A stretch of 63,069 bases of DNA, the filler included, from Stramenopiles sp. TOSAG23-3 (Eukaryota), in the NCBI GenBank assembly GCA_900128585.1. It is 8 parts of 8 records of this genome, joined end to end, with 100 filler letters (N's around TTAATTAATTAA, not from the genome) between each part and the next. Parts side by side here need not be neighbours in the genome. Positions count along the whole stretch, not along the records: positions 7,936 to 15,762 come from LT643097.1; 7 more parts are not named here. The stretch is one strand, 5' to 3'. The translations under genes and the position numbers were made by a program. Shown piece after piece: positions 1 through 63,069 of the stretch. The notes below the pieces were generated by a model that ran no database searches, was not told the origin of the DNA, and saw nothing but the letters and a program-made list of their open reading frames with translations. Positions within the stretch are counted from its first letter, which is position 1. Every line of letters begins with the position of its first letter.

Positions 1-207
1 TCTTCTTCTTCTTCTTCTTCTTCTTCTTCTTCTTCTTCTTCTTCTTCTTCTTTCTTCTTTCTTCTTCCTCTTTCTTCTTCTTCTTCTTCTTTCTTCTTCT
101 TCTTCTTCTTCTTCTTCTTCTTCTTCTTCTTCTTCGTCTTCTTCTTCTCTTCTTCTTCTTTTCTTCTTTTCTTCTTTCGTTCTTCTTTCTTTTCTTCTTT
201 CTTCTTT
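1..207. repeat. (TTC)n microsatellite
   Basis: Imperfect TTC run at the window start. Confidence 0.95.
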
Positions 208-614
208 TTATTTTTTAGAAGAAGAAAGAAGAAGCGAAATGAACGTTTCAGGGTTTTTCAGGGTTTGTTTTATTTAATAAGAAAATACCATTGTAGACAA
301 TGAAATAAATTTTAGAAGATAGAAGAAAAGATGTGGTTCTTGATTCTTTCTTTATGATATTCCTATATTAAATATAAATATGTACGTTGTCTTCATTTAT
401 TAACATATAAATAGCATTGCATTCATTGCCTTGGTGGTGCTTTTTTTCTTCTTCTTTTTTCTTCTTCTTCTTCTTCTTCTTCTAAAGGCTGTAGTAACTT
501 TAAGTACCCTTAATAAGGTATTAATATTAAACATGGAGGTACCATGCAGATCGAAGAGAAATAATACAAAAATATTAAAAAAAAGGATGTAGAGTGTAAT
601 ATAAGTATATTATA

Positions 615-650
<36 letters not shown>

Positions 651-931
651 GAGGGTAACGGAAATGAACAAGTTCGTTTGTAGTAGTAGCTACTACATTC
701 ATTAAATACTATAAGTATACGTGTTAACGAATTTGTATTTTTGTATTTATGTTTTCATTCATCAGTCGTTTCTTTAGTCATTCTTTTGTTTCATTGTATT
801 ACACATTGGTTTGTTAAATTTGTTTGTTTTTTGCGTGATTGCATCGTTCTATACATATACATACGTATATATTCGCTGACCGACCAGCCAGCCAGCCACC
901 AACGAACACCAACCGTCCGCACCGAAACAAG

Positions 932-2344
932 ATGCCACGACGTCAAAGCCGTAGTCAAAATGTTAACTCGACCACCATATCCAGGGAGGAACTGATGGGT
1001 ATCCAACGGATGGTCTCCGAGCCAGAGCACACGGACCACATGAGGGACAAGCTCGACCGAAAGAAAATGTGCGACGCGCGCGTGTCCCAGTGGCCGAATA
1101 CGTTAGAAGCGATGAGGCGGAACAAGGAAGCGGCCCGGGAGAGACGGTTGGTGAACGAGGAAGCCGAGCGCCTGAAGGAAGACAAGCGGCTGGCCGCCGT
1201 CCGGGCGCAAGAGCGAAAGGTCCGCATTGAGCGGGCCAACCGCATGATCTACGAGAGCACCGATCGCATGAAGGTCCTCCGCAGTCAACTTATGTTCACG
1301 GATATCAACGCGCATAGGGACCGCCAAGTTCAGCAGAAACAGTACTGGAAGACGATGCAAAAGGAGCTCGACGGGATGTGGCACGGGGAAATCGAGCGCC
1401 AAATGCGCGAGTACGACGAGAAGGAGGGAAAGGACCTGGCGGCCAGGCACGCCAAGCACCAAGACATTGCAAAGATCCAGACCAGGCAGCTGCAAGAATA
1501 TAAAGACAAGTACATTGCCCAGCTTCGCTCGGAGCGGGAGGAAGGCATTAAGATTGCCGCGGCGTGCGTGCAAGAGGTGGCCGACGAAAAGGCCAAGATA
1601 AAGGCTGTCAAGGACCGCGCGAAGGCCAACATGGTTGCCACCTTGAAGGGGAACGAGCAGCTCCAAGAGATGAGGAAGGAATTCGCCAAGAAGGAGGCCT
1701 TGGAGGATGCCGCAATTGCCAAGTACGCGTCCGACAAGGAAGCGTCGGATAAGATGAGGAAGGCGAGGCAAAAGGAGCAGTTTGACCGGGCCCAAGCCAA
1801 GCGCCAAAAGATCATCGACGACGCCGTTGCCGCCATGGCCAAGTTTACGAACAACGAAGAGACCCGCCTGGCGTCGCAACAAGCCGAGGCGAGGGCCAAG
1901 CAAGACAAGGCGTTCGCGGACAAAGCTAGGAAACAACAACAAATGCGGGATGCCATCGAGGAGAGTAGAGTTATGCAAGAAACCATGCGTAGAAAGCAGC
2001 AAGACGAGGACGACGCGCTGGCCCGCGAAATGCAGCGCAGGTGGAAAGAGCGCAACGCCCAGTTGAATGCCGACGAGAAGCGAGAGCGCAAGGAGCGACG
2101 GGACAGCGCCCTGGCCTACCAAAACTTCCTGCTGAAGCAAGCCGAAGAGAAAAAGCGAGGGCGCCGAGAAGAGCGCGAAGGATCCCTGCGCGATGCCAAG
2201 ATTGCTGCGCAAGTGAGTGCCGAGGAGGAGGGACGTTTCTTTGACGAAGTCCGCAAAGCGCTCGCAAACATGGAGCCGGGACTGAACACGCACGCGGTGA
2301 AGAAATGTCTAAACTTGAAAGAAAAACTGCAGGAGGCGTGGTAA
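932..2344 (+). CDS. CFAP210: CFAP210/CCDC173-like axonemal coiled-coil protein (TPH-domain family)
   Basis: ATG at 932 (MPRRQ). Motifs 'RVSQWPNTLEAMR' and 'RIERANRMIYESTDRMK' resemble the CCDC173 N-terminus. The rest is E/K/R/Q-rich coiled coil. Confidence 0.75.
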   Translation: MPRRQSRSQNVNSTTISREELMGIQRMVSEPEHTDHMRDKLDRKKMCDARVSQWPNTLEAMRRNKEAARERRLVNEEAERLKEDKRLAAVRAQERKVRIERANRMIYESTDRMKVLRSQLMFTDINAHRDRQVQQKQYWKTMQKELDGMWHGEIERQMREYDEKEGKDLAARHAKHQDIAKIQTRQLQEYKDKYIAQLRSEREEGIKIAAACVQEVADEKAKIKAVKDRAKANMVATLKGNEQLQEMRKEFAKKEALEDAAIAKYASDKEASDKMRKARQKEQFDRAQAKRQKIIDDAVAAMAKFTNNEETRLASQQAEARAKQDKAFADKARKQQQMRDAIEESRVMQETMRRKQQDEDDALAREMQRRWKERNAQLNADEKRERKERRDSALAYQNFLLKQAEEKKRGRREEREGSLRDAKIAAQVSAEEEGRFFDEVRKALANMEPGLNTHAVKKCLNLKEKLQEAW

Positions 2345-2490
2345 ACGCGACGGCGCACAACGCCCGTGAGGGCGGCGAAATAAATCGTATAAAGTATAAT
2401 GAATATAAATAAATGTATCCAAACAGTTTATAAAGGACGTATTATGTCGGCGTTAACAGAAAATTGCCCACACCAATCAGATTCCCTAAT

Positions 2491-3231
2491 TTATCTCGTA
2501 ACCTCGATTGAGGCCCCCGTTATGTACTTTGAATTTGGGCTGCATAAAAATGCTGCCGTCTCCGCAATATCGCCCGGCTCTCCAAAATGGCCGAGAGGAA
2601 TCATTTCCTTGAACTTTCCCAACACTTTGTCCGGCACCGCTTCGCTCATAGGGGTCTCAATGAAACCCGGCAGTATAGCGTTCACACGGATTCTCGACTT
2701 CGCCAAATCTTTTGCAGAGCTCTTCGTTAAGCCTATCAGGCCAGACTTGGACGCGGCGTAGTTGGGCTGCCCCAAATTTCCTACCTTTCCAATGATAGAA
2801 GAAATATTTACTATGCTGCCGTTCAAAATGGTGTTCTTTTCTTTCTGGTACGCCAGAATGCGCTTTGAAACGCTTTGCGTGAGAAGAAAGGGCCCTTTGA
2901 GGTTAATATTCAAAACGGTATCCCAGTCTTCCTCCGATTGTTTCCACAGCCAACCGTCGCGAGTTACCCCAGCGCAGTTCACCAGTAGGTTTGCAGGTTG
3001 CTGCATCTTTTTTTCAACGTTCAAAACCAAGTCTTTTATTTCGCTAGGGGAGGCAATATCGCATGTGAAACTTTCTGCTTTCCCCCCATCCTTGATTAAC
3101 GACAGCGTTTCGTCGCAAGAAATTACATCCACACACGCCACTTTTGCACCATGTTGGGCCAGCTTTACCGCAGTGGCTTGACCTATTCCCCTTGCCGCCC
3201 CGGTAACTATTGCTACTGACGACGAAAGCAT
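2491..3231 (-). CDS. Classical SDR, 3-oxoacyl-ACP reductase / HSD17B8-like
   Basis: TGAARGIG, NCAGVTRD, NISS, YAASK, IRVNAILPGFIETPM and YITGASIEVT. The end lacks the usual GG. Confidence 0.92.
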   Translation of the reverse strand: MLSSSVAIVTGAARGIGQATAVKLAQHGAKVACVDVISCDETLSLIKDGGKAESFTCDIASPSEIKDLVLNVEKKMQQPANLLVNCAGVTRDGWLWKQSEEDWDTVLNINLKGPFLLTQSVSKRILAYQKEKNTILNGSIVNISSIIGKVGNLGQPNYAASKSGLIGLTKSSAKDLAKSRIRVNAILPGFIETPMSEAVPDKVLGKFKEMIPLGHFGEPGDIAETAAFLCSPNSKYITGASIEVTR

Positions 3232-3529
3232 GTTACTGGGTACTTTTGATGTTAATTAGAATGACAGCGAACTTGCCCGTTGCCTTAACGTTTTCTACTC
3301 CAGTGCCTCGATTGAGAAACGTACAAAAAATTTACTCTATTGCATCTTGGCGACGACAAACGAAGAAGAAAAAAGAATGAGAGAAGAACGACAGAAGAGT
3401 ATCTTCATCATTGTATACATTTTAAAGACATTAGAACATTATAACATTAGAATTTGTAATTGAAAGTGTTTGCTATGTAATGTACATTTTGAAATTAATG
3501 CGGCTTTTTGTTGATGGGCAAACAAAACG

Positions 3530-3808
3530 AGGAAACCTCCTCTCTTCTTTGCATTTCAACAGACTAAAATTTGTACGAATCATGAAACAAATTTTTTTTC
3601 TATTGTCGTCTTTATGGGCAACGAGAAAACCTCTCTGTGCACTCAACAAACTAAATTCGTATCATGAACTCAGGAAACCTCTCTTTGCATTTCAAAAGAC
3701 CAAAATTTGTACGAATCATGAACCAAATATTTTTTCTATTGTCATCTTTATGGGCAACGAGAAAACTCTCTTTGCTTTCAACAAACTAAATTTGTATCAT
3801 GAACTGCC
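3530..3808. repeat. Two imperfect ~140-bp tandem copies overlapping the stop codon of the 3786-7835 gene
   Basis: aggaaacctc..ttgcatttcaa..aaaatttgtacgaatcatgaa..ctttatgggcaacgagaaaac..caacaaactaaatt.gtatcatgaact occurs twice. Confidence 0.85.
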
Positions 3809-6800
3809 CACCCGGGCCAACCGTACTAGGGATTTGGACTGAGACAACGCCCTTTGGCGTCTGCACATTCATCACCATTCCCGGACGACCATTTGCGGGG
3901 ACCGTAACCATAAAGTTTCGAGCCCCCTGCAATTGGCCCTGCTGTTGTTGCCGGTGGCCCTGGTGTTGCATCTGCTGTTGCATCTGCTGCTGCGTCTGCT
4001 GTTGCATCTGCTGCTGCATCTGCTGTTGCATCTGCTGTTGTCTGTTCTGCTGTATCTGCTGTATCTGTTGTTGGTACATCTGCTGCTGCTGTTGAATCGC
4101 CTGTTGCTGCTGCAGGTACATCTGCTGCTGCTGTCGAATCGCCTGTTGCTGTTGCCGCTGCAGCGCCTCTTGTTGTTGCCGCATCGCTTCTCGCTGCATG
4201 GCCGCCTGTTGTTGCATCGCTTGATTATACATTTGCTGCTGCCTTACCCGGTCCTCTCGTGCTTTTACTGCGGCTTCCTTTTGTTGGGAATCAAACTTTT
4301 TCCCCATTTCCTTCGCGTTGTTCATGGCCGTGTTGATTAGTTCTTCGATGTTGAAGACTGGCATGTTAGGTTTCTTTGCCGATGGCTCCTCTTCGTCCAT
4401 GTCCCCTTTCTCGTACGTGTCGGAAAGCACGTAGTTCGTTAAATACTCGTCCACCTCGTCCGATTGCAAAATGTACGGGATGCAGGGCACCGCGTTCGGC
4501 AGTGCGTCAACTTCCACTCGGACCTTTTCCTGGCTTATTTCCGCCAACATAGCGTACAAACTTTTTATGTACACGTCTTGCTTCCCACCCAGCGGGTTAC
4601 CGTGGTGTTTCAGGTGTTTGCGAAGGATTTTGCTACCCATTGGCTTGTAACATATGCAATCTGCCTTTGTATAATCAAACAGCTCGTCGTAGACCTTCTT
4701 TATGGCCGGCAACTCTTTGTTTTGAGTCCCTACGTCAAACCAAAAGCAAAACCAAGTAGCAAAAAGAGGCGACCTGTTGTAAAAATCGAGCATCGAAAAC
4801 AACAGGTCAAAGTGGCCTTTGTGACGCTTGATAATCCCTTGGATCAAAGGGTTGCGTTCTGCTGACAATGGGCCCGAGTCTTTGAAATAATTCGTCATCA
4901 TGTCCCGCGATAAGCAATCGTTGTTGTAAACAAAATACCAGAAACTCCACGAAAGGCTCCATTGGTCCATGGCGCGCTTTTTCAGGCTCTCGTTCCTTTC
5001 CACGGCTATTTTCTTGTTGTAAACGTCCACGGCTTTCTTTACTATGGGGGTGTTTTCGTTGCCCTCTGCGTTCCAGCCCAGCAGCTCGTACAAACGAGAT
5101 GAATCGGAGTAGTCGGCGTCAATGCCCATCGCCGCTAAACCAAATTTCTTGGTTCCCTTCATATTCGTTATCTCCCCATTCGGCCCAGTTTGACGGTGGC
5201 CATCGCTGTACTCCATCCACATCTCGAAGCCTTGCGAGCGTTGTTCGACGCCATATTCGGTGGAAGCGCGACTAATCTTTCTTTTTGACTGCTCTTTGTC
5301 GTCTCCCCCTTTTTTCGGCATTGTATCGTTTATCACGACGCACCCGTAATGGTAGTCCCATCGGTTCCCTAGCTCCGGAACCCCTAGTTGCGGCAATCGC
5401 AGTAGATTTTTTCCCTGGGCGACCGCCCGTAGCGCCGTCCTTATCTGGCGTTTTCGTGCAATGTTCGCGTCTTGTAAATTCTTTTTAAGAAGTTCTTTTA
5501 TTCTGCCTTGTGTAGGACCCCACGACAGGAGTTCGCCGTAAGTCGATGAATTGTCCCAGTAGATTTTCACTACAAAAGGGAATGGTTCGATGCTTATCCG
5601 GCACCAATTTGACTTGCGCTCCTCTGCGCCGAAAATGATGCAACTGCTGTACGAAACGGTCTCCCACTTGTCATCGCAGTACACGTCCAGCCCCTCGAGA
5701 TAGGTTTGGACGTCAAGCAGCAGCTTCTTCTCTTCATCCTCCAACGGTTTCAGTCCCGATTCCCAGGCTTCGAACCCTCGAAAGTGCAGGAGTTCGAGCA
5801 TGTCTCTCAATCGCTCGGACGGGCGTTTCAGTTCGGGCCCGTCCAAGAAAGGCTGCAGGCCTGGTAAGCGAACGAGTTTGTCTTTCTTTTTCGCCCCTTC
5901 CCCTTCGGTGACCCTTTCGGAGGCGCTCAGCTTTAGGTCGGTCTGAAACAGGTAATCCCAGAACGGTTTCCAGAGCCTTCGTCTCCGCTCGAAAGATAGG
6001 TTCCATTTTGGTATGGTCCCCGTCTTTCCCGTGTACGGTTCTCCATGGTCCATAAAATCAATGCGACCGGTCCATTTCTTTAACCTCAACTGCCCCGCAG
6101 ACCCCACAAACAGACTGGTCATGAGCATAATTACTAGATGGGCCCCAACCACTACATTCAACAGGGTGCCCCACAGTTGCAAGCGAGGGTCCACGGCGTG
6201 GGAAACGATCGTTGTAATCGGGCACAGTAGCAACACAACCCGGCAGGTTTGGTCAAACGCGTCATTTATGCGCTCCAGAAACGGCGAGGCCCTGCAGGCA
6301 AAAAACGTGTATACGCCCAGAATGCACGTGGCAAGGGAAGCTTGTAGCAAGGTGCGAACTACGCTATCAGAAGACCACACGTAGTCGAAACTGCTGGACG
6401 TCAACACCACCGCAGGGACGATTTGCGCAAACTTGAACCACATTATGTAAACCTTGTAATACGCCCAATCGATTTCGTAAATTTCGTACAAATACACATA
6501 CGGGTTGTCTTGGTGGCGCCGGATTTCGGTCCTGTAGATCTGCTTTGTAAATTCCTCCACTTTCCCTTCGTCGTTGAACCAGACCTGCTTGTCGCCGAGG
6601 CGAACGTATCTATCGTATTCCTCCTGGTAGTTCGGGTTGTCGAGTTCAGGCATTTTTCGATACGGATGGTCCTTTGTATTTGGTTCGATCGGCTGTGGGC
6701 GCAAAGCAACGATGACAGCGCGCAAGCGCTTTGGGAACGTGTACGTGATGCCGAACAAAATCGCCAATGAAGCTGCCAAATGAATGAAGTACGAGGTGGT

Positions 6801-7835
6801 GGCGTAGCACTGGCTTCCGTAGCCTTGCAAAGTCCCACTTCCTAGTTCTAAAAAGGAGGCGGCCTGCAGCACTTTCATTTCTTCGTGGGCGGTTTGGAAC
6901 ACCGTGCCCTTCTTGATCGATGCTTTATCGCCTAACTCCTTCAAAACGTTGGCCCGAATTTCGGGGCACACCGTCATTGTGGGGGACAGGTACGCAATTG
7001 TGCCTTCAGTAGTAGCCGTGCCGTTGTCCATCACGGTGCATTTAATTTTTGCGTAAGCATACTTGTCTGCGCACGCAAGCACCTGCATCGCGTTGCGGCT
7101 GACGGGCGCATACATTGAAGTCATAAAGAACAGCATGTACTTTATTCGACGGTACCGCTGGCCCCCGTCTTTTTGGTTCTGTTTGCGCCAATCAAACGCG
7201 TGGCCGTTTTGTGCCACGTCGGAGACTTTTTTCTTTGACTGCGCGGGGACGTCCACGTTAAAATACCGGAAGAGAATCCCAACGGTGGCACAAGACACTG
7301 CGGCCACAATCCAGAACCACACCAGGGGGGAGAACGATACCCAGTACTTCATAATGTCTGAAATCGCCAACGATATGAATTCCGCCAGGCGACCAAAAAA
7401 CTGTTCAAAAGCAATTGGAAAGCTGATGCACTCCACCAATATCCCTAGAATCTGGTAAAAATCACGCATGATTTCTACTTTTGTCAGGTCGAACGGGATC
7501 ATGTCGACCAGCTTCGCAGCCCAACCAGAACTTAGCATGGCCAAGCTAGCGCTGCTCGCTTTCACTTCGTCGGACAGGTTCGACATGCCAGTCAGGAGGT
7601 GGCGCCCACCGTCTGCTATGAGCCCCATATTCTTTCGAACCGCGCTGTTGACAATTTCAGAGTGAAATTTTATTTCGGGCACGGGGATGTTGGGAAATTC
7701 AAATTCCCCTGCGGCCGTAGCCACGTCGTTCGCTGCCCCAGAGGCAGCGCTGCCCGCTGCCCCGGCGACCGTTTGGACCCCGTTCGCCACCCCGGAAGCC
7801 GCGTCGCCCGCGACCCCAGCAACGGTTTGGACCCC
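3786..7835 (-). CDS. Large multi-pass membrane protein with Q-rich tail (5'-truncated at contig end)
   Basis: Frame stays open to 7835. N-terminal 18-aa GVQTVAG.AG.AASG repeats, several hydrophobic helices, a Q/M-rich tract and a C-terminal VP..G.PG...V.IP...PG..F module. Confidence 0.85.
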   Translation of the reverse strand, partial: GVQTVAGVAGDAASGVANGVQTVAGAAGSAASGAANDVATAAGEFEFPNIPVPEIKFHSEIVNSAVRKNMGLIADGGRHLLTGMSNLSDEVKASSASLAMLSSGWAAKLVDMIPFDLTKVEIMRDFYQILGILVECISFPIAFEQFFGRLAEFISLAISDIMKYWVSFSPLVWFWIVAAVSCATVGILFRYFNVDVPAQSKKKVSDVAQNGHAFDWRKQNQKDGGQRYRRIKYMLFFMTSMYAPVSRNAMQVLACADKYAYAKIKCTVMDNGTATTEGTIAYLSPTMTVCPEIRANVLKELGDKASIKKGTVFQTAHEEMKVLQAASFLELGSGTLQGYGSQCYATTSYFIHLAASLAILFGITYTFPKRLRAVIVALRPQPIEPNTKDHPYRKMPELDNPNYQEEYDRYVRLGDKQVWFNDEGKVEEFTKQIYRTEIRRHQDNPYVYLYEIYEIDWAYYKVYIMWFKFAQIVPAVVLTSSSFDYVWSSDSVVRTLLQASLATCILGVYTFFACRASPFLERINDAFDQTCRVVLLLCPITTIVSHAVDPRLQLWGTLLNVVVGAHLVIMLMTSLFVGSAGQLRLKKWTGRIDFMDHGEPYTGKTGTIPKWNLSFERRRRLWKPFWDYLFQTDLKLSASERVTEGEGAKKKDKLVRLPGLQPFLDGPELKRPSERLRDMLELLHFRGFEAWESGLKPLEDEEKKLLLDVQTYLEGLDVYCDDKWETVSYSSCIIFGAEERKSNWCRISIEPFPFVVKIYWDNSSTYGELLSWGPTQGRIKELLKKNLQDANIARKRQIRTALRAVAQGKNLLRLPQLGVPELGNRWDYHYGCVVINDTMPKKGGDDKEQSKRKISRASTEYGVEQRSQGFEMWMEYSDGHRQTGPNGEITNMKGTKKFGLAAMGIDADYSDSSRLYELLGWNAEGNENTPIVKKAVDVYNKKIAVERNESLKKRAMDQWSLSWSFWYFVYNNDCLSRDMMTNYFKDSGPLSAERNPLIQGIIKRHKGHFDLLFSMLDFYNRSPLFATWFCFWFDVGTQNKELPAIKKVYDELFDYTKADCICYKPMGSKILRKHLKHHGNPLGGKQDVYIKSLYAMLAEISQEKVRVEVDALPNAVPCIPYILQSDEVDEYLTNYVLSDTYEKGDMDEEEPSAKKPNMPVFNIEELINTAMNNAKEMGKKFDSQQKEAAVKAREDRVRQQQMYNQAMQQQAAMQREAMRQQQEALQRQQQQAIRQQQQMYLQQQQAIQQQQQMYQQQIQQIQQNRQQQMQQQMQQQMQQQTQQQMQQQMQHQGHRQQQQGQLQGARNFMVTVPANGRPGMVMNVQTPKGVVSVQIPSTVGPGGQFMIQI

Positions 7836-7935
7836 NNNNNNNNNNNNNNNNNNNNNNNNNNNNNNNNNNNNNNNNNNNNTTAATTAATTAANNNNNNNNN
7901 NNNNNNNNNNNNNNNNNNNNNNNNNNNNNNNNNNN
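7836..7935. other. Artificial contig linker N44-TTAATTAATTAA-N44
   Basis: Identical 100-nt spacer with stops in all six frames, repeated seven times in the window. Confidence 0.99.
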
Positions 7936-8028
7936 AAAACAAGAAAATTGGCTGTTATTTAAGTAATTAAAACTAATGTACTGCGAACTGAACTCTAGAT
8001 TTAGACTCTTCCTCTTCTCATTAAATTT

Positions 8029-9162
8029 TTAATGAAGGGAATGGCCAGGTCCAGCAGATGCAAATCTATCGTTTTCATCATCATGATGTTGACTAACTGG
8101 TAATTCATTTTCTATATCGGTTTGCGGAACGGCTGTATACCCTCGTGGTCGACCAAAAGTTGCTTCTTTTGCCAAAAAATGGAGGCAGCAGGGCACCAGG
8201 AAACATAGAACAAAGGGCAACAGCGCCAAAAACATTATCCACTCCCCAACTCTAGCACACGAAAAACAGTCTTTAGTGTCTTTGCCTACGGGAAACCAAA
8301 CGCGCACCGTGTAGCGATTCATCGGCGCGAGGTACGAATGTCGTTGAAATTTCACTATTCCAGTTTTCTCGTCGTACGTGGACCCCGTTTCATTGACCAG
8401 GTTTGGGCCGAATATTTTTAGCTCCTTCTTCTTGAACGCCTTCGGAAGCTTTATCTCCACAAAGATGCGCTTTATTGCCAAACGGTTTGAATATCCAGTG
8501 CTGTACACAATTTCGTTGAAGGTATTGCTTCCGTTTTGAATCACCCCTAAATCTCCCCACCAGTCCAATCGGTATCTGTTGGTAACAACTGGAGGCGCAA
8601 TAATCTCTGGAAACTCCCACATGATGACACTTTTGCAGCGCGTCGTCGCTCTCTTCTTCACCTGTATCTTGCTATGGTTGGAGTATTGCTGGCTGGTCAG
8701 GTTCCGTATGCCTTTAGTGTAAAAGCCTATGCCCACGGTGTCGTCTCCCAAAAAAATGGCTTGGGAAGAAAATTTTCCACTTCTATAATTGTAATCGTTC
8801 CACATGGAACCATTGATTTGACACTTGCCTTTGACGGCTTCAATTTTCACAAACACTCCAGAAATTTCGGCCTCGTTATCGTCGTCGGGCCCGGCCTTTA
8901 GCTTCGAGTCAACTTCTAAGGCAGAAACGTACGTCTGACCGTCAGCGGCAACGCTCCCATTTACATACGCATACCGTTCCTGCTGGGGCAACGACTTGTT
9001 TGCCTGCAACGGCCTCGCAGCTTCTACAACAATTTCTAAGTTTTGGTCGTCCTCCCTCACAAGATTCTGAGCACAGACAAAACCGACGCATAGCAGTAAT
9101 GAGGAAAGGAACAGTGACGACGAGCCGTTGCCTTGCGACACCCCAAAGCCTAATCCTCCCAT
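8029..9162 (-). CDS. Single-pass type I membrane protein with beta-rich ectodomain (weakly DUF2207-like)
   Basis: Signal peptide LFLSSLLLCVGFVCA, N-glycosylation sequons, TM WIMFLALLPFVLCFLVPCCL and a cytosolic YTAV sorting motif. Confidence 0.75.
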   Translation of the reverse strand: MGGLGFGVSQGNGSSSLFLSSLLLCVGFVCAQNLVREDDQNLEIVVEAARPLQANKSLPQQERYAYVNGSVAADGQTYVSALEVDSKLKAGPDDDNEAEISGVFVKIEAVKGKCQINGSMWNDYNYRSGKFSSQAIFLGDDTVGIGFYTKGIRNLTSQQYSNHSKIQVKKRATTRCKSVIMWEFPEIIAPPVVTNRYRLDWWGDLGVIQNGSNTFNEIVYSTGYSNRLAIKRIFVEIKLPKAFKKKELKIFGPNLVNETGSTYDEKTGIVKFQRHSYLAPMNRYTVRVWFPVGKDTKDCFSCARVGEWIMFLALLPFVLCFLVPCCLHFLAKEATFGRPRGYTAVPQTDIENELPVSQHHDDENDRFASAGPGHSLH

Positions 9163-9756
9163 AATGTCTCTCGGCTCAATCAACTACTGCAACTGAAAAA
9201 AAATTCTTCTCTCTGCTAATCAACAACAAAGGCACCACAAATCTCCCAACGATTGCAATACTAATTTCTACACGATTCAAATATTTTCCAATGAAATCAG
9301 ATTTTAAAACTGCCCTTTTCTTCATCATTAATTTTATTATTTCATAATAATATTTTTTTTTTTCTTCATCTATCTCACACGACGCGCGGCGGCCGGGCGG
9401 CATCCTCCCATCATTATTATCATTATTTTCAACGGAATAAGACGCACGTAGTAGACTAGTAGAACAAAAAAATGAAAATAATTAACCCTAATGTGAACAC
9501 TCTTTCTAGAATTTTTTTCCACATCATCCATCATCAAAACAAACAAAAAAAAAGCAAGAAGAAGAAAAAAAAACAAGTTCAAGTTCACTTTTGCTTGGGT
9601 GTTGTTCGAGTTCACTAAGAGTGTCATAAGGATAAAACGTAACCTTTATTTAAAAGATATATAATAAGGTCGAATTGAAAAGATGAAGCCAATCATTTAG
9701 AGTTGCAGGATTAGAAACTGCAGCGTTTTATACCCATTTAACGCAGACAGCGGAAT

Positions 9757-11394
9757 ATGGAATCCATTGTAGTTCGTTCGTTGCCGCCAAATGTGGTCCT
9801 GTCGCACGCGCACCTGGGCGCACTGTTCGGACAACGACCGGTGCCACAGGTCAGGGGATCGGGTATCCCTCACGCTTCCGCGACGAAAAGCGTCAAAGTA
9901 GTAAACGTTGCCTCTGGTAAATCAATTTCAGTTGGTGTTTTTGGACCGAGCAGTAGCGGCACGACGACGAGAGTACAGTTATCAGGGACCGCGCTGCGCC
10001 GTATTGGTCTGGAGGCACCCACTCGGCTTTCTCGGTCTCTGAAGGGCTCGGGCTCGTGCAAGTTGGTTGGCCCGTTGGGGGAAGTTGTTTTGTCGGAAGG
10101 GGTGATCCGACCGTGGCGATCTGCTTCCATGTCAACTAAATTAGCCAGCAAGTTCGGGCTGAAGCATAACGACAACGTGGCATTGAAAGTCACGTGCCCC
10201 CGGAATAGTGTGACTTTCTGCACTGTTAAAGCGCAGGTGGAGGATCAGCATGCGGGGGAGGTGGTCACGTGCGTGCTGGACAGTGACGAAGCCGGGGCAT
10301 GCTTGCTCGCGGACGCAACGCAGTTCGACTTATACGCAATGCAAGGCAAGATTGATAAAAGTTTTACATTCGTCCACCTATGCACTACCTCTGCAATCGG
10401 TAAAGTCAACCCCGCCAGGGTAGACACGTGGGCAAGGGAAGTAATGTCCCGTGAATTCAAACAAAACTACCCTTCCTCCTCCCCGGTTGTTGATGTTACC
10501 GACGTTTCAACAACAGGCGGGAACAAAGAAAGTTCAGTATCGTTCAGCGACGAGAAAGAATTTAAGTTAAACGTTGATGTGTCAAACAGGCACGTCCATG
10601 TCAGCCCAGAGGCCCTCGAAAAGCTGTACGGAAAAAATTACTCGTTGGAACCGTACAAACCAATTGCCTACTTGCCTGAGTGGCTGGCGAAACTTGCGGC
10701 GTTCAGCGCCAAGGAAACGGTTACAATTAAAAACACAGAGACGAATAATGAGATCAGGAACGTTCGAATTTTGGGGCCTCCCCGGGCACGGTCTCAGATA
10801 GAGTTAGCGTTCACGGACTGTCAAATTTTAGGAATAGAGGCACCGACGCGAATCTCCGGGGACAATGTAAATTCGTCCCCAATAGTACTGATCGCAGAGG
10901 ACCTCTCATCAGGGAAGCCGACGACGAGGCGGTTGAATCTTGGCACGGGCGCCCTGCGTGCATGGAGGCATATTCACGCGGACGAGGACGAGGCGGACCG
11001 TCTGGGGTTCCAAGCAGGAGACGTCCTGACCTTGGCCGTCAAATCAAAGGGCAGCACCACACTTTTTCATGACGTTTTGGCACGGGTTGGCGGTGATGGC
11101 GACGGGGTGGAAAAACCTGGATTCTCCTTGTGGAAGTTGGCCAAGCCGTACCTGATGGCTGCCGCGGGCGTATACTTGAAGTGGGTGGGACGCCCTGGTT
11201 TAATAATACATTTGGACACCGACGAAGGCAACGCGTGTTTCCTCTCTGATGCCGAATATTTCACATTGTACAAGCAATTAAACGATGGGAAGGGAGGGCT
11301 AAAATTTCTCGGTTCAACAAAGAACATGGCAAAAATGCCAGATAGGAGACAGAAAATGTGGCAAGAAGAAGTGAAGTACCGTGCAAATCTTTAA
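9757..11394 (+). CDS. pduL: Tandem PduL-type phosphate acyltransferase (PTAC): degenerate N-terminal copy plus intact C-terminal copy
   Basis: C copy has VSNRHVH, KETVTI, VRILGPPR..SQIE...TD...LGIEAPTRISGD, RHIH and HLDTDEGNA. N copy aligns through GLEAPTRLS, LVGPLGEVVLSEGVI and LDSDEAGA. Confidence 0.9.
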   Translation: MESIVVRSLPPNVVLSHAHLGALFGQRPVPQVRGSGIPHASATKSVKVVNVASGKSISVGVFGPSSSGTTTRVQLSGTALRRIGLEAPTRLSRSLKGSGSCKLVGPLGEVVLSEGVIRPWRSASMSTKLASKFGLKHNDNVALKVTCPRNSVTFCTVKAQVEDQHAGEVVTCVLDSDEAGACLLADATQFDLYAMQGKIDKSFTFVHLCTTSAIGKVNPARVDTWAREVMSREFKQNYPSSSPVVDVTDVSTTGGNKESSVSFSDEKEFKLNVDVSNRHVHVSPEALEKLYGKNYSLEPYKPIAYLPEWLAKLAAFSAKETVTIKNTETNNEIRNVRILGPPRARSQIELAFTDCQILGIEAPTRISGDNVNSSPIVLIAEDLSSGKPTTRRLNLGTGALRAWRHIHADEDEADRLGFQAGDVLTLAVKSKGSTTLFHDVLARVGGDGDGVEKPGFSLWKLAKPYLMAAAGVYLKWVGRPGLIIHLDTDEGNACFLSDAEYFTLYKQLNDGKGGLKFLGSTKNMAKMPDRRQKMWQEEVKYRANL

Positions 11395-11823
11395 GAGAGA
11401 TGATAATATTGAATCCTTGTCAAAATTATGATAATTATATTTGGAGGTGTCTGCTGCTGAATGAAGTAAACTAAATACTATATTACAATATTAGAATACA
11501 TTTTTTAAATAGGGCGTCGAGTTCTACTATTTGTCTGTTATGGACGTCTCATAGTTTATATAAACACAGTATTGGGTAAAAATAAGCTTATCACCAGGTA
11601 TAATAATAAGGACACAACACCACCACTACACCTTGGTACAAGAATTCCTCCTCGTATTTATTGAACCTTTAAACGACGATCCGACTGTTCTGCTCTTACT
11701 CGCGCACTTTAGGTTGAAATCCATTGACGAAACAAAATTTTATGGGGTTTATAACGTGCCTTTTTTCTTAAATAGAAGAACGGTATCTTTAACAGGAAGT
11801 GGAAGGTTTCAGTTTTGAAATAG

Positions 11824-13722
11824 ATGGAGAACATCGCTGACACCACCAGATTAGAGAAGGGGGGGGGCGTGGAGGACGTGCTTCAATGGGTCGACGACCT
11901 ATCCAGGGAACGCCATAAGAAATATTTACTTTTAGAGTCTAATTATTTATCGTTTGTAGATGAGCTGCAAGATCTTTTGGACCCTTCGAGTGGCTTAATT
12001 CGTGTAAGACCAGACGCGACAAATACTATGGGCGGAATTGTCCCGGCTTCACCGGTGTACCAAGAGTTAGACCTTCGGGGCAGTGCTGAAACTAAAACGC
12101 GGGGAAAGGCTTCTGTTGTCTCCAACCAGGAGCTGTACTCTCGATCTTCGAATGGGATTTCATTCTCCGTAGCCATCTCGGGGAAACAAATAAACGCGAT
12201 CAATAAGGTTTTTGAGATCGTGCTTGAAAAGTCCAGTGTTAGAGCGGAGATTTCAAGCATTGTTACGGTGTTGAAGCGGACTGCACAATACAACGACACA
12301 AGGCGCGAAGTCATTTTCTTTACGGCCAACGACGGCTCCGTTATAGAGACGAACTTAGAAAGAGTTATAGACAACATATCAAGGAACTGTAAAGGGTTGT
12401 GTACTAGTAAACAGTTTTTGGGGTTTTTCTCGACAGATGCAAACATTCGACGAGTGTCTCTCGAAAATTTGTCATATGCATTAGACAGGAAAAGGGTCAA
12501 ATTCGACCCGTTGACCAGCAAGCCCATCCGAAAACACAGCAAGCCTTCACACCATACTGTGAGTGTCAATTATTCAGCGTTGACCTCTCAAGAAAAAAAT
12601 ATATTCTTCAACCTAGCGGCCCCGCGCACCAAATATATGGAGCTGTTGAACGAAGGCAACGCCTACAGCAAAAATTACGCTGGAAAGCCCTTTATGGGCT
12701 TTGGGGAAGGGAAAGCCACGGCAGAAGATGACGATTTTAGGGATATGCTGCAAAATTCGAGCATTTTTTCGAAGAAACGGGGTAGGCGTAAGCCGACGAG
12801 AAATGTTGCATTCGGACGGACAAATCCTAGTATTCGGTTGCAGAGTAAATCTGTGAATACATCGCCATATCCCTCGGAAGAGGAGAACGGGGTATCTGCG
12901 CTGAACCCTAGAAATGCTGTCGACGTGTCCCACGTGTCAAAACCAAGGCCCAGGTGGAAACAAACCTTATACGATGAAATACCGTCGGATGATGAGGATA
13001 TGCTTGATTTCAATCTGTCGTCTTCGGACGAAGAAAGCAGCAGTGACGAGGAACTCATAGAAAACTTGTCGGATATAAGTGATGTCGAATTAGATGGTAT
13101 AAACGACTTTGGTCAGCTAAGCAAGGGGAGTTTAAAGCAGATGCGGAAGAAAAACTCCAAACTTTCTCCCCAAAAAAAGCGGGAGGAACTGCAGCGCAGG
13201 CACCGAAGAATGAAGCAGCAAGAACGAAAAGCAATGTTGTTCAAGGCTCCGGAAGTTGTGGAGGAGAAGAGGGAGAAAATAGAAGAATGCACACAGAAGT
13301 TTGACAACAAGTACAATGATTCCTCTGGAAGCTTTATGTACAAGCAGTGCGGGCTTGTAAAAGATGGGAATGGAAATATGGCAATAGTCTCCATCTATGA
13401 CGGATCTACACGGTACTACATGAACCAGTGGAAAGTTGCCAAAGCGACAGAGAACGGCCGGGGTTTCTATGCCTACCAGACCAAAGATGAAGCGCTGCAT
13501 GCCGTGTTTCCCGAGAGATCGAGGGCGTTGAGTGCACCGCGCGTCTTGATGAAAGTTTTTGTCCCCTTTGAAGACAGGAAGCGTGTTCAGAATGACGTCT
13601 TTCTGTGCACAAAGATGAAACCTGTCCAATGCTGGGATACTGTCCCAAACGAGGAGAGCAAGGGGTGGAAAATAATTGAGTGGGACTTTGGGGGGATTTG
13701 GCAGTGTACTTTGCACAAGTAA
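11824..13722 (+). CDS. Hypothetical protein with acidic tract, coiled coil and conserved-looking C-terminal globular domain
   Basis: 632-aa ORF flanked by AT-rich DNA. C-terminal SIYDGSTRY...GFYAY...APRVLMKV. Confidence 0.75.
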   Translation: MENIADTTRLEKGGGVEDVLQWVDDLSRERHKKYLLLESNYLSFVDELQDLLDPSSGLIRVRPDATNTMGGIVPASPVYQELDLRGSAETKTRGKASVVSNQELYSRSSNGISFSVAISGKQINAINKVFEIVLEKSSVRAEISSIVTVLKRTAQYNDTRREVIFFTANDGSVIETNLERVIDNISRNCKGLCTSKQFLGFFSTDANIRRVSLENLSYALDRKRVKFDPLTSKPIRKHSKPSHHTVSVNYSALTSQEKNIFFNLAAPRTKYMELLNEGNAYSKNYAGKPFMGFGEGKATAEDDDFRDMLQNSSIFSKKRGRRKPTRNVAFGRTNPSIRLQSKSVNTSPYPSEEENGVSALNPRNAVDVSHVSKPRPRWKQTLYDEIPSDDEDMLDFNLSSSDEESSSDEELIENLSDISDVELDGINDFGQLSKGSLKQMRKKNSKLSPQKKREELQRRHRRMKQQERKAMLFKAPEVVEEKREKIEECTQKFDNKYNDSSGSFMYKQCGLVKDGNGNMAIVSIYDGSTRYYMNQWKVAKATENGRGFYAYQTKDEALHAVFPERSRALSAPRVLMKVFVPFEDRKRVQNDVFLCTKMKPVQCWDTVPNEESKGWKIIEWDFGGIWQCTLHK

Positions 13723-14003
13723 AAAATACAAAATATATTTTTTTTTAAACAAATTATTTAGTATGATAGTATGCTTTAAGACTCTCATTTATTTTAAATC
13801 AATTATTATTTCAGTTCCAACCCTAATCCTATCTTGATGGTTTAATAACTTGATTTTTTATTTAATTTTTTAATTTCGTTTCATCGTTGATGATTGTCAA
13901 CCAAATATTTTGTATATACTTAGTATATTTGTACGAATTTACGATCGTAAGTTCAAAAAAAAACTAACGATCGTAAGTTCATATTCTTAAGAAAATACTT
14001 TAA

Positions 14004-15047
14004 TTATGGCTTCCTCTTTCTATGCTTCTTCTTCGGTTTCGATCCTACTAATTGTTCTGTCATTTCCTGAGTCATAATCAGCGGCGCCGACCCGTCCGAG
14101 GGCTCTAAAACTCCAGTGACCTGCCCGTTCTCATGCTTGATGACCTTTGTCGAAAATTCTAAAGGGGCTCCCTCGACGCTCTGCGCCAAGCTTAGGCCGT
14201 TTTTGTTCATCGGGCAGTCGATCAACCTAAACCCGCTGATTTGTAAGTGCCCGGACGGCACCATAGGGTTGATGACTGGGCCACGGTTTTCACAGTCGAT
14301 GACGGCCTCTTTGTCGACCGCCGAGAGTAACTCGACGTGTTTCCCTTGAAAGTCTAAGAAAAAATTGCCGGGGCCGTTGTACCACCCTGGGTGAACGTAC
14401 ACCCTGGCACGCTCGGACGCCCGGTTCAAGCCATGCTGGATGCTCCCACACGGACGGTCAGTCTTTCCGCAGTTTTCGCTAAAGCTTCCGAATTTGTTGA
14501 CATGAACGGTGGATAACAGAGGGCGCTGCTTTTTGGGCAGCTTCCTCGTTTTCTCGCTGGGGAGAAGAGGCCCCCTGTCGTTAATTTGCCTGCGGGGGCT
14601 CTTGTTATCGATAGGCCCTGGAGCTGACCATTGGGAGGTTCCTCGCTTCACGTCCGTGTAGTAAAAGTCTCGAAACTCTTCCGAGTACGTGCGTTTCCAT
14701 CCGCTTGGGATATTGTTCTCAGAATCTGCTAAGGAATTTGTACAGGAGGGCGGAAATGACCAAGTCGTAGTCTGGCTCTCTTTGTGATAGAAGTATGCAC
14801 GCTTTTCTATATCTGAATAGTACTGCTCCCACCCGGTACACCCCACTATGTCTTCCTCGCTTTTGGCCTCTTCCTCATCGTCACCATCGTCCATTTCCTC
14901 CCACGCATCTATATCCTCCTCACTAAGTTCATCTTTCCCAACGTTCGGGTCAACTTGGTCGGAACCTTCCTCGCCTTGCGAGGCGGACACAACAAACACG
15001 GACAGCAGCAGTAGCAATACCACCACCACCACACTAGTACTCTTCAT
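14004..15047 (-). CDS. Signal-peptide protein with two WW domains and a DUF1565/beta-helix-cap-like segment
   Basis: MKSTSVVVVVLLLLLSVFVVSA; GWEQYY..RAYFYH..TTTWSFP; PSGWKRTY..FYYTD..TSQWSAP; CGKTDRPCGSIQHGL...VHPGWYNG. Confidence 0.82.
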   Translation of the reverse strand: MKSTSVVVVVLLLLLSVFVVSASQGEEGSDQVDPNVGKDELSEEDIDAWEEMDDGDDEEEAKSEEDIVGCTGWEQYYSDIEKRAYFYHKESQTTTWSFPPSCTNSLADSENNIPSGWKRTYSEEFRDFYYTDVKRGTSQWSAPGPIDNKSPRRQINDRGPLLPSEKTRKLPKKQRPLLSTVHVNKFGSFSENCGKTDRPCGSIQHGLNRASERARVYVHPGWYNGPGNFFLDFQGKHVELLSAVDKEAVIDCENRGPVINPMVPSGHLQISGFRLIDCPMNKNGLSLAQSVEGAPLEFSTKVIKHENGQVTGVLEPSDGSAPLIMTQEMTEQLVGSKPKKKHRKRKP

Positions 15048-15683
15048 GGGAAACCAGACAAACGATAATAAAGAAAATATAGAACGATTGTTTTGTTTTT
15101 GTTTAGTTTGTACGTAATTCTTTTCTGTTTCCATGTGTTGTTGCCTAGACTAAATTGATCTTTAACATAAATATATAAAAAACCATATATAAAACAACTA
15201 CTTTTCTCTGGTGTTTTAATTATTATATTTATTGTATGTATTTTTTTTATTATTTTTATATAATAATAGTAGCTAATATAATAATAAAATAAAATTAATA
15301 CAACAGTAGTAATTCTTTAAAATAAAAAAAATAATTATTATTATAGATACCTTTGGTACTACTGTACTGTAATAGTCGTCTGTGTAATATTTTTTATATT
15401 AATTATTTTTAATTTATTACAACCAACAGTTCCTTACTGTGAGTATGGTATTGAATACGATGGGTACCTGTATTTACCTGGTTTTATACCTACCTACCTC
15501 TGATTACATCAAAGACACATAATTGAGTAGGAGGTACAGGTACCGGTAGGTACTAATTTAACTCTTCTTGTGAATGGACTGAGAAGAAATCTATTCTACT
15601 ACCAATACGAGTAGACGACTAATAAAATGATACATCGTACCTACCATAGAATAACCATTATAATAATTTTAAAATTGTGAGGC

Positions 15684-15762
15684 GAAGAGAAGAGAAGAGA
15701 AGAAAAGAGAAGAGAAGAGAAGAGAAGAGAAGAGAAGAGAAGAGAAGAGAAGAGAAGAAAAG
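15684..15762. repeat. (AGAAG)n microsatellite at contig end
   Basis: Direct reading. Confidence 0.95.
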
Positions 15763-15862
15763 NNNNNNNNNNNNNNNNNNNNNNNNNNNNNNNNNNNNNN
15801 NNNNNNTTAATTAATTAANNNNNNNNNNNNNNNNNNNNNNNNNNNNNNNNNNNNNNNNNNNN
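15763..15862. other. Artificial contig linker
   Basis: N44-TTAATTAATTAA-N44. Confidence 0.99.
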
Positions 15863-17668
15863 CAAGACCCCAAAGATAGGAACTACGGGAAACCAGGTTA
15901 TTGAGCCTGCTGCTGCCATATGCACGGTAACGACCAGGGCCGTTGGGGCACCAAAGGTAAAAATAAATCCAATGACAGGCATCCAACAGTTGGCAGACAA
16001 GAAGCATTCATCGCCATCCTCCTCCCACTCACTAAGCCTGTCTTTTATAAACGCAAACAAGAAGAGAATTAGCATTAGAATGGCACCGGAACCAACCACA
16101 AAAACTGGGATCAACGTCAGCCAAAGAGTGAACGTTTTAAACTGGCCCAATTTATCTACTGCGAACGCAATGAACATATATTGCAACAGCACAAACAGCG
16201 AAGGGAAGAACAGCTCCCATGCCTTGTGATAAATAGAAAGCACAAGGAGCACGGTAGAAATCGCCATGGCCGGGAAAAACCACGGAGTTGCCATGCAATC
16301 GCCTGGTGCTGTAACAACGCAACTCAAGTAGTTATGCAGCAGACCATAAAAACCCAGAAGTTGGCTAAGGGGGAAAACATATGCCATAGTAGCAAATGCC
16401 AGGGTTTCAGACACTTGAAGGTCCCGACTATACAGCCAACGTGAACTGCAACAGAAGAATTCAACAAAGTCTTTGAGGCTAACGGGGTGGTCCAATCGAG
16501 AGCCGCACACACGACCTGTGCAGGCTCCCATCAGCGGAAGGCCGCAAGTGGTGAGCATGCAAAAGGCCGCGCTAACCCACAAAACCAGAAGCAATAACGT
16601 CGATGCAACGCCTTGCTCCGCGGCCGAAAACGACCCAGCACGATCCAATGCTGTTGCGTTTGAAGATACATTCTTCCCAGTTGTCGCCGGCTTTATTTTT
16701 TCTAAATGTTCAGCCGAAAAGTTCGGGTTATCCAAAGCTTTCGCGCCGTAAAATAGCAAAATGCACACAAGAATAAACATGACAAAACCGTAGCATTGAT
16801 TAATCGCGTACCTCCAGCCCACGATTTCGCTATCGGTCGTTGGCCAATGCCTTAGATACTTCCTAACGCGAGACTCAGCCTGTCTCTTCTGTACTTGTTT
16901 CCTGTCGTAGATTCCTTTGCAATGATTCAAGTAGCCATCAACAGAAGTGTACGCGTCCCTCGGACGCAAGTATGGGGTCGTCAACGCATGTCTATAGAAT
17001 TCAATCACAGACGGGGGGGCACTGGTGCGCTTCGAACTTCTCATTCTGGATAAGCCAGGAGGAGGGGGCCCGCGCCATATATGATCTTGCCGAACGATGG
17101 ATTTGAAATGTTTCGACACCCCGCGCACGTTCAGCACCATTTCACGGTGCGTAAAATACTTGAAGATCACCTTGGTTACATTCCCACTGAAATAAAAATG
17201 CTTTCCAGAGCATGTCGAAACCGTTAGCCCGTACTCCGCACCGCTGGACAAGAACCCCGCGTACCCCATTTTGATGAGCCGTTTATCTAGCATTCTCTTC
17301 CACTCCTTTAGCGTGGACAGGACCGCGCTCTTTCTCCGTTTTCGCCCCCGTTCGCCCTTGGTGTTGTTGTTGGTCGCAATATTACCGTCCGACATCTGCC
17401 GCGAAACCTTCCCAGGCAACCCCTCTATCAGTTCGCGCTCTGTAATCTCTGGTTCGTATGTTGCGGCGGCACCATCTACGTTTCCCAATTCGGTGACCAC
17501 CCCAGATTTTGCCGAACCCATCGAAAAAGTCGGCGACGTAACCGCCCGCCGCTGCAGTGTTTGTGGAGGCGCCAACGGGTCCTCAAGGGAGAGCGTTGGA
17601 GCGTCTACCCCGGGCATGTCAATAGCCACGTCCTCGTGTCCCACCAACTGTACCTCTTCTTCTGCCAT
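15863..17668 (-). CDS. F-box-like protein with C-terminal TMEM185/TMEM203-like multi-pass region (3'-truncated)
   Basis: VTKVIFKYFTHREMVLNVRGVSKHFKSIVRQDHIWR is F-box-like. LLQYMFIAFAVD....TLWLTLIPVF and ITWFPVVPIF resemble TMEM185-type repeats. Confidence 0.7.
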
Positions 17669-18210
17669 CTTTAAAAAACCTAATTCAGTTTATCGTTGGA
17701 ATAATGTTGTGTGCTACAATAGAAACTCTCAAGAAAAGAACACTTTAGCATGAATCCTAAGCTAACGTCATTGAGGATTAAATAGAAATGTGTCAAATCT
17801 TCTAAGACGGATGGACGGACGAGGAGGAGAGGAGGAGGAATAGAAGAAGAAGAAGTAAAAAATATTCCAATGATATAATTATATAGAGTAATCATCGTAA
17901 TCTAGTATAACATTTAACTATACTATAAGATTATTGAACTTACCTATATAAAATTAGATGAAGAAAAAGATGAATGTGAGGAGAAGATGATAGAATGAAT
18001 AAATGATCCCTCGAAAAATAGTCTGTATTTAGAAGTTCTTCTTTATTTTCTAATTTCTTTGAAAAAGAAATTTAGGAGTGAACCAGATATGCATGCTAGA
18101 TTACAATTCACGTTGCCAAATGGAAATATTATGTACAGTTTAGATGAAATACAGTAAACTACGTTCCCCGCTGCGTTCATCAATGCACGACTCGGGGTGC
18201 GTTGTACATT

Positions 18211-18432
18211 TCACCGCTGGCCTAAAAAGTTTACTACTGCTAGTAACATGGCATCTTTCTCTACAGGTTCCCTACAAAGTGGGCACGATCCATTAATTTG
18301 AAACCATTTGAGGGCGCATATTGGATGAAAAGAGTGTTTGCACGTCAGCTCACACGATTTCTTCCCTATGTTGTCTAGACATATTGTACACGTGTTGTCC
18401 CCCGTTTTCAAATTCAAATGGCACCACACCAT
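18211..18432 (-). CDS. Small RING-H2 finger protein (73 aa)
   Basis: CTIC..TCKHSFHPIC..WF...SCPLCR matches C3H2C3. No in-frame ATG upstream before a stop. Confidence 0.8.
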   Translation of the reverse strand: MVWCHLNLKTGDNTCTICLDNIGKKSCELTCKHSFHPICALKWFQINGSCPLCREPVEKDAMLLAVVNFLGQR

Positions 18433-20019
18433 GGTTTTATTCTTTTCTACGATTGTTTCAACAATAATATGTTTACAGGCTAATTTATTGACTACAAACG
18501 TTGTTTTACTTCGACTGGCTTTTTATGTTTTTGTGTTCTTGAAACAGATTTGATACGCACACTGATATGTACAGAGTAAACAATTTACGAAAAGAACAAA
18601 ACAAAAGTACAAGGAAAGTTCAAGAAGTAGAGAAACTCGACATTTCAATTATTATTATTACAACAATATTATACTACTTCTTGGTGGAAGTTTACAAAGC
18701 ACAGCAGGGGAAGATGTGGAAGTGGGCGGTGTGGATGATGGGTGATGATGGATGGGTTATTCTTTTTTTTTTTTTCGAGGAGGAGGAGGAGACGACGTGT
18801 TCTTCTAGCAGCTATTTTAAACAGGTTAATAGTCTAGCATCATTCAAATTTAAAAGTAGTTATAATAGTCGTCGACTAAGAAGAAATAAGAAAATTTACC
18901 AAAAAAACTAAAAAATTTAAAAAATAAAAGGTAATAATCATAGAGTACCGTACCCGTACCTATTTTTATAGTATAGTAATAGTATTATATAGACTTCTTT
19001 TCGATTATAGTCGAAGAAGTATAGAACGTTATTCGTCGAGAACTTGTTTCGCGGAACTTTCTAAAAAGAAAAATTAAAAATGTAAATATTAAGGCTAAGG
19101 CATATAAAATTATTTGGAATTGATAGTTTATTAGACGAATAGTAACTTAGTATAATTAAAACATAGTATTCCCATGAATCAATATATATCCTTAATCAAG
19201 AAAGCAATAGTTAAGCTCTGTTGTTTGGAGGAGGGGAGGGAATTACAAGAGTTAGTTTGTTTATATATTTTTTTAAATTGTTTTCAGATTTCGCTTAGCA
19301 ACTCTTTGGTATTTATTATTATGCTAGACTATTTGCGATAATAATACTGTATTTATTTTAATTTATTATCGATGTTATTTATATGCATACCCTTTCACTT
19401 TACCTTGTTTGTATTTCATGTAGTAGCTATATCTTCGGTCTAATAATAGACTTTGGTAAATTAGGTTTTAAGTTAGGGTTTAACATTGGATTACCATTGG
19501 GTATATAAATACAGCACTATCGCAAATAGCATATAAATACCATAGAGGTAATATAATGCCTGGCTGTACTTCATAATCAGCGACAATAATAACATATTAA
19601 TTCAACTTTTGCCCCCAATGTCCTTAGCTATACGCCTCGTAGTTTATATACCAGAAGTCCTTTCACCACTACCATTCATTCATTCATTCATTCATTCTTT
19701 TCTCTCAACAAATCTCTCTCTCTATATATATAGTATAGACACTAAAATAATTAATTCGTTAAATTATATTATATAGATTATATTTTAAAATACAGCAGCA
19801 GAGGAACAGAGTATTCACTTATAATTTAAAAAAATGTATAGGCCGTTCCCATTTGTAATGTGCCTTTCGAATAGAAAAGCGCTCACAACTCAGAAACACG
19901 TATCCCCCTTCTTGCGTGTGTGTCTTCATGGAATCACGCACACTTACAAAAGCTAAACTTTACCAAACAGATTTATAAACTCTCTTTCGTGAAAACACAC
20001 TTCGCCCAAAAATTCAACA

Positions 20020-21195
20020 ATGTGCTGCTGCGGACCCGAACACGATAATGATCCCTCGTACAAGTCTGCACGTTCGGCAGCTTGCTGTACGTTGACCACT
20101 GAGATCATCGCCTTAGTCATCAACGGCATTCTTTACGCCGCGGTGATTCTTGCAGGAATTCTTGTTTGCTCTATTGCTAATTGGACTGCCGTCGGAGGTA
20201 TTGCCACTGGCACTGTAGGCCAGAAAGGCTATAGCTACAGCTATACCAAGACGTGTGCCGCCAACACCGATTCTTTACTCACCTATTCTGCGATCACCAC
20301 CACAGCTGATTGTGAAGCAGCAAGTAAACAGGATTCTTACGGGGGGGATACAATTTGTAGCGTTAACACTGCAACGACTGTAACTGATCAAAACCTTCCA
20401 ACGGGTTGTGTTTGTGATGAAACAGTTACACCAAATGTATTGAAATTGAACCAGGACACCAACACTGTTAACCCGACTTATCAAACAGTAGCGCTGTGCC
20501 ACACGGTTCGTAAGTATCGCCGCCTACGACATAAACACAACATGAGTATGCCTGCAAACATGGAGTTGTTTACACCTACCAAGATTCCACAGATCGTGTC
20601 ATATCTTCTTCCTGGCTTTCACAGCACATTCATCGAAAAAAATGTGCCGAAGCTTCACAAAGGGCGTCGCTTGGATGCCTGCGGTGACGATCCAGATTGC
20701 AAGAAATTGAGGGAATCAAGTAAAGACGGTTGCAGTGCTGCTGAAACGATTATCTCTTTGTTTTTGCCCAATGTAGTCTTTACGATCTTGGGGGTTGTCT
20801 TTTTTGGTATCACCTCATGCGGAGACTGCTGCAAAACCTGTTGCGGTGGCTACCAAAGACAGATGAAATTTGCCATGGTCTTTTCTATTATTTCCTCTGT
20901 CTGGGGTTTATTGAATACCATTTTGCATTTTATATTGTATACTGCCTTGGCCCACGTGAGAGACATTGCAAAAACCACGGGGCTGAGCCCTAATGCGGTA
21001 ACATTAATTGATGGCCTTGCCACTTGGAAGTTGCTTGCTACTCTCTTCCATGCACTGCTAATGATATTACGCGCGATAAGTGCATTCTTCATGTTCAGGG
21101 CCCAACAAAAAAAGCACAGCAGCAACGCGGATCAAAAGAATGTGGAAATGCAAGTTGTCACAGCTCAAGGTGTAGTAATTCAAGGAAAAGTCTAA
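20020..21195 (+). CDS. Cys-rich multi-pass membrane protein with large extracellular loop
   Basis: One N-terminal and three C-terminal TM helices. The Cys/Thr-rich loop holds two RRL motifs. Confidence 0.8.
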   Translation: MCCCGPEHDNDPSYKSARSAACCTLTTEIIALVINGILYAAVILAGILVCSIANWTAVGGIATGTVGQKGYSYSYTKTCAANTDSLLTYSAITTTADCEAASKQDSYGGDTICSVNTATTVTDQNLPTGCVCDETVTPNVLKLNQDTNTVNPTYQTVALCHTVRKYRRLRHKHNMSMPANMELFTPTKIPQIVSYLLPGFHSTFIEKNVPKLHKGRRLDACGDDPDCKKLRESSKDGCSAAETIISLFLPNVVFTILGVVFFGITSCGDCCKTCCGGYQRQMKFAMVFSIISSVWGLLNTILHFILYTALAHVRDIAKTTGLSPNAVTLIDGLATWKLLATLFHALLMILRAISAFFMFRAQQKKHSSNADQKNVEMQVVTAQGVVIQGKV

Positions 21196-21316
21196 AGAAG
21201 AGACGGAGATAATTGCACGATTTGAGTGGCCAGTAAAAATTAACCAAACGTTTCTGTGTTTAAAGGTTTTATAATATATATAATATTATTTTCATAAGTC
21301 TCGATTTTTTCTAATC

Positions 21317-23661
21317 TTAATGGCGGTGGTCTTCAGCAGCGAGCAAATCGATTGGGGCAAAGCCTCTCTCTATAAGAAACGAGCAAGGGCCGAGTGCAAA
21401 AGCCCAGGTCCCTCCAGTCACAAAAACGTCAACGGCGGTCCGTTGGCCATTCCAATGTGTAGATATTTCTGTCCCATTGGCGCCCAAATGCATCTCGGCA
21501 ACGCATAATGGGAATGGAAGAACATGCTTTTGGTGCAGTTTGTCTGAGACATGCAAGACAAGACGAGCTCTGCCACAGTTGTGGGGTATCGTGGCATTCA
21601 TATGGAAGATCTTTTCTTCCATCTTCCATGCGACTTCCACAGGCCCACAACGCGTTTCTATTCGTCCGTGTGCGGCCTTCAGTATTTTTACAGCATGTAC
21701 ATCTGGTGTTAAGTGCATTGTGACATGTTTGCTCAAGTTGATGGTGCCGTTTCCTCGCAATTTTCTCCAATGCAACGGGATCGACCATGTTGACGGGTCA
21801 ATCCCTACGATAGAATACAGGTACGGACCAATGCTGGCGGTAAACATTGGGTGGTTGTGTGAGTTAGACTGGTCGTTCCACGTTTCCCAGATAGTTCCAG
21901 GCCCCTTCTTCACCATGTAACCCCAAGACGGCTCGTCTTCACGCATTGCCATAGATAGAGCAATGTCACCACGCCCAGCACTGACCAGAGCTTGCAAAAC
22001 AAAACTCGCCCCTACCAGGCCGGAGTTTGTTGCATTCTTCGCTTTTTCCACGTTTTCGACAAAAGCCTTTGCTGCCATTTTTGTTTCTAAATCCGACGGA
22101 GGGATATTTAGAATAAGTGGCATTAAGTTAGCTGTTTGGCTTCCACCCTTGTAGCACTTGCAAGAAAGGTCCCAGTATGTTCGATGATAAGCCGCTTTAA
22201 GTGATAGCAGTGTTCGGTTGTATGCCTTTGCATCCGCATGCTTTCCTAGATATTCAGCCATATCTACCAAATGACTGACAGCTTGAATTTGTGTCATCGA
22301 TGTTACTTGTGGCTTGCCCGTTGCCTCTAAAGATAACCAGTCTCCATAATAGCCAAATTCAATCAACCCGTCACCAGAAGCTTCGCGTTGAAAGAAATCA
22401 ACATTTGCTTTCGCAAAATCATAAAATTTTTCCACCAATTCACTATCACCACTTTTCCACACGACATACGGCAATACAGTAGCGATTGCACCCCAGCTTG
22501 GATCGCCAGGCCATCCGCCAATGTACATGTAAGGTACTACGTCAGCAACACTTCCTTGTATTTGGTCGAACGTTCCGTTTGGGATTCCGGTATAATCGCA
22601 ACCAAATTTAGAATACTTTGGGTAGCAGCAAATGTCCTTATTGGTCTGGGGAAAAACTGGCGTGGTCCCATGAAGAGCGCAGCCCGCATGGTCGTGATCC
22701 AACATGGTCAAAAGCCAATGTTCGTACAGCAATGTCATATCAAAGTTAAGCGAAGCTTGCCGGCTCGTAAATTGAGCATCGCCGGTCCACCCTCGCTTTT
22801 CCCGTTGTGGGCAGTCTGTTGGATGAAAGTGTAAATTCGATAACTGCGTCTGTATAATAGCGGCTTGGATCCCGTTCAAAACAGGACTGTGAGGAAATGA
22901 AATATGGCCCCTTTGAGAAACATTTGAATGAAGAAACAAGCCCACGAGATCAGTAGGAACGGGAGTATACGAGGCTGCGATATTCTCTACTTGAACATAA
23001 CGGTACCCATGATATGTGAACGATGGTATAAATTTGAATCGTTCCGATGCTTCCTGCGCAAGAAAAGGTATGTATGTGTCGGTCTGATTAGCACAGTTGA
23101 TACTGCTGCAGTTACACGGTGTCTTGCACCATGCCATATCGACAGTGCCATCGTCCTTAAGAACTTCCCCATACTTCAGAACAATTGGAGATCCATCGAC
23201 AAACGCACCTCTAGGTAGTGACAACTCGGCATACCCTGCCATATTGTGGCCCATATCAAATACCCAGTGCCCTGGGTGTGGCTGTTGAACTGCGACGGGC
23301 ACATAGCGTTTTGATATTGTTATTGGAGGCATTTGTAACAGCGCAGGTGTCCCTAGCGCTCGTTCTGCCGGAATAGAACCGCTCCCCGTATTGAACATGG
23401 CCAACACAGCCGACTTCCATTTGCTCCGATCGTCCGTGGCCACCCTCCCATCGTACTGCTCGCCGTGGTACAAATGGCTGTAACGTATAGGGTTTGCTTC
23501 TGTCGTAGCTTTCCATAGTCCGTCGGATGTGGATGTTACTATCCTTTGTTGTCTGCCATCTGTGTACGTCACTCTCAGAGACATTCGAAATGCTTTGCAC
23601 ACGTCTGTTGCAGCATGCCCACCAATACAGAACGCATCTTGATACGAAAATCTACACATTC
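21317..23661 (-). CDS. Alpha-L-rhamnosidase, GH78 (5'-truncated)
   Basis: VFDMGHNMAG, FTYHGYRYVQV, PTDCPQREKRGWTGDA, YGDWL, PSWGYM..GPGTIWETW and SHNHPMF. Confidence 0.93.
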
Positions 23662-23761
23662 NNNNNNNNNNNNNNNNNNNNNNNNNNNNNNNNNNNNNNN
23701 NNNNNTTAATTAATTAANNNNNNNNNNNNNNNNNNNNNNNNNNNNNNNNNNNNNNNNNNNN
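23662..23761. other. Artificial contig linker
   Basis: N44-TTAATTAATTAA-N44. Confidence 0.99.
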
Positions 23762-24163
23762 TCTTCTTCTTCTTCTTCTTCTTCTTCTTCTTTCTTCTTC
23801 TTCTTCTTCTTCTTCTTCTTCTTCTTCTTCTTCTTTTTTTTTTTCTCAGTCAGTCCACTCCTCCAATCCATCAGAAGGAGCGAGGAAGAAGGAGAAGAAA
23901 GATGAAGAGAGAATAGAGACTAGAAGAGAGAAGAAGAATTGAATTTGTTGATTATTATTATTAATTGAATTTAAAATAATATTAGTTATAAAAAAAAAAC
24001 TAAATTAGGTACAGTATTATTAAAACAAACAAACAAAACATCATCAACCAAACCAATACTACGACAAACAGCGAGAGGTTCACAGACAAGCACGAAGTTA
24101 GGGTTCAGAAAATAAACAGGAACACCCAAACGGTTCTGCTTGCTCTTCTTCCGGTTCGAAGCA

Positions 24164-26506
24164 ATGTCGTTTCCGTTGCCACCCCCGCCGGCACCAGAAT
24201 CGTCGGCCGCGGGGAACCAGCTCATAGATAACGTAGTCGCAGCCGCCTTAGGGTTGGAGAACGACGACGATGGGAAAAAGAACAAAGGGGCGGACATGGA
24301 GAAGCGGAAAGCTGCAGCGTGGAGTTTTTTGATGGACCGGACGGAGAATAGCACGGAGGCCGCCGAACTGGTTCGCAAAGGGGTGGTAGACGAGCTTTTG
24401 CTCCACGTTCTACACTCGGACGAGGACGGGGACAGGCAGTACAAGCCGTTTGCCCTGCGCGTATTTTCAAGACTGACCCTCCAGAGGGACGAGCGGGTAA
24501 AGAAAGCCCTGCCGTTTCTGACGTTTTTAAAGGTAAGCCTGTCGTTCGTGAAGGATTTTGTAGAGGATTTTCCAAGCTTGCCAACGAGCCAGCAGGCAAA
24601 GGCCGAGGAGGAAGAGAGAAGCTCCAAGCGCGCGCCCCTTCTCCTCAGCTCCCTCCAGTGCATCGTGCACTGCGTTCAGGCGCTGAAAGCGCCTCCTTCG
24701 GCCACCGGCGACGAAGCGGTAACGGGCGCAGATGCCAAGCATATCGAAACCTTCGTCACCGACCTGGGGGGGTTGCAAGTGTTGAAGAACCTTGCAGACG
24801 GCGGCCCATTCCCGGTCCTCACGGAGTTGCACGACAAAGTCTCGGGGGCGACCGCGGCGGCGCTCAACATGATATTCGGCGCTTTGCCCGACACGGTGGC
24901 CGAGAAAGAGTTCCAGGGCATACTGAAGTCGCTCGTCGACGAAAGCAACGCGCAGGCAAACGTTAAAAAGCAGTTGAGCACCATTGCGGCCATCTCCGCA
25001 GTTGCGCACAACCAAGCCTCGATCGAGATGTTGTCGAAGGACGAAAACGCGTGCAAGTGCCTCGCGGGCCTCTGCCGCTCGGGCGGGCCAAGGACGCAGG
25101 CGTACATAATTGACGTCTGTGCCTCGATGGCAGGGAACGAGCGGGGGCGGGTCGTCCTGGAGCCGTTCGTCCCCGTACTTAATTGGTTAATGGAGTTCTC
25201 GACGAAAGAAAATATTCGGGCCAGCGCTGCAGTGACAACCGCAAAGTTGGAAGCTATGAAGAAGAAGACGGGCTTTGACCCGGGGGTTGAAAGCGGCCAA
25301 ATCGTGCTTGCCCAGGTCCTGGACATGTTGTCGTCCCCGCCCTCCGAGGAGGGGTCAAACGCCACGGCGTTGCACGGCGTCGAGGCCCTCACCTACATGC
25401 TGAGCAGCACGCGCGTGAAGGAAGCCGTGTGCGCCTCCCCCGATACCCTGCGAAGCATTATCAACCTGGACATTCTCACCGACAAGGGGCGGAACAAGAA
25501 AGGGAACAAAAGCGTGGGGGTGTACGGTTTGTGCTGCCTGTGGCGGGACCTCACCATGTCCAATCTCGCAAAGAAGAAGGACAAGCTTCGGGAGATGGAG
25601 GTGACCGAAAAGCAGTGGAAAGAGTTCGAAAAGGTGACGAAGATGGGCGGTGGAAGCAACGAGGAGGAAAACGATACGGACGAAATGGTTGCTGCCAGGG
25701 TAGAACAGGTGGTCGCGGCGGGCGGGGTGACGGCGATAATCAACCTCGCCAACCACTTGGAGGCGAACGCAACCGCCGACGACAAGAAGAAAGCCGGGGC
25801 GGCCGCGGCCGCACCCTCCACCGCGCTGGCCCAGGCGTTCTGTAACATCTCCATGTCCGTGAGTGCGCGGGGAAAGCTGGTCGCGGGCGGGGGGGTTAAA
25901 GCGATGATAGCGTTAGCAGATGAGGTACCAGGCTTGGCAGGCCAAGCACTTTCGCGCACCCTGATCACGACCAATCCGTCGTTGCTCCCCCATTCTACGG
26001 CGTCCAACTGCGTCGCCCCGCTGATGTGGTGCATTTCCGAGTCGAAGGACAACCTGAAGGAGTTTGAGGCGCTCATGGGGCTGACCAACCTCCTGAGCCT
26101 CGGTGACGAGACAATTAGCGACCGGGTGGCGAAAAGCCTCCACTGCATAGAGTATGCCCAGTTTTCGAGCCATTTGATGGTTCGCCGCGCTGCCACGGAG
26201 GCCATGTGCAACATGGTTTACCACGAGAAGCTCGTCAAGCACCTGTGCAGCAACGACGGGGAGAAGCTGCGCCTGTGGCTAGCCTTTGCACAAGACGAGG
26301 CGAACGATTTTGAGACCGCGCGCGCCGCCGCCGGGGGCTTGGCGATGATGGTATCGCACCCTGAACTGGCGAAGTTAGTGCTGAAAGAGAAAGGTTTGCT
26401 GATCATGGCAAAGGTTTTGAAAGACAGCACGCACGATGACATGAGGATCAGGGCCATTCACTGCATCAAAACGTTGCGTGAGTTTCAACAAAGTGGGGAG
26501 CAATAG
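24164..26506 (+). CDS. UNC45: UNC-45/She4/CRO1 (UCS-domain) myosin chaperone, no TPR domain
   Basis: ARM repeats. GVEALTYM, RGKLVAGGG, QALSRTLITTNP, EFEALMGLTNL and MVRRAATEAMCNM are UCS hallmarks. Confidence 0.88.
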   Translation: MSFPLPPPPAPESSAAGNQLIDNVVAAALGLENDDDGKKNKGADMEKRKAAAWSFLMDRTENSTEAAELVRKGVVDELLLHVLHSDEDGDRQYKPFALRVFSRLTLQRDERVKKALPFLTFLKVSLSFVKDFVEDFPSLPTSQQAKAEEEERSSKRAPLLLSSLQCIVHCVQALKAPPSATGDEAVTGADAKHIETFVTDLGGLQVLKNLADGGPFPVLTELHDKVSGATAAALNMIFGALPDTVAEKEFQGILKSLVDESNAQANVKKQLSTIAAISAVAHNQASIEMLSKDENACKCLAGLCRSGGPRTQAYIIDVCASMAGNERGRVVLEPFVPVLNWLMEFSTKENIRASAAVTTAKLEAMKKKTGFDPGVESGQIVLAQVLDMLSSPPSEEGSNATALHGVEALTYMLSSTRVKEAVCASPDTLRSIINLDILTDKGRNKKGNKSVGVYGLCCLWRDLTMSNLAKKKDKLREMEVTEKQWKEFEKVTKMGGGSNEEENDTDEMVAARVEQVVAAGGVTAIINLANHLEANATADDKKKAGAAAAAPSTALAQAFCNISMSVSARGKLVAGGGVKAMIALADEVPGLAGQALSRTLITTNPSLLPHSTASNCVAPLMWCISESKDNLKEFEALMGLTNLLSLGDETISDRVAKSLHCIEYAQFSSHLMVRRAATEAMCNMVYHEKLVKHLCSNDGEKLRLWLAFAQDEANDFETARAAAGGLAMMVSHPELAKLVLKEKGLLIMAKVLKDSTHDDMRIRAIHCIKTLREFQQSGEQ

Positions 26507-26897
26507 AGGAAGGGGGCGAAGAAAAGGATCAAGAGGCATTTTCGTAATTTAAAAACAAGAAAATTGGCTGTTATTTAGGTAATTTTCCTTCTCAGAGAGG
26601 TGCTAGAATAAATGAAAACAATATTCCTCTGTGCCGTATAAAAAACAAAGTGTAATGGCTGTTATTTACTCTTAAGACTTACATGAAAGTAAGATTCTTA
26701 GGTGGTTAGTGTTCGTAGATGATTACTTGGTACATTTTATTTGTAACACTTATACTAAATATTTAATTAAATTCACGTAAATATAATAACAGCCAATTTT
26801 TTCTTTTGTTTTTATTTTTTATTTTTTTATAATATTCCTTAAATTATTTTTATTTATACACACACCCCCCCCCACACACACACACACACGCGCGGCG

Positions 26898-28370
26898 CTA
26901 CTTCAGGGACCACATTTCTTTTGCTATTCGTGCGCTATCGGGAATCCTCACGGGTGCACGGCTATTGTTGTTGGCCAGATCCGTGTTAACCTTGAGCCTG
27001 CCTCGCTTCTTTGGGGGCGGTTCATTCAGCACAGACTTATTACTGGAGCGCCCACGACCCTTTCGTTTCTTCCCGCTGGCGGTCTTTTCTGGCGAATTTG
27101 GGAGGGCAGCGACGGACGGATTCACCCCGCCCCGCCGCTTCGTTGTCGACAAGTCAAAATCGTCGAACGAAAACTTTGTCCCGTTCCCCTTTGACCCCTG
27201 CATAGATGCCAACGGGGACGGCAAGTTGAAATAGTCCGCAATCTCTTGAAAGTTGACGTCCGGGAAGTCGGCGCTCCCCCCACCCTCGTTTCCATGGACC
27301 GGGGTGAATTGGAAGGTGCCACCGTGCGGCGTCTGCACGCCCAAATTGCTCCCTGCCTGGTCAAAGTTGCGCGGGGTGTTCAGCAAGTTTTCCGCAAACT
27401 TGGCCAAATTATCCATGTCGTTCCCTTCGGACGGGGAAAGCATGCCTTCAAAGATGGCCATGTCGTCCCTCGTGGCCGCCGCGGCGGCTTTCCCGGCTTT
27501 CTTCTTGGCGGCGGCCTTGGCCTTGGCCTGCTTCCCCGCCGCCTTCTTCGCCCGTTTCGCCGGCGCCGGCTTCGGGGCTTTTCGGTCCTGCGCAAAGTCG
27601 CACTTGCTAAGCATCTGAAGGAGCAGCTGCGTGTGCATACGCCGCCGGGGTGTTTCTAAAGGGACGATCATGTTTGCAGAGTTGTGAGGGGTGACTGGCT
27701 GGTTCCCCGTGGCGGCGCTGCCCACGGCGGTGCTGGCGGCGCCCTTTGCCCCGGCGCCCGGCTTCCCGCCCACGTGCTCGTGAAGGATGGAATAGCACCG
27801 GTGGAAGGTCTGCGCGTCGTTCTCGGAGAGGTCTTCGAGCATGCTGGATATTTCCGTCGGCGCTCCGTCAACGGTCGTGACGGGCTCCTTCGGCTCCGAC
27901 TTCTTCACGGCCTTCGCCAGCCGCCCGTCCTTCTCCCCCGTGGCCGCGGAGGCGGTGGCGGCGGCGGCGGCGGCGGCGCTGCCCCCCTTGGCCTTGAGCT
28001 GCTTGGTCATTTCCTTCGCGATCCGCCGCATGTTTCGGCGCATGGTGCTGTACCAGTGGTTCTTGATCGCGTTGTCCGTGCGCCCGGGCAGCAGCTTTGC
28101 AATGTCGGCCCATTTGTTTCCTAACTTTCTCTGCGCCTCGTATATCGTCCGCTCCTCCTCCTGGGTCCATACCCCTTTGTTGATGGTCGGGTCCAGGTGG
28201 TTGAGCCAGCGCGTCCTGCACTGCTTCCCCGTCCGCTTCGACCCCGCCTTGCTTATTTCCGCCAACCTCTCCGCTATCACCGACCACCGCTTCGTGCCCA
28301 ACTCTTCCACTAGCTTTACAATAGCCTGGTCCTCCGCGGCAGTCCACGCCCGCCGTTCGTGGGCCGACAT
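26898..28370 (-). CDS. R2R3-MYB transcription factor
   Basis: WTAAED...RWSVIA...[24 protein letters not shown]...[23 protein letters not shown]; basic [11 protein letters not shown]. Confidence 0.95.
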
Positions 28371-29080
28371 CGTGCCTTTTGGTGTGTTCGGTTGCGTTTC
28401 CTTCGCGTCCGTTTAGTCGTTCGTCCGCTTGGCCGCCACTGGTTCGTTACTTCCTTCCGTCTCTGGTCTGGAACAGATAAATTCAACAACGTTTCCAACG
28501 TGTATCTGTATGTAAATATTCTGCTCTAATACAATTCACCCTTTTCTCTCCTTTATTTTTCTTGGTTCATATTTTTTATGACTTACGTTTCTTCCTCTCT
28601 TTTCTTTCATTTCATTCATTCCATTCTTCTTCAAGTGTTCCTTTTATTTATTATTTATTTTTAATATTCTTATTTTTTATAATATTATTATTATTATTAT
28701 AATAATAGTTGTAGTAGTAGTCAATGTTGGTTGGGTTTTATTATTTATTTTTTTATATTATTATTATTTATTATTTTTATTATCCCACCCATACTATTAT
28801 TATGTTATTAATAATTTAATTATTTATTATTATAAAAATAAGAAGAAAAGAGAAAGAAGAAAGAAGAAGAAAGAAGAGGTCATCATCAATATCAATCAGA
28901 GATAGAAGAAGAAATACAACTATTAGAACTAGTCTATTTACTATTATAACTGACTGACTATGTACTCCTCGTATTCTTTATAATTTAAATACACTTTAAA
29001 TATTCCAATTGTATTCTCTTATTTGTCCAGTTAACTGAAATAGAATAGAATAATAATACAATACAATGTACATACAGAAA

Positions 29081-29130
29081 CAGAATGAAACAGAATGAAA
29101 CAGAATGAAACAGAATGAAACAGAATGAAA
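29081..29130. repeat. (CAGAATGAAA)x5 minisatellite
   Basis: Five perfect 10-mers with no spacers. Confidence 0.95.
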
Positions 29131-29869
29131 ATCAATTTCTATTTCTATTTTAATTTAATAGGAAGTGTAATAATAGTCTTTCTATATCTTAACTATAACT
29201 ATTACTATTATACCTCATAATATACCTATACACTATACAATTGGTAAAATTTAATTAAAAGGAATAGATTTGAAAACTACTGTTTCTTCTTTCTATTTCT
29301 ATTTCTATTTATTTCTATTTTTTCAGTTTAATTTAATTTAAATGAATATAGAATATAGAACTATATAGGTAGAAGTGACATTAAGTATAATATGTCGTAG
29401 GTAGGATTAAATAGGGATGGTGTGGTGGTTATACATTTAAAATATCATTACATAGCACTGTTCGCTATACGCTGTACGGTAGGAACTGATAAATGAAATG
29501 ATTTCAGATTTTGATTAGTCTAGTTTACTATTTAAACTATTTTTAACTGTATACTATTAATAGTCAATAGTCAATACTGTATTAATGTACATTATTAATA
29601 CTGAAGAAGAAATTGCAACAATTATTAATTTGGAAGAAGAAAGTGCTTGAGTACAGTATATATAATTATATAATGTACACTATTTGGATACTTTTATCAT
29701 TATGGTGTGTATAGCTATTAATTATTATACCATCCATATATAGTCGTCGTTCTTTATAATTTAGAAGTGGTGGGTGGGGGTGTGTATGCAAATGAAGTTT
29801 ATAGCTAAATTATATATTATATCGTACGTTTCTCAAATAAAGCTATCTTGAAATATCTCATTAAGTACT

Positions 29870-30901
29870 CTATTCAAACGTTACATCATCATTTTTCAAC
29901 GGTGTGCTTTTGTAAACTTGAGGGTTGATCGGGTTTGGGAAAAAATCAGCCGGCATTGCCTGATCGTTCAGCGGTGGCTCGCCTTTCTCCCACTTTTCCA
30001 CCGTCTCTTGAGGGACGCCTTCACTCCCGCTCCCGCCTTCGCTCCCTCGCTGGGCCAACGGGATGCCAACGGCCATGCGGGACGGGACTTTGTACCGCCA
30101 ACGGTGGCGGACCGAGGCAGGAATGTAGTATGGGCTGTCCGGGTCCATGTCACTCCGGTGGTACTGGTAGATCGGTTCTGGCAACACGTCCTGTGGTTTG
30201 AACCCTGGGAAATTGATGAATTTTTGACTTCCAGGGATCATGGGGTCATCGACGGATTCCGGATCGTAAGGAAGGGGTGAGGGGACCGAGAAGCCCGCCT
30301 TCAGACCCCCCTTTCCGCCTTTCTTACCTCCCCCCTTCTTACCTCCTCCGCCCTTGTCTCCACCCTTCTTCCCGCCTTTGTCCTTCTTCCCGCCTTTGTC
30401 CTTCTTCCCACCCTTCTTCCCGCCTTTGTCCTTCTTCCCGCCCTTGTCCTTCTTTCCGCCCTTGTCCTTCTTTCCGCCCTTGTCCTTCTTCCCGCCCTTG
30501 TCCTTCTTCCCGCCCTTCTTGTTCTTCTTCCCGCCTCCTCCCTTCTTCCCGCCTCCGCCTTTGGATTCTTTAGCTGCTTTTGCTTTCTTGCTTTTACCTT
30601 TCCTAACTTTCATACTATTCGCGTCGCCTTCCCTGACTACTTGTAGAAAAGCGACTTGGCTCGGACTCGAAAGGTGAACCGCAGAGACCTCGACCGAAAC
30701 GAGGCCATCCACCGCTTTCCGCGACCCAAGAGGCATTTTTTGGTGTCTTTTATGTACGAACTGCCCCTTTTTCAAAGACAAACTATTTTCTGAATGCACG
30801 ACCGAAAAATGCGCAACGAAAACAAAAATCACATGGAGCAGTGCCACTCGCCAGGGCTGGGACTGCCAGGCACCTTGTTTGTGACGGCAAAGGCCAGCCA
30901 T
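29870..30901 (-). CDS. Secreted protein with GGKKDK repeats and Pro-rich C-terminus
   Basis: Hydrophobic leader VALLHVIFVFVAHFSVVHS, AFLQV motif, about seven GGKKDK repeats. Confidence 0.75.
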   Translation of the reverse strand: MAGLCRHKQGAWQSQPWRVALLHVIFVFVAHFSVVHSENSLSLKKGQFVHKRHQKMPLGSRKAVDGLVSVEVSAVHLSSPSQVAFLQVVREGDANSMKVRKGKSKKAKAAKESKGGGGKKGGGGKKNKKGGKKDKGGKKDKGGKKDKGGKKDKGGKKDKGGKKGGKKDKGGKKDKGGKKGGDKGGGGKKGGGKKGGKGGLKAGFSVPSPLPYDPESVDDPMIPGSQKFINFPGFKPQDVLPEPIYQYHRSDMDPDSPYYIPASVRHRWRYKVPSRMAVGIPLAQRGSEGGSGSEGVPQETVEKWEKGEPPLNDQAMPADFFPNPINPQVYKSTPLKNDDVTFE

Positions 30902-31482
30902 TCTATACGAACTAAATAAAAATTCTGACTGTGGCAATATCGCGCTGCGTTTCAACACAGAATCGTTTGCACGTTACTTTTGACAAGAGGTTGTGGGTTG
31001 AAAACAACAATCCGATAGCTGAGGTTGTTAAAAATGAACCATTTCATCCACATGTTCCTTGTTTCTCCCCCTACCTAATAAAAACTGATTCTTTTTTATT
31101 TTTAATAATAATGCGTTCGTTCTATAATACTGCTACCTTGGTATTAAATATTAATAGACTCCATCCTCCCCCCCCTTTTTCATTGGTGGTTGTTAACATT
31201 ACCTTCCTAATATATCAATGATATGACCCTGTGTAAATAGGTTGAAAGGTCTTTAGCATAGGGTGTGCTTTCCTTTCCTTCTTTCTTGAGATAGAAGTAT
31301 GAACGAGGACGATAGAATACGTTGAATAGAATAGAATAGATTGTGTGATAGTGTACATTATAATGTAATAGTCGTTCGTTATTCTTGTCTTTTCTTTCCT
31401 TTTCTTTCTTTCCTTTTCTTTGTTTCCTTTTCTTTCATTTCTTCATTCAGTTTCTTTTTTACTTCGATTAGTAGTCTATTAT

Positions 31483-31558
<76 letters not shown>

Positions 31559-31658
31559 NNNNNNNNNNNNNNNNNNNNNNNNNNNNNNNNNNNNNNNNNN
31601 NNTTAATTAATTAANNNNNNNNNNNNNNNNNNNNNNNNNNNNNNNNNNNNNNNNNNNN
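31559..31658. other. Artificial contig linker, preceded by (AAAG)n at 31484-31558
   Basis: N44-TTAATTAATTAA-N44. Confidence 0.99.
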
Positions 31659-31660
31659 AA

Positions 31661-32002
31661 ACCCTGGAAGGGTTCGTGATGATTCCGTTCATCGTCTGGA
31701 AACTGACCCAAGCGCACACCTACTCGTTTATGCTCTTCAGCGTCATTGGGATGGTGTGCTTCGTGCTTCAATACATCCCGCTGTTTTTCGTCTTGAAATG
31801 GGCGAGCAATGCAACGAAAGATAAGAAATACGATGCGGACAAGTGCCCCAAACCAAGCAAGGTCTTTGTGTTCCCCTTCTGCTCCAAGAACTTGGACGAT
31901 AGTGTAGGAGGGGTATTGACGTGGGAGGAATACGAAGCGCAGCAGAAAGAGAAAGAGAAAGAAGAGAAGAAGAAGACGAAAATAACCCCGGTCCAACCAT
32001 AA
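31661..32002 (+). CDS. 3' end of a membrane protein (5'-truncated)
   Basis: Open from the contig start (TLEGFVMIPFIVWK...), with TM helices and a charged tail. Confidence 0.7.
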   Translation, partial: TLEGFVMIPFIVWKLTQAHTYSFMLFSVIGMVCFVLQYIPLFFVLKWASNATKDKKYDADKCPKPSKVFVFPFCSKNLDDSVGGVLTWEEYEAQQKEKEKEEKKKTKITPVQP

Positions 32003-32023
32003 GTTAACTTCTAGATAAAAAAA

Positions 32024-32095
32024 TTACACTGACTGGAGTCGAACCAGCTACCCCCGGGACATGAGTCCGGTGCTCTGCCGTTGAGCTACAATGTA
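32024..32095 (-). tRNA. tRNA with CAT anticodon (Met-like, atypical; possibly a pseudogene)
   Basis: Minus strand folds as TACATTG TA GCTC AACGGCA GAGC A CCGGA CTCATGT CCCGG GGGTA GCTGG TTCGACT CCAGT CAGTGTA A, followed directly by a T7 Pol III terminator. Confidence 0.8.
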
Positions 32096-32309
32096 TGGTG
32101 CACAAATGAGAAAGTGAATGCTGTAAGATAGGTGGGGAATAGGGTTACGGACTTGGACCTTATCCTCGTTGGTGGAGAGACTTTGTATGAAGAACCCGTT
32201 GGGTACTAGTCTTGTAGCTTACGATACTACTTACTCTTTAGGTTTGTTTTTAATCAAATTATTAAGCAAAGCGAATTAAGATTTTCTGCTGATTTTACAA
32301 CCTCCCTTG

Positions 32310-32602
32310 TTATTGACCCTTTTGGTATGCCAGCCCATCATCGCATTCTCTTGAGTTCGATTTTAAACATAGTAACTTGTTTGGAAACGCGTTACGCAAC
32401 TGGGTTATATCTGATGCACTGAAACCATATTGAGGGTTATTCATTAAGTCGAAATGAAATGTGCTCAGTTCAGGCAACGATTCGAGGATGAAAGTGAAGT
32501 TAAATCCAGATGTGGTCTTGTTGTAATTATTAAATGTGCTTCCTCTCAAGTCCAATGTCTTGATTTGCTGTAGTTTGACGATCCACAAGATATCGCTTTC
32601 TT
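32310..32602 (-). CDS. LRR-like terminal exon or gene fragment
   Basis: LQQIKTLDLRGS and LESLPELSTFHFDL are LRR-like. Possible acceptor (ACTAA...CTAG) near 32603; upstream exon not resolved. Confidence 0.35.
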
Positions 32603-32712
32603 CTAGATTTAATTCTAGATTTAGTTTGCGCAGTGAAGGTAGAAGGGGAAAGGAAAGGACAAAACATTTGGGGTTTTACAGAAATTTGTGGGAGAAATTG
32701 GTAACTGGAAGA

Positions 32713-33195
32713 ATGCAGAGAGAGAGGGTCCCCGCGATTCGGGCGTTCGAACTTTCATCCCGGACGAACTCGGGCACGGCAGATGTCGGGAACGACCCTG
32801 AAGCAGAGGGGAAAATTAGAAACATGAACATATACTGCGCAAATTTTAAAGAGTCGGAACGCATCATGCGAAACATAGACCACCATATGAAGTCTCTTCG
32901 ACATAGTGTACAGAAGCTACAACAGCTAATCTTTCGTTTTAAAGAAGTAGTGGAAAAATCAAATCGCCTGCATACGAACACGAACGACCGCGGTAGGTAT
33001 AGCATACTGACGGAGACCGTCATGATGGTGAGCGAGGAATACTGGCGGAAGCACGATCTTTTGAGTGGAATGAACAATCATGATGGTGATCAGGTACGCT
33101 TGGTGTTGAGCAGTATTGATAGTAACAGCGCTTATAGTGCCTTGTCGCACGAATGTCTGCACAGCAGTGCCGTGCTCTCAGGGAAAGGGGTGTGA
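32713..33195 (+). CDS. Hypothetical helical protein (possibly spliced at CAG|GTACGC, 33093/33094)
   Basis: ATG at 32713 and amphipathic heptads FKESERIMRNIDHHMKSLRHSVQKLQQ. Confidence 0.35.
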   Translation: MQRERVPAIRAFELSSRTNSGTADVGNDPEAEGKIRNMNIYCANFKESERIMRNIDHHMKSLRHSVQKLQQLIFRFKEVVEKSNRLHTNTNDRGRYSILTETVMMVSEEYWRKHDLLSGMNNHDGDQVRLVLSSIDSNSAYSALSHECLHSSAVLSGKGV

Positions 33196-33632
33196 ACGTT
33201 CGAAGCACGGTTCTTTCGTGAAAGCAAGAAGCGGAAACCATTCGAGAGAGGGGTAAAACGCGGGCGGGCGGGCGGGGGAAGAGGGATCCTAGCACGTCGT
33301 GGGAGTTACTGAAAGAACGCAAATTTCGTTCTTGAAAGTATTACTAGTAGATTCATTAGACATTTTGTTTTTGAGTAAATTTTGCTCCCTCAACTGCGAA
33401 CAAACGGGAACGTGGGACACAAGGAGCTACGCTCATGTCCGGTCTATCCGTTCTTAGAATTAATTAAAAAAAGATTTCTTACTTAGAAGTTTATGTTAAA
33501 AAACTTATGTTTACGTAATGCGTAGAAATATATTATTTTTGTGAGTGTTGGAGTTTTCGTCTGGCAAAACATTAAAACCTTCAAATATCTTGCTCTCCCT
33601 GTAACAAAATCAATGGCGCGATGCCCTTCTGC

Positions 33633-34002
33633 CTAGTCATCGTACGATGGAATTTGGTTCCATTTGTACCCAGGCCACCTTTTGAAAGCACCATAAAGCA
33701 TGTACGTCGCATAGCTTCCAGGGATAAAACACAGAGACCCTAGAATTATCATACTTCTCCCCCTTTCTGCATCATAATAAGTTAGTTCCTTTGCACCAAA
33801 GACGAGGAGTAGCGTTCCAGCTGTGAATAAAAGCAGGGCTGCTAAAATCGTCCTCCACGGGAACGGCTTCTTCCCCCCTTTTGGACACAGATTTGAAAAA
33901 ATAAGAAAAAGTTAGAGAGAAAAGAACCTAGCTGGGGACAAAGAACCGTCACAACTTACACGGAGGTCTATAGTGGTCATCACCACTCATCACAGAGTCC
34001 AT
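33633..34002 (-). CDS. TMEM230: TMEM230/TMEM134 (DUF872) protein, 95 aa; exons 34002-33960 and 33877-33633, 82-nt intron
   Basis: Not in the ORF track. MDSVMSGDDHYRPP-W-GKKPFPWRTILAALLLF...IILGSLCFIPGSYATY...GYKWNQIPSYDD*. The intron has GTAAGT, a CTAAC branch point and AAG, and splicing keeps the frame. Confidence 0.9.
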
Positions 34003-34447
34003 ACTAAACAAAACCTACTTCCTAGTTCTAAAAAAAGGGAGAAAAGCACAACAAAGCTTTCGGTCAATCTGGAGTTCCTCTGTAACTGAATTCATAAATT
34101 TTTCTTTCATTTCTATAGTTAAAACATTTAACGAAATCCTCTGTAAACTTTAAAAAAAGTTGTTTGCCATTTCTTTAATTATTATTTTTTTTTCTTCTTC
34201 TTCTTCTTCCGGCCGCCGGTGGTGGTGGTGGTGATGGTTAAATAATAAGAGGAGAGAGAACGCATCGAAGAATACGAGGATGAGGTACTTTGTAATATAA
34301 ACTAATTCATTTGATACTGTATTACTTGGTATAGGAAGATAACCTTATTATTATAATAAGTTTAAGTTAAACTGCTTCTTCTTTTCTATTTTTTCTCTCG
34401 TTGCTCGGCTCCCCGCTCAAGTTTCAAGTTTTTCATCAGTCTTTGTC

Positions 34448-35875
34448 CTAGTGAATTTTAGTAATTTTCGGCTTGTGACCTCCTTTAATTTTCTGTTTGA
34501 AAAAATTCGATTGAATGGTTTGCGTGTCTATTAGCTTCGGAGATGAAATTTGTGAAATGGATTTGACAGGAAACTTGCCTTTGATTCCAGCAAGAGAAGG
34601 ACTTGCCGTTCGAGCAAACCATGCGCTGTCTGCTAAAGTTTTAGAAATGTCTACCTTTTTCAACGAAGTCTTTGGGAGCGATGAGATCAAGGGGGAACTT
34701 TTCCGACTGCCTTTGATTTTGGTGCCACGATACTTGATAGGGGATGGTTGAAAAGCTATCACGTTGTGGCTCGAATTTTCCAAAGACGATCCAGCTACTT
34801 CATACGCATTCGGTCCCGGATTATTTCTTGGAAGGCCTTTTCCGCACCGCTCCATGAGCTTTTGGGTATCGCGCTCCCCCCCCAAAAACGAAGACGTGGC
34901 GCTCTTTTTTTTCGAAAGAAGCTCGGTTTCTTGGGGCGCCACCTTCGCTGCAAATGTATCGTTGAGTGTTTTGTAAGATCCCGGACCCGGTTTATTATTT
35001 GGGTAAGTCTTCGGAGGGGGATTCTCTCTAAATCTAATAGCACTCCCAAAATGTGGTGCAGGGGCTTTAAAGCGACTTCTGAAGTCTTTCAATTTCTTGT
35101 TCAGTTTCTTTCTGGCTTTCCATAAGTCCTGACCTTGTATTTTTTTGTCTCTATCCAGTCTTCCGTTCTCCATAGAGAAGGCAACTTTTTCGTACAGGTT
35201 GTTGTAGTCCCTCATTTTACCGCCACTTTTTGGGCCTAAATACTCTTCACGAGTGACAACATCTGGACTAGACTTCCTAATTTTACGCTGGACAGGAGAT
35301 TCTATGGGGGCAGGGTCCCCGAACGTCGAGCCTTTGTACGAGTGAGTAGCTAAGACTTCGGCTGCGAACTGATCGTTATCGGGGTATGATCCCGGGCCCA
35401 ACAGGTATTTGTACGTGTCCGTCGAATTTTTTTGGAACCGTTCTGCTGTGTAATCCCTGGGTTTTACCGAAACTAGAGGGTCTTTCATAATGGTGCCACT
35501 ATCAGTCAATTCACTCGTCGGAAACATTTTGCTTTGAACCATTTCAGACACAGTAGTTTTGTACATTTTGCAATAGTCTTTTTCTTCTGTCGTGCTTTTG
35601 AGGCTTCCATATTCGGAAATGTAGGCCATAGGGCCAGGGTTTCCGTTATCCTTCTTTAGGTAAGTCCACGGACCTTTATTGCGTTCTGCTACACCAAAAC
35701 TGCTTCTATAAACACCCGGACTCATATTCTTTTGCTCCAATTCATAGCTCATCCGGGTTTGCATCTCAATGCCATACTCTCCAGGACCTGGTTCGTAATC
35801 AGGTTGTAAGAACGGCAGCACTCCGTCTTCACGGCGAATTAGCCGACGTTCACTCCCAAATATTGTAGTCGCCAT
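34448..35875 (-). CDS. SHIPPO/sperm-tail PG-rich repeat (ODF3/STPG-like) ciliary protein
   Basis: PGPGEY, PGPMAY, GPGSY, PGPGSY and PGPNAY, interleaved with FG...RF-type motifs. Confidence 0.82.
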   Translation of the reverse strand: MATTIFGSERRLIRREDGVLPFLQPDYEPGPGEYGIEMQTRMSYELEQKNMSPGVYRSSFGVAERNKGPWTYLKKDNGNPGPMAYISEYGSLKSTTEEKDYCKMYKTTVSEMVQSKMFPTSELTDSGTIMKDPLVSVKPRDYTAERFQKNSTDTYKYLLGPGSYPDNDQFAAEVLATHSYKGSTFGDPAPIESPVQRKIRKSSPDVVTREEYLGPKSGGKMRDYNNLYEKVAFSMENGRLDRDKKIQGQDLWKARKKLNKKLKDFRSRFKAPAPHFGSAIRFRENPPPKTYPNNKPGPGSYKTLNDTFAAKVAPQETELLSKKKSATSSFLGGERDTQKLMERCGKGLPRNNPGPNAYEVAGSSLENSSHNVIAFQPSPIKYRGTKIKGSRKSSPLISSLPKTSLKKVDISKTLADSAWFARTASPSLAGIKGKFPVKSISQISSPKLIDTQTIQSNFFKQKIKGGHKPKITKIH

Positions 35876-36870
35876 CTTTCCCAACAAATAACCTTATGCT
35901 GTCCTTTTTTGCTTTATGTCAAACCCTAAATGTGTGATGAAATATTTTCATCGAGGCTTTTCCTCAGGTTCGCTTTCAAAATTTAATACCACAGTCTTCG
36001 CATACAGACTAAGCAAATTACTATCTCTCCCAAAGTAATACTATACTACCCAGAAGAAGAAGATTTGCTGCTTAAAAAAATATTATAATACATACCGTAC
36101 GACGAAGCTGTATAAATACTACTTCGGTAGTAGTATATCCATACTATACGGTATAAAATACCAATACGATTAAATCAATTATTTTGCAATTAAATTAGTA
36201 ATAGTCGTTCTCTAAATGACAAATAATAATCATCTTCTTCTGAAGAAATTCACGAAGAATGATGATTTGAGATTCTTTCTTCAATTACCAAATATTAATA
36301 CCAAAGTACGAGGACGACTCCTCGTCTTAAACTCCTAGTAATTTAATATAGTAATAAACTAATTATTAATTACACCGGTATAATATTGTATTATAGAAAC
36401 TGTGAATAGCGTAACGGTACTATACGGTAGGAATTACAATATTATTATACTACGGGTAACTGATATTTAATAATACTGCGGTGTACATTATACAATGCAA
36501 TGGAAATGCTATAAAAGAAATTTGCATCGCAAAATGTGCACAGCATTATTTATTATCGTAGACTTATAACTACGAGGAGTAGTTATTAATTTGACCAATT
36601 ATTATAAACCCTCACCACCTCAAAAAATAATATGTTGTTTTGTAATACCAAATAGTAAATAAATAAATGAATAAATATAAATAACGGATGATTTTGCATT
36701 TCTTCTTCTGGTCGTAATGTTTTGCAACCTAAACGCCACTGTTTATGCCAGCGCGTTAGCCTTTGTTAGGAGTAATTGCCCAAAATTTTATCGCCGAAAC
36801 GAAACAATACACCGTAGTAACCAGAGCGGCTCTGGTATTGAACCTTTTCCTTCGCCTTCCAAAAGTTTCA

Positions 36871-39180
36871 ATGCCGCAGCACGTGAAGCTTAAGTATGGA
36901 GATCAAAGAAACCTTTGCGAAACTTGCAAGGGGCCCATTCGAACTTTTGCACTGACATCTTGCTATCATGCCCCTCTGTGCGGCCGTTGTACAAGTAGGA
37001 TCCGCCACTTTTTTGACAGATGTCATTGTTACAAATGTGGTCAACCCCAGAACAAGATCATATTCACTTGGAAGCCTAGCTTGCAGTACGAGGATTTTGA
37101 TTTGAACGACGACCGATTGTGCTACGACGCAGAGATGGGAATAGTATACCAAGACCACAGCGAACGAAACAAAGACAGAAGAGTGATGGAGGAAACGAGC
37201 GAGAAAGTCGTGCCAAAATCGACCAAGAAAACAATAAGAAATTCTGTATGCAGGATTGTAGACGGGAAAGGCGAAGTATGGGGCACTGGGTTTTTGGTCG
37301 ACTTGCTGGGGCACAGATGTATTATGACAGGAAATAATATTGTGCCAAGCTGCGAACGAGCGAACAAGCTATTCGCAGAATTTTGCATTGAAGGGAGCCA
37401 AGACGAGACCATGCTTCATCTTGATCGGGGAAAATACGAGCACCCCTTTTCATCCACTATCAGGGTACAATTGCGCCCTGATTGCTTGTTTTTGACAAAC
37501 GTCTCTTTGAACTTTACGCTCGTCGACTTTGACAGTGTGTCCCCATGCGAGTCGTCCAAATTGGACGCCGTCCAACTCCCGGCGTTAAAGGACAAGCCAA
37601 GCTTTGAACCAGAGAAAAAGAAAGAGACCCCAAAGAAGGGGGAAAAGACTGCCGAAAACGCAAGGGCTACAGAAGCTGGCGAAGAGACACCGAAGCCTCG
37701 AAGAAAGCGTAACTTCATCATTGTAAAAAAGAAGGACCGGGAAAACAGTGCACTTGGCGGTGCTGTCGATGCGAAGAAAAAAACATGGAATTTCCCCCGA
37801 AAGAATGACATTGTTGAAATCGTCGGGTTTCCTCTCAGGAAAGGGGAAAAGAGGAGCGACATTCAGCTTATAGACAGCGTTGAAGGGAGCATATTGATCT
37901 ACAAGATGGACACAGATCTCAAGGCCTCTGGATCTCCAGTATTTTTCAATTCCAAGCTTGTCGCAGTCCACAATCAATCCGACCTGAAGGACAATGCCGA
38001 CGAAGCCACCGTTATATTTTCTATTTTGGAGTACATCTACAGTCATAGGGTCGAGAGCATTGGTGCCTTTGGCAGAGCGGCCATAGCACGGACAGAGAAC
38101 AAAGCTGCCCAAAGAGAGAGTAGTACGCACTTTTTGCAATTCGCAAGGGATTCCCGAAATGCCAACCAGTTGGTAAAGGCGGGGGCAATATCTGCTCTGC
38201 TGAACACTTGCAGAAGTTGCTTCGACGATCCGTTCATTGTGACAAATGCACTCGAGGCGTTATATTTGCTGTGCAAGTGGCGCCATAAGAATCTTAACCT
38301 TCTATCAAATGAGAATGGGACTGCGATAGTACTGAACCTGATAGCAGAAGACGAAAAACACCATTTTGAACATATAGACATGCTCCATTGGGCATGGGGC
38401 ATATTAGGCTACGTTTGTGAGATACCAGCGTGCGCCCACGAAGTCGTAGAGTGCAATGGGCCACACCTAGTAGTCAAATCTATGTACTCTGAAGTCAAGG
38501 ACACTGGGCTGGTCCTGGGGGGTCTCAAAGCAATAACATGCATGGCCAGGGACGAGAAGCACCACGCTATGCTCATGAAAGCCAAGGTGGTGTCCGCCCT
38601 TTTCCTTGTAACCGGCGTCCACGAGGAATCCGAGGTTATCCAGCTCGCGGGGGTCGTGGCGATGCACGCACTACTTGCAAATTCATCGGCCATGCCCGCA
38701 AACAGCAGTTTTATCATTGACCCCGTACGACAGTCTGGAATGAAAAAGAAAGACGGTCGCAAGAAGAAAGACAACAGAGAGCTAAAGGTTCCCCTTAGAA
38801 ATGGCAAAAGGGATCGCCAATTAATGAAACGCAACAAAACTGCAACAATTATGGCGGTTACTGCGGAGGAACTTGGCGGACTCGTTCAGATTCAACCTCG
38901 AGCCCTCGTTATGTGGGAGAAAAACGGCTTGGGCACACTCTTTGCTGCGATGAAAAATTTTCCAGCCTCCGTCCCCATTGCTGAGAATGTCTGGGCCGCC
39001 TTAGTGTATATAAAGGAAGAGGGGTTGAGCCGAACAGACACGCACATTGAACTGCATGGAGCACACTTGCATGTTATGAAGAAAAACTTACGGCGAATGA
39101 AGAACCACCCAAATGTAGAGAAATGGCGAGAATTGTACACCGTCCTAGACGCGAACAACACTAGAAAAAAAAAAAAATAA
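36871..39180 (+). CDS. RING (ZNF598/Hel2-like) + degenerate trypsin-like domain + ARM repeats
   Basis: CETC..SCYHAPLCGRCTSRIR..CHCYKC; SVCRI..WGTGFLV..IMTGNNIV, LNFTLV, ASGSPVF...LVAVH; C-terminal ARM helices. Confidence 0.8.
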   Translation: MPQHVKLKYGDQRNLCETCKGPIRTFALTSCYHAPLCGRCTSRIRHFFDRCHCYKCGQPQNKIIFTWKPSLQYEDFDLNDDRLCYDAEMGIVYQDHSERNKDRRVMEETSEKVVPKSTKKTIRNSVCRIVDGKGEVWGTGFLVDLLGHRCIMTGNNIVPSCERANKLFAEFCIEGSQDETMLHLDRGKYEHPFSSTIRVQLRPDCLFLTNVSLNFTLVDFDSVSPCESSKLDAVQLPALKDKPSFEPEKKKETPKKGEKTAENARATEAGEETPKPRRKRNFIIVKKKDRENSALGGAVDAKKKTWNFPRKNDIVEIVGFPLRKGEKRSDIQLIDSVEGSILIYKMDTDLKASGSPVFFNSKLVAVHNQSDLKDNADEATVIFSILEYIYSHRVESIGAFGRAAIARTENKAAQRESSTHFLQFARDSRNANQLVKAGAISALLNTCRSCFDDPFIVTNALEALYLLCKWRHKNLNLLSNENGTAIVLNLIAEDEKHHFEHIDMLHWAWGILGYVCEIPACAHEVVECNGPHLVVKSMYSEVKDTGLVLGGLKAITCMARDEKHHAMLMKAKVVSALFLVTGVHEESEVIQLAGVVAMHALLANSSAMPANSSFIIDPVRQSGMKKKDGRKKKDNRELKVPLRNGKRDRQLMKRNKTATIMAVTAEELGGLVQIQPRALVMWEKNGLGTLFAAMKNFPASVPIAENVWAALVYIKEEGLSRTDTHIELHGAHLHVMKKNLRRMKNHPNVEKWRELYTVLDANNTRKKKK

Positions 39181-39452
39181 AAAAAAGATAATTGTTACCG
39201 GAAAAGTGAAGGGAACGCAAACCTTTAATGGACAAATGGAGCAGATTCATTTTCGTGGGACATGAGGAAGATAAATTTTAATTACTTAAATTAACAGGGC
39301 CAATTTTTTGTTTTTACTAAAATGTTTCATCTTACATCTGTATGTGTATTACGAACAGGAAACGATCAAACTCAACTCAATACCGATCATTATTTCATTG
39401 AGCAGTACCACAGACAACGAGCCCCTTTAAAACATTTATGCCGCTGTGTACT

Positions 39453-39552
39453 NNNNNNNNNNNNNNNNNNNNNNNNNNNNNNNNNNNNNNNNNNNNTTAA
39501 TTAATTAANNNNNNNNNNNNNNNNNNNNNNNNNNNNNNNNNNNNNNNNNNNN
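39453..39552. other. Artificial contig linker, followed by (AAAG)n at 39553-39628
   Basis: N44-TTAATTAATTAA-N44. Confidence 0.99.
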
Positions 39553-39553
39553 A

Positions 39554-39628
<75 letters not shown>

Positions 39629-40221
39629 TAACGAAACGAAAGAAACGAAACGAAAGAAACGAAAGAAACGAAAAAAGTTCCGGTAGGAAAAGGTGCTGTA
39701 TTCTGTACGTATTCTAATACATACGATCGTAGTCTATTAAGCGGGTTTTATCCTTATATCCTTAGCTGGTCCTCGTAGCACACACGTGTGACCAGTACGG
39801 TATTTAACAAGGGAATAATATAGGAAGATAAAAAATGCCAGCTGCTTGCTATGTACCGGGTAATAAATAATCACCAACTCCATTTCGTTGTTCGTCTGGT
39901 ACAGGTATTTAATACCTAAAAAGTAGGTAGTACCGGTAAAAAAAAGATAATACGGGTACGTGCCATTCGGTGCATTGGGTTTAGCATAGTGCCACACCTA
40001 ACGGCATCTTCTTCTATACGCAAACTTGTGCGTTTTTTTCCTTTTGCCTGGTAATCAACTGTGGCTCCGTGTGGGTGCTGCAGTAATTTTGGAGCGGCTG
40101 AAATCCAATTGTTGCAATTACATATTGAGCTCTTGCAGTTTAAACCGGCCACGTCTGACCTGACAGCTTTCACCCCCCTCCCAACAACAACGTCTGCCGG
40201 TTGGCACCGTGCCTGTTGCGA

Positions 40222-41407
40222 ATGGGTTTATGTGCGTCCGCCCCGCTGCCGCAAGAGGCGGAAAATGCAGTGAAACACTTGAAACCGCTGTTTGATTTCC
40301 TTAAACTGAGCAAGAGCCAAAGGCGTAAAATGGGGCAAGTCTTTTGGGACCAGGATTACAACCATAACGGCGTGCTTTCTCACACGGAAATGGAGGGGCT
40401 CCTGGGCGCCAAAGTCTCTATATTTGTAAAGAATTTTTACAGTATCTTTGACATACATGGGACCGGAGAGTTGAACTTTGCACAGTTTGTAGTCTCGTGC
40501 TGGGTCCTGTGCACCCTGCCCCCAAAGGGAATCCCTGCAGCAACGTTTGGAATTTACGATGTCGACGGCGATGGAATTCACAAAGACACGGTGATACACC
40601 TGGTTGACGAGGCAATGGGAACGTTGTCGGGGACAAACAAGCACAGCTCGAAAGGCCGAAAACGGAAGGATATGGAGTTTATCAACCTTCGTGGGGTGGA
40701 CCCTATGCACTATCAAAAGATGGAAGCTAATGCCCTAGAGAAACTGTCGAACGCCGATGGCATGCTGAATAAAGACGCATTTTTGAAGTATATCAAGAAA
40801 CACCCTTACTTGATGAAGAAAACGCTGGATTTTCAACTGGCTTTGCGAGAAGGCACGCTAGGGTCGGGGTGGGGTTCCGTCCTGAATCGTAAGAAAAACG
40901 TTGTCCCTGAACACATGTACAATGACTGCAACATAAAAATAGTTCAGCACATCCAAGCCAAAGTACGTCTATCGTTGTGCGTTGCGGCTGATGAAGAAAC
41001 AACTTCGGAGTACGTTTCTCAGACGCCGGCCCCCAAAAGGGGGGGGCTAGGAGTGGGGGGGGAAGCAGCAGCACACGGAGCATGAACATAAAAAGAGAAC
41101 GAAAGCTGCACGGAAAATCCAGGCACAGATTCGCCGAAAACTCGTGGAGCTGGAGCGGGCGAGCGGGACCCTGATCCCTCATAGAGTTAAATTGCCGAAC
41201 GGGTGGACAGAACATTTGTCGAAGAGCGGAAAACTGTACTACACCAATTCTAAAAACGAAACCCAATGGGACTTTCCAGAAGAATTGGAAGGAAAAGTAA
41301 AGGCACAGAACCCTGCAAACTGGAGGGAAGTTGTCGACAAGAAAACTGGACACAAATACTACTACAACAAGTTCACCCGGTGCTCAACATGGAGGAAGCA
41401 TTTTTGA
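40222..41407 (+). CDS. N-acylated EF-hand protein with IQ motif and two WW domains; proposed join(40222..40962,41051..41407)
   Basis: MGLCAS start; EF loops DYNHNGVLS, DIHGTGELN and DVDGDG; donor AAA|GTACGT and acceptor CTAG| at 41050, both phase 0; then AARKIQAQIRRKL, LPNGWTEH..YYTN..TQWDFP and WREVVDKKTGHKYYYN..STW. Confidence 0.78.
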
Positions 41408-41619
41408 TTTTCATAAGGCAGAAGTGCTTTATTTCTTCAGACAGCATACAGCAGCAGCATAAAATAACCCTGCCTGCCTGCCTGTATTAATTAATATTTA
41501 AAACAATTCCAACGGTAGTCTAAGTGAATGCAATGTATATACTGTATAATATTATATATCCTCTATATAAATAGTTATAAGTACAGATTCGGAACTACCA
41601 GAAAATCGTCCGTCGTCAT

Positions 41620-41912
41620 TTTCTTCTTCTTTTCTCGCTTCTTCTTTCTTCTTTTCTTCATCTTCTTCTTTCTTCTCTCTTCTTTCTTCTTTCTTCTTTC
41701 TTCTTTCTTCTTTCTTCTTTCTTCTTTCTTCTTCTTATTCTTTCTTATTCTTCTTTCTTCTTCTTCTTCTTCTTCTTCTTCTTCTTCTTCTTCTTCTTCT
41801 TCTTCTTCTTCTTCTTCTTCNNNNNNTTCTTCTTCTTCTTCTTCTTCTTCTTCTTCTTCTTCTTCTTCTTCTTCTCTCTTCTCTCTTCTCTCTTCTTCTT
41901 CTTCTTCTTCTT
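41620..41912. repeat. (TTC)n low-complexity tract with small N gap
   Basis: Direct reading. Confidence 0.95.
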
Positions 41913-42268
41913 GCCGGGTGTGAATTCATAATGTGGTGTAGTAGTAGTATTTGCATTCTTCTACAAATGCTGCTGCTTACCACAATTATTTTTTTTGTGT
42001 TACAAGGTGTAAATAGTACGTAGTATTAATAATTTTTATTTTTTTCCTTCTTCTTCTTCTCTTGCTTACCTTGGTGGTGGTATTTAATATTATTCTATGT
42101 TTCAAGTTACCGTACTACCGAACGAAGTATCAAATTTGAACAAGACAGACGCTAAAATATATATCATACAAGTTACCAATGGTTAGCAGTTTCATGGATT
42201 GTTGGAATCTCCATTTTTAATTTCTTCGGTTTGTAAGAACAGTGCCAAGCTCCAACGATTACAGGATT

Positions 42269-43225
42269 ATGTCGTTACGTGTAGCATTAAGTTTATGTGG
42301 GGCGTTGAAAACTAGTCAGACGGGCACAGTTTCATACATAGCATGGAGAGATTTAATTCATGTACTTTTGCCGTTTCTGCCTTTATTTGTATTTTGTTTA
42401 GTTTTTAACAATAGTACAAGCCCCACCGAATCCTGGATGTCGTCGTTTCGCTTGGCATTAAGTTTATGCGGGGCACTGATCGCAAGTCATACGTGTACAG
42501 TTACATATATAGCCTGGAGAGATTTGACAGGTCAATGGAAAAAGCACTCTTTAATTAAAAATAGAAAACCAACGGTAGGACTTTATTGGAATGGTTATAG
42601 AAAATTTTTGTTTGATATTTCCCTGATGCTATTGCCAGCAATGACTGTTGTCTGCCATTTTCGTTTTGACGCGGTCATGAATGCTACTGTGGACGATCCT
42701 GCTTGGAAAGGGTTTTTGAAACAATTTATTGGTTATAACGTAGGCGAATTGTGGGTTGCAGGCGCACATAAAATCATGCATCATCCATATATATATGCAG
42801 CCGTGCATAAACGTCATCACTGTGCTATTAAAGAATTAGTGGCATCGGCCGCTTGGCTGGATACGACTACGGAATTTTTAGTTGCTGAAATACCAGCATT
42901 ATTAATGGCACTTATGATTCTTCCGACCAATCCTTTTTGGCATCATTTATTTTTTGCATATCAAGGTTTAGGTGCTGCGAGTGATCATGCAGGCTTTTCC
43001 TTTGACGATGAGGATGATGGTGGAATAGTACATTGGATTCATCAAAACTTTTTCGATGGGGAATATCATTATTTCCACCATTTAAACCCCAGTGTTAATT
43101 TTGCAGAAGAGGAATGGATTGATTATTTATTTGGCACTCACCATACATATACCAAATGGTGGTCACGTCGTTTGGCACGTGAAGAGAAGGAAGAACGACG
43201 ACGGAAGGAATTAGTCGGAGGATGA
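42269..43225 (+). CDS. Fatty acid hydroxylase/sterol desaturase superfamily enzyme (true start may be 42437)
   Basis: His boxes HKIMHH, HKRHH and DHAG...HYFHH...NF. The N-terminus is duplicated. Confidence 0.88.
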   Translation: MSLRVALSLCGALKTSQTGTVSYIAWRDLIHVLLPFLPLFVFCLVFNNSTSPTESWMSSFRLALSLCGALIASHTCTVTYIAWRDLTGQWKKHSLIKNRKPTVGLYWNGYRKFLFDISLMLLPAMTVVCHFRFDAVMNATVDDPAWKGFLKQFIGYNVGELWVAGAHKIMHHPYIYAAVHKRHHCAIKELVASAAWLDTTTEFLVAEIPALLMALMILPTNPFWHHLFFAYQGLGAASDHAGFSFDDEDDGGIVHWIHQNFFDGEYHYFHHLNPSVNFAEEEWIDYLFGTHHTYTKWWSRRLAREEKEERRRKELVGG

Positions 43226-43494
43226 TGAAGTGGAACCCCTGCAAGAGAAGATTTAGACTGGAAGAAAATACCGAATTTAATATCATACGCACGTATTTAT
43301 TTTAGCTTACGTAAATCTTTCGGGGGCCTCCTTTCAATCTCGGGTCAAAACCTATCATAGATTCGTAAACAAAATATAAATATCTCTCTTTTATTTTAAA
43401 AGATAATTCTTAACACGAAGCACGAAGTAAAAGGGTGTTTTATGATTTCACAGAGTGTAATAAAATCTTGTTGCTATCATACTCTTTGATATTA

Positions 43495-44715
43495 TTATTT
43501 GGCACTCGTCCCCGTTGCTCCTGTTGCAGGGCTGGAGTACTTCTTCTTTGGAGGGCTGTGCTTCTCGTTTATGATTTTGCACAGTTCGTCTACTAGCTGC
43601 GCCTCTTTCTTCGCATTCACGTTGTGGGCTGGGCAAACTCTGTCAAGAATTTTGAGGTGCTCCTGCAAGCGGTGACCATCAAACGTCTCGTCCCGTGCAA
43701 TCGCCCGAAGGACGCGATCCCGCTGCTTTTTCAGCCCCTCCAACGCACCCGATCTGCTCTTTTCTAGCCTGTGGATCGCCGCATTGATCCACTTGTGAAA
43801 GTCTATGAGAACTTCGCGTTCTTTTTGAAAGTTTTTAAACATCAGCGTGTTCAGCTTCATCGAAACGACGTACAAATCGAACGTCTCCTTTCGTGCGCGG
43901 TGGCACTTGGACAGTTCGTTGGCGCACGCGATCTCTTCCCTGCCTTGCCCAAACAGAAAAGTCTTTAGTGTTGCCACCCGCTGCCTCACTCGCTCCGCCC
44001 GTTCGCTGCGGGTGCTGATGCGATTTGTAAGCTCTAACAGACTGGCAGAAAGCTGATTCTCCTCGAACGGGATTTCAACGAAGGACGAGACGGGCTCTTC
44101 GAAGCCCCGGATGGGGTGCAAATGGGGGTTGTAGAACAGCCGGGTTATGTTTGAAATTTGGTGCAACAGTGTTGTAGCGCCTTGCAGATATACCGCGTTC
44201 TCCAGAAATTTGCTTTTGAAGAGGGCGTTTACGAGCTTGGTCAACTCGTGCAAGTTGGCCTTTGACTTCTTCAAGACGGCCAACCCTGTCTTGCTTCCTT
44301 CCAGGGTCGCGATCCTCTCGTTTACCGCCTCTAACAGCGCCTGCTGTGCCTCCTTCTTTTGCTTCGTGTTCGCCTCCCCAAATTTCTCGCCTGAGGACAC
44401 GTACGCTTTCGTTTCTTTAATTTCTACATTGCATATTTCCCCAGACGCCTTCCTCGCATCCGCGGTCTTCTTCCGCAGCGTCTCGCATTTGTTTTTCAAG
44501 TTTTTGTAAAACTGCTCACCTTCGGACTCCGTTGCAATTTCATGCGCAGATAAGTCCGGGCGCCACAGTTTTCCTCTGAAATCGTCCGAAGCTTCGTCCC
44601 CGTCTGTTGCGCCCCTCTCCGACCGGACGTTCGCGGCACCAACCAGCCACGCGGTCCTAGACAACAACACCAAGGCTACGAGACAAACAAGGTTGAATAC
44701 GGAGGCCTTTTTCAT
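43495..44715 (-). CDS. Secreted coiled-coil protein, paralogue A
   Basis: Signal peptide ending ...VGA-ANVRS; shares blocks with 45554-46846. Confidence 0.82.
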   Translation of the reverse strand: MKKASVFNLVCLVALVLLSRTAWLVGAANVRSERGATDGDEASDDFRGKLWRPDLSAHEIATESEGEQFYKNLKNKCETLRKKTADARKASGEICNVEIKETKAYVSSGEKFGEANTKQKKEAQQALLEAVNERIATLEGSKTGLAVLKKSKANLHELTKLVNALFKSKFLENAVYLQGATTLLHQISNITRLFYNPHLHPIRGFEEPVSSFVEIPFEENQLSASLLELTNRISTRSERAERVRQRVATLKTFLFGQGREEIACANELSKCHRARKETFDLYVVSMKLNTLMFKNFQKEREVLIDFHKWINAAIHRLEKSRSGALEGLKKQRDRVLRAIARDETFDGHRLQEHLKILDRVCPAHNVNAKKEAQLVDELCKIINEKHSPPKKKYSSPATGATGTSAK

Positions 44716-45553
44716 CGTTGCGGTATATGTCACAAACACGAATGCCTCTCTCTATCTCTGTCACTTTCTAAAGAGTGAGTGACTCTTCAGAAAGTTGCGT
44801 CGATCGCGATTTCTAAATAATGCGACTGTTCCTTCCATCACAGGTAATGGAAGGAACAGTCACATTGACGCAATTGCATGAATATACATATGTTCTTTAC
44901 TAAAGCCATATAAAATATATAAGAGAACTAAAGCAATAATAATACAACAATACTCACAAATTCTATAAGAAGAAGATAGAAGGGATTTAACAATAAAAAA
45001 AAATATACTAAACACAAATACGATCGATACCTATAAAAGATAAGCTAAATAATGAACAAAGTAAAATAGTTCTCATATTTCCTATAATAATAACAATGTA
45101 CACTATTATTATATATTTTATTATACTTATTTATATAATTAATATTTGTGTTTAGTTGTTATAATATACTTTTTAAAATAGAAGAGATAAGCGTAGATCT
45201 AACATAACATACGTAAATATTATAAATTTAACATATAAATAAGAAAGAATTTCTATTCTCCCCACTTTTTTTCCTCTTTTTTTAAATTTTGTTTTGCTTT
45301 CCTTCTTTTTTAATTCGATACTATTTCTATAGTCTTTCTATATAAATGGACATTCCTAAAACTAGGATATGTATGGTGCAATTAGTGATGGGAAGAAGGA
45401 GACAATGCTATTTGATGTACATATCATAAATCATTAAAAAGGTTCCACGGTTTTCGTTTTTTACTATAATACTACTACTAACAACTAGTTGGTTGTTCTG
45501 TTGAAACTCCCTTTCCCCTTCCTTCCATCGTTTTATTTTTTTTTGAAAGACAA

Positions 45554-46846
45554 TTAGAACGAGGATCCCGTGGCTCCACCAGTGATTCCGTACTTCTTCT
45601 TTGGCGAGGAGTGGAAGGTGTCGATGATCTTGCACAGTTCGGTGATCTTCTTCTCTTCTTTGATAGAGTTGGCTTCGTGCTTTGGGCATACTCTCTTCAA
45701 AATCGCTTCGTGTTCCTTCAAGCGGCGGCCGTCGAACGTTTCGTCGCGGGCCATGGCCTTCTTGACACGATCGATCTGTTCCTTCAAGCGCTGGGCTCTG
45801 CATTTCCTGTAGTGGATAAGTCCAATTGGTAGGTTTGGTTTGCTGGTGTCTTGGCACACCTTTTGGCATGGGTTCTCCCAGCATTTGTGTTTGTTTGGCA
45901 AGTCCGACTCGAACATGACGCGGGCGAGTTTCAGGATGCTGCGAACTTTCTCGAAGTCCTTGAGGAGCTTGGATTGCAAGTGCACGGCCTTTGCCCAAAG
46001 CTCGAACGTTTCCATGCGGGCCTTGTCGCACGGGATTCCCTGGGCTCCGCCGCGCTTCAAGCACTCTTGCATGAACTTGTTGTAGTCTTCTTCGTGAACA
46101 TTGGTGATGTGCTCCATTTGCTTCATCAAGTGCTGCATGATGCGGGTGGAGGACGTGGTCCCTTTGGAGACTTCGATCAAGGAGGAGGCCGCGGACTTTT
46201 CTTGCGGGGCAACAAAGTCAGCGAAGTTCTTGATGGGGCGGAGCTTTGGGCTGTTCAAACCAAAGCTGACTTCGGCCAAGATCTTAAGGATGCTCAGGGA
46301 CCCGTGGATGTATTCTTGGTTCTCGTCGTGCTTGTACTTCCAAAGCTTGTTGGCGGTCTTGATGGTCTCGCCAAGGCGTTGGTAGTGGCCGATCTTATCT
46401 TCCGCGTTGGTGGCCTTGGAGTTACCAACAAGGCGGTACAAGGCGATGATGTGGGCATCGTGGCGGTCGTAGAGGGCGTCCAACAAGTCCTTTTGGGACT
46501 TCTTCTTCGCGGTCAAGATATCGGCACCTGCTTTGATTCCGTCGTTGACGTACTTCTCTGTCTCTTCGATCTCAATCTTGCAGGTGTTCTTGGATTCTAG
46601 GCGTGCCTTCTTGGTCTCCGTTTGCAATTTCTGGCACTTGCCTTTCAATTCTTGGTAGAACTTTTCTCCTTCCGCTTCCGTAGAGATGGAGTGGGACGTA
46701 AAATCGGGGGACCACACTTTCTTGGTGTCGTCCTCGGGCTCGTCGCCACCAGTTGCACTGTCGGCGTTGGCTTTACGGACATTGGCCGCGTTGGTGGCGC
46801 CCACAAAGAGAGCTCCAGCGACAAACAAAACGTGTTTTAACTTCAT
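45554..46846 (-). CDS. Secreted coiled-coil protein, paralogue B
   Basis: Signal peptide ending ...TNA-ANVRK. WSPDFTSHSISTEAEGEKFY and ARDETFDG..L.EH..IL.RVCP match paralogue A. Confidence 0.85.
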   Translation of the reverse strand: MKLKHVLFVAGALFVGATNAANVRKANADSATGGDEPEDDTKKVWSPDFTSHSISTEAEGEKFYQELKGKCQKLQTETKKARLESKNTCKIEIEETEKYVNDGIKAGADILTAKKKSQKDLLDALYDRHDAHIIALYRLVGNSKATNAEDKIGHYQRLGETIKTANKLWKYKHDENQEYIHGSLSILKILAEVSFGLNSPKLRPIKNFADFVAPQEKSAASSLIEVSKGTTSSTRIMQHLMKQMEHITNVHEEDYNKFMQECLKRGGAQGIPCDKARMETFELWAKAVHLQSKLLKDFEKVRSILKLARVMFESDLPNKHKCWENPCQKVCQDTSKPNLPIGLIHYRKCRAQRLKEQIDRVKKAMARDETFDGRRLKEHEAILKRVCPKHEANSIKEEKKITELCKIIDTFHSSPKKKYGITGGATGSSF

Positions 46847-47333
46847 TTTAGTTCCTTTTGGTTTTACAAAAAACTTAAGCTTTTACTAAATATCGCGATA
46901 CTTTCCGATTTCTTTCCGTTCCTTTCCCGTATAATCGTTCTTTATTTATCTAATACTTTCACTCACCCCTTCGTTCATACTCATTAGACTTGCAACTCCA
47001 AATCCTTTTCGTATGAAGCCCCCTTTGTTAATTATTTCGCCTTGCTTAGTTCAGTGTTGTAAAGTCAACAAGAAAAAATAAAAATCAAATTAAATAAAAA
47101 GGAGAAATATTAACATTGAATAGCAAAGAAAGGGTGGTGGGAATTATAAGAAAAATTCATATATTATCAGTATGCATTCTTTCGTATACTTATCCCTATA
47201 TAAAAATGTAATTAATACTTTTTTTAATACTATTTCTATATTTAATTAATTAACGCCATAGGAATAATGTACCTAATCCAACCGATTGGCCACATTTGCC
47301 TTTCTCTCCTCCCCCCCCCCCCCCCCCCCCCCC

Positions 47334-47433
47334 NNNNNNNNNNNNNNNNNNNNNNNNNNNNNNNNNNNNNNNNNNNNTTAATTAATTAANNNNNNNNNNN
47401 NNNNNNNNNNNNNNNNNNNNNNNNNNNNNNNNN
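47334..47433. other. Artificial contig linker, preceded by poly-C
   Basis: N44-TTAATTAATTAA-N44. Confidence 0.99.
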
Positions 47434-47454
47434 ACGCAAGTGTGCAGTAGAACT

Positions 47455-50400
47455 TTAGGAGTCTATTTTGGAAATCTCTTGCGCAAGACTCTCCCCCAAC
47501 AATCCCTGCAGGTGGCCTTTCACAAAATCACTGCTGCGCTTTATCTTTTCCGCAAGATGATTTGCAATGACGGAGAAGAAGACTGGGGCCCTTTGTTTCC
47601 GCAAGCCACCTTCTACCAAACCTTTACAGTACAAACTGTACATTTCCTCGTCGTCGCCGTTGAACAAGCTAGGACCAACATCGTACCTCTCAAAGCCAGC
47701 TTCTAACAGGTACATCATGCGGTTCTTGGTGCCCTTCCTCCATACGTACGAACGGGAATTCTTGTCCTGCGAAAGAAATATCAGCACGCGAGCAAACGTA
47801 GAGTGGCCAAAGGAAGACCGGAAAAAGGTATCTACCAGTGCGGACGACAATTCTTTCACCCCGTCCTCTCCGCATACTTCCAACAACTCGGTGATCGACA
47901 CGCGTTTTAACAGTGCATCAATCAAAGGACAGACATTCTCTGAGATCACGTCTTCGTGGATGAGTTCACCGTCGCGGCGCAAAAATGCCTGCACCAGACA
48001 GAACAAGCGAAGGGGCAGGGGTGCTGCTTTGAGGACATTTTCAGAGTGCAACAGGCCGGAACTTTCCAGCTGGGATATCAGCAGCACGGTTTGCTTCAGC
48101 ACGTTCAAACTGGCCTTGCCGTCCATGGTCATCCCCAGCCACAACCAGTGCCGGGGCACCGGCAGTATCGAAGGCTGGCGTTTGGACATGGTCCGAGGCA
48201 CTAAACTGCAGCACAAATCGAGGGGAGCAGACGCAGACGTGTTGAACAGCGAGATAGAATGCTTTTGGGTGTGCTCGTCTCCCAAGAAGGAAGCAAAGAA
48301 TCGTTTGATCTCCTCTGCATCGACCGCGCTGTTCTTCGTCAGCAGAGGCGACCATACTAAAATATTACTCAACAAATTGGCAAACACGTACTCATCGCCG
48401 GGAAGGATGTTTCCCATTATGGCAAACGACGCGCTGAAGAGTTGCCCGAACACGTCCCGCTGTTTGTCATCCTCCGGGTTGACCTCCGCAACAATGCGCA
48501 CGACAACATCCACTGCGTCGGCTATCAAAAGAACCCGAGCGCGCTCGGTGTACGGGGAAAGCCCTCGCCACGCCCTTGCCATGTCTTCGCTGTCGAGGCG
48601 CACGGCAAACTTGTTGAGAACGGACAACAGGATTTCGACAATAGCGCTGCCGAACATTTTTATTCCACTCTTAAGCATCGCTGACGGGTCGTAGACAAGC
48701 AACGATTGCAAACAGCGCACGTAGCCGTGCAAGACGGCGATGGAATAATCGCGGTCTTCTTTTGCCCCGTCGGCGCGTTCGACCGCGTCAATCAAACGGT
48801 CACTTTTGTGCACTTGAAACATCAACGAAACGATTCTTGAACTCCATCGCGATGGTGGAAAATTGCACGTGCAGTAAGTTGAAATAAAATGCAGCGAGGC
48901 GGCAACCACTTTCGTCCCATTTGGCTTCAAGCTAGCGTCCAAAGCTTCCAGTGCACTTTTCAAGTACATCTCCAATTCCACCTGAACGCTTTCTGCAGAC
49001 TCGTTGTTGCTGTTGCCGCGTTTTCCTGTTGGTTTAGACCGGAAGGCGAGCGCTCTTGCCGAACAGACTGCGTAGACCATGTTTGCCAGTACCTTCCTGT
49101 CCTCCCCTGCCGCTGCTCTTCCTGGAAGCTGGCGCAGCGGCTCGTGCATGGCCATGAACGATGGAACGTCCAGGCCCAGCAGAGCCGTCGATGGAATCGT
49201 GCGCAAAAAAATGGCTCAGCATTTCTGGCGAGAGCAGGTACCGTTTGACCGAGTCGGACAGCCCGTCCGGCGCGGCAACATCCCCGGCGATGGAGCGATC
49301 CATCTGGCACAGCGTTCGGACAAACCGAATAGCGTTGTGGATCACCGTTCCCCCGCTACCGTTCTCGGCGCCTGAATTCCCTTCGATGTAAACCAACCGC
49401 ACGGTGTCTATCAGCTTTTGGTTGTCCCAGATTGTCTTCGCCGCTGCGATGGAATGGGACGCGGCATACGCCAGGGTGTCCATTATGCACCTGGCCAATT
49501 CTATCGGAAGAAAGGCGTCCTCGGTCCCCGCAGAGGGAAGGGAGGAGGCAAGAATTCGATCAAAATATTCCAACATTCCGCTTCGAATTGCCCAGCGAAC
49601 AGGATCTTCCTCTGAGAGTCGTGCGAGCACCCCGTCCGCCGTCTCCTCGCTGGCCTCGTCCTTGCTGTTCCTCTGCAGCTCCGCTTCCCCGACCGCGTCG
49701 ACGACATGGCGGGTTGCAATGGTACAGTGTGGGCTTTGAGCATGCTCTATATGAGGCCAAGCCTCGTGCCTTTTGTAGCCAGCATTCGAAGCCTGCTCCC
49801 GTAAGAACTGCTTTGGAACTAACCATGCGTGTACCGATGCAATGGCTTCGTACATCACCGCCAGGACGTCGCTGCGAAGCCCGAGTATAAGGACTTGCCC
49901 AAGCGACCGGGGCAGCTTCGTCGGCGTCACCACCTGCCCCGTGGGCCTGTCCTCCAGGACGTCGCGTCGCCGCTGCAAGACTTTGGTAAGGGCCCGAAAG
50001 GCCGTCAGCCGTTGGCCTGAAACCACGCTTCGGCTCAAGTGAACCAACTCGTCCACCGTGTACCCGGGCAGTGTCGGGTCATCCCCATGGTGGTACAAAC
50101 TTTCCTCGTCCCCGTCCTGAACCCCGACCACTCGTACGTTGCGAACGTCCTCCCCCTCCCCCAACAAATGCTCGTCGCCTTTCAGGATCACCCTGACCCC
50201 GCTTAAATCAAACCTTGGGGGTTTGGCAAATATCGGAGTGCCCTTGCCCTTGTCCTTCACTGGCTCCATCCATGCAAGTTTGTCCTTTTCGAACGAGGGA
50301 AGGTACTCTTGGGTTGCCGCGATCAGCTCTTCGTCCGTTCTGATGGTGGCCAACTTGTCAGAGACGCCAGGGGGCAAAGTCGGGAACAGGTTCGGGGGTG

Positions 50401-51226
50401 GTCCAGAGGTTGACGGGGGGCGGGGCGGCGGGGTGCTTTCGCCTGCGGTCTTGTTGGGCCGTACTTCGGAGCGAAACTTGCTAGGGGGTTTGGCCGCAGG
50501 CTTCTGCACGTCCCCGCGGGCCTGGGGCTTTGGTCCCCCCCGCCGTTTCCTCAACATCGCCACCAAGGACGGGTCCATGGTGCCCAACAAGTCATCGCGC
50601 GCCTGCTCGACCTCCTCACTTGACATTCCTGCCAACCGCTGCAAGTTCTCGCGGTGAATCTCACTTCTGCTGATGCCAGTCTCGCCCACATTGTCGTTTG
50701 CAGCGCCTGGGGGGGAAGAGGAGGAGGAGGCAGCGGCCGCGTCCGCCGCACTGCGCTTTCTCTGCTCCTCCGCCAACATTTGTCCAAATTTCGATGGACC
50801 GGATTTCTTTCCCTTGCGCGCGGCCAAAGAAAAGGAGAGTTTGCTGCGATGGAGCGCCTTGGGGAATCCCCCCGGGCTAATAGACGGTGCAAAGTACGCG
50901 CTTGGGTTTACCTCCCGCTCAAAAACATCACAGAGCACATCAACTGCGACCGGGGCCTCCATTGGCACTCTGCCAATGTTTGACGGGCCGCCTGCAAACA
51001 TAGTTGGGGCCTTCGTTTCGGCCCCAGCCGCGGTGGGAGGTCCCTCTTCATCGTCTAAACTAATAATATCTTTTTTAACACTTGGAAACTCCTCTTTCGG
51101 GCGCGCAGAGACGACATTGGCCGCAGGCCGCTGGCGCTCTTTCGCGGACATAAACATTCGCTGGGACTCGAGGACCTGGTCCCACCCCGCTTCGTCCTCT
51201 GGGTTCGAAAGGCGAGGGTGGAACAT
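47455..51226 (-). CDS. RPAP1: RNA polymerase II-associated protein 1 (RPAP1/Rba50), split by one frameshift near 49205
   Basis: RPAP1_N EIHRENLQRLAGMSSEEVEQARDDLLGTMDPSLVAMLRKR; RPAP1_C LYHHGDDPTLPGYTVDELVHLSRS...QR; the ARM-like ORF 47455-49206 continues it. Confidence 0.88.
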
Positions 51227-51839
51227 TCTGCGAGAAACCTAACACCGCCTGCAAACGCAACAACGTACACCAGCCTACACAACTTCTAAACTCAACGCCG
51301 TTCAATTTCGTCCGTCCGTGCACGCGTTCCTCTGTCCTTCCTTTCGCTTAAAAACTCCTACGAATGGTATTTCCAAGGGAAAACACTACGCATACATATA
51401 AATTTGAATATGTAAAAAATACACAAGAAACTAAAGAGTTATTGCAACATTTGATGATCAGGTGTAAAATTAATAGATACCAGTTGGTAATAATTTTAAT
51501 ACCGATCGTACATCAAATATTATTTATTTTATTATCAAATGGGATGATAGAGTAGGACTATTATACAACAATTATTTATTATTAAAACTGTCTCAAAAAA
51601 TTTCTTTTTTTCTTCTTCTTCCGTCTCGAGTTTCTAAAAAAAAACTAATGATCGTCTCGAGTTTCTATATTTAAAAAAAAGAAAGAAAAAAAAAACAAGA
51701 AAATTGGCTGTTAATATTTGTTCGTTTTGTAAAATGTACTCTGTAAGTTTTAGAAAAAATATTGAGTGTTTACTCTCTCTTCTATATTGTCTGTTATATA
51801 TACATTATAATTCTTACAAATTTGCGGCACTCTGTGTTT

Positions 51840-53708
51840 CTACTTTTCGTCCACTTTCTTCTCTTTTGTTTCAACGCATTCCATCACCACGACGTCCACC
51901 ATCTCCCGCTTTGTTTCTTCAGGGCTGTCGTCCACAACAATGTCCACCTTTTTCTGCTCTATGGCATTCTGTACATAGGGGTATTGCTGGAAGGGGGCTC
52001 TCGCGCTGGCTACGGTCCACTTCTGAAACGTGTCTTGAACTGCGTTCTCTGCGCCAACCAAGGCGAGCGCGATCCCATCCGTCCGAAGCATATCTTCAAG
52101 GGTGGACAGCGCGTGAAGCCCGGAGAGATCCACTCTAGTGACCAAGGACATGTCTACGATTACACTCCCAACCTTTTCCTCGTCATCGGATGCATTTATT
52201 GCGTTCACTTCGCTTACAATTTTCCGTTTAAACAAGGCGCAGTTCACAAAAATCAGGGGGCTATCGATGCGGATGATGACGTTGCCCGGAGGACGGTACG
52301 CGTTCGGAAACCGTTCCCTGTCTACCCACTGCTGCCCTTTCGCCTCCGTCTTGGAATCCACTCGTCCTAAGAGTGGCATGTTCGGGGACGCGCTCTCGCG
52401 AATCACGTTCAGCATGGAAAAAACGGTCCCAATCCCGACGCCCAGCTCAATGCCCAGGCCGAGGGTTGCCACAAAAGTCGTCGTTAGCACGGCAAAATCT
52501 GAACGATTGACCTTCCAGGCTTTCTTGAAAGCCTCCACCTTGATCATTCCGATGACCGAGGTGATGATGATGGCCGCCAGGGCGGAGTACGGGACAAACT
52601 CAAGGACTGGGCTTAGCACGAGCAACACCAGTATGACCCCAAGCCCGGTAAAAAAGTTCGATGCTGTCGTCCTGGACCCCGCGTCCGCATTTACAGCAGC
52701 TCTGCCAATGCTACCAGCAACTGGGATGGCGTGAAAAAATGACCCTGCTATGTTCGCGGCGCCCAGTGCGATCAGCTCTTTGTTCGGCTCAACGACCTCA
52801 GCCTTGTCGTACACTTTTGCGCCCGCGTACGTCTCTGCAAACCCGATCAGTGCGATGGGGATTGCGGGCAGAATGAGCTCCGGTATTCGGGCGACAATCG
52901 CTGAGCTCGAGAGCACTGCGGTTGGGGCGGGGATGCCGGACGGCTGCTTGCCCACGATGTTCACGCTTGCTCCACTCGCGGTCATCACCCCTGCGACGAT
53001 AGAGGCCAAGCCAATCACAGAGAGAGCAGAGAACCTTGCTGCGATGGATACAACCTTGAAGGCCACGGAGGGCTTTTCTGCTCGAGCACCGGGGGCACCG
53101 TGCTTCTTTTTCCACCACTTGAGAAACAGTAGGAGGACAAAGCTTGCTATCGACAGGAGGAGTTCCGTAACGTTGGCGTTTGGAACTTTTGAGAATATCT
53201 CCCCCAGCGTCTGTACAGGGTAACGGTGCCGGCCAATTTGCACGCCGAGGACATACTTCATTTGACTGGACGCTATGATTACTGCCGCGGCGGTAGTGAA
53301 CCCCCCCAGAACCTCGTGGGAAAGCAGGTGCGTGATGCTTCCCATGCGCAGCGCGCCGAGCGCGAGAGATACGATGCCGCTCAGCAATGTCAACAAATTG
53401 ACCAGTGCAACGGTGTCTTCGGGGGCGACGCCTGGGAGCGCGTTTATCGTACCCGCGCTGAGCAGGGCCAGCATTGCCACTGGTCCGACGGCCACCTGCC
53501 CGGAAGTTCCTAGGAGAGAATAGACCAACAACGGCAATGCGCTCGAGTACAGGCCATATATCGGTGGGACCTCCGCTAGTATCGCATACGCCATTGATTG
53601 AGGGACCAACATGAACAGAACGGTAATGGACGGGACAAGTGCTTCTTTGGCAACCTCAAGCAACCCACGGTCTTTCACAACCTTCACGATTGGGAAAAGT
53701 TTGTCCAT
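51840..53708 (-). CDS. SulP/SLC26 anion (sulfate/bicarbonate) transporter with STAS domain
   Basis: VPQSMAYAILA.VPPIYGLYS, GTSGQVAVGP, NKELIALGAAN, RIDSPLIFVN and VDMSLVTRVDLSG. Confidence 0.95.
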   Translation of the reverse strand: MDKLFPIVKVVKDRGLLEVAKEALVPSITVLFMLVPQSMAYAILAEVPPIYGLYSSALPLLVYSLLGTSGQVAVGPVAMLALLSAGTINALPGVAPEDTVALVNLLTLLSGIVSLALGALRMGSITHLLSHEVLGGFTTAAAVIIASSQMKYVLGVQIGRHRYPVQTLGEIFSKVPNANVTELLLSIASFVLLLFLKWWKKKHGAPGARAEKPSVAFKVVSIAARFSALSVIGLASIVAGVMTASGASVNIVGKQPSGIPAPTAVLSSSAIVARIPELILPAIPIALIGFAETYAGAKVYDKAEVVEPNKELIALGAANIAGSFFHAIPVAGSIGRAAVNADAGSRTTASNFFTGLGVILVLLVLSPVLEFVPYSALAAIIITSVIGMIKVEAFKKAWKVNRSDFAVLTTTFVATLGLGIELGVGIGTVFSMLNVIRESASPNMPLLGRVDSKTEAKGQQWVDRERFPNAYRPPGNVIIRIDSPLIFVNCALFKRKIVSEVNAINASDDEEKVGSVIVDMSLVTRVDLSGLHALSTLEDMLRTDGIALALVGAENAVQDTFQKWTVASARAPFQQYPYVQNAIEQKKVDIVVDDSPEETKREMVDVVVMECVETKEKKVDEK

Positions 53709-54356
53709 TTTTTTCCTTCTAAGTGTGGACTGTACAGGTTCGCCCCAGAGCGCACACGCAGAGAGAGAGAAAGACAAGCACGCGCCCCTTTTGGTGTTTC
53801 TATTCGGGGATGGGGTTTCTTTGAAGTTAAAATGTTCTCTTTGTGTATAAATTGTATTGAATGCACCGCACCGGTAGTCGGTCTAGTAATTTTTAAATGG
53901 TTTTTTAAAATACTAATTAATATTAATTCATTATATTACTTTACACTTTTTCTTCTTCTATGAATTGTATATTGTGTGGGCTGTGGTGCGTGTTGTTTGT
54001 TGGTGAAAAGTTATTTTAAGTTTTTAAGTTTTCATTTTTAGTATTTTATTACATCTATAAATATATACTTATTAATGTACTTTATTATATAATATCTATT
54101 CTATTAAATTACAATGTAGTCCTATTTTCTTCATATTCTTTTCATTAATGTTATTATTTAAACTGTGATTATTATTATATATTTTAATTTAATATATATA
54201 TTTAAAATTATCCTTAATATTATTTTGTTGATAGTCATGTTTACCACAAATTACGAAGTCCTAGCTTATATAGTTAAATTGTATAATGCGTATAATAATA
54301 GGTATAATTAATACGTGTTTATATTAGTCGTCGCGTCATCATCAATCATCATCTAA

Positions 54357-54410
54357 TAATTTAATTTAATTTTAATTTTAATTTTAATTTTAATTTTAAT
54401 TTTTAATTTA
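54357..54410. repeat. (TTTTAA)n repeat
   Basis: Direct reading. Confidence 0.9.
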
Positions 54411-55211
54411 AAGGCTCAGTATAATTCAATAATACCTCACACACTCTATTCTACTCTGTTCAGCTCAATCAGTTCTTCTTTCAATCAGTTCAAGTTCACA
54501 GGAATGCTTCTTCTTCTTTAAATATACGTCGTATATCTCATCATCAGAATTTAAATACGTCGTATAATAATAGTCTTTCTTCTATAACTAAAAGAATCGA
54601 TCGACAACTAAAATAATTTAAATAATAGAGATCTGCTTGGAACTCCGCCCCTGTGGGTGGGCCTGTGGACTGTGGGTGGGTGGGCCTGCCTGTGGGAACA
54701 TATCAAAAATATATACCCCTATAAATAAATGCCTTGTTTGAGAAAATGTATCAAAAAATCTCGCTGAAGCACAACATGGACTTGTTGAACCGTATAAGTA
54801 TTAATTTTTTTTAAATGTAATCTGTGAGAATCGGAAAGTTCGAGTTCACGGATGCTGGAAAGTTCGAGGAAGTCTCGGAACGACTTTGGACTAGGTTTGT
54901 GCGTGAAGGAATTCGCAAGAATTCTTAGGACACGCCAGATTTCAAGTTCTTAGTTTTCTAGCATCTACAGAGCAGGCGAAATGCGAAGGATGGAGGACCA
55001 TTAGTAGTTAGTTAGTAGTGGAAAAAACTAAAAAAAAGAAGAAGAAGTTTTAGTTGTAAGCAATTCTTCTTCTACCTTGACACATCATACTTTTCGTATC
55101 TATTTTCGTTTCTTATATTTAAACTCTTTTCGAAGAACTGAAAGACAAAAGACATTCTTTACCAAGAAAACACTTGTAGATATATTATATATTTTTGAAA
55201 ACAATGGCGTC

Positions 55212-55311
55212 NNNNNNNNNNNNNNNNNNNNNNNNNNNNNNNNNNNNNNNNNNNNTTAATTAATTAANNNNNNNNNNNNNNNNNNNNNNNNNNNNNNNNN
55301 NNNNNNNNNNN
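55212..55311. other. Artificial contig linker
   Basis: N44-TTAATTAATTAA-N44. Confidence 0.99.
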
Positions 55312-58300
55312 GATTTCCATGTTGTGAAGCTCATCTTTTAAGTTGTTGATGTCGCTGCGGGCCTGTTCTCGCTCTACGACAAGTTTATTGATTTCCTCTT
55401 TCAACGTTCTTACGTAGTTGCCATGTTCAACTTTTAACGTTTGCTCCTTTTTAAAACAATTATCTATTTGTGTCTTTGCATTTTCGTACATTTCATTTGC
55501 TTTCGAATTTAACTCCTCATTTTTCTGCGACTTAGTCTGCCATTCCATCAGTGATTGTTGGGTCTTTTTTACTTTTAAGTCCAACTCAATAATTGTGTTT
55601 CTCAATATGTTTTTCTCTTCCAGAATGGTTCGTTTCTCTTGAAGTGCGTTCTTTATTTTTTCTTTCAGCTCCAGTCGGGCGTCTTGGTGTTTTTTCTCTA
55701 CCTCTTCGATTTCAAAAACGTGCCGTTCTTTCAAATTCCCGATCTGAGCTTCTTGGTTTATTAAAGCATCCTTGTGTCCCTGCTTCAGCAGTCGCTTGGT
55801 TTCCGCTTCATGCTGAAGTTTGGCATTCATGGCCCCAATAATTTTTCCGTAGGATTTTGCTTGCTCATCAAGACTGTCTTTTCCCGACCGTTCAAGTAAA
55901 GTTTGCTGCTCAAACATATCGTTTTGTGCCGCTTGCAAATCGTCATTTAGCTTATTAACGGTGCTTTCGTAAGACAACGTAATCGATTCAATAGTTTTGG
56001 CGTGCTCTTCCGTCACTTTTTGAATTTCTCTTTTCTTCACTATGTTTGCGGTGGCAAGTTCGTCGTTTAGTTTTCTGACGTCAGCATGGTGCTGAATTTT
56101 TAACTGCTTCATTTTTTCTTCGTATATCTCTTCTTTTTCTTGGAAGAGTTTGTCTTTTTCTAAAATGGCACCCTCTAGCGTTTCAGTTGCACCAGATTTT
56201 ATTTGCGCTTTTTCTATATCGTGCGCATTCTTGGCCTCAAGCAATGCCACATCATGATCTCTTTTCAGATTCTCGACCTGTTCAAAGTACTTTTGTTTCG
56301 ATAGCGCAGATAATGCGTAGTGACGTTTTTTGAACCTTCCCAGGTTGTCTTTGTATGAAGAGACTGTGCTCAGAATGTCGGCCACGTTGTTTTCAGATTG
56401 TTGTAACTCATACCCGTCAGTTAAAACCAATGTGTCCGCATTACGCTGGTTCTGCGACTTATTTTCTTCTACATTTTTGGCAAGGTGTGATTCTAGCTCA
56501 GTTGCCTCGATCAAAAGGGCAGCATGCTGGTCATGAAGCTCATCATGTGTCAAAGAGAGAAATGATTCTCGTTCGTTGCTACCTACAGGAATTGCCATCT
56601 TATCTACCCTACTAACACCCTCCAGCATTTCTATTCGGGCGTCTTCAAGGAGATTGAAATATCCGTCTTTCAATCGCACGTCAATAGGCGTGATTACGTA
56701 CGAACTTTCGGATTTCTCGTGCATGCTTAGCTCGAAATTACTCGAACCTTCATTTTCTGAGATTGCGTGGTCGAAGACATTTTGTTGAACCTGTATGTAT
56801 TCGTTTATTAACTCATTTTTTTGGCACGTTTTTTCAAACTGCATTACGGCTTCATCGTGTAACAAAGTAATAGTCTTCAACATCTCTTTTTGGTGAGCGA
56901 TCATGTCGTTCTGGGCCTCCAAATGATGTTTCAATTCGTCCCGCTCAAATAGCGCCTGGTCCATTTCCAATTTCAATTTTCTCTGCCTCTCTTCAAAATC
57001 TTTGGTCGCATCCATCAGTTTTGTTTCAAGGTCGTTCTTGCGAAAGCTTTTCCCCAACCGTCTTGTAACGCTCAAACGCCGATAGATCACTTGTTTGTTC
57101 TCCTCGTTAAGTTTTTCAAATTTTGAATTAAAATCTTCTTCCATTCGCTGCACTTCAAGCAAATGCTTCCGTTGCTCCTTGCTGGCTTCGTTTAGTAGTG
57201 TGTTTTTCCGTACATTTTCAATTGCATTTTTGTAAGTCAAAGCGTCGGACTCCATTTGCTCCAGCAGCGTTGTGTTGTACTCTTTTGATGTGCGCAGTTC
57301 CGATTGCAGCCGTTCACAGTCTTCATCTTTTAATTCATTTTTTGCAAGCAATTCTTTCTGGACTGATTCAAAAGCTTTTTCTGTGCTCTCATGCTTGGCA
57401 TTCGATTCTTCTTCCTTTGTCTTCAGTTGCTCTTCAAATCCTTCCGTTAACTCTTTTGTTTTTTCAATCATGCAGTTCACCTCAGTGATTTTTACCTCCA
57501 ATTCGGATGCTAGCTGGTCTCTCTCGTGATTTAAAGCTTTTATTTCAGACACTTTGGCAGCCAGGGCAGCATTTGCTTCTTCCTGCTGTTTTTTGCTTTC
57601 ACTTTGGAGGGAATCTATTCTCTCCTGCAGCTCATCGACGTGTCGTTCAAAACGAACAATGTGATCTTCGCTGATCTTTAGTTCACTCTCCAAGTGATTT
57701 TCTGCACGTTGAAATTCCCTTATCTTCTTTTCAAACTGCTCCTTTTCATTTACGTGCATCAGACCAGTTTTATCCACAGTTTGCTTTAACTTATTGATTT
57801 CATCATCTTTTTTTGAAATTTCTTTGTTCACACTGGCAATTTCTTTTTCCATCTGAGTTCGAAAATCATTCAAATGCTGTTCTTGCTGATCCCCGTTGGT
57901 CTTTAACTTGACACGCTCCTCTTTCAACGATGATATTTCGGAATCCCGTTCAGCTATCAACCTTGAGGTTTCGTCCCACTGGACCTTTTGTTCTCGGTCT
58001 TTTTCCTTCTGCAAATCATCCTTTTCCCGCCCAACACCCATTAGCTTCGACGTCAACTCGCTTATCGTTGCTTTGTGGGCTTCAATGATTTCCAAATTTT
58101 TTTCTTTTCCTTCTTTAAACTCTCCTAGTTCATGGGTCAAGGTTTTATTGATCGAGACAGTGTGTTGCAATTCCTCTTCAGTCATCGAGAGCAACTCGGA
58201 AAGTTTCCGTTGGCAATCATCCAGTGCGGCTTTGTGTTTGTTTTCAAGTTTGTTCACGGCATCTTTATTTGCTTCACTCATTTCGTCTCTCAGTCGCATT

Positions 58301-59539
58301 TGTGCAGAATTGTGCGCGCTCCGTAACTCTGCAAGTGTCGTCTGGTGCTCGGCACGCACATTTGCAAACTTGGTAGATCTTTCTACTGCTAATCTGTCTA
58401 ATTCTGCTGCGTGGGATTTACGGGCAATCTCCAGCTCTTCGTTAGCACGGACAATGTCGTCGGACTGCTCACGTTTAAACGACGCCATTTCCTGGACATG
58501 CTTCAATCTCACATCTTCTGCCTCGAGAAGTGAGGTATGTTGCAAGTCTTCGAACTTGGTACTTAAATCATCTAGGGCCTTTATTGCCTCCTCCAGCTCT
58601 TTTTCTTTTTCTTCCAATTGCCTTTTCACAACATCCAAAGCTTTTGAAATTTTTGATTCTCCCCCCCTTGAGTTACTCTTCGCCCCCCCCGAAGTCTTGC
58701 CTGCATTGCTTTCAAAGAGTATTTCGTACTTGTTTTTCCATTGCAAACTCTCCATTTTATTGGTTTCTAGTTCCGCTTTTGTAGACATCAATTCTTTGTT
58801 CAAGCTATCAAACTCGTTGAAGTTGCTGCTTTGCGCCGAAGATAGATCGCCCGTGCTCATCGGACCGGCTTTTGTAGCCTCCATGTTTTCTAATTTAATG
58901 TCTTCATTGGCGTTTAATTCATCCCTCAGCGAAAGCACTTGGCTGTTTTTTTCTCGAAGATCGCTCTGGGCCGCAATTAGTTCCTTTCGACCAGCAACCA
59001 ATTCCTCATTCAAATGGTTGATTTCATCTTGTCTTGCATCAAGCAGCTTCTCCAGATCATTCTCCCCACTTCGCACACCTTCATTGGGCCTTGATTTACT
59101 TTTCGCAGCAATACTTTCCTTGGAAAGGAGTTTCAATTCAGTCTCTTTTGCCGTTAGCGCTGCCTTTATTTCAGACCTCCTCAAGCTGGCCCCGCAGCTG
59201 CTTGTTTTCTTCCCGCGCGACCCGCGCGAGAACCTTCAGCTCCTTTTCCCTCGATTTGTACTGCTCCTCACGATGCACGTACGCCTTTGTCATCATCACG
59301 CTGACCTTTTTCGTCATCGATTCAACCTGCTCCTTCTCTGCCTTTATCTTAAAGTGAGAAATGTAACCGCTCACCACACTCTCTGCAGTGTCGGTCGCCT
59401 TCACTTGGACTTCGTGCGTCTTCCCCGTCCCGGGAACGGGCAGGGACACTACGAACATGTACTTTGAGGACGGTTTCGGGGTAGATGCCCCAGACCGTCT
59501 GCCACTGGCATCGAACGAATTCCCGCGAGATCTGGACAT
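55312..59539 (-). CDS. Giant coiled-coil protein (>1400 aa, 3'-truncated), frameshift near 59171-59190
   Basis: ORF 59171-59539 has the ATG start and ends in heptads. It overlaps the E/K-rich ORF 55312-59184 in the +1 frame. Confidence 0.75.
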
Positions 59540-60439
59540 CTCTTGAGACCTGATGGCGACGGTGGGGGTGACTGTTGTTAGATTGTGCCCAAAACCTTCG
59601 TTGTCGTCGTTGCTGTTAAACCTGTCACAACGTTTGAAATTTTCGTTGGAAAAAAATTGTGTTACTACATCCGCATTTACATACTTTTAAAAAAGATAAT
59701 CTTAGTTTCTTTTCGTGCATACTTAAAATTATACCAGTGGAGATAAATTAAACTATATTATATCATATAAAATGATGATCTCACTAACAAAAATCTCATA
59801 ATTAATAAGTTGGCGCGATTATTGGTATTATACGTAGTACGTGCCTTACCTATTAAATACCAGGTTCGCGTTCGTACCTGGATTATTACAACTATTATAG
59901 TACATTATACCATGGTACAACAGGACAAAGAAAGAACACTCTTCAATTATTATAATCATCTTTGCTTTAATAAACTTCTCTCTTTGCTTTTATATTAAAT
60001 AATATAATTATAGATAGTTATAGTTAGTTATAATGTACAATATCTTCTTCTTCATAATCAGTTCTACTAGTCTATAATATTCTCAGTTATTATTTGGTAT
60101 GATGGATGGTGGAAGAAAGAGGAAGAGCTAAAAAATATTATAAAATTATTCTTCTTCTTTTTCTTCTTCTTCTTCTTTCTTCTTCTTCTAAATATTCTTG
60201 TGATGATTCGTACGTAGATATTTGTTTCAGTGTATTTTCCAGTCTTTTTTTTATTTAAGTAATAATAATTCTTCTGGTATTAATTTATTATTTAAGGATG
60301 AGCAGACCGACTGTTGTAATACTACTGTGTATATATATAATAATAATGATATATTGTACTACCAAATATGTAGAGTAGGATTATTCCTTATATTATTTTT
60401 TCTTCATCATCACGACCAAAAACTAACATGTAATATAGC

Positions 60440-60570
60440 GCTCCACGTACCGTTGACGATTCTCTCTGAAGACGTCCCGCGCGGAAAGGCGAGGAGGGGT
60501 GCAAGCTCCACGTACCGTTGACGATTCTCTCTGAAGACGTCCCGCGCGGAAAGGCGAGGAGGGGTGCAAG
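60440..60570. repeat. Perfect 65-bp tandem duplication
   Basis: gctccacgtaccgttgacg...gaggaggggtgcaa at 60440-60504 and 60505-60569. Confidence 0.95.
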
Positions 60571-60664
60571 GGCCACGAGCAGGCTTGACGCCAACCATTG
60601 GCGCCTTTCACCACCAGCGGCCCTTCTTCCTTTTCGCTTGGCCATACCGGTAGGGTCCCCATCA

Positions 60665-61417
60665 ATGCTACGACTTGCCTTGCCACTGCCTGCAGTGCGC
60701 GCGCTCGTGGCTCTGACACCGTTGCGCTACCCGTCGATCGCGACGGGCAGCACCACAACCCCCTTGCTCGTCACGCGCACCATTTGCACGAGAGGCCGGT
60801 CCAGCATTTTGTTGGCGTCAACTTCACTGCACGCCGCTCAGCAATTTAAATTACAATGCAGCAGCGGCAGGGGCAGACAGTCCCAGCGCCTGTCATCCAG
60901 CCCTGCGTTTTCGTCTTCCTTCGGCAGCACGGAGGATGAAATCCTCCATTTCATGCGGTGGAACCACGAACTGTCACACGGACAACCACCAACCGATCAC
61001 GACATGTTGCACTGGAAGCCGTCGATCCACGCCACTCTGGAGACCAGCCAAAGAGAAGGCAAGCCTGGTGGCTTCATCCATTACATTGCCGGAGGTGAAA
61101 TTATTGCTCCCGCCAACGGTAGCATAATCAGCGAGGACCACGTCCTCATGCTGCAAGTGTCACAGGAGCTGTTGATGAGAGGCGACGACGGCATGGCAGG
61201 GATATTGCAGGCGAATGTGACAAGGGCCGTGGAGTTGGATGGATCGCTCGGGATGGTTTGGATGTTTCTGTGGAATGGGAACCCGGACGCCGAGGCAATG
61301 GGGCGCGCGGCCAAAATGAGGGGCATAACGAAAGAGCTGAAGTTTGCGGTTCAAGTCGAGAACCCCGGGACGCCGGCCGAAGTGGTGACGCTCACGGGAA
61401 TCCATGGTGTGGAGTGA
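60665..61417 (+). CDS. Hypothetical protein with probable mitochondrial presequence
   Basis: MLRLALPLPAVRAL... is an R/S/T/L-rich leader with no acidic residues for about 90 aa, followed by a globular His-containing domain. Confidence 0.65.
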   Translation: MLRLALPLPAVRALVALTPLRYPSIATGSTTTPLLVTRTICTRGRSSILLASTSLHAAQQFKLQCSSGRGRQSQRLSSSPAFSSSFGSTEDEILHFMRWNHELSHGQPPTDHDMLHWKPSIHATLETSQREGKPGGFIHYIAGGEIIAPANGSIISEDHVLMLQVSQELLMRGDDGMAGILQANVTRAVELDGSLGMVWMFLWNGNPDAEAMGRAAKMRGITKELKFAVQVENPGTPAEVVTLTGIHGVE

Positions 61418-61593
61418 GGGGGGCTGGGATAAATAATATTATTCTCTCTTCTTCTTTTATAAAAAAACAAATTAATATATAGTATGCTTCTTCTTTCATT
61501 ACAGCTTCTTCTTGAACAAAAATCGCTTCTTCATTCTAAAAATTTAAGAAGGTTGCATCACTCACTTTCTCTTCCAGCTGACTGCACCATTAT

Positions 61594-62907
61594 CTAAACG
61601 GTGCAACCTTTGTTCACGCAGCCAAAGTAAATGCCAGCGATACCCATCTGTGGTGGGTTGGTGCTCCTGGCTACTCTGAAGTACCCTTCTTCCCCAAAGG
61701 TAGTGTTCCACGAATTTTTCACAATCCAATAGTCGAGTCCTGTTTCTGAATCGGTTTCTGCGCCGATTATAGTGACGGCATGGTCCACCGCAGTGGTCGT
61801 ACAGTTTGAAACGATCCCCCCCTTGTACGCCTTCACACAGCTAGCATCAATGCCAATTTGCCCTGGCCCATACTTTAAAAGTCCAGCCATCATTTCTGTC
61901 GAATCGCCATCACTGCCGATGGCTACAAAAGTGTTGTCTTTAATGACCGCGTTGGAGAACTCCTTCTTCAATTGGCATGGGGGGGTCCCATCGCGCCGTT
62001 CAACACCTGGGCAAGGTGGGCAGGGTCCGTAGGGAGGGTTCGGTGGCAAGTTGCAGTTTGGAGTGTAGCCATCCCTCGTTCCATCCGGGGCCAGGAGTTC
62101 CTCGCGGAAAAAGTTGCACGTTCGGTTGTAAACATACGTCTCTTCCAATTCAATTTGTCCACCGGTCGCTTCGGTTAGCCAGGCAAAAGTCACATCCCCA
62201 GATTGTCCGCAATCTTGGGGAGGCACGCAGGATACGACCATCTGCTCACTCAATTTTTGAAGTTCTTGTTTTCCTTGCACAACCATGGCTCCCTCTGTGG
62301 CGGCAACCATTGAGAACGCCCAGCACGTTCCGAATGGGTGCTGCTGCTGAACGGGTGTGACCGCACCATGTTCTCTCCAGTCAACAGTAGCAGTCTTGGC
62401 ACGCTGCAGTTCACTTTCTGTAAAATGTGTCTTGGTTTTCGATGACATAAGGTCGTCCGAGGGACGGAACCCACCAAGGGCGCGCTTGGCCTCTGCGATG
62501 GAAAAGTCCGAAAATGCGCTTGGGCCGTAACGGGCGCCATGCTTTCCTTCAGCAGCATTTCGTTCTGCATAGTCCTGCAGGTTCTTTTCAAAGTATGACT
62601 TTCGTTGCTCTTTCTCGGCACTGCTCTTGTACGATTTGGAGTGTTTCTCCGCCCACTTCTCGAAATCATAGTCCGTCGACGAGTTCGTGCATTCGTAAAC
62701 TCCAGATGGGAGCTTTCCCGCGTCAGCAATCGTCCAACAGGCGCTGGGAAGAGCCGCACACTTGCACCATGAACAGCCACCCCCAGTAGTTGTATCTGCC
62801 AGGCACGACTTTTCGTCGGTATGCGCCGAGTGGCAGGCGTCTTGCGCCTGTACTGCCGCAGCAGAAAGCACCAAAAGAAGCGTGACCGAAGTCGTCGAGA
62901 ATTTCAT
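61594..62907 (-). CDS. Papain-family (C1A) cysteine protease with I29 propeptide and extra Cys-rich N-terminal module
   Basis: Signal peptide, FEKWAEKHSKSY (I29), VDWRE.GAVTPV, GTCWAFS, DHAV and YWIVKNSW...GEEGYFRV. Confidence 0.94.
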   Translation of the reverse strand: MKFSTTSVTLLLVLSAAAVQAQDACHSAHTDEKSCLADTTTGGGCSWCKCAALPSACWTIADAGKLPSGVYECTNSSTDYDFEKWAEKHSKSYKSSAEKEQRKSYFEKNLQDYAERNAAEGKHGARYGPSAFSDFSIAEAKRALGGFRPSDDLMSSKTKTHFTESELQRAKTATVDWREHGAVTPVQQQHPFGTCWAFSMVAATEGAMVVQGKQELQKLSEQMVVSCVPPQDCGQSGDVTFAWLTEATGGQIELEETYVYNRTCNFFREELLAPDGTRDGYTPNCNLPPNPPYGPCPPCPGVERRDGTPPCQLKKEFSNAVIKDNTFVAIGSDGDSTEMMAGLLKYGPGQIGIDASCVKAYKGGIVSNCTTTAVDHAVTIIGAETDSETGLDYWIVKNSWNTTFGEEGYFRVARSTNPPQMGIAGIYFGCVNKGCTV

Positions 62908-63069
62908 TTCGAAAAGAAAGTCGAGCAAATGTATATTTGTTTGATCTAACGTTCAGTTGTGTGTAACAGATGTACGGTTTGCTATCATTTCACTCTCATT
63001 CTTTCCATTTGCATAAATTCTCCGTACTACTCGTAGAGAAAAAGATAGTAGAAATGATGATATGGTGGA

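Follow-up and report, generated by a model that had tools for sequence, protein, structure and literature searches.

How does PduL, a core enzyme of bacterial microcompartments that recycles the CoA unable to cross their protein shell, come to be encoded in a eukaryotic nuclear genome, and what might it do there? The question is raised by one open reading frame in the window, a term used here for the whole analysed stretch of 63,069 nucleotides (filler included) from Stramenopiles sp. TOSAG23-3. A first-pass annotation of this DNA had described the frame as an intronless tandem of a pseudoenzyme and an enzyme, and its position and its length of 545 aa are as claimed there. Our analysis suggests that it probably encodes a peroxisomal PduL pseudo-dimer with a single active site, belonging to an uncultured marine flagellated protist and recycling CoA via an acyl-phosphate. 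The frame is divided as follows.

9757–11394, plus strand: whole open reading frame of the tandem PduL/PTAC protein (P0001), 545 aa and a stop codon, matched by Pfam PF06130 and NCBIfam PRK15070
9757–10371, plus strand: N unit (residues 1–205), PduL-like pseudoenzyme, Pfam 73.6 bits, 0 of 6 metal ligands
10372–10539, plus strand: linker (residues 206–261), a beta-hairpin and a helix followed by a low-confidence stretch, delimited from the consensus and from the pLDDT and secondary structure of the model
10540–11328, plus strand: C unit (residues 262–524), PduL with 6 of 6 metal ligands and Arg343, Pfam 134.3 bits

The PF06130 profile matches the whole protein in two stretches with 202.6 bits (cut-off 25). 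Running the profile on each half separately, a check proposed with the first-pass annotation, gives 73.6 bits for residues 1–218 and 134.3 bits for residues 255–545, both above the same cut-off of 25. PRK15070 recognizes the whole protein with 211.1 bits against a cut-off of 209, while the halves alone stay below this cut-off (76.6 and 139.9 bits). As judged from its sequence, the protein is composed of two complete PduL/PTAC units, with a dead N-terminal copy fused to a C-terminal copy of the live type.

The zinc ligands of Rhodopseudomonas palustris PduL (rPduL) are His48, His50, Glu109, His157, His159 and His204, according to PMC4784909. We tabulated the corresponding positions from a MAFFT L-INS-i alignment with this protein as the reference; an hmmalign run against the bacterial profile was dropped, as two motifs, the first of the N unit and the last of the C unit, went missing in it. 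All motifs quoted for the two halves in the first-pass annotation were located where it had placed them. Those of the C unit are the following.

10582–10599, plus strand: SNRHVH (residues 276–281), with His279 and His281 aligned to the Zn1 ligands His48 and His50
10795–10806, plus strand: QIEL (residues 347–350), with Glu349 aligned to the Zn1 ligand Glu109
10966–10977, plus strand: RHIH (residues 404–407), with His405 and His407 aligned to the Zn2 ligands His157 and His159
11209–11235, plus strand: HLDTDEGNA (residues 485–493), with His485 corresponding to the Zn2 ligand His204; residues 487–495 lie in the predicted interface

All six zinc ligands are present in this half, as had been proposed, and Arg343, which is invariant in the family, aligns with Arg103 of rPduL. 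The C unit matches 5cuo_A in phmmer with an E-value of 2.5e-15, and its model superimposes on 5cuo_B over 184 of 189 residues (Z 9.4, rmsd 4.0, 32% identity), which indicates the double beta-barrel fold of PduL. The model of the whole protein is of moderate quality (mean pLDDT 64.9, pTM 0.66). Full-length C units of the related tandem lineages described below keep 6 of 6 ligands in 7 of 7 cases. Judged by its ligand set, the C unit appears catalytically intact.

The N unit aligns with PduL along its length, with a phmmer match to 5cuo_A (E 2.8e-07) across residues 13–182, and keeps none of the six zinc ligands, in line with the loss of motifs described earlier. Its residues at the six ligand positions are N, V, Q, S, S and V.

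9784–9801, plus strand: PPNVVL (residues 10–15), degenerate counterpart of SNRHVH by alignment, with His48 replaced by N and His50 by V
9979–10002, plus strand: LSGTALRR, with T78 and R81 invariant among N units and residues 76–78 in the predicted interface
10117–10128, plus strand: RSAS (residues 121–124), degenerate counterpart of RHIH by alignment, with both His157 and His159 replaced by S
10195–10221, plus strand: CPRNSVTFC, a conserved N-unit strand with P148 and T153 invariant; residues 148–156 are the centre of the predicted N–C interface
10270–10299, plus strand: CVLDSDEAGA (residues 172–181), counterpart of HLDTDEGNA with His204 replaced by V; D175, D177 and E178 are invariant and residues 176–183 lie in the predicted interface

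The degenerate counterpart of QIE(L) is (R)VQL at residues 72–75. The earlier pairing of motifs between the two halves holds as quoted except for the first, which is shifted by one residue, so that LPPNVVL stands opposite SNRHVHV. The position of rPduL Arg103 is occupied in the N unit by Ser66. Because 0 of 6 ligands are kept and Ser66 stands for Arg103, the N unit should be regarded as a homologue of PduL and not as such an enzyme. It starts at about residue 5, with neither a leader nor an encapsulation peptide. When folded alone from a four-row alignment it gave a poor model (pLDDT 60.6), for which 5cuo_A ranked only 37th (Z 6.1, rmsd 7.5 over 162 aligned residues) in a search that was non-specific.

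Both units carry features that are foreign to the bacterial proteins. Each is followed by a tail of a beta-hairpin and a helix, as seen in the alignment and the model, and the hairpin and helix of the linker hold a conserved R..W..E...REFKQ.YP element, with REFKQNYP at 10450–10473 (plus strand). Two insertions are located in the C unit.

10666–10701, plus strand: AYLPEWLAKLAA, an insertion of about 8 residues that the eukaryote-type units have in common and that bacterial PduL lacks in the alignment
11089–11205, plus strand: a moderately hydrophobic insertion of 39 residues directly before the last zinc ligand, defined by alignment

Spacing over the shorter insertion is 34 in L003, L004 and L006 as against 28 in the bacterial-type loci. 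The longer one is present, with variable length, in all eukaryote-type units and is modelled here as a helix of low pLDDT (residues 458–475). Its best 19-residue Kyte–Doolittle mean, 1.19, does not suffice to call a transmembrane helix. RNA contigs at 10893–11580, 10949–11168, 11138–11381 and 11154–11362 cross it without joints and retain it, and it is therefore not an intron. Among 249 bacterial-type proteins, none has the eukaryote-type insertions or tails.

The surroundings of the gene are eukaryotic. Pfam matches in the window include WW, Myb, RPAP1, RING, EF-hand, TPH and cathepsin L, and eukaryotic genes are found on both sides of the tandem PduL.

14004–15134, minus strand: WW-domain neighbour, Pfam 34 bits
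8029–9183, minus strand: putative type I membrane protein, with N-terminal and C-terminal hydrophobic stretches as read from the translation alone

The WW-domain neighbour had been named before and is confirmed by this match; the second frame matched no Pfam family. The flanks described earlier as AT-rich and host-like have a GC content of 0.332 (9184–9756) and 0.336 (11395–11823), within the range of 0.21–0.40 of other intergenic stretches in the window. The tandem gene itself has a GC3 of 0.58, and its RSCU values correlate with those of the remaining window at 0.59, in the middle of the range of 25 ORFs. Neighbour genes, composition and ligand pattern together support a dead/live PduL tandem in a eukaryotic nuclear setting. 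A neighbouring SulP transporter is most similar to marine metagenome proteins (52–68% identity) and one EukProt model (53%), followed by bacteria at no more than 39%. A microcompartment-type locus was not seen, as the neighbours are eukaryotic (ORFs of at least 200 aa were scanned for shell domains) and no encapsulation peptide is present; PEX, beta-oxidation and acetate kinase genes are likewise absent from the window.

Runs labelled as RNA and drawn from three studies (X3, X4 and the oligo-dT run X8) yielded contigs that match 10116–11580 in aggregate with at least 95% identity and without joints, which is consistent with the intronless gene proposed earlier. The comparison covers 4 of 20 listed marine runs, and since these are assembled contigs of RNA libraries they may hold DNA, and strand, ends and expression level cannot be read from them. 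X1 contigs, for which the label RNA is a guess, cover 9608–11381 and are the sole cover of the 5′ 360 bases. Stretches lacking such cover, for example 9206–9607, carry no evidential weight.

11395–11580, plus strand: 3′ untranslated stretch, from the X3 RNA-library contig 10893–11580

The search for orthologues with the same architecture, also proposed earlier, revealed ten tandem PduL lineages in marine metagenomes and EukProt, with EukProt gene models falling in two of the tandem clusters. At one of the loci (L004), the tandem copy adjoins the C-terminus of a dynein heavy chain and enkurin. In the tree, the N units group together (SH-aLRT 98), as do the C units (91), with the same internal grouping in both. 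Single-unit eukaryote-type proteins fall together with the tandem units, separate from the 74 sampled bacterial units (SH-aLRT 97), and in a FastTree analysis of all 305 units the eukaryote-type clade has a support of 0.98. These sequence trees indicate one old duplication within the eukaryote-type PduL clade, and the alignment suggests that what duplicated was a single-unit PduL already of the eukaryote type and already bearing insertions of its own. Transfer, duplication and inactivation had been placed in this protist by the first-pass annotation. This does not hold, because ten lineages share the tandem and the N and C subtrees branch alike; the events are old and common to all of them. 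Outside this group the family is overwhelmingly bacterial. In the protein atlas only bacterial single-unit clusters were matched (scores of at most 0.88), and no published eukaryotic PduL was found in the literature, though the supplementary PduL lists of PMC4784909 and PMC4207490 might name some.

Why has the dead unit been kept? It is an open frame in all tandem lineages, down to 30% identity, and no repeats able to explain a frameshifted allele occur at 9900–10200. Between 0 and 3 of the 6 ligands are retained across the ten tandem lineages, and the lost residues differ from lineage to lineage. The N unit evolves faster than the C unit, with identities of 76 versus 92%, 58 versus 74% and 48 versus 56%. 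The only close nucleotide pair (L004 and L006) differs at 9 codons, 3 synonymously and 6 not, which is too few for dN/dS to be used. Modelling of the two units as a complex gave an ipSAE of 0.82 (runs of 0.83, 0.82 and 0.81), as compared to 0.01 for the best of three controls; among solved complexes 58 of 80 attain the mark applied, among mismatched pairs 2 of 110. At least 94% of the contacts are common to the runs, and the partner pLDDT does not fall below 86. The predicted interface is formed by residues 76–78, 148–156 and 176–183 of the N unit and 351–356, 401–404, 432–441 and 487–495 of the C unit, its N-unit segments coinciding with the invariant ones. Thus, the dead N unit is predicted to dock on the live C unit. 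This result shows likeness and not binding, because the model may remember the solved rPduL homodimer. The N unit fits the description of a pseudoenzyme partner domain: it is homologous in sequence, has lost ligands in 10 of 10 lineages, keeps its frame and makes contact in the model's prediction.

The C-terminus of the protein offers a clue to its location.

11380–11391, plus strand: C-terminal -RANL, a non-canonical, catalase-like PTS1 candidate

The canonical PTS1 tripeptide is [S/A]-[K/R]-[L/M/I], and the window protein ends in -ANL with Arg at position -4. Human catalase carries -KANL, which PMC2120961 describes as necessary and sufficient for import. The -RANL end fits only this catalase type, in which, according to the same paper, Lys at -4 mattered; here it is Arg. 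A PTS1-like end is present in all seven tandem lineages with an intact C-terminus (-ANL, -SRL, -SKL, -SKI/-SKM, -AKM, -SKM/-SRM and -SKM), canonical in six and catalase-like in the window protein. An end of the form [SAC][KRHN][LMI] is seen in each of the 19 proteins that have both C-terminal motifs; of the 240 with a single motif only 1 shows it, a fragment of a tandem cluster. Scored by the consensus printed in PMC11662444, a canonical PTS1 or full PTS2 is found in 0 of 249 bacterial-type proteins. By the same consensus, a canonical PTS1 is present in 18 of the 39 eukaryote-type proteins, and a full PTS2 nonapeptide at residues 8–15 is carried by 6, which represent three lineages of relatives without PTS1. 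The remaining 15 have neither strict signal under this scoring; most of them are fragments, while P0007/P0143, P0020 and P0142 (-PKL) show no obvious sign of truncation. A looser PTS2 expression was dropped, having matched 6 of the 249 bacterial-type proteins, always within the catalytic unit. Of the 23 readable ORFs in the window, only the tandem PduL itself has a PTS1-like end. These signals in the eukaryotic PduL family are a new finding, which the first-pass annotation had not recognized, and as the family carries them, its cell biology is likely to differ from the view taken there. The tails resemble import signals, and PduL may therefore do in peroxisomes the job it does in microcompartments.

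Other readings of the locus have to be weighed against this. A bacterial contaminant or chimeric contig might be suspected, as the family is mostly bacterial and its relatives have been given prokaryote-style annotation names. We regard this as extremely improbable in view of the eukaryotic genes on both sides, the window-typical composition, the recurrence of the architecture in EukProt models and on a further contig, where dynein and enkurin adjoin it, and the insertions and tails that the bacterial-type proteins lack. The N unit, for its part, might be a ligand-binding regulatory domain, sensing for example CoA or acyl-CoA, or have a new metal-free activity. Besides its open frame, it has 20 positions invariant over 11 tandem sequences and retains the acidic D.DE motif together with Arg118 and Arg121. 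However, the invariant segments coincide with the predicted C-unit interface, and the ligand positions have degenerated in a different way in each lineage, as expected of a relaxed old active site, so there seems little chance that this is the role of the unit.

As for location, a cytosolic PduL might replace Pta in a pathway of the Pta–Ack type with its C-terminal tripeptide unused for import, either excreting acetate or propionate with a gain of ATP under low oxygen or activating acetate. According to PMC4784909, bacterial PduLs outside microcompartments are believed to take the place of Pta, some of them as fusions with acetate kinase; the tripeptide of the window protein is non-canonical and an N-terminal leader is absent. 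Yet seven lineages with 37–92% identity keep a PTS1-type end although the residues before it differ in number and sequence, and relatives without PTS1 carry PTS2, neither signal being present in the 249 bacterial-type proteins. A cytosolic enzyme is therefore unlikely in our judgement. The targeting evidence would serve equally well for a peroxisomal enzyme running in reverse, which would turn acetyl-phosphate from acetate kinase or phosphoketolase into acetyl-CoA to feed the glyoxylate cycle. The reaction is reversible, according to PMC4784909, and we consider this direction improbable.

The reading that we favour, a peroxisomal pseudo-dimer, would work as follows. The di-zinc C unit would catalyse acyl-CoA + phosphate <-> acyl-phosphate + CoA. 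The N unit, a duplicate with all metal ligands lost, would have kept its surface packing beside the C-unit active site and probably replaces the second protomer of the PduL dimer. In rPduL, Phe116 makes a stacking contact with the adenine of the CoA in the neighbouring chain, as described in PMC4784909. At this position the N unit has R81 in the alignment, and the invariant Arg81 is probably the residue provided in trans for the CoA site. The protein would be imported into peroxisomes through its C-terminus, and would there free CoA from the acetyl- and propionyl-CoA of beta-oxidation, releasing small energy-rich acyl-phosphates, in a recycling of the cofactor like that by PduL within bacterial microcompartments.

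In comparison with the microcompartment PduL of this family (PF06130; R. palustris, PDB 5CUO/5CUP), the C unit shares the fold, the six zinc ligands and the counterpart of Arg103, and the proposed role, CoA release in a closed compartment, would be the same. In contrast, the protein described here is encoded by a eukaryotic nuclear gene, has two units per chain of which one is dead, lacks an encapsulation peptide, and possesses the insertions of about 8 and about 39 residues, the hairpin-helix tails and a C-terminal signal of peroxisomal type. Pseudoenzyme–enzyme tandems that mimic a homodimer, in which the live copy retains a dead duplicate as its partner and one active site remains, are known from other families; no description of one for PF06130 was found in the literature. 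Bacterial PduL outside microcompartments works without a protein shell as a substitute for Pta, according to PMC4784909. The bacterial PduL–acetate kinase fusions in our set (P0012, P0016 and P0157) are likewise PduLs outside a shell, but they carry PF00871 or PF01923 instead of a second PduL and belong to the bacterial part of the tree.

The peroxisomal membrane does not pass CoA, which is released inside by carnitine acetyltransferase, acyl-CoA thioesterases and the synthases of the glyoxylate cycle. Phosphorolysis would solve the same problem while keeping the energy of the thioester as acyl-phosphate, and the literature yielded no peroxisomal phosphotransacylase. If true, a fourth way of regenerating free CoA in peroxisomes would be added to these three, and peroxisomal beta-oxidation could yield an energy-rich phosphate ester with the thioester bond not wasted. 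It is even conceivable, though rather doubtful, that flagellate peroxisomes took over the microcompartment PduL for a complete route, in which the acyl-CoA of beta-oxidation would be phosphorolysed, CoA regenerated and the acyl-phosphate exported for a kinase to make ATP. Fat breakdown in peroxisomes would then be coupled to substrate-level phosphorylation, bringing the logic of a bacterial metabolosome into a membrane-bound organelle.

The tandem may be viewed as a natural experiment on the quaternary structure of PduL, a putative one-site dimer with an invariant Arg in place of the CoA-stacking Phe. It also adds an ancient case, matched in RNA libraries, to the bacterial genes that have become established in the abundant, uncultured grazers of the sea. 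If the protein is peroxisomal, the same enzyme would have been recruited twice for the same task in unrelated compartments.

The gene considered here is a single open reading frame:

9757-11394, + strand: tandem PduL protein, 545 residues

A Pfam search matches this protein to PF06130 twice, and the PTAC model under this accession is now 176 positions long, the length of a whole PduL. Run on each half, as the first-pass annotation had proposed, the model scores 73.6 bits for residues 1-218 alone and 134.3 bits for residues 255-545 alone, both above the cut-off of 25. The whole protein is barely above the cut-off of the NCBIfam phosphate propanoyltransferase subfamily model (211.1 vs 209), which neither half reaches alone. 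Both halves also match the only solved PduL, that of R. palustris (rPduL, PDB 5CUO), the N half with an E-value of 2.8e-07 across residues 13-182 and the C half with 2.5e-15. Zn1 of rPduL has been described as bound by His48, His50 and Glu109, Zn2 by His157, His159 and His204, and the phosphate as held by Arg103 (PMC4784909). Alignment to rPduL using MAFFT L-INS-i reveals all six zinc ligands in the C unit and none of the six in the N unit, and in alignments to 5CUO the position of Arg103 is taken by Arg343 (C unit) and Ser66 (N unit). All motifs previously read from the sequence in the two units were located in place. AlphaFold2 modelled the whole protein with moderate confidence (mean pLDDT 64.9, pTM 0.66); superposition of the modelled C unit on 5cuo_B gives Z 9.4 and rmsd 4.0 (184/189 residues).

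The window encodes WW, Myb, RING/ARM, EF-hand and TPH domain proteins, a split RPAP1, a SulP transporter, a cathepsin L with I29 propeptide and one tRNA-Met. GC content is about 50% in coding and 21-40% in intergenic DNA. The PduL gene (GC3 0.58) has flanks of 33-34% GC, and its RSCU correlation with the other ORFs (0.59) is mid-range among 25 window ORFs. Runs of N in the window are spaced about 7.9 kb apart and are masks rather than gaps. RPAP1 is split across overlapping ORFs on the - strand (47455-49206 and 49034-51226), one carrying the N and C domains and the other the TPR, a pattern suggestive of a short intron, of a frameshift or of an effect of the nearby mask. The SulP/STAS transporter (51840-53777, -) is nearest to a few marine sequences and one EukProt model, followed by Bacteroidota (Saprospiraceae) at 34-39% identity, and may be of bacterial origin. 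The ORF at 21317-23659 (-) is a four-domain bacterial-type alpha-L-rhamnosidase (GH78; Bac_rhamnosid6H, 226.8 bits) with codon usage off the window norm (RSCU correlation 0.13, GC3 0.46) and may have arrived by a further, more recent gene transfer. A fatty-acid hydroxylase ORF (42242-43225, +; RSCU correlation -0.25, GC3 0.33) departs furthest in codon usage from the rest of the window.

A word-based search yielded four further tandem-length proteins, 37-53% identical, along with two long-ended proteins of a single unit. When 1.84 billion representatives were searched exhaustively, 1174 matches reached E <=0.001, only 10 of them <=1e-30. Orthologues with the same tandem, which the first-pass annotation had suggested looking for, do exist: searches, cluster members and metagenome loci together give ten tandem lineages, from marine metagenome loci and EukProt models, the latter being present in two tandem clusters.

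Tandem PduL lineages
Window protein
P0003 cluster
P0004
P0138 cluster
P0005
P0139 cluster
P0427 (metagenome loci L003/L004/L006)
P0006 cluster
P0426/P0153
P0425/P0141

The six ligands are kept in all seven full-length C units, and the N units of all ten lineages retain only 0-3, the retained ones varying by lineage. Two insertions are common to eukaryote-type units, one of about 8 residues following the first helix and one of 20-45 residues ahead of the last ligand, as is a tail made of a beta-hairpin and a helix. Contigs carrying relatives range from 30% to 52% GC. On the 19-kb contig of L004, the tandem gene adjoins a dynein heavy-chain C-terminus, enkurin, a GH28 hydrolase and a 2OG oxygenase; together with the TPH protein of the window, dynein and enkurin point to flagellates. 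The tandem genes of L004 (6119-7672) and L006 (7350-8903), from one assembly and with the same neighbours, are near-identical (9 codons differ) and probably represent two strains or haplotypes. In the GC-rich P0006 cluster, all four sequences (P0006, P0421-P0423) end at the same point before the C-unit insertion and the last ligand, which suggests an intron unbridged by the gene callers.

The history of the two units was analysed with IQ-TREE (LG+C20+F+G4 PMSF, quick search) on 100 units, 26 eukaryote-type and 74 bacterial-type, the latter being seven named units and a random draw from 239 eligible. N units form a single clade (SH-aLRT 98), as do C units (91), and identical pairs and triplets recur within the two clades; therefore, one duplication predated the split of all tandem carriers. 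N units, C units and five single-unit proteins make up one group (97). With three more single-unit proteins added, this group is separate from every one of the 74 bacterial units (97). A eukaryote-type clade of 51 units (0.98), within a wider one of 56 (0.99), also appears when the full set of 305 units is run in FastTree. From these trees, the duplicated gene was already a eukaryote-type single-unit PduL. Top-scoring bacterial proteins are from Planctomycetota (33-39% identity), and the tree does not put the eukaryote-type clade inside this phylum as a donor. N units have diverged more quickly than C units (identities of 76 vs 92%, 58 vs 74% and 48 vs 56%), yet their frames remain open and alignable.

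Parts of 9300-11900 are contained in 20 public runs, all marine, 14 of them recorded as RNA. Contigs from four of these, with RNA-labelled runs coming from three studies, were mapped onto 8000-14000 and counted at >=95% identity. They cover 10116-10266 and 10478-10994 in X8 (oligo-dT, RNA), 10658-11362 in X4 (RNA), 10893-11580 in X3 (RNA), reaching 186 bases beyond the PduL stop, and 9608-11381 in X1, which is only presumed to be RNA. As assembled contigs, they speak for presence in RNA libraries rather than for strand, ends or level, and DNA carry-over is possible. Contigs of the four mapped runs contain no splice joints in the PduL gene, and therefore nothing suggests an intron in it; the 39-residue insertion (11089-11205) is crossed unbroken by RNA-library contigs. 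Differences from the window in X3 (a 7-base insertion at 11454, in the 3' untranslated stretch, and T>C at 11343) and X8 (A>G at 10806) indicate strain variation in the sea. At 13861-13900, in the 3' region of the WW-domain gene, contigs of X3 and X4, from different studies, match and then share one same unlike sequence, which might mark a splice site, a difference between strains or a repeat. P0002 and P0140 are the PduL gene of the window in another assembly, split there in two. P0140 tracks the window ORF through residue 97, where it shifts into another frame that starts about 44 bases upstream (compared with 9757-10135), as expected of a short tandem duplication; the window has no repeat at this position. 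P0002 begins at Met125 and differs in one residue (K to N). The split could reflect a disrupted N-unit allele or an assembly error.

Twenty N-unit positions are invariant over 11 tandem sequences, concentrated in LTGT.LR, SPRN.T.FC and LD.DEAGAC. When N (1-215) and C (262-524) were predicted as a complex, with an alignment supplied for each, the ipSAE was 0.82 (runs 0.83, 0.82 and 0.81; best control 0.01), a mark attained by 58 of the 80 complexes with solved structures and by 2 of the 110 mismatched pairs. The runs had at least 94% of contacts in common and partner pLDDT of at least 86. The predicted interface matches homologous elements (N 148-156 with C 432-439, N 176-183 with C 487-495) and includes, in both units, the stretch following the Glu109 strand. 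In the rPduL dimer interface, Phe116 is described as stacking on the adenine of the CoA of the other chain (PMC4784909); in alignments this position is taken by Gln356 in the C unit and, in the N unit, by the invariant Arg81. From the model, we infer that the two units would pair with pseudo-two-fold symmetry into a dimer resembling 5CUO; it would have a single active site, and the N unit would cap the CoA site of the C unit. Because a homodimer of the PduL family is already solved, the docking result may reflect model memory, and it indicates likeness rather than binding.

The ending [SAC][KRHN][LMI] is found in all 19 proteins with both C-terminal HxDxDE-type motifs and in only one of 240 single-motif proteins, itself a tandem-cluster fragment. 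Tails differ by lineage (-ANL in the window, -SRL, -SKL, -SKI/-SKM, -AKM, -SKM/-SRM and -SKM), and the 34-69 residues ahead of them vary in length and sequence. Consensus sequences have been given as [S/A]-[K/R]-[L/M/I] for the peroxisomal targeting signal PTS1 and, for PTS2, as a nonapeptide starting [RK]-[LVIQ] and ending [HQ]-[LAF] (PMC11662444). Scanned against these, with P0002 and P0140 dropped and seven tandem-cluster fragments excluded from the bacterial set, none of 249 bacterial-type proteins has a canonical PTS1 or full PTS2. A canonical PTS1 is present in 18 of 39 eukaryote-type proteins and a full PTS2, at residues 8-15, in six, the PTS2 carriers being the P0006 tandem cluster (C-terminus cut) and the single-unit P0008 and P0018. 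The remaining 15, with neither strict signal, include the window protein (-RANL), P0142 (-PKL), several evident fragments, and two near-PTS2 cases (P0007, P0151). The tail pattern across lineages therefore makes the signal a property of the eukaryotic clade, where, judging by sequence, it appears to be kept by selection under differing spellings. The window copy would carry the weakest version. Human catalase ends in -KANL, reported as necessary and sufficient for import, with the Lys at -4 being important (PMC2120961); the window protein has Arg there. Of 23 readable window ORFs, only the tandem PduL has such a PTS1-like end.

A literature search in the body text of freely accessible articles found neither a eukaryotic PduL nor a peroxisomal phosphotransacylase; the matching papers examined concern bacteria or archaea, or a mitochondrial acetate kinase. 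We are highly confident that the tandem, with one dead and one live PduL, is real, eukaryotic and expressed. Peroxisomal location of the family is reasonably probable, somewhat less so for the window copy, and the full scheme of CoA recycling with ATP yield is speculative and rather doubtful. A peroxisomal phosphotransacylase would be the most economical account of the tandem. Peroxisomes form acetyl- and propionyl-CoA via beta-oxidation, and their CoA must be regenerated internally. The documented role of PduL is CoA recycling within a closed bacterial organelle, the microcompartment (PMC4784909), and by analogy the tandem may perform a like task in the peroxisome.

What the first reader, a model, noticed from the sequence alone, without database searches (positions are those of the whole stretch)
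11374..11394. PduL ends in -KYRANL, a PTS1-like signal: possible move from protein shell to peroxisome
Seen: a C-terminal extension beyond the PTAC domain ends R-A-N-L-stop. Established: human catalase uses the non-canonical PTS1 -KANL, which needs a basic residue at -4. Inference: the enzyme may now recycle an organellar CoA pool (acetyl/propionyl-CoA from beta-oxidation) in peroxisomes, as it does inside BMCs.
Basis: inference. Interest (0 to 1): 0.75.

Follow-up and report, generated by a model that had tools for sequence, protein, structure and literature searches.

The report
Peroxisome-tagged bacterial-type phosphotransacylase in marine protist
A marine protist carries a doubled copy of a bacterial microcompartment enzyme (PduL) whose tail, like the tails or heads of most of its eukaryotic relatives, looks like a peroxisome address label, so the enzyme probably now works inside peroxisomes.

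Summary
ORF 9757-11394 (+) encodes a 545-aa PduL/PTAC protein ending -KYRANL-stop.

Fifteen eukaryote-type relatives have a readable C-terminus. Nine end in PTS1-like tripeptides: ANL, SRL x2, SKL, SKI, SKM x2, AKM, PKL. Five further clusters carry an N-terminal PTS2-like nonapeptide, R[LIVA]x5[HQ]L. None of 259 prokaryote-type PduLs has a PTS1-like end, and only 1 of 66 window ORFs does, which is this one.

ANL> is a validated plant PTS1. Human catalase -KANL tolerates Arg at -4 (PMC3427985, PMC9542071, PMC2120961).

The protein is a tandem. The C-terminal copy keeps all six zinc ligands and the N-terminal copy has lost them. The duplication is old.

The two prokaryotic loci examined, taken from those most similar to the query, are DeoR-PduL-BMC-BMC-acetate kinase clusters.

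Not tested: PEX5, because no genome is held; actual localisation; and enzyme activity. I found no paper describing a eukaryotic or peroxisomal PduL.

Verdict: a real and probably functional peroxisomal signal on a horizontally acquired enzyme. It is a new variant of known kinds.

The parts
9757..11394 (+). Whole gene: 545-aa tandem PduL/PTAC protein, intronless ORF including the stop codon
   Evidence: ORF. Pfam PF06130 at E 5.5e-60 in two stretches. It aligns at 51% identity over residues 4-539 with orthologue P0020. RNA-library contigs lie between 9843 and 11580 with no joints. A shorter public model of 421 aa starts at M125, but an RNA-library contig (9843-10016) and all orthologues cover the upstream part.
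9757..10350 (+). N-terminal PTAC copy (about residues 1-198), degenerate, probably non-catalytic
   Evidence: In the alignment, numbered, the six zinc-ligand positions read N12, V14, Q74, S122, S124 and V173 instead of H, H, E, H, H, H. The N copies of the four other tandem proteins aligned have also lost some of the ligands. The ligands are defined in PMC4784909.
10351..10548 (+). Inter-copy linker (about residues 199-264). Its first part is homologous to the C-terminal tail module.
   Evidence: The alignment places 'GKVNPARVDTWAREVMSREFKQNYP' of the N half over 'AKMPDRRQKMWQEEVKYR' of the C-terminal tail. AF2 pLDDT is below 50 for residues 227-266.
10549..11277 (+). C-terminal PTAC copy (about residues 265-507), predicted to be the catalytic one
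   Evidence: It matches solved PduL 5cuo at E 5.1e-18 over residues 269-445. H279, H281, E349, H405, H407, H485 and R343 are invariant in alignment A1. It carries the eukaryote-type 9-residue insertion between the HxH motif and LGPxR (spacing 62, against 51-55 in prokaryote types).
11329..11337 (+). Internal A-K-M (residues 525-527), aligned with the terminal PTS1 -AKM of a relative
   Evidence: The query has ...GSTKNMAKM-PDRR..., while P0004 ends ...GSTKNSMAKM-stop. Inference: this marks the position of an older C-terminus or PTS1.
11380..11391 (+). R-A-N-L, the proposed non-canonical PTS1 with a basic residue at -4
   Evidence: Sequence. ANL> is listed among validated plant PTS1 tripeptides (PMC3427985 Table A1; PMC9542071 Table 1). 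-KANL is necessary and sufficient in human cells and yeast, and K-to-R is tolerated (PMC2120961 abstract). The closest orthologue ends -YRSRL. Two RNA-library contigs over this stretch show no difference from the window there.
11392..11580 (+). Stop codon and probable 3' untranslated region
   Evidence: One RNA-library contig (X15, 10893-11580) continues colinearly past the stop. None of the laid contigs reaches beyond 11580. This is weak evidence, because contigs cannot show a transcript end.

Best explanation
The gene encodes a PduL-type phosphotransacylase (acyl-CoA + phosphate <-> acyl-phosphate + CoA) in the nuclear genome of a marine protist. It belongs to a small eukaryote-type clade whose most similar prokaryotic genes lie in microcompartment (BMC) loci. 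The protein is an old tandem duplication. The C-terminal copy keeps the two-zinc active site. The N-terminal copy has lost it and probably serves as a built-in partner that mimics the PduL dimer (inference). The C-terminal -RANL acts as a weak, context-dependent PTS1 that PEX5 reads, and it takes all or part of the enzyme into the peroxisome matrix. There it most likely phosphorolyses acetyl- or propionyl-CoA from beta-oxidation. That frees CoA inside the organelle and releases a small acyl-phosphate that can leave and still yield ATP through acetate kinase. Shown here: the sequence, the domain structure, the state of the ligands, and the pattern of targeting signals in relatives. Inferred: import, substrate and direction of the reaction.
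For: 1) The ORF and the -KYRANL ending are present, with Pfam PTAC at E 5.5e-60.
2) Fifteen eukaryote-type sequences have a readable C-terminus, and 9 of them end PTS1-like. These are the window (ANL), P0002 (SRL), P0003 (SKL), P0161 (SKI), L001 (SKM), P0004 (AKM), P0162 (SKM), P0165 (PKL) and P0218 (SRL). They end at non-homologous positions with tails of different length, which argues for selection on whatever residue is terminal.
3) PTS2-like nonapeptides sit in N-terminal extensions of 5 other clusters: P0005 RVRHLSRHL, P0007 RLGKVASHL, P0175 RVEILQNHL, P0006 RAAAIAGHL and P0308 RIRQLARQL.
4) Controls. None of 144 prokaryote-type or unclassified PduLs, and none of 115, has a PTS1-like end. 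One of 66 window ORFs does. The background rate is 0.95%.
5) -RANL fits published function. ANL> is validated in plants, and -KANL needs a basic residue at -4, with Arg as good as Lys.
6) There is no N-terminal extension. The protein starts at the first strand of the domain, so no signal, transit or presequence competes.
7) The C copy has all six zinc ligands and Arg343.
8) The N and C copies give the same branching order, so there was one old duplication (quick tree).
9) Loci L003 and L035, taken from the prokaryotic loci most similar to the query, read DeoR-PduL-BMC-BMC-acetate kinase.
Against: The tripeptide ANL breaks the strict consensus (S/A/C)(K/R/H)(L/M). In the catalase study, ANL alone could not replace SKL. 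Six of 15 eukaryote-type relatives have no PTS1-like end. One apparently complete relative, P0310, has neither a PTS1 nor a PTS2 pattern. The relatives are kin, so the nine endings are not nine independent events. PEX5 and other peroxins could not be searched for. The PEX5 specificity of this lineage is unknown. The AF2 model is poor (mean pLDDT 60.5), so the low confidence of the tail (residues 524-545, pLDDT below 50) says little about exposure. No activity, substrate or direction was tested. Acetate kinase was not found among the 27 window ORFs of 200 aa or more that were scanned and could not be sought elsewhere.
Confidence: 0.55

Rival explanations
1. The enzyme is cytosolic in this organism and -RANL is a decayed remnant. 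The family was peroxisomal, but in this lineage the canonical signal (as in the orthologue's -SRL) drifted to a non-functional ending.
For: ANL is outside the strict consensus and is insufficient alone on a reporter. The closest orthologue has the stronger -YRSRL. PEX5 is unverified.
Against: Arg at -4 is exactly what the catalase-type signal requires. ANL> is experimentally validated in plants. Y-R-x-x-L is kept between the query and P0002 despite only 51% overall identity. The ending is unchanged in two environmental RNA-library contigs.
Confidence: 0.2
2. The enzyme is dually localised. The weak signal splits it between cytosol and peroxisome, so it links a cytosolic acetyl-phosphate pool (phosphoketolase or acetate kinase) with peroxisomal acetyl-CoA use (the glyoxylate cycle). 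In the organelle it would run towards acetyl-CoA.
For: The PduL reaction is reversible (PMC4784909 introduction). Catalase-type signals are weak (recalled, not from a call). Peroxisomal malate synthase occurs in diatoms (PMC3178647 Table 1), but this organism is not identified.
Against: Nothing here shows phosphoketolase, acetate kinase or glyoxylate-cycle genes in this organism. Most relatives carry strong canonical signals (SKL, SRL), which argues for full import.
Confidence: 0.15
3. The endings are coincidental. The family is not peroxisomal, and the tails serve folding or oligomerisation only.
For: The tail is homologous to the inter-copy linker module, so it has a structural history independent of targeting.
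Against: Nine of 15 eukaryote-type sequences end PTS1-like, against 0 of 259 prokaryote-type sequences and a 0.95% background. PTS2-like motifs appear in those that lack PTS1. Tails of different length all end in PTS1-like tripeptides.
Confidence: 0.05

Closest known systems
BMC-associated PduL phosphotransacylase (Salmonella Pdu; Rhodopseudomonas palustris structure 5CUO/5CUP)
   Same: Both belong to Pfam family PF06130. The C-terminal copy keeps the six zinc ligands and the phosphate-contacting Arg. The proposed logic is also the same: regenerate CoA inside a closed compartment and export an acyl-phosphate.
   Different: This protein is eukaryotic and nuclear. It is a tandem of a degenerate copy plus an active copy, not a roughly 200-aa single unit. 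It has a 9-residue insertion and a C-terminal tail module. It has no N-terminal encapsulation peptide and no shell genes. Its proposed address is a PTS1 for a membrane-bound organelle.
Human catalase non-canonical PTS1 (-KANL)
   Same: The last three residues, A-N-L, are identical, with a basic residue at -4. The paper's abstract reports that Lys-to-Arg does not reduce targeting.
   Different: The protein and the organism are different. No import test exists for this tail.
Classical Pta (PF01515) of eukaryotes, for example algal and oomycete Pta-Ack pathways
   Same: They catalyse the same reaction. PMC4784909 notes that canonical Pta occurs in some eukaryotes.
   Different: The fold and family are unrelated. 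The known localisations (plastid, mitochondrion, cytosol) are recalled, not taken from a call. I found no report of a peroxisomal one.
Peroxisomal acetyl-unit exporters (carnitine acetyltransferase, acyl-CoA thioesterases, glyoxylate-cycle synthases)
   Same: They share the proposed job of freeing CoA from acetyl-CoA inside peroxisomes. Carnitine acetyltransferase with -SKL is listed for a diatom (PMC3178647 Table 1).
   Different: The chemistry differs. Phosphorolysis keeps the high-energy bond as acyl-phosphate. There is no homology.

Membership tests
PduL / PTAC (PF06130) | Significant match to the family profile above the curated cut-off | tested here: met
   202.6 bits against a cut-off of 25, E 5.5e-60, in two stretches. 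It also matches 5cuo at E 5.1e-18.
PduL / PTAC (PF06130) | Six absolutely conserved metal ligands (His48, His50, Glu109, His157, His159, His204 of rPduL) and the phosphate-contacting Arg103 | tested here: met
   The C-terminal copy has H279, H281, E349, H405, H407, H485 and R343, invariant in A1. The N-terminal copy does not meet this feature (N12, V14, Q74, S122, S124, V173).
PduL / PTAC (PF06130) | Phosphotransacylase activity | not testable with these tools
   This needs an enzyme assay.
BMC-encapsulated PduL (metabolosome core enzyme) | N-terminal encapsulation peptide and neighbouring BMC shell genes (PF00936) | tested here: not met
   The protein starts at the first strand of the domain with no extension. 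None of the 27 window ORFs of 200 aa or more that were scanned carries a BMC domain. ORFs shorter than 200 aa were not scanned. By contrast, prokaryotic loci L003 and L035 have two BMC genes next to PduL.
PTS1-bearing peroxisomal matrix protein | C-terminal tripeptide fitting (S/A/C)(K/R/H)(L/M) | tested here: not met
   The ending is A-N-L, with Asn at -2. The consensus is as quoted in PMC3178647.
PTS1-bearing peroxisomal matrix protein | Tripeptide experimentally shown to work as a non-canonical PTS1, with the required upstream context | tested here: met
   ANL> is in the validated plant lists. -KANL needs a basic residue at -4 and Arg is accepted. The query has R at -4 and K at -6. This is a literature match only.
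PTS1-bearing peroxisomal matrix protein | Signal conserved in orthologues | tested here: met
   Nine of 15 readable eukaryote-type C-termini are PTS1-like, including 7 of 7 tandem-type. Five other clusters have PTS2-like N-termini. The controls give 0 of 259.
PTS1-bearing peroxisomal matrix protein | PEX5 receptor and peroxins present in the same genome, and import demonstrated | not testable with these tools
   No genome is held for this window. No localisation data exist.

The most novel reading that the evidence does not exclude
These marine protists moved more than PduL. They rebuilt the core chemistry of a bacterial metabolosome (CoA-acylating aldehyde dehydrogenase, PduL, acetate kinase) inside their peroxisomes, so a membrane-bound organelle replaces the protein shell. 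The result would be substrate-level ATP synthesis inside peroxisomes, containment of toxic aldehydes such as lactaldehyde from rhamnose or fucose, or both. Two observations make this worth testing. The two prokaryotic loci examined, among the most similar, pair PduL with shell proteins and acetate kinase. A bacterial-type GH78 alpha-L-rhamnosidase lies 10 kb away in the window. The link between such BMCs and rhamnose or fucose is recalled, not taken from a call.
Probability: 0.1. Interest if true: 0.85.

Novelty: new variant of a known kind. Interest (0 to 1): 0.62.

Why it matters
Peroxisomes must regenerate free CoA from the acetyl-CoA made by beta-oxidation, because CoA esters do not cross the membrane freely. 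The known solutions are carnitine transferases, thioesterases and glyoxylate-cycle synthases. A peroxisomal PduL would be a fourth solution, and one that conserves energy. It would also be a clear case of an enzyme evolved for a bacterial protein-shell organelle being re-addressed to a eukaryotic membrane organelle for the same logical job. The family uses PTS1 in some lineages and PTS2-like signals in others, so it is a natural experiment in how a horizontally acquired gene gains organelle targeting. The organism's DNA is held by many marine metagenomes (14 runs hold half or more of the sampled words), so the pathway may matter for carbon turnover by marine protists. All of this rests on sequence patterns and nothing has been localised.

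Tried and rejected
- **Naming the organism:** this did not succeed and was not pursued to a record. Neighbouring genes show a eukaryote (Myb, WW, RPAP1, EF-hand, cathepsin L-like, TPH domain). Homologues of the sulfate permease carried no organism names. Run names are coded.
- **Protein atlas:** it returned only bacterial PTAC clusters at scores below 0.9 and was not informative.
- **Metagenome locus scan:** it added one eukaryote-type relative (L001). The other 79 of 80 loci look prokaryote-type by match length.
- **AF2 model:** the 9-row alignment gave a poor model (mean pLDDT 60.5, pTM 0.56). I did not use it for fold searches or to argue that the tail is exposed.
- **Tree:** the careful search did not finish, so only the quick tree with SH-aLRT support is reported. 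It does not resolve which prokaryotic group is sister. The preponderance of Planctomycetes names among the short hits is a lead only.
- **Earlier findings of this scan:** three look-ups returned nothing.
- **Literature searches that failed:** one search had a format error and one search returned 0 because of my whole-word setting. I re-asked.
- **Peroxisome surveys:** the papers on diatoms, cryptophytes and Nannochloropsis do not mention this enzyme in their main text. Their supplementary protein lists could not be seen and may bear on novelty.
- **The PTA family of the diatom HGT preprint:** it may or may not be this Pfam family. The passage does not say.

Full report
**Observation.** The window at 11374-11394 reads K-Y-R-A-N-L-stop. 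It closes a 545-aa ORF, 9757-11394 on the + strand. The ORF matches Pfam PTAC/PduL (PF06130) at E 5.5e-60 in two stretches. It also matches the solved PduL 5cuo at E 5.1e-18. The tail lies beyond the last conserved PduL motif (H485-A493, HLDTDEGNA).

**Context.** No prokaryotic genome is held for the window.
- Among 27 ORFs of 200 aa or more that were scanned, 12 have Pfam matches and 15 have none.
- The matches include Myb, WW, RPAP1, EF-hand, SulP/STAS, a cathepsin-L-like protease with its I29 propeptide, a TPH domain and a four-domain GH78 alpha-L-rhamnosidase. This is a eukaryotic nuclear region with long, mostly uninterrupted ORFs and 44.8% G+C.
- The same DNA is held by many marine metagenome runs. 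Fourteen rows hold half or more of the sampled words, and 20 rows hold some, across 14 studies. The organism is a widespread marine protist, which I could not name.
- Eleven contig pieces from 4 of 4 RNA libraries lie between 9843 and 11580. There are no joints. One piece runs through the stop codon. One polyA-library piece lies upstream of the start of the shorter 421-aa public model.
- This favours the 545-aa model and an unspliced C-terminus. The tool warns that such libraries can contain DNA.

**Is the ending more than chance?** Taken alone, hardly.
- A loose PTS1 pattern, [SAPC][KRHNS][LMI], precedes 0.95% of all six-frame stops in the window. The strict consensus precedes 0.22%.
- This ORF is the only one of 66 ATG-ORFs of 100 aa or more with such an end.

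The decisive evidence is comparative.
- A search of 1.84 billion representatives found 1174 PduL relatives at E of 1e-3 or better, but only 10 at E of 1e-30 or better.
- Those close relatives, plus a few weaker ones, share a 9-residue insertion. The spacing from the HxH motif to LGPxR is 62-63, against 51-55 in prokaryote types. They also share a tail module absent from prokaryotic PduLs. I call them eukaryote-type.

*C-termini.* Fifteen eukaryote-type sequences have a readable C-terminus.
- Nine end PTS1-like: the window -ANL, P0002 -SRL, P0003 -SKL, P0161 -SKI, L001 -SKM, P0004 -AKM, P0162 -SKM, P0165 -PKL and P0218 -SRL.
- Six do not: P0006, P0166, P0007, P0178, P0309 and P0310.
- All 7 tandem-type proteins with an intact end are among the nine.
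- The tails differ in length, so the signals sit at non-homologous positions. The query has an internal AKM exactly where P0004 ends in -AKM. P0002 has an internal RSKL and then ends -YRSRL.

*N-termini.* Five clusters carry an R[LIVA]x5[HQ]L nonapeptide in an N-terminal extension at residues 7-15.
- P0005 has RVRHLSRHL. It is tandem-type, and its C-terminus is cut in all four members.
- P0007 has RLGKVASHL.
- P0175 has RVEILQNHL.
- P0006 has RAAAIAGHL.
- P0308 has RIRQLARQL.
- This fits the PTS2 consensus quoted in PMC3178647.

*Controls.*
- None of 144 prokaryote-type or unclassified sequences, and none of 115, ends PTS1-like.
- PTS2-like regex hits occur in 6 of these 259. Five of the six fall inside the catalytic domain itself.

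*Against.*
- P0310 looks complete and has neither signal.
- P0166, P0178 and P0309 are ambiguous or cut at the N-terminus.
- The sequences are related, so the counts are not independent events.

[quoted passage not shown] It also appears among the 'newly verified' tripeptides of PMC9542071 (Table 1, passage seen). The abstract of PMC2120961 states four things:
- -KANL of human catalase is necessary and sufficient in human fibroblasts and yeast.
- ANL alone cannot replace SKL.
- The -4 lysine is critical.
- Arginine at -4 does not reduce targeting.

The query has Arg at -4 and Lys at -6. The N-terminus starts directly with the first strand of the domain, so there is no competing signal peptide or presequence.

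**Anatomy.** The protein is a tandem of two PduL units.
- PMC4784909 (passages seen) names the zinc ligands His48, His50, Glu109, His157, His159 and His204. It calls them absolutely conserved, and it names Arg103 as the phosphate contact.
- The C-terminal unit has all of them: H279, H281, E349, H405, H407, H485 and R343. They are invariant in alignment A1.
- The N-terminal unit has N12, V14, Q74, S122, S124 and V173 at those columns (numbered).
- The N units of the four other tandem proteins aligned have also lost some ligands.
- In a quick ML tree (68 rows: 8 N halves, 8 C halves, 7 single-unit eukaryote-type and 45 prokaryote-type), the prokaryote-type rows separate on one branch (SH-aLRT 98). 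The N halves form one group (92). They branch in the same order as the C halves, so the duplication happened once, before these lineages split.
- Rows left out of the tree: the careful search did not finish, fragments P0163, P0164, P0167, P0171 and P0177 were omitted, and only the first 45 prokaryote-type representatives of 180-250 aa were used.
- rPduL is a dimer. A fused inactive partner is therefore a plausible role for the N half, but this is inference.
- The AF2 model was too poor to test it (mean pLDDT 60.5).

**Origin.**
- Named short hits to the catalytic half are mostly from Planctomycetes. This is a lead only.
- I examined two prokaryotic loci, chosen because they were among the most similar to the query and had 3 kb of flank. 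Both read DeoR regulator, PduL, two BMC shell genes, acetate kinase (L003 and L035).
- The eukaryote-type enzyme therefore resembles microcompartment PduLs.

**Mechanism proposed.**
- PEX5 recognises -RANL and imports the enzyme.
- Inside the peroxisome, the active C-terminal unit converts short acyl-CoA plus phosphate to acyl-phosphate plus CoA. This regenerates the organelle's CoA pool and exports a small energy-rich product.
- This is the same logic as PduL in metabolosomes (PMC4784909).
- The reverse direction, feeding peroxisomal acetyl-CoA use, and a split cytosol/peroxisome localisation are live alternatives.
- None of this was tested.

**Novelty.** Four full-text searches found no paper on a eukaryotic or peroxisomal PduL or Pta:
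- PduL with peroxisome: 3 papers, none relevant.
- PTS1 with phosphotransacetylase: 1 paper, irrelevant by its listing.
- PduL with eukaryotes: 43 papers, 37 listed, none relevant by title.
- Acetate kinase with peroxisomal targeting signal: 3 papers, none relevant by listing.

The peroxisome surveys of diatoms, a cryptophyte and Nannochloropsis do not mention the enzyme in their main texts. Their supplements could not be seen. A diatom HGT preprint mentions a bacterial-origin PTA family in stramenopiles and haptophytes but does not say which Pfam family it is.

**Rating.** I rate this as a new variant of known kinds: a known enzyme family and a known targeting system in a new combination and architecture.
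- I am about 55% confident in the whole best explanation.
- I put the gene model and domain states at about 90%.
- I put peroxisomal import of this particular protein at about 60%.

Noticed in passing
window 21317-23659 (-): A 780-aa ORF carries all four domains of bacterial-type GH78 alpha-L-rhamnosidase (E 5.8e-67 for the catalytic domain). It lies 10 kb from the PduL gene. It may be a second bacterial-type gene, and possibly linked to deoxy-sugar breakdown.
   Followed up: no
window 47455-49206 and 49034-51226 (-): RPAP1 is split over two overlapping ORFs. RPAP1_N and RPAP1_C are in one ORF and the TPR_RPAP1 repeats are in the other. This suggests a short intron or a frameshift.
   Followed up: no
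L003 1956-5810 and L035 2123-5722: Both prokaryotic metagenome loci have the same order: DeoR regulator, PduL, two BMC shell genes, acetate kinase.
   Followed up: partly
window 10351-10353 (residue 199); 11343; after 11454: The window encodes K199, while the public 545-aa and 421-aa sequences have N. One RNA-library contig shows T>C at 11343 and a 7-base insertion after 11454 in the 3' region. This looks like population variation. The RANL codons are unchanged.
   Followed up: no
window 839-2344 (+) and 61594-62928 (-): One ORF carries a TPH (trichohyalin-plectin-homology) domain and another is a cathepsin-L-like protease with an I29 propeptide. From recall, TPH proteins are often ciliary or flagellar, which hints at a flagellate.
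   Followed up: no
window, 27 ORFs of 200 aa or more: Fifteen of the 27 scanned ORFs have no Pfam match. They include 1334-aa and 1306-aa ORFs (3786-7790 and 55264-59184, both on the - strand). Some shorter ones overlap other ORFs and may be spurious.
   Followed up: no
window 32024-32095 (-): A single tRNA-Met (CAT) gene is the only Rfam or ARAGORN hit in the window.
   Followed up: no
P0310 (275 aa, cluster of 20 members): This is a single-unit, eukaryote-type PduL with a 50-residue N-terminal extension and no PTS1- or PTS2-like pattern. It may be addressed elsewhere, or its gene model may be wrong.
   Followed up: no
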